64,000 bases of DNA from Eutreptiella sp. 'Long Island Sound 2002' (GCA_964036045.1 OZ038378.1:41292001-41356000), one strand, 5' to 3'. Shown: positions 1 through 64,000, numbered from the stretch's first letter. Notes: generated from the sequence alone by a model not told the origin. Numbers and translations: made by a program.

Positions 1-768
1 CAGGGCGGGGGGCGGGGGGGCGGCAGCAGCAGCGTGTCTGTGTGAGAGCGCGTGAACGCAATGGCGCTGGTGGGATGATGTATATATGTTTCGTTTCTGG
101 GTGTGCTCCATTTGGGCCTGGCGCGCAGACTGGGCGTGGGAGCCCGCTTGCTCCCGCGCACGCCCTGGTGCTCTTGCTGCATGTTTGTCCCTGCTCGGCC
201 GCTGGGTCTGGGCACGCGCTCTGTGATTTGAGGCTGCAGGCCGGTGAGCGCCGAGTCCCGTTCGGGGCACAAATGTGGGCCCCCTGCGCATAGGGACGCA
301 AACGCAAGCAGGTGCACCCCAGTCTTCCGGTCTGGGTTTGATGGTCTGCTTTTCTTGTAACCCATTTGCAGCAGCCGCGGCGTGGGAGCCCGTTGGACTC
401 GGGCGGTTGCCTGGTATGCCGCGGTTGTGCCCGCACGTGTGTGTCTCTGCACGTGAACGCGTTGGCTCTGGTGGGTATGTATATATGACTCCGGGCCTGC
501 TCCGTCGACCCAAAGACGGCAGATCAGTATGCAACAGCCTGGGGCGTGGGAGGCCGCTTGCTCCCCACCTAGCGTTTGCCTCGACGCGGTGTGTCTCCAT
601 TTTTGTAGCAGGTGAGTATGTAAGCCAGCCACCTGCCAGCCAGCATATATCTCAGCCCGACCGCGGCGTGGTTTGGCACCACTGGTGCGTTTGCACGTCC
701 CCTGAGCCTGTGTTGACAGACAGGCAGTTCGGATGGGGGGGGGGTGTGCAACAGGCATGGTTATTTTT

Positions 769-1198
769 CCCTTGAGCATCAGTCAGGTGTTTCTGTGGTC
801 TATGCATGCCTGCATGGGACAGGGCGGACAGTGCAGGTCAGGAGGACAGGGCTACAATACAAGCAAAACCTAGGTTAGCAATAACCAAGGTTTTGCCACA
901 GGGGGGGAGGAGGGACTGACCTGCCACTTTTCGGGACATACCAGCCAGCTACCCCCGTGTTTCAGTGAAGTGTTCCTTCGTTGTTGGGGACCAGATTCCG
1001 TTGGCCCGCACGGGCGTGTTTATGTGGCGCCCAGTAAAGGCCGGTTGGCTAGGCGCAGCGCTGTCATCAGGTTCTTGGGTAACCCAGACAGCAGCACCCT
1101 TGAGTATCAGTCAGGTGTTTCTGTGTTTTGTGCTTGCCTGCATGGGACAAGGCGGGACAATGTAGGTCAGGGGGACAGGGCTACAATACAAGCAAAAC
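769..1198. repeat. Pair of ~100-bp diverged direct repeats (769-869 and 1097-1198)
   Basis: Both copies read cccttgag(c/t)atcagtcaggtgtttctgtg...gggacagggctacaatacaagcaaaac or a close variant. Confidence 0.85.
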
Positions 1199-1827
1199 TG
1201 CCCAAGGATGGGGTGAATACCCATGTCAGTGGGGCCGGTCGGAAGTCTCTGATGTTCCCGCTGGTGGTTGTGGCGACGGGTGTTTGTTGATGTTGTCCGC
1301 ATATCATACGTGTAACGCACTTGACCATCACGGTAGAGGGCGCCGGTTGGAGTCTCGCGGTGTAGGCGTAGATGCCGCCGGGGTTCTTTATTTGTCTTCA
1401 TCGCACGGACTGCGCAGTTGTATTTTCTTCGAGTGGTTCTCTATGGGGGAGGGTCTCCTAGCTTGCCCAACCCGCCACCACCGCGCTTTGCTTGGCTGCG
1501 ATCCACAAGAGATCCAGTGTGCCCAGGCCGGTTCATGTTTTACGTGGTTACACTCTCGGCGGGAGGGACACCCAAGCTTGCCCAACCTTCCCACGCCGTG
1601 CTTCGCTTGGGCGCGATCCACAAGTTATCAAGTGTGCATTTTTGCAGTTGTGTTCTACTCCATTGCTGTTGTATTTGTCCATACATTTGTGGCATGGAAC
1701 ACAACACTGTGTCTATGAACGTCCCCTTTCAACTCATTTGTGCGGAGCCGGATCCTGTGAGCGGGGGTACCCGGTTAGCCAGGTATTCGTCTCTATGGCA
1801 GCAATGCACATAACTCCTTGCATTATT

Positions 1828-2400
1828 TGTGGTTCGTCCTTTCGAAAAATGATTGTGCTGTGTCTCGTTGACTTTATTTGGACTAGTATAATGCCTTGTG
1901 TGCCCGGCCTTTCCAAAATTTAATGCACACAACTCCTTGTATCATGTGTCGTGCGACCATTCGAAAAGTCATTGCCCTGTGTTTTGTTGACTCTCTCATA
2001 GTGGCTTAGGTGATCTGACCTTTCCAAAATTCATTGCCATGTGTCTCGCTGGATGTGTAAAAAATATTATATGCGTTGTGTGGTCTTACCCTTCGAAAAT
2101 TCAATGCACGCTAAACCATGTACCATGTGTGGTCCGACCTTCGAAAATTCATTCCTCCGCGTATGGTGGACGTTCTCCCAGTGCCTCATGTGGTTCGTGC
2201 TTTCAACAATTCAATGCACGAAAATGCTTGCACCATGGGTGGTCTGCCTTATGTAAATTCATTGGTTTATGTTGTGATAAGTCTATCATAGTCCCTCTGT
2301 TGTGCCTCATGTGGTTCGACCTTTCGAAAAATCAATGAACGCAAGACCTACGTTGCCATGTGGAGTCGGACATGTGGTCCCAACCCTCGAAAAATACGAA
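1828..2400. repeat. Degenerate array of ~10 copies of a cc(t)ttcgaaaattca(a/t)tg-like motif, spaced roughly 45-75 bp apart
   Basis: The motif recurs near 1840, 1908, 1958, 2020, 2090, 2138, 2200, 2320 and 2385. Confidence 0.65.
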
Positions 2401-4899
2401 ATCTACATGCACAAAACACAAAACAAAAACTGCATGTTGTCAATGGAAACATTGCTATTCAGAGAACCCTTATCAACGCATTGGCCAGGTTAATGTTCCT
2501 ATGCTACAATGAATGAACAAAACACGTAAAGCACTAATTCATCCTCCGCAAAATGGGTGGCGTACTTGAAGCGTGCCACCTTCTTGGTGTTGAAGTGCCA
2601 GACACTAGGAATCTCACGAGCCTTCCAGACACCGTCTCAGCACAAAGCTGCCGGCGTTGCGGCTGCCACACTCTACAAGCCCAGCACTTCCATGTGGGGT
2701 TTCCTACGCATTCTTAGCAAAACAATCTTGCATAGTAATTCCATGGTCAAGATGCAAAAAGCGGCGATTAGTAGCCACATAGTATGGGTGACGGGATAGG
2801 GCCCGATGCTGCGTGTAGCCTCACCAAAAGCTTTCACCATATCTTGCCGCATGACACGACTCTCACGGCGGACACCGCCCTGAGTTTTCACAATGGGCCT
2901 TGGGCACCGGCGTGCACCGCCCTGCAGTTCTGCAATTGTGACCCATTGCATTGTTCCTGAGTTGCAGTGGCGGATCCGGCGAAGGGCGTGCGACTCATCG
3001 GCACTGTCAAGGAGCCACTTGAAAGCATGCTAGGCCGCATAGGCAAGATTTGTAGCCGTGTTGTGCTCTGGGTGACGCACAACACACACCATTGGGCGGT
3101 CGTCGGGACGACCGACGACCACCTTTGAGGCGTGCGGGCCTCCATCTAGATTAACCAGCCTAATAGTGTAGAGCGCACAATCATGAGACTAGGGCGAACC
3201 ATGCTTGGGCGCAAGGGTGTGAACAACAATTGCAAATGTACCGTGTGTACGCTTCGCCGGTCTGTCATCCCCGGCAGGTGATGCGGATCGTTTGTCAGAT
3301 TTTTCCACCGCAATCACCAAGGTTACTTGATACTTGCCGTCTTCATTTTGGGCATAAGTCCTTCCACGGGCTTGAGGCTGAGTACTTTCAGGCCACGCCC
3401 AACCATCCCGCCATGCACTTGTACTTTACTTTCGACACACAAAGACGAGCATCTTCCCCTAATCCCCCCCTCCCACCCCCCGAGTCCTTGACACTTACCT
3501 TTGCGCCCGAAACATGTGAAATCAACACACCAAGGCCACATTGTGTTCATTGCCACTACAAGGGGTTTGATATAATACCGCACCCGTAATGCTGCTTCGG
3601 TTGCAATTTGCAGGTTCCGCACGCCGTGTTTCCTGTGCATGCCGAAACGGTGCGCTGCGGCGTGCACTCCCGTAGTACCCTACATTTTTGCTGTGATTGA
3701 TTTTTGTAGTGTTGTGTGGCACAAGAGCATTCCACTGAGTGTCTTCACGGCCACTCTAAAAACGTATGATATGAACTCACAAGTGCCGCATGGTTGGCCC
3801 CAAGTGAACAAGTAATGTGAAATCACGGGATGTGGACAGGGGGGAGGATGGCTTTCGACAAGATAGCCAACAGTCCGGGTAAGTTACGGTCTTCGCAATG
3901 GGTCAATGCTACACAGAACCTTCTCGTGTTGCACTCGTAGGGGGCTCCGCCACGTGGTCCACGCCACCGGGCGGCAGCGGCGCCTTCTACAATAGTCACC
4001 GTCCCAACGTGCACTAGTTGAATGGATTAAGAGGCGACCAATGGTGCATTGTAGCAGCACAAGCAATTGTTGGTGCCAAAGGGCCTCACGCGGTAAAATT
4101 TTTTTTATTTTACCCTCCGTATCTATTCTCAAAAACTCAGAATTTTGTAGAGAACCCAAAAATCCCTAAAAAGCACAAAAAAGCAATTTCAACCCGACCC
4201 AACCTTCTCCTTAGACCTTCGCGGATGGGAGCTTCAGAGGATGGACAAAATTTTTTTGTGTAATTTTTCTTTACCCCACTTGTGCATGTTCAGAATGATC
4301 AGCACGTTATTAGGGTCTTTTTCAAGTGTGTATGTTGGGGTACATACCGATCTACCTTGGGGACCCCAGCGGCTAGCCACCCGACTCGATGTCACATTGG
4401 CTGCCTTCATAAAGGTTTCAAACCTTCATCCACCAAAATGGGTGAAAAACGGCCCGTTGGTACATAAACAGGGATCACGGCACGACACCGCAACGTGGGA
4501 GGCCTCCTTGAACACCTTGTCGAGATGATGTGTCACGGCAGCTTGGTCCCAAGGTCCCACAGGATTGGCCCGTACAAACGGGTTGGTGGGCGTCTCGTCG
4601 GCGTGCAGCTCGGCATTTCCATTGACAAAGGGTGGGTGTTTGGCTTGCCAAAGAGCTTGGCATATTCGATGCAATCTGGCTTGGTAGCTCGGCCCCAAGG
4701 TCCGACAAGATTTGCCCGTACACACAAGCCGCTGTCTAGACCAGAATTTGCTTGTACAAATGCACCCGCATCCGGGTGGGGATTTGCCTGTACAATCATG
4801 TCATGTCATGTCATGTCATGTCATGGTGTGCTAGACCCATTGTCCGCTTGCACGCCCCAAGGTGTCCAATGGCAGAAAGTCTAGCCGTTACACACGCTC

Positions 4900-7800
4900 A
4901 TACTCCGAGGAATGGGGCCCCAATTGAGGAGGGCAAGTGCACCATGCATGGCGCGAGAGACTCGGTCGGCTAGACCAAGCAACGCCCTCCGCAGGCTATC
5001 TAGTGGACGCTCCTAGACACTAGCCCCACCGGCGGGCACTAGCACGCCGGGCATTAGTGGGTCTCACGTCTGACGTGCGGCACGCGCTCTCGCCAGTTTA
5101 TCACTTCGCCGCGTAGAAGATGACGTGGCGCTTGCACAATCAACAACATCGAAGACTTGGACTCATGAGAGACATTGCACATGTCGGCGTATAGGCACAA
5201 AGCCCTCATAACCCACCAACCCCATCCATAGAAGGGTCTAGAGCCGCCCAATGGGGGAAACACTGTGCATCACGCTAGCACATCGGGCTAGGGATAGATC
5301 GATGCTATCATCGTGGGGCGCTGGGACGCTGTCAGGGAACCACACCACGCGCTTGGCGCCCGCACTGCGGCCTGCCCATGGGGGGAAGGCGGATGCCAGA
5401 TACATGGCACCCTGCCCGCCCCTGTGCATGCGGATAGGTAGGTCAGGAAAACCTGTCCAGTCCATGGCAAGCCAGGATGCTAGCTAGGGGCATGGGCTTG
5501 CCCTGTTTCTAACAGCAGCGCAAAATCTTCAGTGATCACCGCAGCGTGCAGCGGCCGAATATAGGTCAGAGCAAGTGGGTTGCGGAGGACTAGAGCATCA
5601 CTGTTTGCCCAAGTTGGGGACATATTGAGCACGCCAAACATGGTAACGCACAGGACCCCATGCTCAGCCGTCGGCTCCCCAATCGTCACCACGCGCAGAG
5701 GAAGAGTTTGAGATCCCTTGGTCACACGTGGAGCATGCATTGACTTCTCCTTCATTGTCCACCCTATAGCGACTTATTTAACTAAGAGGGACCGAAATGC
5801 GGAGGCCCCCGCCACACAGAGGCACAGGCACTGCAGGTCAAATACGAGCAGTCCAGTCGCCGACTGACTGCTCACAAAAAGGGAAGAATGCCTGGGTTCG
5901 GGAGTGTCGGACGTGACGATATGACCCGACCCACATGCACACCCAGATTTCATCATTAGAGAGATGAAACCTAGTGATGTGGTGGCCCACGAGCTACTAT
6001 GGTACTCTGGACGGCCTGGGGGGTGGGTATATGGAGGGGGGAAACAAGGATGCATCATAGAACGTCTACAGGACTGACTCGGGGTAGATGCACCATACTC
6101 AATGTTGCAAAAGCACAGATTAGGGCCGTAGGGCATGCAAGAAGGGCACCGCCACACGCGGCCCCTAGGGGGGCACATATCGCAATTCATGGGTTGTGAC
6201 TTGTGCTTGCGCAATCATGTGCTTCCATCCGTGGTGTGCTGGGACGGTACATATCCGGTGATTTGGTCTGCTGTGAGGAGGAGCCTCGCCACATCCCGTA
6301 TCGGGGCATTCGTGTAGTACGAACACGTAGGCTTACGGAGGGCCCTCATTGACTGCGGCCCGTAGCCTTTTCCCAAGGAGTAGCGCTCACGCTACCCCCA
6401 GCCGGTGTAGCACAATCACCAACAACGCCCGGCCCAACCACTCCGCTTATAAGGACGATGGGTCAACCACCAACACATGACACTAGAAATGAGCAGGGAC
6501 ACCCACCGAGTCAAGAAGGACGGCCGCAGCACCTATGCCGCGCTGCATTGAAGCGCCGTCAGACACAACCGTGACATGGGGCCGCAGGTCACGGCGCAGC
6601 CACTGTTCCCAGAAACCAAGCCTAGGAGACCCCTGCCCAGCGCTGCGCTTACATCTGCAGCGCATTCTCCTCACCCTGAAAGCCGCCAATGGCCGGACTG
6701 AATATGCTGGGGAATTGGTGCGCGGCCTACTGCGTGATCTAGATTTGAAGACCCTACCAAGGTCAGACCTGCTGGTCTTGCTCGGGGAGTGCGAAGCTCT
6801 TAGTCTCCAGCTATGTTTGGCCCCTTGCAAGAACCTTCAAGATGCTGCCCCAGGTGAAGACGAAACACCGGGCACTTGGACGGAACCCTCGTAGGCAGGT
6901 GTAAGGAACTGCGGGCCACTTGCTGCAATCGTGCTTGCATTGGAGCTAGCTCATCGACAGTCATGGGCACAAGGGTGAGGCGGAACTCCATTGAGGACTT
7001 TGCATACAGCAACGCCACCGTAAGGGCCAAAATGCATGAGGGCCTGGTGCGGCGCACCTTGGCCAGCACATGAGTGAAATGTTCTGAAATGGCACTGGCA
7101 TAGCATTTGGGGGACTCACCCATGAAGCAGGGGATGCCAGCAGTCTTGAGCCCATGGGGCTAGTACTCCAGTTGCCCAAGGGCACATGAGATGGACGCCG
7201 TCCCACAATAAAGTCTATCTTGGGCATGGTAGATATGGTACATCTTGAGCTTAGACGCATTCATCGTCCCCCCGGACACTGCAGCAAATCCGCAGGATTC
7301 GGCCAGATTATGCAGCATTTCCTCCAGAGACAGAACCATGTGGCGCCCATCATCGGAGAAGATCACTTCCGGGACCTGCACCCTTGGTAGGCAGGGGTGC
7401 ATGGTGCCTGTGGCGCAATCCAAGAGGGCCCACGACCGCAAGATGCACGGAATCGGGTACCCTCCCGTACCCATGCTGTCGCCATGTATTCCTCCCTATT
7501 GCATGTAGTAAGGGGGTGCTAGCTCATACGGAGTCTGTAGATAAACCATGAGGCCATCGGAAAACCACTTGGTCAGCAAACCCACATGCCCTAGGGGGAG
7601 GGGGTCATCCATGAGATAGCCCCGAAGGGCGTCCCTGTTTACATTGCACAGCATGGGGGTGGGTTCTAAGTAAGCAGGGGTCTGAGGCCAGGGTTCTAGA
7701 TGAGCTGCCTGAGGGCGTGTTGTAGGCCCTCGCGGCGTCATGCCACTGGGCCATGCTTGATTGGGTCCGGCAGCTCCGCGAGGGCAACTTTTCTAAGTTT

Positions 7801-8368
7801 CTCCAATCTGCTTTGCATATTTGCCTGTCGAAAAAGGACGCACGATGGCTAATTTGGAATGGCCGCACCATCGTCATATCCGTGTTCCTTCACAGAAGAC
7901 AATGAACCCTGCTGTTTGCTAATTTCATGTCCCGCGCCGAAATGACTGGGTTGATGCCCCCACGGGTGCATCCCTACCGCAAAGAATTCACTCCCCATGA
8001 CCTCGGTCTGTTTTTGAGGTGAGATTTGGCTTTTTCAGTGATCAAGTCACCGAAAGGGTGCTGGTGTGCGGATTGGGACCGGTAGGACAGGGTGGACACC
8101 ACTGACACAGGCCGCACCAGGCTCATGGCCAACAATTCACCCAGGCTGCAGAGCAGCTCTAGAAAGAAATCGCACATAGACAAGGCGTCTCAGGGCCTAG
8201 GCAGCACAGGGGCCAGGGACGCCTCTCCGCGGATCATATGGACATCATTCGCCAAAGCGCGCAGGCCATACAGCTCCTGAGCCTAGGTACGTGATTCATC
8301 AATGAAGGCACTAGGCTGACACGGAAAATGTACCCCGTCAAGCTGACTGCGGTGACTACACTAAATTT
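4900..8368 (-). pseudogene. 3' part of a degenerate non-LTR retrotransposon (reverse transcriptase + RNase H)
   Basis: Minus-strand motifs across frameshifts: RPFQISH, DAARAYNT, GGIHGDSMG, VIFSDD (YADD equivalent, ~7348-7359), GTMNASK; RNase H-like VVSDGAS...GIGAAAV (~6530-6570) and TVPAHH. The 3' boundary is approximate. Confidence 0.75.
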
Positions 8369-9670
8369 GGGGGTACAAACTTGACATCCAAAGGTCTCAG
8401 CGTCCGGCCGGGATGGGCAGTTTCACTGTTGCGGAAAAATGACCTCAAACACCCAACAAATCTTTATATGTCCGAAAACATCAATTTCCAACCAACACTG
8501 TTTTGGGGATTCCTCTTGTGCCACCCCAACCAACCCAAGGTTTCACTGTCAACAGTGAAACCCTCCGTCATCATTGTGCTGTACTACACTTTGAGCTGTA
8601 TGCAACGCCTTACTCCTGTCTACACCCCCCCCTTAGGATGGTGGTGGTGGTTCATTTTGGGTGGGATGGATTATATGAGCACCAAAATGTGCTGAATAGT
8701 GCAGGGTAGTTTCACTTTCAACAGTGAAACTCTGCCTTGCTCCGGAGGATATGACATAATATCAACGCCTCGAGCAGATAGCTCCACGAACTCGATGACC
8801 GGAAATAGTTTTGCCGTTGACAGTGAAACTAGTTGTGATACCGTGGCGCGTGTGTGTGTACTCAGAAAACGGTAACAAGCATCAAGCACTTTCACTGTTC
8901 ACAGTCAAACTATTTCCCACACTGTGGTGTCCAAGGGTAAACAAGGAAAGCGGGTAAAGTGAATTTTATTTTTTGGAAGACGCATGTAAAAAACGGAACC
9001 GGAAACATCGCCGGACCGTCGTCTGGTCCAATGGTTATAACCCTCGTCTCGTACCACTAGTGGGGGGCTTGATTCCCACTAGATCCCCCATCCTAGCTAC
9101 CCTGTGGCATACCACACCAGTGCTTGGTCACCCACTAGGCATGGTAAGTGCCCCGTTGCAAAGGGGGTACGGTACTAGTACTACCAAACCGGTAGTTTTT
9201 AGACGTGTTTTGTAGTATATAGTTGACCATGTAGTGAGACACCGGATTTCTAGCCTTGGTGGTGGGAAAAGTACCCCACCAGGACTTGGAGGCATCAGTA
9301 GAGTTGTACCAGACCCGTTCTCTCCTTGTGGGCTTCCCTATGGTTGTGGTGCATGGCGGGACAGTGGGGTGCCAACTGAGGGTCTCTTTGATGTTATGCC
9401 CCCCCCCAACGTACTTGCATTCACTCTATTGCCCACCTGCTTTCAGGTGGGAGGCATGCACATCATCGGATCACAAGCACTTTCACTGTCAACAGTGAAA
9501 CCACTTGCAGCCACTTCCTGTTAGGTCCACATGGTGTCTTTCCTCCTGTGCACAAGTTCTGTTATTGTACCCGTTGACACCTTCTCACCACGAACTTTTA
9601 TTGTCAACTGTGAAACCACTGGTTGTTGTCTGCTTGTTCTGTCTGTATGTGATCTGCCTCTGATGCCTCA

Positions 9671-11855
9671 GAGGGCATTATGACTGACATCAGTGCCTCC
9701 CCATTCAGTCTACGAGACTTGTGCTCGGGGTTGCACGACGTCCTGCACCGGGCTGACATGTATGAAGACGGGGACTCACTGGTGGAGTGCACTCTGGGGG
9801 GAGGACCAGCTTTGACTCTTGTGGAGATCAGCTTGAAGTTGCGTCTCAATCCTGGAACAAGACAAAGTATTGTGGAACTGAAGGAGCACTGGCCAAGTCG
9901 TGGGTCTGAGCAACGGCTACTGCGCTTCGTGCTTCATGCGTTCAAGCTCTTCCTCTGCATGCTGGTGCTAGCAAAGCTGTTGAAAGTGGCAGAAACGGTC
10001 CCCAGTACGGGGGTTATGACAACAATGACCAAGGAACAGCTGCTTGAGTTGCGGGGAAGTGGGCTTATACTCCATCGGGAATTACCATTGGCCAACCGGG
10101 TTGCCCTTGCACAAGAGCGGGTCCGCCAAGAAATGACACAAGGATGCTATGTGACATTGGTAGACCAGCTTTACAAGAGCCGGTACAGCAAAAATCAAGA
10201 CGGACCACGGGGCATCTCCTTGTCATGCACTGCTGTCGCTGTCCTCACAGGCCTGTCGGTGAGATTGTCACACACTGGGTGGCCTTCCGCAGAGTAATTG
10301 CAACACGGGTCAAGTCCGTGGCACTGCATATGCGGGACACGGTCACTGAGCTTTGGACTGTTGTGCAGGACCTGGGATCGGATCGACTGCCCCTTGGTCT
10401 TCTTCGTTGTCCATTGGATATTCGCCGGGGTAACCCCATGACTTCATCATGGCAGCCATACGGTTTATGGTACATCAGTGTCACCAAGACGGCGGGATCG
10501 GGGGACGTGTTGGTCCAGTTATTGCAACACAATCCTAAGAACCGGAACCCAGTGAAGGTATTACTTTGTGACATGAACATATGGTGGAGGGTTGCAAAGG
10601 TTGTGCACCATAGGGAGCATGCTGCTTCTCCAGTGCGCGGCGCGCTCCGTGACATATGCCCTGTCTATGGGATTTGGCACGCTTACAAGGTGTGTGTCAC
10701 TGCTTTATACAAGGCTTTTTCACCTTTTGTTATCTGCCTGGAGTATGATTGCTTCTTAATGGATCCAACAGCCACACGGGTGTACCAATACCCCGCTCTC
10801 ATTGTCCTGGAGAGGCCCATTCTTTCGTGCTACCTTGCGTATCCCGCACTGCAATCTCAATTCGACCATTGCCTCCGGAGTTTCACTGTGCACAGTGAAA
10901 ATTCCCTATGGAAGGAGCGCTGAGAGGCCCTGCGGGAATTATTGTAGGCTTATGTTCCTGCTGTGTTGCAGTTAGGTATAATGGTGTGTGACTGCTCCTC
11001 GGGACATCGGGCCTCTAGCACTGGTGTTGCAGCGCGCAAGGTTTTAGAATGCAGCCTGTTTCTGCTGCGGAAGATCAAGCCGACACATAGTCACCGCAAC
11101 TATATAAACACTATGTGCATTGCTCTCCTTCTGTGGCGTTCCTTCCATGTTGCATTGCCAGGTACTGCACATGTTCAAGAGAAAGGCGAATCTATGCTGT
11201 CTCGTCTTGTGAAAGCATCAAAGCATGATCTCAGTGCTACCACACTAAGCAATATGGGTCCCTGTTTTTAACCATTAGAAAGGCTCGACAAGGAACCACG
11301 TTCCAGCAAAAGCCCCATATAACATTGGGATGCGTCTAAACGGTGCAGGGTACGTCGCAAAACTTGTTGCACTGTTTGACCTCAGGCACGGCCCCCTTTG
11401 TACATATCAGAAGAGGTGAGATGGAGGATAATCCTAAGGCCATCTGCGTAAGAGGTACCAACATTTGGCCCGACAGTTTCAAATTTCCACCTGCCCTCAT
11501 GGACTCAACAAGCCTGCTTGAGTCGGAGTATATCCTACTGCACCAAAGCCTTCACACTCTTTTTTACCTCTCTGGCAAAGCGTCTGACAGGGCAGGCCGC
11601 CAGGCTGTAGCTAATAAGATGATCCAACACCAGCAACCGCCCCTTGGTCGTGACTATAGTTCCTTTTTTGATGACTATGCAGGAACGGCCGCACACCTAC
11701 GCGGAGTGCTACCACATGATGATCCGGCATTGGGACTGCCCATTTGGGAAAAGTTATCCAGAAAACGCAAAAGACCAGATGGCGTTGGTGACCAAAACGG
11801 GTCTCAGGTAGACTCCGATGATGATGCGGACCTTGATGCCGTGGCATTGGGATGA
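9671..11855 (+). pseudogene. Decayed putative DDE-type transposase (ORF A of the TIR element)
   Basis: Joined from ORFs 9680-10297, 10144-10923, 10963-11271 and 11343-11855, with a frameshift near 10270 and in-frame stops. Candidate catalytic D (LVDQLY, 10163), D (LCDMNI, 10570), H (GIWHAYK, 10678) and E (QEKGES, ~11179-11190). C-terminal RKRKR NLS-like motif and acidic tail. Confidence 0.55.
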
Positions 11856-12992
11856 TTTGTGCTATGTTGATTCTAAAAGCGATGACAACAACTGTATTTT
11901 AGTTGGGTAGGGCTGGCAATGCTCCGGAACACGGATGTACATTGTGGCTAATGGACCTGTCATGCTGCCAATGGTTGCGGTTCCACACTGTGTCCACGTA
12001 CCCCACATTTGCTTATGCACATGTGTCGAGTGCAATTGCCATCACGACGGGGGACAAGGGGATAGTGACTGGCTTTCACTGTCAACTGTGAGTCACCAGG
12101 TGAAGGAGGGTGGAATGTATCACACAACGATTATGCGCTGGTGTGTTGATAATGAAGGAAACAGCATACAATCAGAGAATATGGAGTGCAGTTGGCAAAA
12201 AGCGGTTGCTGCTTGTGTGGTTTTCAAGCTTTGAAAATGTCTTGATCACGTTCCCAATCATTGGTGAAACAAACAACCAAGCAAGGGTGAGACAATCGAA
12301 TATTTGGTTTTCACACAGACCAAGGTGAACCGAGTATCTGGCATGATGGTGACAAACGAAAAGTAGTGCCCCGTTGATAAGCAAAGACACATACTGCTTT
12401 GAACCAAATGGCCTACAACACAGTCACTGTTGACAGTGAAACACCGTTCCAAAAGGTGCCTCGGACAGGCAATTTCATGGTATTTTGGGCTGTTTTTCTC
12501 CTACTTGTGGCTCCTCCTTGTTCTTTGCAGGATCGAGTAAAACGGAGGACCCCACTGTGGAGCCTGAGCACCGAGACGAGGCGTAATCTAGTGAAGTGCC
12601 TGCCGATGAGAAAGAAGAAGATGACAAACCGAAGCGCAGTTCTGGCAGTGAAGCAGATGCTGATGGTGAGGAGAGTGGTTTGGGTGAGGAGGAGGAGGAG
12701 AGTTCTGAGTCTAAAGAGGAGGAAGAGGAGGAAGTTGAGCCGGAGCAGGATGACGAGACCAAAATACAATCGCGACGTTGCATCTTGGAGGGTGGAGACG
12801 CGGAGGCTCAGCAGGTCAGAAAATACATCATCGCAAGGAAGTACGTTGATGTCACCAAGTTGATCTGGGATGACGAGCTTAAGTACGGGCAGTCACGACG
12901 TGTAAAGCGATCCCGCCTCGCAAGACTCCGTCGCAGTCTCACCCACCGAGGGCTGATTGAGGAGGTCCGCGGTTATCTATCAGAAAGAGGAG

Positions 12993-13124
12993 GTATGTGC
13001 CCCAACCAGTGCAAGCTTTTGTATCAATCGTTTCACTGTTGATAGTGAAAGTACCCTGTCGTGTACCGATCGTTTCAATGTTGACATTGAAAGTCTCCCG
13101 TCCTTTGGCCCCTATCTGCGGGAG
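12993..13124 (+). other. Putative GT-AG intron containing two palindromes
   Basis: GTATGT donor at 12993; in-frame stop inside (13040-13042). Acceptor at 13124 (or decayed TGCAG at 13121). Removal rejoins the same frame and completes the ParB-like motif. Confidence 0.65.
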
Positions 13125-13507
13125 ACATCTAGCTGGTGCTCGGCGGACAACACATGTGCGCCATTGTCAAAGAACTCTGGCTCGCACTGACATCACCGAT
13201 TGAGGAGGGGGGTCAAGCTGTAGGTGAAAGTGTGGCACCCCGAGAAATGCGATTCATCCATGCCGTTATACTTCGTGAAGACACACCAGTGGAAATCTGC
13301 CGCCTTGCCGCCGGCCTGCACCAAAGGGCCCAGAGCGAATTCTGTGAGACCACTTTCTCCGAGGTGGCTGCTGCATTCCTGCAACGCTGTGCTGAAATCG
13401 TGATCAGGACCGGCCAGAAGTACGCAACGCCCGATGCTCGTGAGATCTTGGAAGTGGTCACAGATTTTGGGGTGCCATACAAGGAGTATATGGACATTGA
13501 CACAACG

Positions 13508-13603
13508 GTATGTGACAAGCGAATCTGCACTTAAAGGGCCGTGTTTCCACTGAGTTTCACTGTCAACCGTGAAACCACCTATCTTACTCCTCAACGTACC
13601 AAG
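13508..13603 (+). other. Putative GT-AG intron containing one palindrome
   Basis: GTATGT donor at 13508, in-frame TAA at 13532-13534, CAAG acceptor at 13603. Removing 96 bp gives DIDTT|AVNEW in frame. Confidence 0.65.
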
Positions 13604-16559
13604 GCCGTCAATGAGTGGAGGGGTATTGCACAGTTCTGTGGGATGATACTGGATGTTGGCGACAAGTTCACCCAGGCTGTTGCAGCGTTTGACAAGAAGA
13701 AGTGTTTCAGTCATGCTGCCTTCAAGGAAAGTGCTAGGCTACCGCGGTCATACTGTTTACAGCTTCCCAACTGGGTGGCGAGTGCACGGCCCACAATCAA
13801 CACCAATACGTTCTCCCAGAAGCTCAGAAACCTGAAGTGCCTATATCACGTCCGGAGTCATGTCTTCTGCCAAGGCAATCCAGAGATCCACAACGGCCAA
13901 CATATGCTTGTTGCCATCTACTCACATTCGTTGTTTCCTAGGTCCACTGCCTTACGTCGCACTGTTTCACTCTCAACAGTGAAACTGCTTTAGTGTCTCA
14001 TTGCAATGCAGGAACTGAGGCCACCGTGCAGATGCTCTATAATGCAATCAAGTGGGATGAGGGGTATTGGGCATTGGGTGCGACGGGCCGCGATGCAGCG
14101 AGGTACCAGCTGGGGACTGGTCAACCAACATGGCAAAATTCGCGGAAGGCAAAATTCTGGCAAAACCCTTTGCGCGTTGACACACGCAGGTCACTACGTG
14201 AAGCACTGTGTGCTGAGGAGACTAAAGCTGGTAGTGGGGGAGCTGCATTTGAGCTGCACGGAGTATGCAGTGTTGCCTTTGCTGGAACCGAGAGGGCGAT
14301 CCATTTCACTGGAGACGTGGGCAAGCTCTGTATGCCAAGGTCCAGCTCCTGTATATTGAAGTCCAGGAAGGAAGTGAGACATCACTTCTGCCGCCGGGAT
14401 TCCGAAAGAAGCTTGCCGCTAAAGGGGTCCCTACAATCCTGTACGGTCCAAATTTGAAGTACACCCTGGCGCGTCTCTTCGAAGAGGCTGCACCACTGCG
14501 GGAATGGCGGTACACTCGTATCCGGCTGTACACCCCCCGAGAAGACCTGCTGTTCACAAGCAAAAAGCCTGAAAATTTGACGACACGAACCCTGTGCGCT
14601 ATCTTGGTGACACCCGGAAGTATTGCACAGCACCCGCCATACGCTACTACAAATTTGGAGTGGAGGTCATCGTGGTTCCCCTGGCTCCCGGGATAGTTGG
14701 CTGGAGGACTTGTGGTACCAAGTGCACCAGAGCCGCCGGCAATTGTGGTGATGTTCAGCGCCCTCCGCAAATCAACACAAGTGTATGGGATGACAACAGC
14801 ACTGTTTGCCTGCCTCCCTGGTTGGTTGTTGCGGCTCTGGGTATAGGATGCATGGGGAGTGGGGACCGACTCAGTCAAGCAAAACGTGGTGCGGGCTGTA
14901 CAGCAATGTGCACAGGAACCAGGAGCAGAATTGCAAGCCGAAGGAGAGCTGTCACCGGCCCTAATGCCAGTGAATGCGCAGCAACTGCGCGTGCTTGATA
15001 AGAACCTCCGATGTGAAGTCAAAGCGGCAGAGAAACTGGATCACAAGAGGCGGAAGTTGGTTCTGAAGCAATGGGAAAAGGATGAACTCGCTGCAGCGAA
15101 AAAGTCACAAAAGGAGAACCGGGCAAAGGTTGGTGAACACAGGCAAGCAAGGCAGCATGAGAGGCTCCTAGATAGCCCATTCGGTGCCACCACCACTCCA
15201 GAAAACCGGGCTGTCCGAGGAGGTTTCACTGTTGACAGTGAAAGTGTCGGTCCTGAAGCTGCCTCATCCAATGGTGTCGATCTTGCGGTTCATGTGCCGC
15301 CAACTGACCTGGAACCTGCTTTCCATGGTGTTAGTGCCTATGCAAAGCTAGCTCCAAAACCAGCTCTTGCGAACAAGAAGGCGAAGTCCAAGACCACTGC
15401 CAAGACAGGTGCAAAGGGGCAGACGGACCACCCTCACCAAGATGCACCTGGAGGCTAGGGTGGATGTACAGAGTATTGACAAGGCTCAGCAGCAGGCAAT
15501 TGCACCGCAGATCGAGGCTGCCAACAATGCGGGTTCTGGCGGACGAGGAGCTCCGGGGCTGAAACGCAAATCCAAAGCACAAGCCGTGACCATCCCGAGT
15601 GTGGCTCGGCTTGAGCAGGCTTCGCGGAGGACCCGCAGTGCAAAGCAGTAGGCTCAATGGGAGGACGTGTCACTTGTGCTTTTTCGAGAACTGCTTTTGG
15701 TTGTATTGTTGTTGCCCTGACAACGTCTGCTGGTTTGCTGGGTTATCACAGTGTACCGTCACTGTCAACTGTGAAACAGACTGCCATAATGACACCTTTG
15801 CCCAAAATGCCGGAAACCGGTGTTAGATTTTTTCCTGTCATTGCAGCGCTCTCTGATGACCTACGGCACAGTTTGGTTCGGAAGTCCACTATGTGCTTTT
15901 GTTTTTCAATAGAAAGGAACAATCATTTATAGACCATAAATTGTACCCTTCAGCCTCTGTCTTGGACTGCATGGACATATGACACTGTCTCTGTGTATTT
16001 GCACTGTACATCACAACAGGAGCCACGTACTGTTTATCTTCAATGTCAATTTCACCAACAGGGTCATATATTTGGAGTATTGTTTCCACGCTGCACCTCA
16101 TAGCGCAGTATAAAACTCTGTTTCACTATTAACAATGAAACTATCTCCCTCGCTGATGTCATTTGCCAGTGACGGTATTTTTCATTACGGACATGCTTCT
16201 ACACATGCAAGTACACGGTGTGCACAAGTGCCCTACCTGTGTTTTGTGTTGCTCGTTTACATACACTCGTTTGTCACAGGGGGAAGTTGTTCCTAGCTGC
16301 ACCTGGTCCACAGCCGCACATGGGATGGAATGGAGGGGGGGGGTGGTGGTGGGGATGCCGTCCATCACACCTGAATGCCTCTATGTTAGTTGCTATTTCA
16401 CTGGTGACAGTGACACAAGATGAAATATGGCCCCCACAGTGCAGTTTTGGGAAATTGAATTTTTATGTCCGTTTCATTGTTGGCCACACAGGCCAACGGT
16501 GAAACTTTTTGCCCGTTTTCGGGGTTCCCGTTGGCCCGGGACATCAAGTTCGTACCCCC

Positions 16560-18456
16560 AAGCTAAAAGACTTCTTCTTAAACTTATACAGCCTGGAGGA
16601 TACAACATTCACCGACTTCAGTTGGGATGGCTTAGGCTCCACCGACGGTCCTGCTTGACACACACGGTCACTAGCCTGTTGCCGCCTCTTTTGAACGCAC
16701 TCCTCTACACACTTGTCTCCCTGAAGAGCACGGTACTCCCAAACCCTGAGGCAACTAGAGTCATCACATTGTATTTTCCCTATATACCTGGGTATAAACT
16801 ATAGGGCCCGTTGGAAATACTGGGTCATGTAGTCGTCGATGGAGAAACCTAACACAACATCGTACCGGTAAAGCAGCGAGGCATGAGCTGTGCAATGGAA
16901 GCCGGCACGGCTTTACGGAAATTGAGTCGCCGCTCCGGAAAATTCTTGTTTTACGAGAAATGGGAGGTATTGTGAACTAACAGCAGAGCGCCCCGTGGTG
17001 GGACACACCAGGGTAGACCGCTTTCGCCGACAGGGAAACTGGGGACAGCACATCCACCAGATTGTAGTCTATCTCAATACGGACCACTTTGCCGGACCCA
17101 ACTGGCTGAACATTCGTGGGCTCCCCGGAGGGGTAGTGGATATGAAGGAAAGCCCAGCAGTTGCCAGGCCACAGACACTTGGAAACGTTGGACCCCGCTC
17201 CCGGATGGAGGGTTTCATTGAGGTCACCCGCAACAAAAAGCCGATCATTCACGGTGCGCCGGGCCTCGGCCATTCGCTTCTGTATAATGCCCCACACATT
17301 GGCTGCCTATCTAGGACGCCTCTACACATTGCACCCAGTGATGCGGTGCCCATTAGGTGTGGCGAGAAAGAATTTTTGCACATCCGCACAAGATTGCACC
17401 GGTTCGGGGCCCGTAGCCTCCTTCCCAGCTGAGGGCCGGGGCACGAAAGCATAGGTGACCATGATGGCCATGCCAGCCCCGCGTTCCGCCACCCCAGCGT
17501 AGCAAACTTTGTACCCCATACCCTCTAGTTCGCTAACTTCAAATCCTTCCCAGAGTTCCACAACCAAATCGGTCAAAGTAGCTATGATATCAGTTGCTTT
17601 ACATGCAACACCACCACAATTCATGCTGAGGAAGGTGAGGTTAGATAGGGAATCCATACAGCAGATATCCTGCTGTAGGAGCTCAGCACTGCCCGTTACC
17701 AGGGGGAGGATACCACCAGGTACGGATCTAGATCTAAAGGGAGGTGGGGGGCGACAAACACAGGAGGGTGCACGGCTGCACTACAATTGTGCTTGCGGCA
17801 CAACAAGGTGAGTAGGACCCCATCCATACAAATGGACCCCGTAACATAGCCGTAACATGTATCAGCAAGCGCTCTAGTAACATGCTCTGACTAGATCTTG
17901 GGACACAAGCCGGGCATGCCCCGGACCTAGCCCCTGGACTCTGGCATATGGAAGAGGAGGCCGGTAACCACTCGGGGGCGCTGGCAGATAGTACATGGAG
18001 CTCCACCTGGTACTGGCATGGCCGCACATGGTGACAGAGCATGGTTGACGGTTACATGCTCCTCAACAGGAAGGTGGAGCAGAGTTGGGGGACGGCATCC
18101 TAGCGTGGTGACGCAGTGATCCACAAGCAGATCACTGTACCTTGTGTCATCAGCGGGGAGAAATCAGCCCCGTGGGCCAATCTACCCGACACGGAGGCCA
18201 CGCAGCCCGCCTAGAGAGTGAGCACGTGCAGCGCCGTGCAGAGGAGAGGGGACGAGATCAATACGAGGACTTGAGGGTCGCAGCCTAGACCCCTGCCCAG
18301 CTTGGCAGTAGCCCCGGGGGAGGACCTCCTGATCACCCAAAAAAGGGACCCGTTGGAAGTGGCTCTCAGAGCATGAGGCACATGTCGGGGTCTCTCTATG
18401 CTGGACAAACCCAAAGGACACACATACGAGTTTGGAGGCCAAGCGGCCCTCCTGGA
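16560..18456 (-). pseudogene. Middle part of the same LINE: apurinic endonuclease (APE) domain and upstream Cys-rich region
   Basis: LTFLSMNCGG, DLVVELWE, RGAGMAIMV (17322-17657); FVAGDLN, IEIDYNLV, SHHGAL (16977-17297); CxxC motifs at 17850-18100. Confidence 0.8.
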
Positions 18457-18464
18457 CACCAAGT

Positions 18465-18994
18465 CAGGCCTCCCCTAATTACCCGTCGCGCCACCCGTCA
18501 TATGGCAAAAAACGCCGTTTTTTGGCCAAAATCCACGCTTTCCATTGTTTTTCTGGTGTTGTTTGGTGTTTTTTGGTGTTTTTTGGTGTATGAATTACAG
18601 CTATTGTGCAGAAGGCAGGTTGAAATAAAAACAACCATTCAGGAACTACATTCAGTGCACTAGGACAGACAGGACACCAAACATGGGCCTGCTGCAGCAT
18701 CTTGTGCTTTCCAAAAAACCAAAAAACACCCAAATTTCTAGAAAAAACCAAAACAATCCACCCATCCAATGGTATGACGTCCACTGCCCCCAAGCCTACT
18801 CAACCCCCAACCCCAACAAACCATGGAAAAAATCCATTTTGGGGGCAAATGGGCACAACAAGTAGCCAGAAAACATCCAAAAAACACCAAAAAACATCCA
18901 AAAAACACCAAAAAACACCAAAAAACAGACCTGTTGAATAGACCAACCCGCCACCCGCCAAAATGGCCTGAGGCGGGTGTTTTTGTGAGGCTTG
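18465..18994. mobile_element. 530-bp hAT-like MITE
   Basis: Perfect 8-bp TSD CACCAAGT (18457-18464 and 18995-19002). Imperfect TIRs CAGGCCTC..ACCCG / CAAGCCTC..ACCCG. AT-rich interior with inverted (ttttttggtg)/(caccaaaaaa) runs. Confidence 0.8.
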
Positions 18995-18995
18995 C

Positions 18996-21682
18996 ACCAA
19001 GTTGTGCATCCTCTAGGGTCATGCAGGGAAGAACGGGGAGCACCTCACGCGCCCCGTTGACAACGTTGATGCAGGCCAGCGGGACACAGCGGACACCTTG
19101 GCCGGAGTGACGCCTGCACCACAGCCATCGTCAGGGCCAGCAGCAGTGGGGGGCAGCAGTAAGTTTGCGGAAGGGCATACAGCAGTCACATGCCGCCCGG
19201 GCCCCGGTAGCCTCCTTGTGACGGATGCTGTGAGCATGACACTTCGTACTCCTCCCCGGGCGCTCTGAATGACCCCGCGTCGGACTTGGCCGTCGGAGTA
19301 GTTGCGAGGGTCAAAGTGGTCCTCATCTCTGCCCCGATGCTGGGCAGTGGCATCTCAAGGGACGGGGCTGGGGGATCGTCGTGTAGAGCCCATCGAGGCC
19401 CTGTCTATGGAGACACGCCATTGGCGGAGGGATGGCGGTGGGTGAGGGGGGGCGGCGTGGAGCATATCTGTGGGGGGGGTCGTATTGATGGGAGCCATAC
19501 CGTGGGCCTTTTTGCCTCTTGTGCGGAGGCTCGGAGTGGGACCGGGACTCATTCTTGGCACGGGGGGGTTGGAGGCTTCACAGGGAGTCTGCCCACTGAC
19601 GTGTGAGGCAAAGGTTTGGGGGGCTCCAGGGCTTCATACTCGAGGCGTCCGAACACGTGTGGGGTGGTGACCAAGTTGTGCATCCTCTAGGGTCATGCAG
19701 GGAGGGACGGGGAGCACCTCACGGGCCCCGTTGACAACGTTGATGCAGGCCAGCGGGACACAGCGGACACCTTGGCCGGAGTGACGCCTGCACCACAGCC
19801 ATCATCAGGGCCAGTAGCAGTGGGGGGCAGCAGTAAGTTTGCGGAAGGGCATACAGCAGTCACATGCCGCCCGGGCCCCGGTAGCCTCCTCGTGACGGAT
19901 GCTGTGTGTATGACACTTCGTACTCCTCCCCGGGCGCTCTGAATGACCCCGCGTCGGACTTGGCCGTCACGGTAGTTGCGAGGGTCAAAGTGGTCCTCAT
20001 CTCTGCCCCGATGCTGGGCAGTGGCATCTCAAGGGACGGGGTTGGGGGATCGTCGTGTAGAGCCCATCGAGGCCCTGTCTATGGAGACACGCCATTGGCG
20101 GAGGGATGGCGGTGGGTGAGGAGGGGCGGCGTGGAGCATATCTGGGCGGGGGGGGTCGTATTGATGGGAGCCATACCGTGGGCCTTTTTGCCTCTTGTGC
20201 GGAGGCTCGGAGTGGGACCGGGACTCATTCTTGGCACGGGGGGGTTAGAGGCTTCTCAGGGAGTCTGCCCACTGACATGTGAGGCAGAGGTTTGGGGGGC
20301 TCCAGGGCTTCATACTCGAGGCGTCCGAACACGTGTGGGGTGGTGACCAAGTTGTGCATCCTCTAGGGTCATGCAGGGAGGAACGGGGAGCACCTCACGC
20401 GCCCCGTTGACAACGTTGATGCACGCCAGCGGGACACAGCGGACACCTTGGCCGGAGTGACGCCTGCACCATAGCCATCATCAGGGCCAGTAGCAGTGGG
20501 GGGCAGCGGTAAGTTTGCGGAAGGGCATACAGCAGTCCCATGCCGCCCGGGCCCCGGTAGCCTCCTCGTGACGGATGCTGTGAGTATGACACTTCGTACT
20601 CCTCCCCGGGCGCTCTGAATGACCCCGCGTCGGACTTGGCCGTCACGGTAGTTGCGAGGGTCAAAGTGGTCCTCATCTGTGCCCCGATGGTGGGCAGTGG
20701 CATCTCAAGGGACGGGGTTGGGGGATCGTCGTGTAGAGCCCATCGAGGCCCTGTCTATGGAGACACGCCATTGGCGGAGGGATGGCGGTGGGTGAGGGGG
20801 GGCGGCGTGCAGCATATCTGGGGGGGGGTGTCGTATTGATGGGAGCCATACCGTGGGCCTTTTTGCCTCTTGTGCGGAGGCTTGGAGTGGGACCGGGACT
20901 CATTCTTGGCACGGGGGGGGTTAGAGGCTTCTGAGGGAGTCTGCCCACTGACGTGTGAGGCAGAGGTTTGGGGGGCTCCAGGGCTTCATACTCGAGGCGT
21001 CCGAACACGTGTGGGGTGGTGACCAAGTTGTGCATCCTCTAGGGTCATGCAGGGAAGAACGGGGAGCACCTCACGGGCCCCGTTGACAACGTTGATGCAG
21101 GCCAGCGGGACACAGCGGACACCTTGGCCGGAGTGACGCCTGCACCACAGCCATCGTCAGGGCCAGTAGCAGTGGGGGGCAGCAGTAAGTCTGCGGAAGG
21201 GCATACAACAGTCACATGCCGCCCGGGCCCCGGTAGCCTCCTCGTGACGGATGCTGTGACTATGACACTTCGTACTCCTCCCCCGGCGCTCTGAATGACC
21301 CCGCGTCGGACTTGGCTGTCACGGTAGTTGCGAGGGTCAAAGTGGTCCTTGTCTCTGCCCCGATGGTGGGCAGTGGCATCTCAAGGGACGGGGCTGGGGG
21401 ATCGTCGTGTAGAGCCCATCGAGGCCCTGTCTATGGAGACACGCCATTGGCGGAGGGATGGCGGTGGGGGAGGGGGGGCGGCGTGAAGCATATCTGGGGG
21501 GGGGGGGGGTCGTATTGATGGGAGCCATACCGTGGGCCTTTTTGCCTCTTGTGCGGAGGCTCGGAGTGGGACCGGGACTCATTCTTGGCACGGGGGGGTT
21601 GGAGGCTTCTCAGGGAGTCTGCCCACTGACGTGTGAGGCAGAGGTTTGGGGGGCTCCAGGGCTTCATACTCGAGCCGTCCGA
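18996..21682. repeat. Four tandem copies of a ~675-bp LINE-internal segment
   Basis: Units start at 18996, 19670, 20346 and 21022 (periods 674/676/676) and are highly similar. They differ by scattered SNPs and poly-G length. Confidence 0.97.
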
Positions 21683-22116
21683 GCGGGTGTTCGTGATCGT
21701 GGCCATCCGGCCTTAGGGGCCCATGGGGATTTGAACCGGCGGCATTGAGGTGCTAATGGGCTGCCATACACTTATCAGGAGGAGCAGGAAGCAGACTCTC
21801 ATCGCGGTGCCCTTGGTGGCCAGGCCACTCGGCTAATGGGGCCGGTGCACCTCGCACCGGAAATAGCCTGAGGCAGCTGCCACATACGCAGGCCAGGGAA
21901 GCCCTTTTGCCACCGGGTTGAGGTTTGCATCTCCTGGGGACGGGGGGGGGGGGGTTGAACGGAGCTGCACAGGTGGGTCTAGTGGAGGCCAATGGGACAC
22001 CCATCTGCTAGAGGACTATGGTAGCCCAATCCGGGGAGGCGACGCGGCGGCAGCGCTCCCGTACAATGTCGGGTAGGGTCTTCAGCGTAGACAACTGCAT
22101 GATGCGGGACACATAT

Positions 22117-23244
22117 TCAAGAGAGGTGGAGGGCCATGGAGGGGAAATCCTTGACTGCCTCTAATTGGAAAAGGGGCAGCTCGTCATCTTCGAGCTTCAG
22201 CGGGTCCATGGCTATCTCACAGGTCAGCGACCGCCACGTGGTCGTCGACTCAACATCATCACGTATGGCCTTCAGGATCTCCAGCAAGTGTTGTCTCTTG
22301 ACCGCATGTGTGATAGTGATGAGGCCGGCTTCAATGTATCGGCCCTGGGCAACAAGGGCACACTTGATCCGGGGTAGATCTCCTCCCGTGGGCCACGAAT
22401 AGCTTGTCAGCCAGGCAGATAGAGATAGGCCATCACAGAGTTTGAGCAGCTGCTGTCCCAAGCGGTGCATCGACCGATAGGGAGCCAGAAGAGTGTTCAG
22501 CTGCCCCACCGCTGTTTTGATGGATGCGGGCGGGAGATCTCGAGTCTTCTCAGTGGTCTTCAACAGGAGCTGCGGCATAGTGAGATGAGCTACATCTTCG
22601 GCCGGCAACGATGGTCCAGCCAGGGCCTTGCCCGCAGGTTCGGTAGATTCATGGGATCCAGTCTCCGTAGAGCCGCTGTGCCCACCTTCTTGAGATCTAT
22701 TACCTTCAGCCGATCCGGGGGACACAATGTCCCTAGGTATAGCTACCGAGACGTTAGGCCAGTGATCGCGAACCGCTCTCTCGAGCACCTTGTCAGACCT
22801 ACCGCCCACAGGCGCCCAGGTGTGTGTGACCACAAGCGACCAGGACACCGCCATCCTGAACCAGAACTTAGATAGCACCACTTCCCCCTTCGATAGGGGG
22901 GCACTGTCCCCATTCACCGCGTCGAAGGTGCTTGGGTCGGAGGATATTAGGGTGCAGACAGCATCTGATACGTCCTTGATTGGTATGTGGCCGATGACAT
23001 TGGCATGGAGGATAGACACTTGATTTGGGGGGAGGGTGTTGAGATGTTTCCGCAAGTATTCCACAACCTCAGGCCACGACGCCCAGTACCAGGTAGCCAG
23101 ATCGCGTCTCAGGTATCCGATGTCAATAGCTTGCGGCTTCCCCACCAACGCACACCATAGCAGCACAAAAGAGGGGCACCAGTTGGCAGTCAGGGTGACC
23201 CCCGATACTTCCTGCTTGTTAACCATGATCATCAAAGCCTTCAA
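22117..23244 (-). CDS. 375-codon open frame, probably the 5' coding region of the disrupted LINE; function unknown
   Basis: Long ORF on the same strand as, and upstream of, the APE/RT pieces. No diagnostic motif recognised. Confidence 0.4.
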   Translation of the reverse strand: MKALMIMVNKQEVSGVTLTANWCPSFVLLWCALVGKPQAIDIGYLRRDLATWYWASWPEVVEYLRKHLNTLPPNQVSILHANVIGHIPIKDVSDAVCTLISSDPSTFDAVNGDSAPLSKGEVVLSKFWFRMAVSWSLVVTHTWAPVGGRSDKVLERAVRDHWPNVSVAIPRDIVSPGSAEGNRSQEGGHSGSTETGSHESTEPAGKALAGPSLPAEDVAHLTMPQLLLKTTEKTRDLPPASIKTAVGQLNTLLAPYRSMHRLGQQLLKLCDGLSLSAWLTSYSWPTGGDLPRIKCALVAQGRYIEAGLITITHAVKRQHLLEILKAIRDDVESTTTWRSLTCEIAMDPLKLEDDELPLFQLEAVKDFPSMALHLS

Positions 23245-26200
23245 GACCCCTTGTTGATCCTATATTCTGGTTGCAAACAGCGCCTTAGAGGGCTGAGCTT
23301 TGGACTGCAAAAGGGACATGGACATGTAGGCGTGGGAACTGGTGACAAATTTAGGGGGCCCGAGACGCATCAGTTGCAGCCAGCTCAAGCGGATAGAAAG
23401 CAATGTTGCACTGGAGACTCAAGGGGTCGATCCCTAGGTACACAATACCAAAGTGACCAACAGCTGGAGTAATCCTGTGGCATGAGGTGAGAGGTGGCAG
23501 CAGAGATACACGAAAGCCTCACTGTCGGCGGGCAGCGACTGTGGGACAACAGGGGACATGTGGTACACAACGGCAGCACGGTAGGCACTGCTCTCGCTGT
23601 CGACACCAGCTGTTCGCGCGCTGCTACTGCTGCCATTCGCGGCCACACGTAACAATGCATCGGCGGTCTGCAAGAGCAGCACCAAGGCGTAGGGCGGGGG
23701 GGGTAGGGCAGTGGCAGGACCACCTCCTCTGGCACCCCTGATCCCCGTTCTTGTCCCTTGCTCAACCGGTGGTTGCTGCTCAGAAAAAATTTGATGCGGA
23801 GAGCCTATTTATTGCGGCCCAAAAGCGGTCAGGTGGAGCAGTGAGCCAGCTGGGGCCAGGTGGCACTGCTGGCTTGGGCCTTGGATCATGGGTAGATTCC
23901 CTGGATGGGCTGTAGGCTGGCCGGGGCGTAGCAGCCCAGAGCATGCCTAAGTGCTGGTTGCCTCGTGGTTGGGTTGCCCGGGGAGGGGGGGCGGGGGGGG
24001 GGCGCATTTCACCCTGGACCGGACAGGGCTTATGCTCGACACCGTTAGCACCCCCGCCACAGGCACGAGCCCAGGCCTTGTCGTTCGCGGCTCCGCACCT
24101 GGTCACCATCCCATTCTGGGTGGCTAGCTCGGTTGCCTGTACAAACGGGCAGCCGGGCCCGGCATGTGGATAGCCATTTCCTTAGATAGCCCAATCTCCC
24201 CAGCAATCTTCCAGCCTCCAATATCTGGTGGAATATACCTAGCAAATTTCAAAAATGTTGCCTACCAATCTTGCTTGCAGAATTGCTGCTTGAGGTGCCT
24301 TACTCGCGTCCCTTGGCCTGGGCCTTGGCCTTATCCCAACCCCAGCTCCCCTCACTGTTCCTCTGCCCCCCTCCCCCCCCTCCCCCGCTGGGCCTCCTAT
24401 GGTGGGGGCATCATCGTTGATGGGTCAGCCCTCTCACTCCGCCAAGGCAAAAGGCACCCCCCGTGTCCTTGGGCTGTGGTCGCATCCCGCGCCGCACCGC
24501 GTGCACCAGGCATGCACTGTTTGCGTCCTCCGGGGCGGCATCGTCACTTGCCTATGACCACTGATGGCCGCGCACATCTCCATTGCGGTCCGGTGCTAGC
24601 TCTGGGCTTGCCGCTGGTGCATCCGCCCCAGCCATGTCCATGCACGCCGTCTCCACCGCCAGGGTCCACACGCGCCGTCCCAGATCACGCCCCATGGGGG
24701 CGAGTGCCCCTAGCGGGCCTTCGCGGCCTGTGTGCCGCCAATGGCAGCACTTGGTCACCCCCCGGTGGAGGTCCATGCATCTGCGGCAGGCCGGGGCCCA
24801 GTGTTCTGCACACAGGGCCCCATTTGTGCCGCCCCCCCTTCCCCAACCCCACCTTGGGGCAGCATGCGGCACATGTAGCTGGACAGCTAAAGCAGGTGAT
24901 GCCCCCTCCCCCACCATATGTGGCATGGCAGGCAGGGCCAGGGGCAGGCGATCCCCCCCCCCCCCGCCACACAGGTGGTAGGGCAGGCAGCCGCAGGGCC
25001 CACCGACGGCGGTGGCGGCACCGCCGCACTCGCAGCAGCAAGGGATGCAGCAGCAAGGGAGCGAGCAGGGCGCCCTAGGGTGAAGGGGGCCGGCCTGAAG
25101 GGTGGCAAGGGATGACCCAAAGGGCAGCAAGGGATGACAGGGCTCGGGATGGGGCAAGGGCAGGGTCTCGTAGGGGACAGCTGGGACAGGCCTCCGGCAA
25201 GGGACGGTTGGGGTCAAGAGCCCCGCAGGGACAGGACCTGTCCGCCACGGGGGTGCAGGCACACTGCTGGCCCTGGGTCTAACCCGGGACCACCACCCTC
25301 CTTTGGGCACGCCGGCCTCAGGGGCTTCTGCCCCCCACACCAGCACCACTAGCGCCAGCTCCATAGGCTCAGTGCAGTGTTGTTGCAAGGAGCATGGGCA
25401 CGCCTCTCATGAACAAACATAATGTATGTTTCCCGGTCCTTCTGACGCGCCGCACACGGCAGGGGGTGAAGTGGAGGGTTCAGGCCGCAGGCCTTGCCTA
25501 CCCCGAGTTGACCGTACAAGGCTTCTGCATTCTATGCATATTTGCATGCACACTCCACACCCTTTTGCTGAAATTCTGCCGCCTCATGTTGCTTGGTCAA
25601 TCTGTTTTCTTTTGGGAAGGATATTTGGTGTTATAGCCCCAGAACAACACGCTGGATTTCTTTTGGCTGCAGAAGTGTGCACAGGAATGTGCTATGACCA
25701 ACCCCTGGTCAAACGGCGCTTTTTGGCCTGAAAACACTGCTGATCAACCACCCGCTGGTCAAGCGGCAAAGCATTGCGCATCAGTGCACAAGAGGGGGTG
25801 GGGGGGCAAGAAAGTCACCGCAGATGTTTCCGTTTTTGAATGGAGCAAACTTCTCCTCCAGAAATGACAAATGAGTCCAACGTAGCAACCACCCCAAATA
25901 TAGAAAGACCTGGATTTTTGCACATGTGCTCAAAGTGTGCCAAAGAAAAGTTTTGCACGGAGTGTGCTAAAGATAAGAACCTCTTTGGATCCTGACAAGC
26001 TGCATGCAAATAATGGGCAACATCGAACGCAAGCTCTCTGCATCTTTGTTTTGTGCACCAGTTTGACCTTCTTTTTCACACACCTAGACAGCGAACAGGA
26101 ATAGGCATGAGGTGTTTGTGTCCGAAATTACGAAGAGTTCCATGCAAAGCAAATTTACCTACATTTTCCGGGTGCTCACTCCGGGAGCCCCGGACCACAC

Positions 26201-27581
26201 ACACACCATGCTCCCGCCAGTCAACAGGAGACGGAGCTCACAAATTGGGCACTTGCTTGGACCGCATTCTGGATGGCTTTGATGGGCTCACAATCATGTT
26301 GCCCTCGATGCTGGCGACAAGTGGGTTGGGTCACATGTTTTCGGGACCCCAAGTGTGTTTCAATATGGAAGGGCTCCACCCTGTGGAGCCAGCCTTCAGT
26401 GTTGTGGTGCACGGACCAAAAGACCCCAAAGCATCTAAAGCTCCAGCCCCCTGTCCAGGTTTTACGACCACTGTCTGTCTTACCGCTAAGCCACGCCAAC
26501 CTACATCTAACAATTGCTCCCCCCTCCCTTCCCCCTCCGGGATGCGCTTGAGGGGGAGGGGGGTTTTGAAAACAAAAGTGGTTGTCGGCGGTTGGAAAAG
26601 CAGATGGGAGGCAATCTCTGGTGGGTACAAACTGGTTGGAGGGCGGCAGGGCTGACCATCACCCTAAAGAGAGGGGGTGATGGTCCCCCTTCAAGTACAA
26701 CCCTCCCCCCCCCCCCTCCTGTGCGCCCACCCTCCCCTGAAATGACCGGGACCATGCACCCTAATACACAAACAGCAACAGTGTGTGTGCCAGACGTACT
26801 CCTGGGGTGCGGAGGGGGGGGGGCTTGGTCACCGGGGTCACCGTTAGGTGGAATCACCTCTGGGGGGGGGGGTGATGCTCTTCCCCCTACGTCCCCTTCC
26901 CAGTTGAATGTTTGGGAGCTGCTGTGTTCAGGCAGAAGCTATACACTGTGTACACTGTGAGGAGCAAAGATGGATCTAATTTGTGTGCCACTCAGGGGGT
27001 GGGGATGGGGGGTGGGGGAGTAGTGAATTGTGACATGTCACAAAAAATACAATAGGCCATAGTGGGAAAACAGCTTTTCTGAAAATATTGTGACACCCAA
27101 AAGACTCTGTGGTACTTCCTAAGGGCAGTGGTACTTTCCGAGGGCATGTGGGAAGGTTGCTGAATTGTCATGTTTGTGTTTGTGAGCTTGCTGTTTTTTT
27201 GTGACAACTCTGGTTTTGTGACATTCTGCTTGCATGCACGTCACTGTCAATGACAAGGAAAGTGGTACTGATAGTGACAGTGACAGTGACAGTGACTAAG
27301 AACCCTGGTGCACCAGCAAAAAACAAAAAAAAACTGTTTCTTGGACTATGCAATGGTTTGCATTGAATGCTTCACTGGAAGGGGTGTGCTGCCTGCCTCC
27401 TGGTACCCTGCGTGGCTCAATCTGTGACCGGGTTTTTTTGTGACGCATATTGTGACGCCTCGTCACAACAGGGGGGGGGGGAGGGAGGGACACCCACCTC
27501 CCCAGTTAGATCCATCCCTAGTGAGGAGCATCATTTCTTTTGGGAGAATGGAGCGTAGCTGGGACGAGGGCTGGCGTGGAG

Positions 27582-29666
27582 ATGTCTTCAGTACGGATGC
27601 CGTATTTTGCATTCAGAGCTTCTTTCCGAGCGATTTTGGGCATGCTGTTGAGTGATTGCAATGTTTCCTCAAAGCAGAGGCAGCATTGCCAACTGCTCCT
27701 CGTCATGGTTGCGCTGTCGCTGTGTGCGGCCACCTTGGGCGCGATATTCATCTGCCTGAATGCGCTGTGGGCGGCCATTTTCTCTTTCACCATGTTGGGG
27801 CTTTGCGTCTACGGCATGGTCCATGCCCTGGTGAAAGGGACAACCACCTGGACATCCGGACTGTTGTGCTGGGGATTGAGCGTTTGCGCGCTTGGCATGC
27901 ACTGGGGTCTTGGGGCCTCCTCTGGCACCTTCGTCTTCCATTGGGCATTGCTGGGACCGCAACTCGCCGTTCCGTTGGGGCATTCCAGAGCGCACGCGAC
28001 GGCGCTGGCCATCATCGTGTGCATTGCCTTGCTGCTGATCCAAATCATTCCGGTGGTGTGCGGGCACAGACCCGGCCCGACGCAGACAGCGTATCCCCCG
28101 GCGTTCTTTGAGCCCCTGGTGGCCCTTAATGCCATTGGCCCGTTCCTCATTGGCTTCGTTACCTCGATATGGTGCTGGGGAACCGTGAAGGCCGATCAGG
28201 AGAGTCTTCAAGCTACCGTATCCACCGCCGAGATGCTCTGCAAAGGGCTCGTGACCTTCGACCTCGAGTCCCTGCCCCGCCCGCCGCACCAGATCGCCGC
28301 CGAAGGCTCCGTCCAGATCATCCGCATGCTGTACGACGTGGTCAACAACATGCGGTCGTACCGCCCGTTCCTGCCCCACCACCTGCTTGCCCCGCCGCCC
28401 GTCATCGACGCCCGGCGCGGCTCCGCCGTCTCACTCGCCCCCGCGGAGCCCGGCTCGCAGCCCGGGGCGGAGTCCAACCCGATCGTGACGGGCAGCTCTC
28501 AGAACGGCGACGCCGAGAGCCTGCTCGCCGCGACCATCCGGTCGCGGACGTCCAGCATGCGGGCGGTTGCGCCCGTCATGCCGTACCCTGTCAACCGGCG
28601 CCTGGGCACCCTCGTGTACCTGGCCCTCTCCAACATGGACGGGCTGCTCAGCATGGAGGACGCCGACGCCAACAAGACCGCGGGCGAGATCGCTGAGATG
28701 TTCTCGGAGGCGGCGGTGGGGCTAGTCCAGCAGTGGCGGGGCATCGTGGAGTTCATCCACGGGGACACCATGCTCGCCACGTGGAACCTCCTGGGCCACT
28801 CCTCGACGCACGTCAGCAACGCCCTGACGGCCGCTGTCCACATCCGGGACCGCTTCGCCGCCGTGCAGGCGGCGCGCGCCCCGGAGCCTGGTCCCGCCCC
28901 TGCCCTTGCGCTGACCGCGGGGGTGTGGGCCGGCCACGTGCTGAGCGGCACCTTCGGCACGAAGGACCTGCGGGTGTTCGGCGTCTTTGGCTGCGAGGTG
29001 AGCCGCGTGGCGGCGCTGCAGCGGTACGCCGCGGCGCACTCCCGCTGCATCGTCGGCAACGCCGGCGTGTGGAGGCTCACGCAGGAGGCCCCGCAGCACC
29101 GCCTGCTGCCCGTCGACGTCATCGACCTCGCGAAGGCAGTGAATCCCCTCAAGGGGTCCCCAAGCACGATGGAGATCCTGTACGAGTGCCTCGCCTGCGT
29201 GTCCGCCGAGGACGACGAGTGGATGTACCAGCTCATGAGCACGCAGGCGCAGGCCCAGCCCGAGCATCGCCTGCACAACATCTTCTGCCAGCTGCAGCTC
29301 GGGATCGACAGCCCGGAGGCCCTCCGGAAGATCGCAGCGAAGGTTGACCAGCTGCTCGCGACCGACGACGAGGTGGTCCGCCGCGTGTGCGTCACCATCC
29401 AGTCGCTGCTGAAGCAGCAGAGCGCCCAGAACGTCCGCGTCCGTTCCGTGTGGGGGTCCATTAGCAGCGAGAGCCCCTCCTCACGGGCCTCGCGCATCGC
29501 CTCCACCGTGCGCTCCAGCATCGTGCACCCGGAGGACCGGGGGCTGGGGAACCGGATCCCGGCGTCTCCGAGCTGGCTGTCCACGACGGACAGCGAGCCG
29601 GGGCTCTCCGTTGCCTGCGAGTCCTCCCCGTCGCACGTAGACTCGCTGATGTGTCTGCTGAAGTAG
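27582..29666 (+). CDS. Multi-TM class III adenylate/guanylate cyclase-like protein (694 aa from the first ATG), probably catalytically degenerate
   Basis: About 6 hydrophobic segments (e.g. LGASSGTFVFHWALLGPQLA). Cyclase-fold motifs RGIVEFIHGDTMLATWN and LTAGVWAGHVLSGTFGTKDLRVFGVFG; C-terminal DDEWMYQL motif; strong GC3 bias. The ORF-track start at 27540 is TTG. Confidence 0.85.
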   Translation: MSSVRMPYFAFRASFRAILGMLLSDCNVSSKQRQHCQLLLVMVALSLCAATLGAIFICLNALWAAIFSFTMLGLCVYGMVHALVKGTTTWTSGLLCWGLSVCALGMHWGLGASSGTFVFHWALLGPQLAVPLGHSRAHATALAIIVCIALLLIQIIPVVCGHRPGPTQTAYPPAFFEPLVALNAIGPFLIGFVTSIWCWGTVKADQESLQATVSTAEMLCKGLVTFDLESLPRPPHQIAAEGSVQIIRMLYDVVNNMRSYRPFLPHHLLAPPPVIDARRGSAVSLAPAEPGSQPGAESNPIVTGSSQNGDAESLLAATIRSRTSSMRAVAPVMPYPVNRRLGTLVYLALSNMDGLLSMEDADANKTAGEIAEMFSEAAVGLVQQWRGIVEFIHGDTMLATWNLLGHSSTHVSNALTAAVHIRDRFAAVQAARAPEPGPAPALALTAGVWAGHVLSGTFGTKDLRVFGVFGCEVSRVAALQRYAAAHSRCIVGNAGVWRLTQEAPQHRLLPVDVIDLAKAVNPLKGSPSTMEILYECLACVSAEDDEWMYQLMSTQAQAQPEHRLHNIFCQLQLGIDSPEALRKIAAKVDQLLATDDEVVRRVCVTIQSLLKQQSAQNVRVRSVWGSISSESPSSRASRIASTVRSSIVHPEDRGLGNRIPASPSWLSTTDSEPGLSVACESSPSHVDSLMCLLK

Positions 29667-30947
29667 CGGCAGACGGGCGGCGCGGGCGGACTGCTGCGCA
29701 CCGGTGCGGCGGGGGACGCAACGCCCCCCACCTTCGGCCGCACTTGGTTGCCCCGGTCACGTGACAGTATGCATGTCCATCACATGTTGTTCGCGCGATG
29801 GTGCTGGTGTGATACCGAGATAGCAGGTGGTGGCCAAGGCTCTCCTGTGCCTTCCGGCTGCATGATTCTCCCCAAACAATTTATTTTTTTGCCCCAAAGT
29901 ATCTGCCTCGACATGACCAGTGCGACGGCGCGACCTTTTTGAGGCACAGAACAGGATTATGCGCAGCTCCGAGCTCCAACGGCACAGAGAAATTGAGGGA
30001 GGATGTGAAATTAAGACGAGGAGGGCGGCATGCATACATCACACATACAGGGGGTGTTTCCACAACTTTTGGTGCTTTTACCGCTGTTTGGACAAAAGCT
30101 GGGGAGCGGGTTCCAGACCAGCCTCGCCAGGTGTGCCCCGATGCTGAAGTCCATTTCCCTTAGACTTGGACAATTGTATCTCGTGTGGCAACGGTAGATA
30201 GGAGGTGGGATGCAAATGCCAGGCAAAGTGCGAAAACATGGAAACAAAACAATTTATGCCGCGAATGCACATGCAATAAAGCGCATTTCAGGGTTCACAT
30301 TCGCATAGTCTGCCACGTCTCCACGCCGCAGGTGACTGTCCTTCCATCCCGATAAGGGGGCACTGCTGGGGCACGTTGTGTCCCGGTGACACACATTGTG
30401 TCCCGTGAATTGCCAGAGCTGTGCACGCGCATGCAACTCCCCTGACAATCATGTTTTGCAGCCAGGCTTGGGTACTGTTTTTGAAGAGGGCTGCATTTCC
30501 CTATAGCAACGGCTACACCCCGTCCATCTCTAAACGAGGAGGCATGGAGCCAGAAGGTTTGCCATGTACAAGTAATGAGTCTAATTATGATATGCGTTTT
30601 TGCTATCTGCATCATGTAAACGAATCCAACTTCGAGTTATTGACCTATGTTTCGGAATCAACCAAGATGATAATTCAGCAGTAAACTGCTTGCGCTCAAG
30701 GGGCTGGCACATGATGTACCGTCCAAAAAGACGATAATATTGAATATATCACTGGTGCAGCATGCAGACCCAGGGCACTCCAATTAGCCCGAGCCCAGTG
30801 CTTTACAAATATGCTCCACATACTTCACAAACAAGACACAGTGGGCAGCAACAAGGCAACTTTGTTAAGGCACTGTGTGGGCAATCCCTCTGTCTCCCTT
30901 TCTCTCACTTCATGTCGTTGTTGTGATTATTGATATTTTTCTTGCTA

Positions 30948-30972
30948 GCAGCAGCAGCAGCAGCAGCAGCAA
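30948..30972. repeat. (GCA)n microsatellite
   Basis: agcagcagcagcagcagcagc run. Confidence 0.9.
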
Positions 30973-31974
30973 CAACGGCAAAATCTCTCTCTCTGTCTCT
31001 GTGTGTATGTACCCAATGACTGACGGATGAGGAATTCAATGCCCAGTGCGTATGTCTTGCTCTGCCATCTTCAGGGGTGGTTATGGATTGCCGTTACGTG
31101 TGCCTGATCTCAAACCCCACCAGAAACATCTGTAGCGAATTGTCATATTATCAGCGCAACATGTTTGGCCATTGTGCGACAGTTGAGAACATATGGTACT
31201 ACAACAGATGCAGCTGAGTGTGGTGCTATTCATGCTTCCATGGACAGGATTTCCACAGTGGACTACAAGCCCTCTGCCACACGTTTTGACTGAGGTGCAG
31301 GGTTTTTGTCCAGAACGTGACTTACAGACAGTCTACCCCACTGGGCTCTCAATGGTCCCGTCCCTGAGCATGTGCATTGTCACCCACCGTCAGCTTGCCA
31401 ACCGAAACGACTGCAGCCTCTTCCAACTGCAAGTAGCCATGCAAGAGCTTGATTTTGCTGGTAAATCTTCCATTGTCAAGGAGCTGGACACCCTTGCAAT
31501 CCAAAAGAAATACAATGCGTTGATACACAATGTACACACACACACACACACACGCTCTCTCTCTCTGCTGTACAGAGGTCATATTCATAGCGAACGCTAT
31601 TGATTTGGTTGCAATATTTGGGTGTCACACACACACTCTCTCTCTCTCTCTTCTGCCTGACCCAGAACCGGATTAGTGCACAAAGCTAACCTAATTCGGA
31701 CAATGGAATCAAAGAAATGCCACTGGCGAGAACTGACACGATGAAAATACCCCATGCCGGGGCAATTGGCAATTGGCACTCTTCTCCTCGTTGGGGCTGC
31801 CCCCCTGCAGGGCCAAACAATGAATTCTTGGTTTGCAGTAGTGGTAGGACATAGGCCTGTTGAAACTCGCAGTTGGAGCATGATTCGAACTGATACTGTG
31901 GCACACACACACACATTCACATTGTGGTTGGAACGCATGGTTACCCAAACAGCGACACCCAGCCTAGAACCAAC

Positions 31975-32045
31975 GTCATCATGGCACAGCGGCTACACAC
32001 CCCAGTGCCAGGCCTAGTGGGGGTAGGTTCGAGCCCCAGCCCGCG
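31975..32045 (+). other. tRNA-derived, SINE-head-like sequence (not a foldable tRNA)
   Basis: A box TGGCACAGCGG and B box GGTTCGAGCCC at tRNA-like spacing; the D and acceptor stems do not pair. Confidence 0.35.
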
Positions 32046-33565
32046 TCGTGGTGATGTGGTCATGAAGATCTTAGTGCCGTCCAGTAGCACAGCTCCCAGC
32101 CTGGCGGCAGATCGTTTTCCTTCTCTTTTTTTCAGAAGGGCTTGGTGGCTCGGCGCCCCCCCCCCCCACATATCTCCACAGATGGGGCTGGTCTGTGGGG
32201 AGCGGTACGGCACACACTCATTCAATGTGTGTCTTGTTGCCATGTAGTGGGGTTGAAGGGACAGGAGCCGTGGTGTGTCAGCAGCAACTGTACATGCCGA
32301 GATCAACAGCCCGTAGTTTGAGCATGATTGGGATTGATACCCTGGCACACACACAGAGAGGTTCTTGCCAGGCGATCGGGTGGGCGACGGGGGCTCCATT
32401 TTCCATGCTGGGAGACACTGTCCCCAGGATCTTGTCCACCAGCGCCCTCCTTGCAGTGCACCCTAACCTTGAGACCCATACGGGCTTCCCTCTATAATGG
32501 GATATGCCGGGTGGGGCAGGGGTGGGCTAGGGCAAGCTTCAGGCAGGCTCTAACCGGCTAACCCTCTCCCTTCCCCTTTGCATTAGCGTCTAGGACCTAA
32601 AAGGCGTGCCTTCTATAATACTCCCCCTCACACACAAACTCATGATTTTGTAGCCTGTGTAGGAGAAATATTTTTGAACCTCACAGCCTAAGCCTTGCTG
32701 GAATGATTATCTTGGCACGCGTGTGCACACACACACACAGGGCAGGGCCGCGCGCTCCCGCTCGTCAGATGGTTGTTCAACTTATACTGTGCCCACGTCT
32801 TGCGGGAGCGGGGTCCAGGGAACCAGCCAAGCCTCACAGCCTAAGCCTTACTGGAATGATTGTCTTGGTACACGCGCGCACACACACATACACACACAAA
32901 TGAAAGACAACGGCACATATCCCCCAGCCATCTACGCTACTAGTGTGTCAAGCGCACAGCATGATGCCCCTCCCCCTTGGCATCCCCCCCCCCCCCCCGA
33001 AATCCCCCCCCCAGGGTGGGAACTGTCACCTTGGCCCGGAAAGCATAGGGAATAATAGGCGCCAAAGGCGCCAAAGAAAATTGTTACAAGGCATCGAAGG
33101 CACACTGTGATGCTATGGTACAGATTTGTGGTGCGGGACCTCCCCCCATAGGGGGGGATTGGCCTGACAAAAGGGGGAAGATTTCAAGGGGGGGGGGGGG
33201 TTAGCATGTGTCTTTTGTAAGAGGCTGCCGCACACGGTAGCAGCTTGTTTTGATTTGGGGCACTATGCGGCAGATTTTCAACGCCGGTGCCTGCAATTGT
33301 AGCTATGCCTGGCACACAATCTTCCCCGTTGCCCTAGGTGCATTGTTAAATCACGTGGCATTAGTCACTGCTGCCACCAGCGAGGAGACCATAAAGAGTG
33401 CACACCACAAGGGGACGTCTCCTCGGTTCTAGTACGTGACTCCCCCTCCCCGCCCTCCGGGCCCACTTAGTTGCCAAGGGTCAACAGCTACTGACCATAC
33501 ATATGGTGGCGCCAAAGGCGCCTGAAAAATTTTTTCATTCCCCTTGCCCATTTTGTCCACTTTGC

Positions 33566-34749
33566 ACCCCAACACTATCCTTGAACCCAACCTTGACTCT
33601 AATGCCCACCCCAACCCTCAGCCTACTCCTAACCCTACCCCCAAACCTTACCCTTGACCCTAACCCGAACCCTCGCCCCAACCCTAATCAAGACTGAATA
33701 TTGGGACCGAGCGAGTGGGGGAGGGAACATCAGCTGTGACTGGTGAGGGACATCAAGAATGATTCACACATTGATGGCTCTTGACAAAGTGAAATCAGCT
33801 TGCAAGTGAACCCCATCACCACGAGGCCCACTTTCAAGGCTTTTTGGGACTTCTGGGGGGCCAAAATGCTCCAAAATGGGTTCAAAATGGGCTCATTTCA
33901 CCTGTTTGTGCACCCCAAATTGTCCAGGATGAGGTTTGGAAAAATGCGTTTTTGACCCATATTTGACCCATTTTTGGTCCCAAAACAGCCCATTTCCAAG
34001 GCATTTTGGGATTTTCGGGGGACCAAAATGGGCCACCACAAGCTCAAAACGGTCCAAAAACACTTGTTTTAGCGTCGCACATGGTCGAGGATCATTTTTG
34101 AGAAAAGTCATCTTTTTGCCCCTACTGGACCCTGTTGACCCATTTGGGCACCCACCTATTTCGGTTTGAGTTAGCAGCTTGCCGCAGCCTAATGGGCCTA
34201 GGTACGGGGGTCTAGGCGTCCATTTGGGCATTTCTGAGGGGTGGAAACCACAAAAAGTGGGGGGTTGCGGGTAGAGTAGGTACCCTCGGAATCGCATTTT
34301 GAGCCATGTAGCCAAAGATATGGCCTATTCTTGGTTTGTGGCTGTCGGCATTTGGAGCTTTTTGGGGGCCTTTTTGGGCCGTTTCCACGACATATCATGG
34401 AGTTAGAGGGCCGCAAAGAGCTTGTTGACACGGGGAAGTCAAGCCGCACGTGGAGTGTACCCACCGTTTCCCTTCGTTTGGCTGTTTTGAATGTGTTCCA
34501 GGGCTTTTTTGGCCCAAAAATGGCTGTTTTTGGCCCTAAACTGCAGTTTTTGAAACCGAGGTCCGCCACTTGCAAATCCAGTTCGTGGCCGCCACCTTCG
34601 AGTTTCTCGCTCAAACTTTGTGTGATTGTACTTCACACCCATATAGGTATCATGCACCAAAATTTCACCCGAATCCGAAGCACCACGACGGAGTTCTGAT
34701 TTTTGCCCATTTCGCGCGTGCTGCTGCTTGCTGCTTGCTGCTTGCTTGC

Positions 34750-34796
<47 letters not shown>

Positions 34797-36135
34797 ACTG
34801 CTGCTGCTGCTAAACCTGGTAGGTCCACCCTAGACACTAAAAGGGGTTATAAAACCAAGACTTGTTCCACCAGCTCGGTGACCCTAACCCTAACCCTAAT
34901 CAAGACTGAATATTGGGACCGAGCGAGTGGGGGAGGGAACATCAGCTATGACTGGTGAGGGACATCAAGAATGATTCACACATTGATGGCTCTTGACAAA
35001 GTGGAATCGGCTTGCAAGTGAACCCCATCACCACGAGGCCCACTTTCAAGGCTTTTTGGACTTCTGAGGGGCCAAAATACCCCAAAATGGGCTCAAAATG
35101 GGCTCATTTCACCCGTTTGTGCACCCCAAATGGTCTAGGATGAGGTTTGGAAAAATGCGTTTTTGACCCATTTTTTACCCATTTTTGGTCCCAAAACAGC
35201 CCATTTCCAAGGCATTTTGGGATTTTCGGAGGACCAAAATGGGCCACCACAAGCTCAAAACGGTCCAAAAACACTTGTTTTAGCGTCGCACATGGTCGAG
35301 GATCATTTTTGAGAAAAGTCATCTTTTTGCCCCTACTGGACCCTGTTGACCCATTTGGGCACCCACCTGTTTGGGCTTGAGCTCGCAGCTTGCCGCAACC
35401 TAGTGGGCCTAGGTATGGGGGTCTAGACGTCCATTTGGGGAATTTTGAGGGGTGGAAACCACAAAAAGTGGGGGGTTGCGGGTGGAGTAGGTGCCCTCGG
35501 AATCGCATTTTGAGCCATGTAGCCAAAGATATGGCCTATTCTTGGTTTGTGGCTGTCGGCATTTGGAGCTTCTGGGGGCCTTTTTGGGCCGTTTCCACGA
35601 CATATCATGGAGTTAGAGGGCCGCAAAGAGCTTGTTGACATGCGGAAGTCAAGCCGCACGTGGAGTGTACCCACCGTTTCCCTTCGTTTGGCCGTTTTGA
35701 ATGTGTGCCGGGGCTTTTTAAGCCCAAAAATGGCTGTTTTTGGCCCTAAACTGCAGTTTTTGAAACTGAGGTCCGCCACTTGCGAATCCCGTTCCCGGCC
35801 GCCACCGTTGAGTTTCTCGCTCAAATTTTGTGTGATTGTACTTCACACCCATAGGTATCATCCACCAAAATTTCACCCGAATCCGAAGCACCACGACGGA
35901 GTTCTGATTTTGGCCCGTTTCGCGCGTGCTGCTTGCTTGCTGCTTGCTGCTTGCTTGCTGCTTGCTTGCTGCTTGCTTGCTAAACCTGGTAGGTCCACCC
36001 TAGACACTAAAAAGGGTTATAAAACCAAGACTGGTTCCACCAGCTCGGTCTCCCTAACCCTAACCCTAACCCTAACCCTAACCCTAACCCTAACCCTAGC
36101 CTTGCCCCTAGCCCTAGCTCTCACCCTAGGCTCGG
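33566..36135. repeat. Two ~1.2-kb tandem units separated and flanked by interstitial (CCCTAA)n
   Basis: Units start at 33688 and 34900 (period 1212). Degenerate CCCTAA array at 33566-33687, 3 copies at 34881-34899, about 7 perfect plus degenerate copies at 36052-36130. Each unit contains a (GCTT/GCT)n microsatellite. Confidence 0.92.
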
Positions 36136-38324
36136 GTTAGAATGAGTGTTGGGGTCCAAAACGGAGAGCAATGATGTGGCAAAAGCAGCCATGAAAGAAA
36201 TTTGGGGGATCTTGTGCATCCCAATTCACATGGCTGGCATGGCCAAACCAACTGGCTGCAAAGGTTAGGGTTAGGTTTATGGTGATGGTATGGTTAGATT
36301 GAGGGCAAGGGGAGGTAAGGGGAGCCTGTGCCCCCCCCCCCCCCCTCACCACCCCAAATCGCCCCACTTGGACCCCCCCCCCCAACCGACCCTCCCACCC
36401 CCCCCCCCATCTCCCCTCCTTGAACCCCCCCCTCCAATGCCCCCCCCCCCCCCCCCCTCCCTCCCCTTGGGGCCTTCGGCCCACTTCTACGGGGTGGGGG
36501 GGGGGGAGTCGCGTATAAAAGCGAGGAGACGTCCCCCCCCGTGGTGCACACTAGTAGTCAAGTGTCAGCAACGTGTGTCTGCAAGCAATGACCCCCCTCA
36601 CAAAATTCCGTGCCTCAAGTAGAAGTGTGCACATACCACACACGTACCCCTCACACCGCCCGCTCCAAAGCGTCAGAAACCCAAGTCTCCATAGCCACAA
36701 CACACCAGTCTCATAGCACTTGATGGGCAAGGGGCCCGGGGGGCGGAGGATGCAATTAGGCATGCCCTTTTGCACCACACCATCACAGCACTTCATGAGA
36801 GCATACTCAAACGCCAGCCTACGAGCGATTTTGACTCTGTAGAAGAGGTGGAGACACGCTGCAAAGAGGTAGACCGCCATAAACACCAAATGTTGCCTCC
36901 ACCCCATCACTACACAATGGTTTCCCTTGGGAATAGTACTCATCTATGGTGGTGTTCACAGTGGCGATGGAGGCTGCAATGTAACAGCTGGTCAAGGCGA
37001 TCTAGGCGATCTAGTGATGGTGTACAAGACAGAGGGCCCCCTTTAGCCGGAGGTGGACGAGCGGCCGATGGCCCCCCTCTCGCCAAAGTGGGAGCGGCAC
37101 CTAGCAAGGGGGGGGGGTGGACTCTCTCTGGGCCCAACTTGGAGTGCAGAGGAGTCCCTCTTGGCACCGGCGTCCCTGAGTGTGCTTTGTAGCCGCGGGA
37201 CATGGAGCGGCTCCTGCCCGTGGCCCCGGTGGCACACAACGCGGCAGGGGGACCAAGGTGCTGCCGAAGGAAATAAGCCAATGCCCCCCTGCAAGTGTGC
37301 CCCACCGGACGGCCCAAGACCTTTGTGATGGCCCGGGTGCACGCGGCACAAGGGGCTATATCCTCTTTGCTACTTTAGTTGCGGCCGACCCTGCAACCCT
37401 TGCGAGGGGCAAGTAGGGGCGCTGAAGGGACGTGGGTATCTGTGAGACACTAACTGCAGAGGCTGCAGCACTTGGGGTTGTTGGAGCTAGGCGTGTTCCC
37501 GCTTGGGGTTACGGGCCCGTCCCGCTTGGGTTGACGGGCCCGTCCCGAGGACGGTAGAGTTGGATGAGTGCCTATTGTAGCTCAAGTGGCTTGCGGTGGC
37601 ACGCCTCCAACAAGAGGAGCGGGACCGGGTCGCCGCGTGGTAGGCCTGGCTACAGGAGGAGTGGGGGACACGTTCGGGGGCTGTGTGCGTGTGGCTGAAG
37701 GAGGAGGGTTTCCTGCCGCCAATGCTGTTTGTGCAGGGCCCGAACGGGTCCCCCACAACCAACGTGTGGGAAATGGACGGGCTGTTGCGGGACACGTGGG
37801 AGCGCCAGCGGATCCTACCAGCTCCGACCATGTGGGCTTATGGCCGACAACTTCATGGCCTGTAGGTGCAGCCACATATAGTCCTCAGTCAGGTGCTTGG
37901 CCAGCATGGGCACTTGGCAGCACGTGCCCATGCTTGGTGAATGCCTCTAGGGAGAGCTCGGCGGCCTCCGCATACTTGCAAATCCCAAACCAGGTCCTTT
38001 GGTGGCTCACCCAGCTTGTGACACTCGTCGAAGAGGAGGTCCAACACCCTTGACCCACAGGTACACTTCCCTCATCCCCAAGCCACAGGAGGAAGGACCT
38101 TTGCATACACGTCTGGTAAGATGTGTGTCCATGGTCTACCGACTGTGCATAGGAACCCGGGTCCAGGAGGTGCGCTATCACCCACAGCGGCCATGTACCA
38201 TTAGCTTTGGCACACATTCAGCCTCCTAGGGGCTATGGGAAGGTGGTAGCATGCCACCAACAGCATCATGTAGGTAGGCTTGTGCTTTAATATTTGAAAT
38301 GCCAATGGTGCCCCCCACACCCTA

Positions 38325-38384
38325 CACACACACACACACACACACACACACCAACGCTGTGGAGTTTGTTGAAAAGATTGGGCG

Positions 38385-38421
<37 letters not shown>
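38325..38421. repeat. Two (CA)n microsatellites
   Basis: Long ca runs at ~38325-38350 and ~38386-38421. Confidence 0.9.
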
Positions 38422-38424
<3 letters not shown>

Positions 38425-38449
38425 CACCCTCTTGGAGCTCCTCGAAAAT

Positions 38450-39850
38450 CATGACATGGCGTGACGAATTTCTTTTTCAATTTCTCAAGTGTTGTGTGCT
38501 CACTTGATCCGTTCGGGGTCAACACAAACTTCTGTGGGGTCCCAAGGGTTGTTGCTTCCTTTTCCCATTCCTCTGAGGCACCCATGGAAAATTTTTTGAC
38601 GCTTAATGTCCAATTGCTTGTGCTTGTTGATGTTGGTGCGGTGATAGCGACCATCCAATTCTTCAAGTACGAGGACCACCTCTCTGGCATGAAGAAGTTG
38701 CAATCCCACAATGTAGCGTAGAAGGCTGCAACAAGTCTCCTTGCACGCCAGCCCGAATCCCAAAGCCATGTTGTAATTGATGAAGCAACGCGGTGGGCAT
38801 ACTCTTGGGATCACATTCTTCCCTTTGTCTTGAACACACTTGTGCTGCATTGTGAACTTGTGCTGCATTTTGAAGCCCCGCTTTGCGGTGCAGCACCCCA
38901 GGAGCTTTAACCTCTTGGCAGAGGCCTATTAGCTGCCTTTTGTCAAAGGTTGCCTACAGGAGAAGGATTCTTCAGCTGCAACCCATGCAACTCCTCACCG
39001 CCCTACGACCAGTGGGTTCACCACAACCCAGCCAAGCACCGACACACCCCCTCCTATGTCAGTGGGTAGTAGCATGTCGTAGCTATATGCCACCTTGTCC
39101 CAAGATCCAGCCCCAATTTTTTATGTGCTTGCTAGTGCAATCCAAGGAACGCCATGTTGCAGGCCACCACATTCCGTTGTTGGTGGATGGAGGCTTTGAA
39201 GCTCGGGAGTGTTTTCAAACAGCACTCCACAGTTGCTGAGCAATATGAGTTCCTACGTGCCGTAAATAGCTGGGACATAAAAAGCAATGAACAATATGTA
39301 GTTGCCGTGGACAATCACGGGGATGGGTAGCGGAGCTACCTCCAAAGACACTGATTGCCCCAACGTTGGGATTGCGTGCTCGGTGTGCATTGAAGCCTTT
39401 GTAGACCATTGTTTGAACCAGTTCAACAATAAGTTGGTTTTTCCTCCGCGAACAAAGGCATTGAATATCGTTTTACACGCAACCAACACACGTTCCTTCA
39501 TGCCTTTCAATTGTTGTCATAGATGGTCACCCCTTGGGCACACGAAGTTTGTTTGGCACTTCACAACAATTGGAATTCCCCTAACAAGCCTCTGTGTGCA
39601 ACCCACAACTCACATCATACCTTTTATATCAACGAAAGTGGCTTCTGTTTTTTTACCAATCTCCTCTTCGTCAAATGTAGCATCCAGCATGACCACAACA
39701 CAACGTTGGCCACTGCCCTGAGACTCCTTGCCCGGCGGGAGCACCACATGGGAACTTGATAAGCACAAAGTAGACCAATAAACATTGAGCAGGCTACAAA
39801 AGTATACTTCTTTTTCAAATTTGCAATTCTTGAACCCTACTACATGGCCC
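38450..39850 (-). pseudogene. hAT-like transposase remnant
   Basis: Minus-strand CVVVMLDATFD (first catalytic D-like) and IATSSC/ERWSSYLKN (P.TS..ER.FS-like) across frameshifts. Confidence 0.45.
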
Positions 39851-40017
39851 TCTCCATTAAGTAGTGAGTGGGGGACATTTGGGGTTCCGTGGGGCGTGGT
39901 CCAAGTTCTTGGTGGATGGTCACAAGTGGAATGATGCATGCGAAGGTGTTGAGGCATAGTGGCATGAGGTTCAGGAGTTTGTTCTAGCACATGGTTTGCT
40001 GAAATGCATATGAAAAA

Positions 40018-40239
40018 ATGTTGTGGGATTTTAGGCGGCCCATTATTAAGGCCAGACAGAAGTTCCTTCGCTTCCACATTATTTCAAGATGTGCTTTGGC
40101 ACTCATTCCCACAAGTGCTGATTTGGAACAGCTATTCTCTTTCCTTAATTGGATCAACCGGGTAGACTGCAGGTCTGTGGAAATGGATATGCTTGAGAAG
40201 TTGTTGATTGTGGCACGTGACATCTTTAACTGTGTTTGA
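40018..40239 (+). pseudogene. hAT C-terminal dimerisation-domain fragment
   Basis: ALALIPTSADLEQLFS...R...MDMLEKLL, followed by an acidic tail in another frame. Confidence 0.55.
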
Positions 40240-40679
40240 TTTTGACCCAATGGTTGAGGTGGATTAGAGGAAGAGACGGGTCCATGTGTTGCATAGTGAG
40301 AGGGCAAACAAGGGGACGCAAAGGCGTCTTGACATTTGCCTTGCCGATGATGACGGTGATGATAATGATGATGATGTTTTTGAGGACCATTGTGCTGATG
40401 AAAGTAATGATCATTTCCCAGGCTTCGGTTTGAGCTCTAATTCACACTCTAGCTCTAGTTGTGTGTCTTCCTCCGACTCCGACTCAGATTAGTTGTGAAC
40501 ATTTGTTGACCTCAAGACTGTCCACATGGAGTATGTCACATGGATTGCATGTCATTCATCACCTGGACCTGCTTTGTCCAAGTGTCTAACCGACCAAGGG
40601 GTTGTGGGTGCGCACTGTTGCGATGTCAATGGTGACCCCCCCCCCCCCCAACCAACCAACCAACCAAACGAAAATAACC

Positions 40680-41270
40680 ATGAGAAAGCGTAAGCAAAAG
40701 CGCATAGTGGCCCTAGGGTCACTGCTGCGGTCCCTGGAGGTGGACTTCTTCGCCATCCAAGAGCCCCACTTCGTCACGGTGGAGGATCGTCAAGTGGGCA
40801 TGCAGTGCTTATCAAAGTACGGGTATGGCCTGGACGGACCACTTCATGAAGAAGGACGGGGAGGAGTGGCATTGGCGTGGAAAACATCCAAGTGGACACT
40901 ACAATCAATGAAGTTCTTGTCTCCCAGGGCGCTGAAAGCCTCACTGTCGAGTGGTCCACTGGAGATCACCATAGTTGTGGCCCACTTCCATCACAAGCAC
41001 ACGCGTCGACAGTCGCAGTGGAAAGACATCGCCAAGGAGCTACATGGACCGAACCCGATTCTGTGTGCAGATCACAATAGTTTAGTTGTAAAACACAGGG
41101 ACGCCTTTGCGCCCCCAGAGTTTGAGCATGACACGCCCTTACGTGCCAGAGAACAGGAGGTGACAACCCTGGCGAAAGCAGGTCTGCAGGACGTCTGGGT
41201 GGACATCCACTGTCCAACTCTGACGGACATCAAGGACAAGGAATCATCGTGCCCGACGGGCTTCCCTCTT
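40680..41270 (+). pseudogene. Truncated APE endonuclease of a second LINE family
   Basis: DFFAIQEPH, GRGGVALAW, ILCADHNS, GLQDVW and PTGF within ORF 40602-41489. A diverged partial copy lies at ~42075-42135. Confidence 0.8.
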
Positions 41271-41444
41271 GCGGCTGTTCCAAAGAACGCTCTTGAGGCA
41301 GGCAGACCCGGTACCCGGGGACGCTGTGCGGTTCCTCTACACGCTGCTGAGCACACCCCCATGCGAAAGAAGATACACATGACGGGTGATGACACACAAG
41401 GGGGGGTAGGAAAGAAAGATTGGAGCACGTGGTGCAGATACCCA

Positions 41445-41550
41445 ATCGTCGTGGCCCAGTGGATACACCACACCTCTTCTGTCTTGTAGAGGATGGTTCG
41501 AACCCCGGGGGGGATAGAGATACACCGAACGACCCGAACCCCCCTTTTTG
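41445..41550 (+). other. tRNA-derived, SINE-head-like sequence with a T5 run, followed by GA-rich repeats
   Basis: A box TGGCCCAGTGG (41452), B box GGTTCGAACCC, TTTTT near 41545; no canonical cloverleaf. Confidence 0.35.
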
Positions 41551-42197
41551 GGCGAGAGGGAGAGAGAGAGAGTGAGAGAGAGAGTGAGAGAGAGAGAAGG
41601 AAGAAGTGGGAAAGGAACAAAGAGGAGCAACAGAGAGGAGAGAGAGAGAGAGTGGGGCGCAGGAGAGAGAGCAGGAGAGAATGTGAGGGAGAGAGTGGGA
41701 GAGAGACCCACAGAGCAAGAGTCGGGGGCTAACCGGCGCAAAGGGAGGGTGGTGGGTTTGAGCTGACCAGGGTGTGAGGGACGCCAAGACAGCACAGAAC
41801 AGTCAAATGGTGAAATAACAGGGCGCCATTGCGCCCCTGAGCCACAGGCTCAACACGTCGTTACGTGTTGAAAGGTCGATGCATGACTGGGGCTGCGAAA
41901 GTGTGGCCCATGTGAGGAAGACGGAAGCAAGTAGGCATGAATATGTGGGCAGCATGCGCATGCATGGTGTGGAGCTGAAATGGTATGCGCCACACACAGT
42001 ACAGCAACGATCTGTTGAGTTGCCTGATAGCCGGAGCACTTGCTGAAATGTTGAGACGCCTTTGCGCCACCAAAGGCGCCTTTGCGCCCCCGAGGCTCGA
42101 GTACGACACGTCCTCACGTGCCAAGGAGCACGTGCACGACAGGAGCACGACCTGCAGGGCAAGGGTTAGAGACTAACCGGCACTATGGGTGGGTGGT

Positions 42198-42378
42198 GGG
42201 TGCGAGCTGACCTCAGTGTCCAGAGGGCCAGAGCCAATGCACAGTCAGCAACCACCTGGTGTGGTACAGAACTTGTCTACGCTGCAGTGCAGCAAGTAAA
42301 ACATTGAACAATGTGGTGATGACCATGCGCCTGTGACACGGGGGCGTATGCGAGCCCAGTATCCGTTGCCTCATGGCC
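42198..42378 (+). repeat. ~180-bp dispersed repeat, copy 1 (copy 2 at 58178-58358)
   Basis: Near-identical gggtgcgagctgacctcagtgtccagagggccagagcc...atccgttgc(c/g)tcatggcc. Confidence 0.92.
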
Positions 42379-45300
42379 AACCAACCAAATCCCCCCCGCC
42401 CCAACACCGGCAGAAGGAACTGATCCAAGCTGAGACTATGAGCTTGAGTCCGAGCGAGCCTGAAATGCAAAATGAGCCCCGCGTCTTGACTGCGGTATCT
42501 CTGCTAAAGTTCTTTACTGCACATGCTTGAACGCTCAAACCCCGCGTCTTGTCGCGGAGGAAACTGTTGACGTGAGCCCCGCGTTCTGTCGCGGAACACG
42601 GCAGTAACTCATTTCAGCAGCAGCTTGTGTGCAATTTCAAACTCCGCGTCTTGTCGCGGAGGAACTCGCTGGCGTGATGCCGTCACAAAGGCCATGGGGA
42701 GAGGTGGTGGAAGCCGCAGTATCGACATTCAGTGCTTGTACTTTGAAACGTTGTCGTGCTTGCTGTGGAAGATGGAGATTAACAGGATGTAGCAGCACGT
42801 GGCCGTGACCACAGCTGCAATACCACCGCTATACGAGAGGCTGGCAGCAGCACCAGGAGGGCGGGGCAGGGAGGACGTGTGCCCGATTGGCTACACGGAT
42901 GACACCCAAGCCATCACTTTGGAGCCAAAGGGGGGGCTGCCCGTGATTGTCTAATGCCCAGGCGGTCGTGGATTGCACGGACGTTTGGCCAGCGGACACC
43001 GGACAGGGCACCAACACCGGGAAGTCCAATTCGTGGCGCATGGGCAGTCGGCCGGCGCCGCCGGTGACCCTGCAGGGGGCACCCATCCCGCCGGCGCGGG
43101 AATTCAAGTAGTTGGGTGTGGGTATCCGTCTCGACGCCGAGCATGGCACTGGTTTGCAGCTCTAGGTGCGCTTAGAGCAGGGTCCAGCACTCTTGCACCG
43201 ACTGGGATGTGTGCCCACCTTCCGCATGGCGCAAGTGGCCATATGGACGCTGGCCCTGGCCAAGGCCATGTACGGCGTGGAGAGAGAAGGACCTAGCGCG
43301 CCTCGAGCATACAACCATGCGGGCCTTGTAGGTCCCCACATGTGTCTCCCAGGCAAGGGAGGTGCTCTAGGCTGTGCTGGTGCCGGGGCACCGAACCTTG
43401 CCGCTTTGGCGCCTGCCGTATGCATAGGCGATGTGGTTGGCACGTCACACGCGCAAGCTAGGCGCTGTGCAGGTGCTGGTACAAGCGGTGCTAGAGGAAA
43501 AGGCCTGGCCGCCCACGACCGGGCCTATGGGGCGCTCCATGCAGGCGGTCCGGTAGTTGAGGAAGGAGCCTCGGCAAGGTTGGTGGCTTTGGCGGGTGCC
43601 AGAGCAAACGGAGGAGCCGCACCTTGTGCTGGAGGGCCGAACCCGCTTTTGCCAACGCTTGCGGGAGTCGCGGTGGTATACAGCATTGGAGGCGCTGGAA
43701 GTGCAACGCCCAGCCATGTAGGGAGACCTGTGGGTGGTGGTGTGCATGCAAGCATGCACCTATCTATGGACCTCCACAAAAATGGAGTTGTCTCCGCTCC
43801 GGGTGCTCATGGCATGCGTCACCTCCACAGCCGAACACGGGCGCATGCACACCATCCCGTCGTAGGGAACCTGCCCATAGTGTGCAGGCTGCCCGGAGAC
43901 CAAGGCACACGCCTGGTCTCAGCTTACCAGCATGTGGTGCAGGCCTTTGTGGACGAGGACCCTAACACATGACGCCACACCCTTCTTACAGTACAGAATG
44001 CACTCGGCCCACACGTTACAGTTGTTCTTACTTTTCTTCTGTATGTACCCCCCTGCTGAATCTGTATGTTACTCCCTGCACTTCTTGAAACTAAACAGCA
44101 ACTGACCGGGAAAGGCCGAGTGAGTGCCATGCTTTGCAGCCCAGTCAGTTCGCACGTAAACTGTGAATGCAGTCCACACCTTAAGGACGACTGCTATTTA
44201 TTGATCCTGGTTGTTCACTAGAGTCGGCAGAAAGGACAGGCACACAAGTGACCCACAGAGCTAACCGCAAGAAACGCCTCACTGTACCTTACATAGTGGA
44301 GCACCCCAACCAAGAAGGGGACACGTGCATTGATTGAGCTACGCAGTACTGCTGGACTAATGGCTGGAATTGTCTATGGCGGGGACATTCAGTCTATCGG
44401 AACCGACCATTGATCCCCCAAGGCACACTCACTCTGGGATTGTCGGCGTTGGTTGTTACTTGCAGAGGCGGCCCCAGGGCCCACGCTAGTGCTACTGTCT
44501 GCATGGTCCGCGTGCCTCCAGGCCATGGGGCTTCTGTTGGCGGCCCTAGTCAACCCGCCGGAGTTGGACTAGGCTTGCCGCCCGACGTCGAGAGGCGGGC
44601 ACGGGCGTTGGTGGTAGCACGCAAGCGTCCGCCGGATGCACCGGGACTATCCATGGAGACGCCTCGGCGATAGACCGCTGCCCCGGGCGAAGTTGGCGCC
44701 GCCACTTGTTCCCCGGGTTGGGACGTTGCCTTCATGGAGGCCATCCTACGCCAGGCAGAAAGCCTCAGTGGTTCCCAGGCTAGGGGCACATCACGTATGT
44801 GGAGCTGGCCATGGAGTTCGAGCCCCATGTGGGCAGGGCGCTTCCGGCGCCGGGGGACCACCGGCTACAGGGGTCACGTTGCCCCTGCACACCAAGGGAC
44901 AGGTGCTGAAGCAGGCATTGAATCGGCTGCAGCACCTACAAGCGCTTGCCACGCAAGCAAGTGGCAAGGGATTGCAAAGGAGGGGGATGCACGGCCCGCC
45001 GGCGCGGGCACCAGGGAACAGCCTGGCGCGGCGCTTCGCATCCGCCTCCGGTGCCGAGCGCCACCATGCCTGGCCTGCAGGCAGCGGGGCACACAACATT
45101 GTTGCTAGCGGGCCCACGGGGGGCATAGCATGGACGCGGCGCAGGCGGGTGCGTCGGCATGTGCCCTTCGGACATGGCTGCAACCGGCCCTGCCAAGAGC
45201 AAACGTCTGATTGCTGGAAGCCTTGGCGAGTCTATCACCGGACCGGGCGGAGGCTGGTCTCTTGCCCTTGCCGCAGCAACTACGGCGGTAGCCGCCCGCA

Positions 45301-46999
45301 TAGGCGGGATCGCCAAACAGCAGTGGAACAATAGACGAGCTGCAGAGAGTGCGGCCTTGTCACTGACGGCTAGCGCTTCTGGGCAAGCGAGTGCTAGCGA
45401 TCACCAATGCCGGAGCGCGCGGTACGCGGGCGCTAGCGTTGCGCGAGTACGCGTGTCCTTCATGCGCGCCACGGGCCGCGCCCCCCCCCCCCCCGTCTCC
45501 GGGGAGAGGGCACACAGCTTGAGCGGCTCTGGGATGTTGGGGAGGGCTGGGCAATTACTGGATGCCACTCCTCCCCCCCTTCCCCGCGGGGAATTGCCAC
45601 GGCTGGGACGGGGAGCAGGGGGCCCACAGGATGCCTTGGGGGGGGGTCTGCCACCCCCTCCCACCACCCCCCCTCCACACTGGCGGCCGTCTTCGGCGGA
45701 TCTCACTGGACTTTACTTGACGCGCCGGGGGGGGCCTTCCATGCCCCCCCCCCCCAACCTGTTCTGCTGCTGCACTGCAGCACTTCCAAACCAATGACCG
45801 TTTGACTGTGTCGCGGGGGCGCTCGGTAGCCAAGTATCCGTCGCTTCATGCCCCCCCCCCCCCCCACCACCCCAAAGGCCCCAGGCAGTGCGGTGCATCA
45901 AAAGGACTAGGCCCTGCTTGCTAAATCTGCTTGTATCAGGGAGAGCAGCTGCCTTTCAAGGCTCAGAAAGTCTCCAGAAACATCAAAAAAGTGCTGTACC
46001 GTGAGCGAGCAGCGGGAGCGAACATGCAGCACCGCGCAACGACATCCCCTTTGTTCCTGTTATGCCCCTTAACAGTGTGTTGTTGCAAGAGTGATGGTGA
46101 GAACCTGCTCCAGACCCCATGCATAGACACCCCCCCTCCCTGAATAATTCCCTGGCCCACAATAATTCCCCCAGCCTCTTGGAACCCGCCCACTGCACCG
46201 GAGGAGGCAGGGGTGGGGGGGGGAGTCACTGCTGGTAGCTGCCTGCAGCTCGCCGTCAGTCTGTCCCGGCACGTTTGTGACGGACATGGCCTCCCTCACC
46301 CTTGCCTCTGGGAGTCAGTGCCCCCGCCGCCCCCGGGAGGGCTTCTCAAGAGGCCCCCCCCCCCCCAATGTCCAGCCCCCCCCCCAACCATCACCCCATT
46401 GCTACCCCAAGGGGTGGGTACTTACTGGGGATAGGTGTCATTTTTGAATGTAGGCACCCCCAGAAGGGTTACAAATGCATGTGGTTGAGGCATTGCGGGG
46501 GGCAGGGATACCCCCCGCAAATGTTGCCCCTGGGGACTGACTACCAGATTGAGGTTGATGGGCTGGTCAAATGTAGGAATTTTTTTGGGGGGGGGGTTCC
46601 TCTTTTTATGAGCACCTGTGCTTGTGGTCTCCGGATGACCAATGAATATTGGCTACCGGTGTGTTGCACCATTCTGATGAGGATCCTGGTTGTGTGTCCT
46701 CTTCTGAGGACAGATTCTCGTGACAATTTGTCAGAGCATGACAAAGCTGACCTTGGAAAAGAGTACAGATGACCATTCTGATGGCCATGTGAATGAACAC
46801 AGTGCTGATGAACAGCCAGATGACAGAAAGTCCTTTCAGTGTCCGGTCACAAGTGCAGCCACAGGGGAGCGTGGTCCTATGGCAAATGGGGGGATTTGTG
46901 TTGCGGAGGCCGCTGCTGCCCCAATGCCGCCCCATGCTGGCGTAGTTGTGAGGGTTGACCCCTGGTCTGCCCCAATCATCCCCTCCCCCCCCCCCCCCC

Positions 47000-47700
47000 C
47001 CTGCCACTGATGGGAAACGGTCATGGAGTTCAAGCTTGTGGCGCGGCGATGTGACACCATCAGACTTGGGTTGCGCTCCTCCCTGAACGAAGCATGCGCC
47101 AGATGGTTCAGATTGCGCTCACAAGTTCGTGGCGTGCCTGTGATCAGATCCCTTTTGAGGGTGGCGTATGCACCGTATGTTGTTTACATGGGCACTGCCT
47201 TTTGTCCCATCTGGGGTAAAGAGGTAAGGTGACAGAATGCAACAAAAAATCCTGGGTGAAACTGCCCAATTCCACCTCTGCGGCACGCATAAGCTCCCCA
47301 ACTCCACCATGCAGAGGCCTGGGTAAACTCATGATGTGGCAGTTATGAGGAGGACTCTTTACCATCCAAAATAAAACACATCAGTGTCATACTGCACAGG
47401 ACCACAACTGTGAGGTGTCGTGGTCAGAGCTCGTGTGCACCTCCTTTGTTCTGACCCATTGCACTCCTCAGACCTCTGAAAATGTTCCCTCAGGGCACTG
47501 TTGTGCAAGTCCCTTCTCCCCATGGTGAACAGCAGAGAGGCATCATGTAGAAATGTGGCGCCACTGAAGTTGTGCATGACCGCGGGGTCAGCCCACACTA
47601 TTGGGGACAAGTTGTGTTTAACCCAGCACGTCCCGGAGAAAAAGTGGATCCCCAAAAAGCTGGTGGCACCAACAGTTCCCAAACCTGCACCCCAACCTGC
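47000..47700 (-). pseudogene. Possible PIF/Harbinger/ISL2EU-type (DDE_Tnp_4-like) transposase remnant
   Basis: FFSGTCWVKHNLSPIVWADPAVMHNFSGATFLHDASLL resembles YSGK...H..K.....D......SG......HD; heavily decayed. Confidence 0.3.
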
Positions 47701-49589
47701 ACCTAACCGTTGAAAGTGGCCTGCAGCGAGGTCAATTGCAGCCAGCTCGTGCATCCCTTACGCCGATGGGCAGCAGTTCAAGACTATGTGGGATCATGAG
47801 AGGAAGTGTTGGGGGGAGTTGCAGGCACGGTGCACTCTGCGCGCACTGTGCGTACACTGGGGTTGTACCAAGAGCCCGCACACCCAGTTCGGAGGGTACT
47901 GCTTGTGCGTGAGCGGTCACATGGGTGCAAGATAAGTCTCGTAATGTGTAGCCACTGTTTGCTGTTGTGCCCATCTTCCTGCCCTATTTTTAGTTGTTGA
48001 TATTTGCGGTGATGCACATGCAGCGCAATGGAGGCCATTTTGGGGGAATGCTGCCCGTGCAGGCCTCTTTATTTAAATGTGGTCTTGCTTTTTTGTACAC
48101 ACAGTTGTCAGGCGAAATTCTGCCGGCCACAGTTGTGGGTATCTCAGAGCTGGGGCTAGATTTCATCAAGCCGCACAAGGGTGAGGTGTCCTGAAAGTTC
48201 CCAAGAATGTTGAACAGTCATCTGACAGCCAACAACAAGTTCCCCCCCCCTCCCTCTTGCGCAAGCACCGCCTTGTCTAAGCACCAGGACCCGGTCTGAC
48301 CGTCACTTTTACCGAATTTTCTGACCATGGCTTTTACGGTCTGAAAGTAGGCAAAGTGTGATTGTGTGCCGATTGTAGAGGGAAAGAGGGGCTGTTTCAT
48401 GCTTGTGATGAGTCCTCACGCTCATAACAACATTCTGCTTGGGTCTCAGGCATGTGACAAGCATGAGGTGAGCAAAAAAATGAATATTGAGATGGAGGAA
48501 CTCTTTGCTGCAGGGGTGATTGAAAAGACCAAACACCTGAAGGACACCGAGCAAATTCTTCACCCTTCACATGCACAATTCCCAAGCTCCTGATGCCCCT
48601 GATGGGCAGTGAGGACCTCCAGAACTTGCTGAAATTTGCCTGCACATTGTGTTCTAGGGCCCTGTTGCGACTATTGTGCTCAGGGTGAGGTATTGGCAGG
48701 TTTTGGGACATGCTTTCTTTCTGTACCGCGCGTCGTGCGGTTGCACCGCCTTGTCTAAGCACCAGGACCCGGTCTGACTGTCACTTTCCTGACCTCGCTG
48801 GTGCTTGCGCGGGGGGAGGGGGGGTACAAAAGTTGAAGCCCCAACCAAGGAACCAAATACAACAATTCGGGGTCCCTTAGGGCACTTCAAAATCACCCGG
48901 GTAAAGTATGCTATATTTTGAAAACCTCACAGGTACACCATTTTGAGGGCTTCTGATTGGGGACCATTTGTGGTAGTTTTACCCCAGTGCAAGGCACGAT
49001 GCGCGCGGTGCCGGCACACTGTGCGCACGGTGCACGTGCGATGCGCGGCCACCCCCTTGCACTGTCCCTGATCAGCGCATTGTGAATGTTGCTTATTTGC
49101 ATCATGAGCATGATACCATCAGCATCTATGCATGTCAGCGTGTATCTCAGAGCCTTGGGCAGCCCACAGCAAACAATTGACTGGCCATGAATTCTACATA
49201 GTATCCACCCATAAGTGTTTGGTCTGCAGCAGTGTCCATCATTTCGTGACCGTCACTTGGCGACAATCCCACCCTGGGGTTTCATCGCTCTTTGCCTTCC
49301 ATTTGCATGCATGTCACACCACATCACAAGATGCACTTTGGACAACTTTTTAAGAGGTTTAAGGCAAGAACTGACCATCAAGAGTTTACAGAGACACGAG
49401 AACGACATCTGTAAGGACATTTGCTCTCCGCCCGAAGCAAAGCGTCAATGTGCCACTAGGAAAACAACGGGACGCGTCAGAACATCGCCGGACACACCAG
49501 TGAATGTGCCTCTAGCTACAAGGACGTGCCAAAGGTGAGATGATGGGGCCTGAATGTAGGCGTGGTGATCAGAAGTTGCACTGCGGGTA

Positions 49590-50333
49590 CACTCAAGGGG
49601 GGCGCCTCAAGCGCAGTGCGTGCGCAGTGCAACTATTTGGGCGTCTGGCCGTACTAGAGACCCATACTTTGAGATACTAGGGGCCCCTGGGGGCATCATG
49701 GTGACCCCTAGCGTACGTTTTGACTTCTGATTTTGTCCCCCGTTGTTTGGGGACCCCCGACAATGCGGGGGTGACATAGCATTTCCGCCCTCTTTACTAC
49801 AATGCCGTTTGCGACTCTCTTGCCTTGATTGTGTTTATGCTTTACATTCTATCTCTGCAGAGTGGCGAAGAGCCATTTCCACTCAGGGGGGCAAGCACGC
49901 ATCGGACGGCCAAAGATTCCATAGAGTCATTTCCACTCAGGGGGACAAGCACACATCGGACGGCCAAAGATCCCATAGGGAAGTGGAAGTATTGAAGCAA
50001 GTCCGATTATCCGATACAAGGACGCGATTAAGGCGTGTGTGACTACCATGTACGTAAGGGAAAGGGCATTCATGGATCATGTTACATGCAAGTTTGCCCC
50101 AACCCAACCTCCATCGCTAAAAATGGTGCAACCCACGCCTGTTCATGGCTTTTCCAGTTGTGCATGATGTGTGTAGTGGGAAGGGAAGGTAGTTTGCAAC
50201 TTTTTTGAGCTGGGGCAGTTTGGATCACCTAATTCTAAGGGCGTTTCTAAGGGGTGTGGTTGGGGGCTCTTCGGGGGGAACATAGTCTAAAAGTAGCGCG
50301 TAGTGCGCGCGCAGTGCAAAGGTTCCCCCAAGG
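49590..50333 (+). mobile_element. ~740-bp non-autonomous element, copy 1
   Basis: Shares ~100-bp left and ~110-bp right ends with 51500-52234 and contains an internal 2x54-bp tandem duplication (49870, 49924). Boundaries are approximate. Confidence 0.55.
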
Positions 50334-51499
50334 TAGGAATGTAAGCAGGTTCTTTTATGTTGACTACTGGTAGGGCGGGACTGTCGTAGGACATAGGGGG
50401 GCAAGGGTGAGAATGTTGAACCTCGCAATTTCAGGGTTCAAATTGATGCCTCGATATGTGCATGTGTGTGTGTGCGTGGCACTTGGGGTTTGTGTCTCTG
50501 ATTGGTCTGTGTGCGCAAAATGTATGTGCATGTGGATGTGTTTATGGATGTGGATGTGGATGTGGATGTGGATGTAGCCCCCCCCCCCCTTTACAAGCAA
50601 CACCCAGGAGCAGTTGACACACTGGGGTGTCACACTTGAATCATCAACTGGAGGATATAGGTATACCGGCTGTGACTATGTTACGTCAACTGCAGGACCC
50701 ATGCAGGCAAGTCTGATTGCCAAGCCCTCCCGCCTGCCCAACTTTAGTTTATTGCTGAACTAGCATTGGGAGCATGTGGTGTGGAAGCGGCAATGCATTT
50801 CTTGGTAGCCTTCTTTGAAGGCACACAACACAAATTGATCTGATGCTGTGTAGTTGTGCAGCTAATTGCCCGTGGAAAGGAAAACGATGTCGACATAAAT
50901 GTGTGTGGTGCCGTCCAGTTGAGGGAAGCAGGAGGTTGCAGGAAGCATAGCCCAGGCTATTGCTGTCAATGCATGTTGGACAAGGGTGGTGAGCCGGAGT
51001 AAGTGTCACCGAAAACTGAAGGGGCCAACAAAATGGGGTGCCGGTGAACAGTAGTGTGTGATACCCAAGACATTGAAATCATGCTCAAACTGCCAGGTTC
51101 AACAGGCCTGTGATCCTACATTCATAAGCACCACCATGGGTTCTCAGTTCTGTTACCTCATGGCAACCCAAGCAACACATTGATTCCACAACTTCCTGGA
51201 CCTCCTCTGTCTCTTTTGCTATGCACAAGCTTCTGTTGTCCTTCTCCTGTGTGCTGGCTTGCCCCCGGTAGCTAAGCTGTGATGAACCAGTCAATTGCGG
51301 AAACACCACAATGAACAAACCGAACAGTGCTGCAGATTAGCCCGTGCCATGCGTTGAGGAATAGTTGTTTCTGTGCTGCTGCGCATCAACGCCCTTACTT
51401 GTGGCCAACTCGCTCCGAAAGGGACACCGGGTCCTTTACGCCGACCCCCCCCCACCCTGGAAATTGGCACCGAAGTGCCGGACCATCGGCGTCAAAGGC

Positions 51500-52234
51500 A
51501 CCCTAAGGGGGCGCCTTAAGCGCAGTGCAACTATTTGGGCGCCTGGCCGTACTGGAGACCCATGATTTGAGATACTAGGGGCATTATTGTTGCCCCATGG
51601 CGTAGGTTTTGATGCTTTTTCCACATTGGAGATATGGCATTTTGGGATTTTCACCCATTTTCACCCATTTCCACCCTTTTTCACACTGTTTTGCTCATTC
51701 CCACCACATCCACTCTTTTCTAGGACGGAGCGTAAGTATGGGCATGATGAGATATTTCCACAAGAACATTTGTTCCGCTTCTTTTTCTTCCTTAAGCACA
51801 CTCCACCTTATAGGTGTGCTCATCTCCTCTCGGGAGCAACGGGGTGCTCTAAGGAGGCTTGGTGGGCAAGTGTGCATTGTGTTCGTTCTTACTTGAATGG
51901 TGTTGTCGCTGAAGTTCGATGGGCGGAAAGATTGTCGGAGTGGAACGACGTCCCACACTTTCCTTATTTTGTGACGCATTACGTGGATAGCATGCCCATT
52001 GCTTCCATAGGAGGCATCCTTTGCCGTGTCCTATTTAATCCTAAATACGCCGGGTGCGTATATAAAGTTACGGTTGCCATTGACAGCCTTATCAACATCG
52101 TGTGGATTTATGGGGCTGTTTGGGTCACCTAATTCTAAGGGCGTTTCCAACGGATGTGCCTGGGGGCTCTTCGGGGGGAACATAGTCTAAAAGTAGCGCG
52201 CAGTGCGCGCACAGTGCAAGGATTCCCCCTCAAG
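51500..52234 (+). mobile_element. ~735-bp non-autonomous element, copy 2, carrying a DDE_Tnp_4-like transposase fragment
   Basis: Same termini as copy 1; short CCYTRAGGGGG-like inverted ends. The interior encodes VTHYVDSMPI...LFNPKYAGCVYKVTVAIDSL..IVWIYG. Confidence 0.55.
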
Positions 52235-52448
52235 GCAAATTTGCTTGAACCAGTAGAGGGTCAAAAAATGGGTTTTCACCCTATGTGTCTACTCAAAATA
52301 CTCAGTTTTTTTAGGAGAACTGTAGTTCCGTAGGAATGGAAGTTCCGCCCGGAGTGCGTGTGTGTGTGCCCGATTGACTCCACTGGGGGCGTCTCCCTCC
52401 CTGTTGTAGATAAGTTTTTCTGTGACTGAGGTGCACTGCTCTAGTGCC

Positions 52449-53780
52449 ATGTCTGACCTGCAAAACGCTTGTGGTCGGTCATCGTCTGCAATAGCGCGGG
52501 TGGGGCGCGGGGGCCGCCGGTCGAAAGGCCCAAAGCGCCCGGCTGCTCCACAGGAATGGGAGTGGAAAAAGATGGTCGCGGACGACAAACAGACCCTGGA
52601 TACCGCCTGGTGCATGCTCCTGGACACGCCGGGCCTGGCTGAGGACGTACCAGTAGAAAGCCGCACGCCTGTCTTGGACTGCGGCTTCACTTGCTGGATC
52701 TCTTCGTTGACGCTGACGCCTACACGCTGCCCGGTGTTGTTTCGGCGTCTGCTGGGCATGCCCATGGTCAGCTCAGAATTCGTGACGTACAGGGACGCGT
52801 TTCTGTTCGCCCTCTCGGTGCATTGGGACGTCGACGTCGCCAAATACGACCTGACCCCCGAGCAGTCCCAGGCAGCTTTCGCTTTCGTGGACCTGCTGGC
52901 GGCAGATCTCACATACGGGCGTGCGGGGCTCACCTCTGGAGAGGAGGCCACGGCGGGGCGGGCGTCAGCTCCAGCGCCGGGGAATCCTGCGGACGCCGAC
53001 GACCCCTCCGAAGGAGAACGTCCCGGCCACGCGGATGGCGAGCTTGAGGAGCCCGACAAGTACGCGATGACCAAGCAAAATATCCGGGCTGTACGGAAAC
53101 AAGCTGGGGCGTCGCGCTGGGCAATCAGACTGGGGCGACTGCTTGAGAACATCATCATGGACACTGACGACCGCGAAAGTAACGGCGCTGGCATGGACGT
53201 CGATCGCTGGCGGAGCCAAGCAGCCACGGAGCCCGCGAACGGAGAAGGCAAGCTCGAAGTCGCGATGGAGGTGTGGTCTGTGCTTCTCCGCACGGAGGAA
53301 GGGGCACAAAAGCTTCTCAAGGACAAGCACCGAGAGGCAAAAGCCCGCCGCAAGCGCAAGGCCAAGCGGGCGGAACAGCGCGAGCGCAAGGCCAAAGACA
53401 AAGGGCGTGGGGGCGCAAAAGGCAAAAGGTCGTATTCTTCCTCGGAGTCCTCGTCGGCATCCTCGGACTTCTCCGATAGCTCCTCCGACGACGGTGGGCG
53501 CGCGGCGCGCAAGTCATCCAGCTCATCGACGTCACCGGACTACCAGAAGGTGTTTGAAAGCACACAGCACGCCCCTGGGGCGCCGGCTTTCGTGTGGATC
53601 AAAGGGGAGCCACACTTCAGGAGTCGAAACTCAGGGGACCTGGTGAACTGCGCGCGACAGCCAAAAACCCCCTGCCGTATCTGTGGCCACTGCCACTGGT
53701 ACTGGCAGGGGGGGGGCATACAGCTGCCGCGGGCAGTACGCAAAAAAGCACTGACTCGGCGATGGGCGGAGGGGCTCTGA
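52449..53780 (+). CDS. Gag-like protein with a C-terminal zinc knuckle
   Basis: The ATG overlaps the last base of A1. CRICGHCHWYWQ motif. With 8 instead of 9 G in the run near 53708-53716 it would end ...GGAYSCRGQYAKKH* at 53754. Confidence 0.75.
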   Translation: MSDLQNACGRSSSAIARVGRGGRRSKGPKRPAAPQEWEWKKMVADDKQTLDTAWCMLLDTPGLAEDVPVESRTPVLDCGFTCWISSLTLTPTRCPVLFRRLLGMPMVSSEFVTYRDAFLFALSVHWDVDVAKYDLTPEQSQAAFAFVDLLAADLTYGRAGLTSGEEATAGRASAPAPGNPADADDPSEGERPGHADGELEEPDKYAMTKQNIRAVRKQAGASRWAIRLGRLLENIIMDTDDRESNGAGMDVDRWRSQAATEPANGEGKLEVAMEVWSVLLRTEEGAQKLLKDKHREAKARRKRKAKRAEQRERKAKDKGRGGAKGKRSYSSSESSSASSDFSDSSSDDGGRAARKSSSSSTSPDYQKVFESTQHAPGAPAFVWIKGEPHFRSRNSGDLVNCARQPKTPCRICGHCHWYWQGGGIQLPRAVRKKALTRRWAEGL

Positions 53781-55062
53781 CTCAGACTCCCCGATCCGCC
53801 CCCGCTGCCCTCGACCAGAGGGCCCTGCCGCGCATCCGACCGACGGACAGTCAACGCCCTGCGGGTGTGGGGTTGGCGGCACTGCCGAGGCAGCTGTTGC
53901 AAGTGATCGAGGAATCGGCGTACGGACTGCAGATGCCGTCGCCCTCTCGGAGGGCATCACACGGTACCGGGGGCAGGCCGCTGCCGACTTCGCCACAACC
54001 TACGATAGCACAGCTCTCTACGGATTCGCGAAAGACACGAGAGACAGCTATGGAGATGCGCTGCGACGCCTCGCCGTCACCGTCAGGAGGCAGCCGGGTG
54101 CCAGCGCCCGGGAATGCCTGCAAGACCACATGTTTGGCCTCATCCGCACCACAGAATCGGACAGTGGCCCCCGAAAACTTCTCGCAGCGGTCAGGGTACT
54201 GGAGAAGTTCAAGTGGATCCAGCCCATCGTCTGCCCAATGGACTGGAAACTGGTCGAAGCCGTCGCCTTTTTCCATGAAAAGCACCGGGGAGCCTCGTAC
54301 TAATTCTGGGCGTCCATGCGAGCGTTCCGCAGCCTCTGCGAGCTCGCCTCAGCACCACACGAATGGGAAGTGGTGGCGCTGGCGGCGCTCAGCATCGCAT
54401 TTGGCCTCCGGGCAAAGGAAGCCGTCACCGCTTACTATGATGGATCCACCGTCCGCTGGCAAGGGGCGAAGGGGCGCAGTGGCCCCTGCGAAGAGGTGCC
54501 AGGCCCCTGGACAGCCTTGTGGGCACAACGCCTCTGCGACCTCCGTGCGCGCCACGGTTACCACCCAGAGCGCCCGGCGTGGCACAGCACTCGGCAGAGC
54601 CTGCACAAAGCTCTCAAAGACCTCGTCAATCGACCGAACTCGGGCTGCTCGCTACTCCGCTGGCATGGCTGGCGGCGCTTCGGGAGCGCGCAGCTCCGCT
54701 GCTTGGGCGCCCCCACGGACACGCAGTTGCGCTGGGGGGGCTGGGCGACCCCGGCAATGCTCCGCATCTACGCGTACCCCACGCACACGTGGGAGTTCGT
54801 TCGTGGCCGGCCGCTCATCATCCCCTCACAACAGGCGGAGACACTTGGCTGGCAGGACCAGACGGGAACCACGTATCAGATCTGGTCACCATGGGTCCGG
54901 GCCGACCTCACCCGGGCGCAATCGGCCCCACCCCGCCCAACGCTACAGGGTCCTCCACGACCCGACGGGGAGGCTACGAGCACACCACCGATGCGGAAAA
55001 AGCGAGTTCGTGCAACATCGAGCGGCACAGCAGGGGCACACGGAGCTGCAACCGCAAATTGA
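53755..55062 (+). pseudogene. Tyrosine recombinase with one in-frame TAA (54301-54303)
   Basis: Catalytic set R (FGLRAKEA), HxxR (WHGWRR), W (LRWGGW), Y (LRIYA). The frame is open from 53755 apart from the single stop. Confidence 0.85.
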
Positions 55063-56749
55063 GTTGCTGGCGCGCAAAGTGTCGAGTCTGGACGATGTAC
55101 GTTGGGGGCGCCGGGAGATGGTCCGCACGGCGCTCGTTGACATGTACTTGGGGCTGCTGAACATCGATGGGGGTGCGGCGGCAGCTCCTCTTTTCCGGGA
55201 TGTTCTAGAAGGCATAGCGGAAAGTGGCCTGTGCCGTCCAGACGACATGCTTTACGACGACAGCACTCCGCTGCCGCCAAAGAACCAGTCCCAGAATGTG
55301 CCCGAGCAGGTGGCGGCCAAGGGCTTGGGCCCAGCAGGACGTGTCAGCCTCGCGCGCAGCCTGTGGCGAAAATGTGTCCCGCGGGGGCTTCGGGCGATCT
55401 ACCGTCGTTGTACCAAATCCTTCTCATGCCGGGGGGCGGCACGCCACTCTAGCGCGACAGCCCCCCTTTCTCACATGTTTGAATCGGTCCACGCTGTCAC
55501 GTGTGGCGCTAAGCCCACGTCGGCCCCTGTTTCTGCCCGCGCCTTTCTTAGACCTAAGTCTTCCGATAAGTGCAGGCTGCTCCTCAATGCCACTGCCATA
55601 AGCGCTTATGATGAGCGTCCTCCTCCCAGGGTCAAGCTCCCTGCCCTCTCTGCTATCATGTCTCGCTTCCAGCACAGGCCCCCTGGGCCCCTGTACATGT
55701 GTAAATTGGACTTGACCAATGCTTATTGGAGTATCATACTCCCAAGGCGGTGGCGCCGCACGTTTGTAGTTCAGGCAGGCCAGCGTCGGTGGCGCTTTAC
55801 GCGCCTGCCATTTGGCTGGAAATATTCTCCAGCAATCTGCCAGCGCCTCGTTTCTGGGATTGTGGCGCGTACACTGCGCGACACGAATGTTGACTTGGAT
55901 GTCTACCTTGACGACATCCTCATCACCGCCACTACTCCGGCGGCAGCCCGGGCAGGGGTGCAGCGTGTGGCTGCGGCTCTTCGTGATGCGAGGTTTATAA
56001 TTAGCCCCAAAAGCGAGCTGGAGACTGCAACCTGCATCACCTTCCTCGGGAAACGGCTGGACTCTGTCAGGCGCTCTGTTTCCAACACCGTGGACATGCT
56101 CAAGGCCACGCTGCGTTTGTGGCTGCAAGGGGTCGGCACGGGGCGCATGCCAGCGAGAGAGATGGCCCGCTTCGTGGGGCGGTTACAGTGGGTCTTCAGA
56201 CCAATGGGGGGGGCATCTGTTTTCCTGGCGGGGGCCTATAATGCCATGCTCCACCGCTCCCCATTTTTCAGCCGCACGCTGATCCGTGCCACTGGTACGG
56301 CTCTGCTCCTCTCCTTCGCATCTGACGGTCTCAGTGACCCATCACATGTGCGTGTACATACTTTCTTCTCAGACGCAGCGCCCTGCGGACGGCGTTTCAG
56401 AATCGGGGTCGTTGGTTCCCCAGGTTTTTATAGATCCTACGTCTGTCCCCGCTGGGTCCGCAGCCTGCAGCAGGCAGAGCTATATGGCGTATATGGGGCT
56501 CTAAAAGCTGCAGTAGGCTGCCGGTTGCGTTCTGTGGCTGTGGGTATCGACAATGAGGCGATCCGGTTCCAGTCCGCCTCCCTACGGGCGTCCACTGACT
56601 GCCCTGTACAGCTGCGTCTGTTGCGACGCATCTTCTGGCTGCAGCCGTGGAGTGGCCTGCAACTGTCGGTTTTTCGAGTGCCTTCAGCGGTGAACCCCGC
56701 TGATCTTCTGAGCCGGAAGCATGAAATGCTTTCCCGGGCTACATGCTGA
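53762..56749 (+). CDS. Pol: reverse transcriptase + RNase H, with an N-terminal part overlapping the YR frame
   Basis: KLDLTNAYW, FTRLPFGWKYSP, YLDD; RNase H FSDAA, QAELYG, IDNEA, NPADLLSR. Uninterrupted frame from the ATG at 53762. Confidence 0.9.
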   Translation: MGGGALTQTPRSAPAALDQRALPRIRPTDSQRPAGVGLAALPRQLLQVIEESAYGLQMPSPSRRASHGTGGRPLPTSPQPTIAQLSTDSRKTRETAMEMRCDASPSPSGGSRVPAPGNACKTTCLASSAPQNRTVAPENFSQRSGYWRSSSGSSPSSAQWTGNWSKPSPFSMKSTGEPRTNSGRPCERSAASASSPQHHTNGKWWRWRRSASHLASGQRKPSPLTMMDPPSAGKGRRGAVAPAKRCQAPGQPCGHNASATSVRATVTTQSARRGTALGRACTKLSKTSSIDRTRAARYSAGMAGGASGARSSAAWAPPRTRSCAGGAGRPRQCSASTRTPRTRGSSFVAGRSSSPHNRRRHLAGRTRREPRIRSGHHGSGPTSPGRNRPHPAQRYRVLHDPTGRLRAHHRCGKSEFVQHRAAQQGHTELQPQIELLARKVSSLDDVRWGRREMVRTALVDMYLGLLNIDGGAAAAPLFRDVLEGIAESGLCRPDDMLYDDSTPLPPKNQSQNVPEQVAAKGLGPAGRVSLARSLWRKCVPRGLRAIYRRCTKSFSCRGAARHSSATAPLSHMFESVHAVTCGAKPTSAPVSARAFLRPKSSDKCRLLLNATAISAYDERPPPRVKLPALSAIMSRFQHRPPGPLYMCKLDLTNAYWSIILPRRWRRTFVVQAGQRRWRFTRLPFGWKYSPAICQRLVSGIVARTLRDTNVDLDVYLDDILITATTPAAARAGVQRVAAALRDARFIISPKSELETATCITFLGKRLDSVRRSVSNTVDMLKATLRLWLQGVGTGRMPAREMARFVGRLQWVFRPMGGASVFLAGAYNAMLHRSPFFSRTLIRATGTALLLSFASDGLSDPSHVRVHTFFSDAAPCGRRFRIGVVGSPGFYRSYVCPRWVRSLQQAELYGVYGALKAAVGCRLRSVAVGIDNEAIRFQSASLRASTDCPVQLRLLRRIFWLQPWSGLQLSVFRVPSAVNPADLLSRKHEMLSRATC

Positions 56750-56878
56750 GCCTCTGCGAGCAGCGTCGGGTGGCCTGGGGGGAGTCAGACCTGCCGTTTG
56801 ACCGCCTACGACAGTCCGTCCCCACTCCCAGGGTGGCTCCATGAGAGCAGGTGCAAGGCTCGCATTCGCTCGCGGGCC

Positions 56879-57663
56879 TCTGTGAGTAGCACCGAAGAAG
56901 CAATGTGTTTTGGATGGAGAGTGTCTTACAGTGGAGGGTGCACATGCTTGTCTCCTGCTTTGATGCGCGGCGCACACACACGCACGGGGGAACTGTAGTT
57001 CCGTAGGAATGGAAGTTCCGCCCGGAGTGCGTGTGTGTGTGCCCGATTGGCTCCACTGGGGGCGTCTCCCTCCCTGTTGTAGATAAGTTTTTCTGTGACT
57101 GAGGTGCACTGCTCTAGTGCCACCCACCCAACCCGCCCTCTATCTCCGTGACCTTCTCACGGGTATGCGTTCCAGTCGAACTGTCCTTAGGAGCCTGTGC
57201 TCCAGTGACTGTGTCTGTGAGTAGCACCGAAGAAGCAATGTGTTTTGGATGGAGAGTGTCTTACAGTGGAGGGTGCACATGCTTGTCTCCTGCTTTGATG
57301 CGCGGCGCACACACACGCACGGGGGAACTGTAGTTCCGTAGGAATGGAAGTTCCGCCCGGAGTGCGTGTGTGTGTGCCCGATTGACTCCACTGGGGGCGT
57401 CTCCCTCCCTGTTGTAGATAAGTTTTTCTGTGACTGAGGTGCACTGCTCTAGTGCCACCCACCCAACCCGCCCTCTATCTCCGTGACCTTCTCACGGGTA
57501 TGCGTTCCAGTCGAACTGTCCTTAGGAGCCTGTGCTCCAGTGACTGTGTCTGTGAGTAGCACCGAAGAAGCAATGTGTTTTGGATGGAGAGTGTCTTACA
57601 GTGGAGGGTGCACATGCTTGTCTCCTGCTTTGATGCGCGGCGCACACACACGCACGGGGGAAC
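56879..57663 (+). repeat. Right-terminal array B1-A2-C1-B2-A3-C2-B3 (335-bp period)
   Basis: Offsets of exactly 335 bp between successive A and B copies. Confidence 0.95.
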
Positions 57664-57716
57664 CCAATGATGGATGAAAACCAATTTGGACCAAATATCA
57701 ATACCACCCCAGAGAT

Positions 57717-57790
57717 GGCCCATACCCTAGTGGGTAAAGCAGTGCCTCTGCAATTGCAAGCTCATGGGTTCAGTCCCCAGTGGGGGCAAT
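57717..57790 (+). other. Degenerate tRNA-like sequence
   Basis: A-box-like CTAGTGGGTAAAG and B-box-like GGTTCAGTCCCC; the anticodon arm does not pair. Confidence 0.25.
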
Positions 57791-58177
57791 CTGTAGGACC
57801 TCAAATAGGGTCAGGGGCAAAGTGGAATTTTTTTTGGTTGTTTTGTGCTTTGATGTTGTCCCCTTTGTTTGGGAACCCGGAGAATGCAGGGGTTATGTCG
57901 CATTTCCGCTCCCCTGTGGGCCCCGCACAAGGCGGGGGTTAGGCAGCCAATTCTGAGTTTCGGCCTGGGTGGGGCGCGACTAGCAATAGTGGCCGGGAAT
58001 TGATTCGGGGGTGCTATGTCCTTAAACAAAAGTACCACCTACCATGCCCCCCCCCCCTATTGCAATATTTTTTGCCTCTGCATTTGTACCTCAAAGTGAT
58101 CATCGTGATGAGGCGGCCATTTGATGCCATATTTGTAGGTCCAGAGCCCCCCCTGCCCTGGGTGTGAGCTGAGAGCT

Positions 58178-58358
58178 GGGTGCGAGCTGACCTCAGTGTC
58201 CAGAGGGCCAGAGCCAATGCACAGTCAGCAACCACCTGGTGTGGTACAGAACTGGTCTACGCTGCAGTGCAGCAAGCAAAACACTGAACAATGTGGTGAT
58301 GACCATGCGCCTCTGACACGGGGGCGTATGCGAGCCCAGTATCCGTTGCGTCATGGCC
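58178..58358 (+). repeat. ~180-bp dispersed repeat, copy 2
   Basis: Matches 42198-42378. Confidence 0.92.
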
Positions 58359-60399
58359 CCTGCCCCCTCTAGCGACCCCCCCCCCCCCCCCAGACCCACT
58401 CCCCCCCCCGCCCTGAAAGTGGCACCAAAGCAGGAAGGAGTCAGCGTATGGCCCTTGTCCCGATCCCCCGGTGGTGGGCCCTTCTGGGATTGTGGCGGCC
58501 AACTGCAGCCGTGTGGATGGTTTCACCTAGCCCATTGGTCTTACCGTAGCACAAACTGCTGCACCTGCCCATCTTCCCGGAGGGGAGCTGCGCTCATGGG
58601 GGGGGGAGGTCAATGACAGGGCTAGGTCCAAGCTGGGTGATCAATGCCTCCTTTTTGACGTTACAAAGTGGAGCTAGCTATTAAATTGATCAAAATTAGC
58701 TTTTCGTTCCGCAAAATCCGAAAGAATAGCCCTTAATTATGAATGTTTCAATTTTGATGCCCTGTAGGTCTCAATCTACCCCGTTTGATACTGGTAAGGT
58801 GGATGGTATGCAAGCTATTTGAGCAAATATTTGCATTGCTCTTGTCCGCGATGAAATGTTTCTTCTGCTACCTACCTCCGCGAGCTCAGTTATTGCCACG
58901 TAGACAATGGGCACAAAGTGGCAACACAATTGTTTTAATGCAACAAGGTTTTTCTTTTCATGGTGCTTGGCACCATGAAAACAAAAGCCGCACAAAGCCC
59001 GACGAACTCCCGTGAGCCTTCGTTTGTACAGACCTGTCACATGATGTTATTTATGTGTGGGGTCTTGTATTCCACTGTTCTAAACATGGTCATCGCATGT
59101 CTTTAGAAACATATGATCATAGATGCAACATCGTCCTATCACCACATGGAATACCCTAACCAATATGAATCTCTTTGCGGCCAATTAGGTTGCCCCTTCT
59201 TGTGTAGCCACCCTCCGCTAATTGCCGCTGTTGTTGTTGCCGCCACCGTTTCTCCTAACGGTTGCAGGAGGGGTTGGTGGTACTCTTCTTGTTTTTTCTT
59301 TTTTTGTGGTTTTTGTTGCCGCAAGAGCTATTGCGGCTGCTATTGCCGATGTTGTCGTTAACATTGTTGATTGTGTGGTAGGACTTTGTTGTGTTGGTGT
59401 TGTGATTTTTTTCGGTAGTGCTCGTGTTGTTGTTTTTGTCCTTGGAGGTGTTTTCTATGTCGTTGGTGGTGGTGTTTTTGCTGTTGTCTTTACTTTTGTG
59501 TCTAGGGCGACCAGCTCCGGAGATGGCATTCTAAGTATACTCAAACCCGCAAACTTGCAAAACCGGCGAATTCTCTTCAGAGGTGCGTGTAGAGCGGCGG
59601 CCTTCTCTCCGTGCCGATAAGCGGCCCATCTGTATGACCGATTTTTTTTTTTTGCGGCGTGGTTCGCTAACCCGCTAGGGCCGAAACACCGGTTTACTGT
59701 AAACACGGAGGGAGTGACTTGTGTGCTGAGGGCATACAAAACTCCCATTTTGCCAAAGGCCAAAAACGCATCCTTGGCCCAAATTGAAAAAAACATGCAG
59801 GACAAAGAAGACATACTCTACTCAGAAACCTCCACTTGGGGTGAAACGTAGTCCTACATCGCTACACACGCCACTGTGCCTTGCCAAATGAATGATCTGT
59901 CCAGCCACTGGGCCGTTATGTCCGAGAAGGTGTAGAACAAGGTGCCGTGCCGTGCTAGTTTGCGGAACATTAGCAGTATGCTTGGTCTTGCAAACATCTC
60001 CTCGTGTTTTCCTACAAGCTCTTGGAGTCACGATTGTACGATCTGAGTGCAAAGACGGTCAATGAAGTTTGGGTGTATTGGTGTTATCATATTTTTCTCG
60101 TGATTGTGAATTGCGTCCCCTTTTTGTAGAGGCCAGAGGGGTGCACAGCTAACGTGGTTACTTTGTCCCCTTTGCGCTGCAAAGTACGAGCGTCCCAACC
60201 AAATTGAACCGCTCCATTGTGCTACACAAAAATTGAAGCGTGCAGCCAAGGTAGGGCTCAGTACGTCTCTGATTTTCATAGCCCAAAAGTGAGGGAGGAA
60301 TCTTTCAATGACAGGTAGGAGGGGCCAAACGAAGCTATCGTGCCAAAGGCACAAAAACATGGGCCTCTGCCCATGGCATCCCACTCTAGCCCCAGGGTA

Positions 60400-63300
60400 T
60401 CCCACTCTATGGAGTAGGTTATTCGGGTGCATGCCCCTTCACAATGCCGCCACTGCATCCGCCTTCTCGTTTGGACACCTTGTTGTAGGAGGTCATCCAT
60501 CGCATTTGCACATGTTCCCCACCTACCTCTTACAGCCACAAGAGCTACTGCCACATGTCCCTGTGTCCCGCCTACTGCGTGGAGCACCACCATCCATGAT
60601 GCCGCCACTTGAATGACCACTCCACAATGCCCTTTTTTTTACACATACTGTGAGTCCGAGACTATCACTAAGGCCTCCGACGGCTGCCTCCGCAACAGTG
60701 CATGCAATACCCCCGCAACTCCCCCCTACTATTGCTCTCCCGCTCATTAGCTGGCACATGATAGTGGCATCGCACGCGCTTTTCTGATTGTTCCCCACAC
60801 CACACGATAGCCCGCTTGCATCCACCCTCTGGCCCGTTGTGACAATCCGTTTGTGTACACCACTATCCATCCCCGACCGGCGAGCTCGCTCAACCCCTAT
60901 AGCAAGTGCTCTTTACACTCGCGCCCACTTGGCCGACTTCAATGCTTTTATTTACCACCGACGGTTTGTATGCCATAGCCCCTTGCTCAAACATTCGCTT
61001 GTTTGCAAACCAGCCCGAAGCGTTGCTTCGCAATAGATGTTCATGATCGTCCAAAATCATTGTGGCATTCCAACAGTTGTTCATGTATTGCGGGGCAAAG
61101 CTGCCCGATACAAACATCGATACATACACACAGAGCCGTAGGAGCGGCTAGAGCATTTGCCTCCTCATTACCATGAAAAACAGGATGCGAGGGCAACCGC
61201 AGCTGCAATTCTTCCCCTTCCATCTCATGTAACAGCAGGATCTGTTCCCACAAATTGCGGTGCCCCACCTCCTCTGATAAAGCCCTTGGGTGTTGCTTCA
61301 TGGCGCGCATGTTTGGCGCAGATGTGGGTAGGCCGCCGAAGGAAGGCAAACACATGCACACTGCTCCAAGAAACACAAAGCTTGAACCACATATGGGGTG
61401 TTGACACTTTGCCAGAAGGATAGTATGTAGCCATGGAATGGCTATGCCAGACATCGTGTCTTTTGATGGCACCAAAAATTGTGCGAAGAAGGTGACGAAC
61501 ATTGTTGTTCCATGGCCAGGTGGATCTCGGTAACACCTCCACTATTTTCAAAGCGTCAACATCTTGACTCATGTCCCACAATTCATTCACATGGCCACAA
61601 AGCTCCCGAATGATTTACCATTTTGCTACCAAACGTCCTAGTTGTTAGTAGGGTGCAAGGTGGCGCAATGCAACAGTCAAACCATTTTTTGTCTCCCCCA
61701 ATGTCTCCATGTGTGTCTACCGGGAAAAAAAATGTACGCTTTGCACTTCGCAGCCCAGCCCTGATCTTGTGGTCACAAATCTCCATGATCACCGATCAGC
61801 ATTGCACAGTAGCATGAGAGCCAAGGCAAATTGCCTGGTTGTGAAGTGATTTGAGCCCCATCACTGGGGCCCAGTGCATAAAATACCAAAAAGAAAACAC
61901 TTGGAAAGAACAACTTTGGGTGCCGAGGCATCCAGATGTTTCTTCAACACATAGTGCAATTGCAAGTTGCTTGTTACCAGAGTGCCAAATTTCCAAGTGG
62001 TAGAACTACAACGGCCATGAGGTTTGATGTCTTGAAGTCATCTGGCAGTCCACGCCAACAAACCCCCCCCCCCCCCCGCCGCCGCCCCCCCCCGAAAAAT
62101 TTAAGCTATTGCCAGAGGTGATCGCATCACGGCTGCGTGACTTGGAGTTGGTGAAATTGCCCACGCCGTATCAATTGCTACGCTACATGAGGACATTACC
62201 GCTGCTTGATCTCACGTAGCCCGGCAGCAACGAGAGGTCCCGGAAAGTTTCTTTTTGTGTTCGTTTGCTTGCTGTGATGCACATGTTTGTGCGCAAGGCG
62301 ATGTTGAGGAACCTAGCGGTGGGTACACACACATGGCGAGTCTTTCGTCCGCCGCAACTTGAAGTCTATTGGAGGTTGGATACTGTCAATCATGTGTTGT
62401 TTGCTAGTTGCTATTTGCCCTTTGTCGGAGATGCAATTCTCAAAGCCTTTGGGCCGGGAGAGAAGGGGAGGGGGGGGGGGTTGCACTGCAACATATCATC
62501 ATATCACATCCGATGCTTTTACGAAATACCTTTCATGGAACAATTGTTTAAAAGGTTACATCTATTGCAAGTCAGCAAAGTTGTTCTGCGCTTGGGTAGT
62601 GCCGCCGTTTAAATTCTCCCCTTTTTTTTTGGCTTGGTGGCCACGGTTGGTTGCCAAAGCCTACTCACCACATGGCCCTCCCAAAATCTCTTGGCATCAA
62701 GGATGAATACGACAAATTAGCACCGATTTTCGTAATGTCGCTTGCTGATTCGATCATTTGCTTTGCTTGTTTGTGTGGGTTTGGAAAATTTTTGCAAGGA
62801 CCCTTAACAAGCCGGGTGCTGAAATTTTATACGTGGAAAAATGCTTTTCTGCCGAAAACCCCCACATCTTGGTAAGCAAAAAAAAGACAAGACCCTTTTG
62901 ATTTCAAAGGCCCAAAATTTGACGGATGGCTAGCTGCGTCCAATGTGGGGGGGCTCCAATTGGGTGGCACTCATCAATGGTGCCCCGTCCAGGCATGAGA
63001 GTCAACACATCAATGTAATCACCATCAATCACCGTCACCTAATTCAGGGTTTCCCCATCTTCAAGGCTGGAGCTGAGTTTGTACACCACATCCAATTTTC
63101 GAAAAAAGTTTCCTTCGCATGTGAAATCAGCCCAACTGATTTCATTGGATGAGATTAGCTTAACGGCGGCAACTTGGTTTTTGAAAATGTCCCCCCCTTG
63201 CCATAGGGCCAACAAGGCGAAAACGAACATATGTGGCCCAAACCGGGCTATGCTTTTTTCTGGGGGCGGGGGGCTAAGCAAATCATGTACAGCTTTTTTC

Positions 63301-63800
63301 CTATCATTTGCTACCCACTTCGTACTACCAAACTTGCATGAGGGCGAAACACGGTTCGGCACATAAGGGATGTACAAGGTTAGTCACATGTCTGGTCAAA
63401 TGCTAAACACATACTAAGCACTTGGTCCGTGGTTTCAGTCCTCAAACACATACAGATCGGAGGTCCGGGAGGCACGTCTTTGCAGTCCTTGGCAAAGGGT
63501 GTCTCAAAAGCGTTTTGCCACCGCACCAAAGGGGATCCCAATTGGTACCTTGGGTAACATTGGATGTGGGCAGAGTCTTCGGGACAGGTGTCACCTAGTC
63601 GATCCCTCACCTCTTGTTTTCGATGTGACTGCTAAGTATTTTGGCCCACCACGGCCAATATTGGCCGCACTCGTGATGCGGCAAGGCCCCCACCGTACCC
63701 ATGTGTGTGCCACTAGTGTCTTCATCGGCACTGGCACCCATGTCCCGCCCGGCCTAGAGCCGCAGAACTAGAGCCATGTCAGCACGCCGCGTGACCTTAA
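60400..63800 (-). pseudogene. Heavily decayed LINE remnant (RNase H clear, RT weak)
   Basis: VGHRNLWEQILLL...LRLPSHPVFHGNEEANALA (RNase HI C-terminus, ~61150-61270) and NNNVRHLLRTIFGAI; weak AFD and D.YID motifs at 63400 and 63020. Boundaries are approximate. Confidence 0.55.
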
Positions 63801-64000
63801 TCATGGTTAGTGAGTAGAGCGAGGTAATAACGGTTTCACTCATAAGAGACAGAGCCTTATTTCTTTCTCAATGCCTTTTAGTTTTACAGTGTTCCTGAGA
63901 TGGTGGAGTAGGACATCCCCTTGACCAAAGGAACACACAGCGCGCTACAGTATCTGCGATGTCGCAAATGCTGGCGATAGTGCATGCCAAAGGATCTTTC

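Follow-up and report, generated by a model that had tools for sequence, protein, structure and literature searches.

To our knowledge, self-recognition and escape from silencing by transposons are understood in detail for very few systems, the main example being VANC in VANDAL elements. VANC of the Arabidopsis VANDAL (Mutator) elements is an anti-silencing protein which recognises short motifs that build up in the element's own non-coding DNA, and motifs and protein diverge together between VANDAL families (PMC5735166, PMC10398659). ParB-like accessory proteins beside inverted-repeat arrays in algal transposons were already reported in 2025: PAG3 of red-algal Plavaka elements, which is also carried by Zisupton, Mutator and Fanzor-type transposons, combines a ParB-like N-terminus with a 2OG-dependent oxygenase domain, and the repeats next to it were proposed to be the binding sites of the protein on its own element (Petroll et al. 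2025, bioRxiv 10.1101/2025.02.11.637652). Furthermore, Sola1-1_Ec32 of Ectocarpus carries a ParB-methyltransferase accessory gene, and related proteins are found in chlorophytes (PMC12477816; PMC4738411). A preliminary description of the locus studied here knew of no eukaryotic transposon with such an organisation, a view not supported in the light of PAG3 in Plavaka (bioRxiv 10.1101/2025.02.11.637652) and the ParB-methyltransferase in Sola1 (PMC12477816).

Our locus lies in a 64,000-nucleotide stretch of DNA from Eutreptiella sp. 'Long Island Sound 2002' (the window) and represents an 8.2-kb TIR transposon with two decayed genes at 8366-16562. The 21-bp inverted repeats noted previously are real and match at 8369-8389 (+ strand) and 16539-16559 (- strand, three mismatches), with a chance expectation of 0. 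However, comparison with younger copies showed that the true ends are 3 bp outside this 21-mer, at 8366 and 16562, and that the TIR has a length of 24 bp (first letters CTTGGGGGTAC).

8361..8365, no strand: left target-site duplication (TSD) CTAAA; identical 5-mer at 16563-16567
8366..8389, + strand: 5' terminal inverted repeat TTTGGGGGTACAAACTTGACATCC (family form CTTGGGGGTACGAACCTGACATCC); 21-mer match and copy comparison
16539..16562, - strand: 3' terminal inverted repeat; 21-mer match and copy comparison
16563..16567, no strand: right target-site duplication CTAAA; perfect 5-bp match to the left one

Five copies of the element were retrieved (L001, L003, L004, L005 and the window copy). 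The younger copies L001 and L003 come from the same assembly as the window copy, share its ends, are flanked by individual 5-bp TSDs and contain 17 palindromes each; they are ~98% identical to each other and ~89-90% identical to the window copy, that is, ~10% diverged from it. The TSD evidence comes from these three copies of the host assembly, all of which have a perfect 5-bp duplication (CTAAA in the window, ACCAA and TTCGC in the other two); clean TSDs were not readable in the metagenome contigs L006, L013 and L014, possibly because of chimeric repeat assembly. Dozens of protein fragments of the element on separate contigs of ERZ25074135 revealed a dispersed, multicopy element. Two sequences, P0025 (43% identity) and P0049 (61%), were considered as diverged paralogues with another site and rejected, as they are older decayed copies with the same palindrome. 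With TIRs and a TSD of fixed length, a transposase with a predicted RNase-H fold and dispersed copies, the locus shows the features of the cut-and-paste DDE TIR class, and the window copy is an old, inactivated copy of an autonomous eukaryotic DNA transposon of this type.

The decayed transposase-like gene of the preliminary description was confirmed as ORF A; its fold class comes from Foldseek with the model of a relative, P0068.

9680..11910, + strand: ORF A, DDE transposase gene in decayed form; intronless, ~745 aa if intact
10151..10186, + strand: first catalytic Asp motif VTLVDQLYKSRY (family consensus W-x-D-N...RY); family alignment
10561..10590, + strand: second catalytic Asp motif LLCDMNIWWR, D invariant in the family; family alignment
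10666..10689, + strand: invariant G-x-W-H-x-Y-K motif, immediately following the final core strand; alignment and model
11173..11208, + strand: probable third catalytic acid motif (family VEE..EA.LSRL; the first E is Q in the window copy)

Relative to L001, ORF A of the window has three frame changes and three in-frame stops. A profile search identified 631 relatives at E<=1e-3, many of them ~700 aa long. No Pfam model was found for the family in a search with 52 members; a DUF6589 match of ORF A (E 0.009) was seen in one of the 52 only and was taken as spurious. Across these sequences one Asp is invariant and a second nearly so, Glu residues are nearly invariant and W-H is invariant, and the putative acidic triad was assigned from these conserved residues. 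The AlphaFold model of P0068 (pLDDT 83.9, pTM 0.81), in which the first ~150 residues are helical, matched best in Foldseek to the P element (6p5a, probability 0.99), followed by the weaker match to Hermes, HzTransib (probability for Transib 0.38), ISCth4 and RAG1. The model places ORF A among the RNase-H-fold DDE enzymes whose insertion domain is all-helical, the P-element/hAT/Transib class.

ORF A shares with P-element, hAT and Transib transposases the RNase-H DDE core, the helical insertion between the last core strand and the third-acid helix, and the conserved W-H after the second Asp region, but has no sequence similarity to them. In contrast, P elements and most hAT elements have an 8-bp TSD (hAT rarely 5-6 bp) and our element one of 5 bp, and no THAP, BED or Dimer_Tnp_hAT Pfam match was detected in the 52 members. 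The P-element set of 8-bp TSD, THAP domain and sequence similarity to P/THAP9 was therefore not found, the likeness being at the fold level only, nor was the hAT set of TSD, BED finger and C-terminal dimerisation domain. For Transib the TSD length of 5 bp agrees, whereas its termini are CAC(A/T)ATG rather than CTTGG and ORF A had no sequence match to Transib or RAG1 chains in the PDB. Plavaka and CACTA-KDZ elements differ in their termini and TSD (2-3 bp), and no Plavaka, KDZ or Transposase_21-type Pfam match was obtained. For the other named superfamilies (Sola, Zator, Novosib, Dada, Kolobok, Academ, Zisupton and others), literature searches on the features of our element gave no match. The family is widespread and, by these comparisons, unnamed; since it has no Pfam model, such elements are likely to be unannotated in protist and algal genomes.

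The approximately 19 palindromes previously reported between the TIRs were recovered as 17 palindromes of the form GTTTCACTGT-YR-ACAGTGAAAC plus one terminal half-site (8420) and one palindrome split in two (16471-16505). Fourteen sites were found in the window at <=3 mismatches and 17 at <=4, all of them within 8540-16416 (0 expected in shuffles), and the remaining 55.8 kb of the window has none. The restriction to the element also holds when three copies are pooled (51 sites in 24.4 kb of element DNA versus 0 in 81.5 kb of flanks).

8420..8431, + strand: terminal half-site GTTTCACTGTTG, ~55 bp inside the 5' end; same position in L001
8540..8561, no strand (as for all full and split palindromes): palindrome 1 (perfect), 5' subterminal; pattern scan
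8709..8730: palindrome 2, 5' subterminal; pattern scan
8808..8829: palindrome 3, 5' subterminal; pattern scan
8889..8910: palindrome 4, 5' subterminal; pattern scan
9480..9501: palindrome 5, upstream of ORF A; pattern scan
9595..9616: palindrome 6 (4 mismatches), upstream of ORF A; pattern scan
10880..10901: palindrome 7, within the coding part of ORF A, where it is translated as SFTV(D/H)SE (variable loop)
12073..12094: palindrome 8 (4 mismatches), between ORF A and ORF B; pattern scan
12421..12442: palindrome 9, just upstream of ORF B; pattern scan
13030..13051: palindrome 10, ORF B intron 1; scan and gene model
13072..13093: palindrome 11, second copy in intron 1 of ORF B, 42 bp 3' of palindrome 10; pattern scan
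13554..13575: palindrome 12, ORF B intron 2; scan and gene model
13964..13985: palindrome 13, ORF B intron 3; scan and gene model
15223..15244: palindrome 14, within ORF B exon 4 coding sequence (GFTVDSES); scan and gene model
15756..15777: palindrome 15 (4 mismatches), 3' subterminal; pattern scan
16120..16141: palindrome 16, 3' subterminal; pattern scan
16395..16416: palindrome 17, 3' subterminal; pattern scan
16471..16505: split palindrome, its arms separated by an inserted GGCC...GGCC segment; ~57 bp inward of the 3' end

The site had been read as 7-bp half-sites around a self-complementary 8-mer; it is in fact a 22-bp inverted repeat with two 10-bp arms and a 2-bp CA/TG spacer, which occurs in both orientations, and its sequence is unrelated to that of the TIR. 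Sites are distributed over both subterminal regions, upstream of each gene, in all ORF B introns and, twice, in coding sequence. An intron around the palindrome in ORF A was considered and rejected: the downstream ALRxLLxEYxPA is conserved among family members and L003 has an open reading frame, so that this palindrome is coding and the L001 stop represents a genuine lesion.

The second gene, ORF B, could be modelled in L001, where four exons with GT-AG sites and matching phases give a 2790-nt ORF of 929 aa with no internal stop. Mapped onto the window (12542-15651), ORF B begins with ACG instead of ATG, three of its six splice sites are gone, and exon 4 carries two frame changes.

12542..12992, + strand: ORF B exon 1, ATG replaced by ACG; an acidic N-terminal part precedes the first half of the ParB/Srx-like domain (12857-12992); L001 model mapped
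13131..13507, + strand: ORF B exon 2 with LGGQH motif (13139-13168) and HTH-like DTP(L/V)EICRLAAGLHQ (13280-13324)
13585..13902, + strand: ORF B exon 3; L001 model mapped
14012..15651, + strand: ORF B exon 4, two frame changes in the window copy; C-terminal half unconserved between families

The L001 introns (89-110 nt) contain exactly one palindrome each, near the middle. An introner or MITE origin of these introns was rejected, as the three have only the 22-mer in common. Conservation between families is confined to a core of residues ~95-436, beyond which the protein is fast-evolving and of low complexity. At the start of this core is a domain that resembles the ParB/sulfiredoxin fold, and a helix-turn-helix-like segment comes after it. 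The motif pattern KLIWDDELKYGQSRR ... LGGQHMCAIV on which the preliminary description had based its ParB/Srx-like motif is present, and the conserved pattern reads h-x-h-x-x-h-x-W-D...GQ-x-R...h-x-x-L...G-x-Y-x-L-x-G-Q-H...A. At the place where the nucleotide-binding motif (GxxR box II or GCHR/DGQHR-type) is expected, L-(G/S)-(G/S)-Q-H is conserved in five families and the Arg is absent.

Sequence and profile searches for the ParB/Srx assignment were all negative, including Pfam (ParBc PF02195), NCBIfam, PHROGs and PADLOC, phmmer and hmmsearch against the PDB, hhalign with F SopB and P1 ParB, and a tblastn route to ParB via plasmids; polyubiquitin matches came from reading into intron 1 and were rejected. 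For structure prediction we used the L014 homologue, since its ParB-like domain is uninterrupted, whereas that of the window family is split by intron 1. The resulting model, from a shallow alignment, was poor (pLDDT 50). In Foldseek against the PDB its top 11 matches were sulfiredoxin, followed by Caulobacter ParB, SbnI and 1vk1, and in BFVD the top match was 'ParB/Sulfiredoxin', with about nine ParB-type names in the top 50; all of these are non-significant (E>0.3). The motif pattern and the coherence of these matches hint at a ParB/Srx-like fold of the N-terminal domain. No 2OG or other enzymatic domain was detected in ORF B or its homologues in L015, L006 and L014.

A locus search with a 10-sequence alignment gave five short metagenome loci. 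Relatives from other organisms keep both genes and the CTTGG termini, each with its own recurrent palindrome (AACGGGATCGATCCCGTT; ACGCGGA-NN-TCCGCGT; TTTCGTAAC-N-GTTACGAAA; TTCGCTCC-NN-GGAGCGAA). The palindromes of six related families are unrelated to that of the window copy. ORF B homologues lie beside the transposase in L006, L007, L014, L015 and L016 (tblastn E 2e-12 and 5e-18; HMM E 8e-6 for L016, which was outside the model). The palindromes of L006 (291-6962) and L014 (700-8257) lie inside the CTTGG... TIRs and form tandem clusters between divergent genes. Moreover, in L001, L015 and L016 the ParB-like domain is interrupted at the same codon by a phase-1 intron, and this intron carries the palindrome of the respective family. 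Since both genes are kept, the palindrome is family-specific and the intron site is shared by three families, the array appears to be a conserved feature recognised by an element-encoded protein. The earlier proposal that it is a set of binding sites for such a protein gains support from this and from its restriction to the element, and we consider it very likely.

The palindromes could instead act as RNA hairpins in transcripts, in splicing control of ORF B or in a small-RNA pathway. The single palindrome near the middle of each ORF B intron and the conservation in three families of one intron with its palindrome position would fit this role; most sites, however, are outside introns (subterminal, promoter-proximal or in the tandem clusters of L006 and L014), the 2-bp spacer occurs in both orientations, hairpins do not need the exact same sequence at every position, and Rfam identified no RNA family in the window. 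We regard such a role as improbable.

A site for a DNA-binding protein raises the question of which protein binds it. ORF B is the most likely binder. The N-terminus of the transposase is another candidate, and half-sites lie ~55 bp from both ends, which is the region where transposases usually bind. If the helical N-terminal domain of ORF A, as a dimer, recognised the palindromes, ORF B would have another role. Subterminal transposase-binding repeats are known in Ac, En/Spm and P elements, in smaller numbers than here. The half-sites inside the two TIRs are oriented alike with respect to the element ends, the N-terminal ~150 residues are helical in the P0068 model, and palindromes cluster close around the transposase gene in all relatives, even in the short contigs L008-L010 with no visible ORF B. 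On the other hand, the sites extend over the whole 8 kb including ORF B introns and coding DNA, which is unusual for end-binding sites, palindrome and TIR sequences are unrelated, and the conserved site-bearing intron belongs to ORF B. These points are not decisive, and we rate recognition of the array by the transposase as rather unlikely.

The preliminary description had also called the palindrome parS-like. Bacterial parS has a length of 16 bp with abutting half-sites GTTTCAC / GTGAAAC. Descent of ORF B from a chromosomal or plasmid ParB and of the palindrome from parS, with CTP-dependent clamp spreading, would account for the occurrence of these half-sites in our site and for Foldseek matches including Caulobacter ParB and phage 'chromosome partitioning' proteins over 160-225 columns. 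Several palindromic sites, a proposed dimeric binder and a possible ParB/Srx N-domain followed by an HTH in ORF B are further likenesses to ParB-parS. However, the half-sites are 8 bp apart and hence on different helix faces, and related elements with homologous genes use unrelated palindromes, so that the 7-bp match is not conserved; we consider it coincidental. Furthermore, G-Q-H replaces the GxxR (box II) arginines of CTP-dependent ParB, making a ParB-style CTP clamp unlikely, similarity to ParB was undetected in every sequence search, no ParA-like ORF was found in the element by ORF and domain search, and the setting is a eukaryotic nuclear transposon. Such descent is highly improbable, and the organisation points to a self-recognition system rather than to a bacterial-type parS.

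The explanation that we favour, and consider probable, is a decayed DDE transposon with an accessory ORF B, in which a dimer of an element-encoded protein, most likely ORF B, would bind the 22-bp inverted repeats. If ORF B is the binder, it would label or coat the DNA of its own element exclusively. Foremost, this might hold the element in a transcriptionally open state, the role of VANC in VANDAL elements; secondly, it might gather the ends and the interior of a large element for transposition, and thirdly, it might autoregulate the two promoters. In six to eight related families from different organisms, the same two genes are kept while the palindrome is rewritten and one site stays at the same intron position, a pattern which, from these sequence comparisons, would indicate a protein-DNA recognition pair under continuous co-evolution. 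The families offer a naturally available set of cognate and non-cognate protein-site pairs for binding studies and specificity swaps. More tentatively, and with some doubt, they could form an undescribed, widespread eukaryotic DDE superfamily with CTTGG termini, a 5-bp TSD where readable and a P/hAT/Transib-like fold, of which a ParB/Srx-HTH protein with a rapidly co-evolving array of 20-22-bp palindromes would be the hallmark. The palindromes would then be written throughout the element, conserved introns and codons included, and with such a module each family would be able to coat, mark or fold its own DNA only.

Compared with the described systems, our element shares with PAG3 carriers the eukaryotic TIR transposon setting, a DDE transposase, an accessory protein (whose N-terminus may resemble ParB here) and repeated inverted repeats. 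It differs in its transposase, which has no Plavaka, CACTA or KDZ Pfam match, in its 5-bp TSD and CTTGG termini, and in ORF B, which has no detectable 2OG-oxygenase domain (PAG3 being compared by its description); no PAG1 or PAG2 partner was seen in the window element, and the tandem array beside the gene there contrasts with sites dispersed over the whole element here, introns and coding DNA included. The Ectocarpus Sola1 protein is a ParB-type DNA-binding module on an algal DNA transposon, proposed to target the element itself, but it carries an N6A/N4C methyltransferase domain where ORF B has no recognisable enzymatic domain, and the transposase superfamily differs. Our findings would extend the link between ParB-like proteins and algal transposons to another transposase family and to an accessory protein without an enzymatic domain. 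The Myb-like ORF of PIF/Harbinger and TnpA of En/Spm are second element-encoded DNA-binding proteins, as ORF B would be; they recognise repeated sub-terminal motifs and help the transposase or regulate the element. They belong to other protein families, and their motifs occur at the ends only. VANC is unrelated in sequence to ORF B and its motifs are short tandem direct repeats rather than 20-22-bp palindromes, yet VANC in VANDAL elements appears to be the best functional analogue of ORF B and its array.

A protein search with one exon of ORF B, the second gene of the transposon, as query returned many near-identical fragments on large contigs of the ENA assembly ERZ25074135 and, outside this assembly, one 1.3-kb JGI metagenome contig. 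The search for younger copies proposed in the preliminary description was thus productive: two of them, L001 and L003, share 98% identity with one another and about 89-90% with the window copy, while L004 and L005 are older, more diverged copies in which the same palindrome has decayed. The 21-bp terminal inverted repeats (TIRs) read from the sequence were found again, as a single match per strand in the window with 0 expected by chance. All three copies (window, L001 and L003) start with CTTGGGGGTAC and end with its reverse complement, and each is flanked by a perfect 5-bp target-site duplication (TSD) that differs each time (CTAAA, ACCAA and TTCGC). Based on these shared termini and duplications, we delimit the window element as follows:

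8366-16562: window element, ends set by comparison with L001 and L003 and by the TSDs
8361-8365 and 16563-16567: TSDs of the window element
8369-8389 and 16539-16559: 21-bp TIRs

L001 is inserted into a satellite of about 21 bp (CCACCAACCGCCATCGGTTAC), which flanks it at L001 5000-5068 and 13438-13750, so that its duplication is easily read. The JGI contig (L002, 1346 bp, from metagenome 3300040751) is 99% identical to exon 4 of ORF B in L001; this environmental sample therefore contains the host or one of its very close relatives.

The palindromes had been reported as about 19 copies confined between the TIRs, and this distribution was borne out. With 3 mismatches allowed the consensus has 14 matches in the window, and with 4 allowed 17; these 17 lie within 8540-16416, with 0 in the remaining 55.8 kb. 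Shuffled sequence has no match. A left half-site, about 55 bp inside the element, and a split palindrome on the right, about 57 bp in from that end, raise the total to about 19. The window copy, L001 and L003 each carry 17 palindromes at matching positions, which gives 51 sites within 24.4 kb of element DNA versus 0 in 81.5 kb of flanking DNA. The palindrome array is real and no chance pattern. The repeated unit, originally read as GTTTCAC and GTGAAAC half-sites around an 8-bp spacer, is better described as 10-bp arms, GTTTCACTGT and ACAGTGAAAC, with a 2-bp spacer; this spacer reads CA or TG depending on the orientation of one and the same site. Two palindromes fall in coding DNA in a stop-free frame:

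ORF A, variable loop: palindrome encoding SFTVDSET
ORF B, exon 4: palindrome encoding GFTVDSES

Comparison of L003 12126-12183 with L001 9325-9954 shows that 571 bp, corresponding to ORF B exon 1, are missing from L003. The deletion is bounded exactly by two palindromes, both retained, and these sites may have been bridged or break-prone.

Several other features were observed in the window, throughout which long poly-C tracts recur:

18888-21801: four head-to-tail copies of a unit of about 676 bp, with 97-98% identity between copies
33669-36069: 1.2-kb tandem duplication that contains a TGCT(T) microsatellite and, interstitially, telomere-like repeats of CCCTAA (TTAGGG type)
40602-41489: ORF that weakly matches endonuclease/exonuclease/phosphatase (E 0.001), probably what is left of a LINE-type endonuclease
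52314-52449: 136-bp piece related to the 335-bp repeat and 4.7 kb upstream of it
53594-56749: long ORF with a reverse-transcriptase domain
56879-57663: tandem repeat of three 335-bp units with 100% identity

Since the reverse-transcriptase ORF is flanked by the 335-bp repeat and the 136-bp piece, this repeat could be part of a retroelement.

ORF A was assembled from overlapping pieces of several copies into a single reading frame of about 745 aa without introns. The gene had been called transposase-like and decayed, and both points hold: the window copy is broken by three changes of frame and three in-frame stops, and the predicted fold is that of a transposase. ORF A has no match in Pfam, NCBIfam, PHROGs or PDB sequences; a weak DUF6589 match did not recur in relatives and was dismissed. 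Searching a profile built from the assembled pieces against 1.84 billion representative proteins yielded 631 relatives at E<=1e-3, many of them full-length proteins (about 700 aa) from assemblies of metagenomes or sequencing runs (ENA, JGI, Logan), and none with a Pfam domain or name. In an alignment of 52 family members an Asp, a Trp-His and a Glu are invariant, and the motifs W-x-D-N and VEE..EA.LSRL nearly so. The AlphaFold2 model of the closest full-length relative is confident (pLDDT 83.9, pTM 0.81), and its best PDB match is the Drosophila P-element transposase (probability 0.99), followed by Hermes, HzTransib, ISCth4 and RAG1, all RNase-H DDE enzymes with a helical insertion domain. In the model's order of secondary structure, the conserved Asp residues follow core strands and the VEE..E motif lies on the helix after the insertion domain. 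Judged by this modelled fold, ORF A is a DDE transposase. The sequence, TSD and terminus features that define the P, hAT, Transib and Plavaka/CACTA superfamilies are not found in the ORF A family, which appears to be a transposase family without an existing name, set apart from these four.

Contigs carrying transposase relatives were fetched from unrelated metagenomes, and each has its own recurrent palindrome:

Palindromes of metagenome contigs with ORF A relatives
L006: CAACGGGATCGATCCCGTTG, 8-9 copies
L007: TACGCGGA-AA-TCCGCGTA, at least 4 copies
L008 and L009: GGTCCCGT-NN-ACGGGACC
L010: ACGGCGAGGCCTCGCCGT
L014: TTTCGTAAC-N-GTTACGAAA, at least 12 copies, tandem clusters included
L015: CACGCGGA-NN-TCCGCGTG, 5-6 copies
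L016: TTCGCTCC-NN-GGAGCGAA

Two elements are complete (L006 291-6962 and L014 700-8257), with TIRs that start CTTGG and enclose every palindrome site. In L014, tight tandem clusters lie at 5322-5437 and 7747-7817, with spacings of 29 bp and about 23 bp, one between divergent genes and the other beyond the transposase gene; they resemble the published tandem inverted-repeat arrays next to PAG3, an accessory gene of red-algal transposons.

In every locus with sufficient flank, an ORF B homologue adjoins the transposase on either strand (E 2e-12 in L007 and 5e-18 in L015; weaker tblastn scores in L006 and L014; E 8e-6 in L016, by an HMM built without L016). The gene itself is intact in L001, where four exons are joined by GT-AG sites with matching phases:

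L001 9445-9895: ORF B exon 1
L001 9987-10372: ORF B exon 2
L001 10462-10768: ORF B exon 3
L001 10879-12524: ORF B exon 4

The predicted gene model gives, after splicing, a 2790-nt ORF of 929 aa with no internal stop, and each of the three introns (89-110 nt) contains exactly one palindrome. The window copy has ACG at the start codon, mutations in three of six splice sites and two frame changes in exon 4. Conservation across families covers residues ~95-436 and does not extend to the C-terminal half. In L001, L015 and L016, the N-terminal domain is split by a phase-1 intron at one shared codon, immediately ahead of a G-Q-H motif, and each of these introns holds the palindrome of its own family. 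Similarly, L007 (3028-3049) and L015 (1997-2018) carry a palindrome inside the transposase ORF at a shared alignment column, where it is translated as (Y/H)A(E/D)(I/V)RVP and partly coincides with the conserved R-V-P codons of a nearly invariant R-x-P-x-D motif. Site positions thus persist while site sequences change, a pattern that would be expected if the sites were bound by, and co-evolved with, a DNA-binding protein of the element. As the sequences differ between related families, the likeness of the arms to parS half-sites is not inherited, and the parS-like reading is not supported.

The likeness of ORF B to ParB and sulfiredoxin (Srx) is weakly supported. The pattern common to five families starts with a hydrophobic strand, W-D, G-Q-x-R and an amphipathic helix, continues with G-x-Y-x-L-x-G-Q-H-x-x-x-A and ends in a T-P-L-E...A-G-x-H-Q segment with the look of a helix-turn-helix; by eye it matches the strand-helix-strand-strand-helix layout of the ParB/Srx core. 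All sequence-based searches for ParB were negative (Pfam, NCBIfam, PHROGs, PADLOC, a PDB profile search, tblastn against plasmids, and hhalign against F SopB and P1 ParB). Because an intron splits the domain in the window family, the uninterrupted L014 homologue was modelled, with a poor result (pLDDT 50, from a 13-row alignment that is too shallow). Foldseek hits of this model all had E>0.3: in PDB, sulfiredoxin took ranks 1-11 (31% identity over about 51 columns), followed by Caulobacter ParB, SbnI and 1vk1; in BFVD, the top match was 'ParB/Sulfiredoxin', with ParB-type names on about 9 of the top 50. Taken with the motif layout, this coherent though non-significant ranking suggests that ORF B probably carries a ParB/Srx-type domain. 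The CTP-binding arginines of partition ParBs are absent, and the G-Q-H motif is presumably closer to the Srx (GCHR) or DndB (DGQHR) variants; a CTP sliding clamp is therefore not expected.

Most likely, a dimeric protein encoded by the element binds to the palindromes, so that this element alone is marked or organised. We slightly favour ORF B as this binder; the transposase is a distinctly less probable candidate, and binding by both proteins, or by another one, is less probable still. Binding could serve anti-silencing, synapsis of a long element or promoter autoregulation.

The preliminary description knew of no eukaryotic transposon of this organisation, yet comparable systems had been reported. 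Petroll et al. (bioRxiv 10.1101/2025.02.11.637652; listed as Curr Biol 2025) described PAG3 in red-algal Plavaka elements, a protein in which a 2OG oxygenase follows a ParB-like N-terminus. PAG3 adjoins tandem inverted-repeat arrays and has been proposed to bind and modify its own element; PAG genes also occur in Zisupton, Mutator and Fanzor-type elements (bioRxiv 10.1101/2025.02.11.637652). A survey of Ectocarpus transposable elements described a Sola1 element with a ParB-methyltransferase gene (PMC12477816), and chlorophyte ParB-HTH-methylase fusions were noted in earlier comparative work (PMC4738411). The tested case is VANC, the accessory protein of VANDAL elements, which binds motifs in the non-coding DNA of its own element and prevents silencing (PMC5735166). 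In view of these reports, the general idea is already published. Our element differs from the published systems in its transposase family, in an ORF B without any enzymatic domain, in sites dispersed through introns and codons, and in the clear co-variation across related families. Transposon accessory systems of this kind have been recognised recently, and the present element extends them to an apparently unnamed transposase family.
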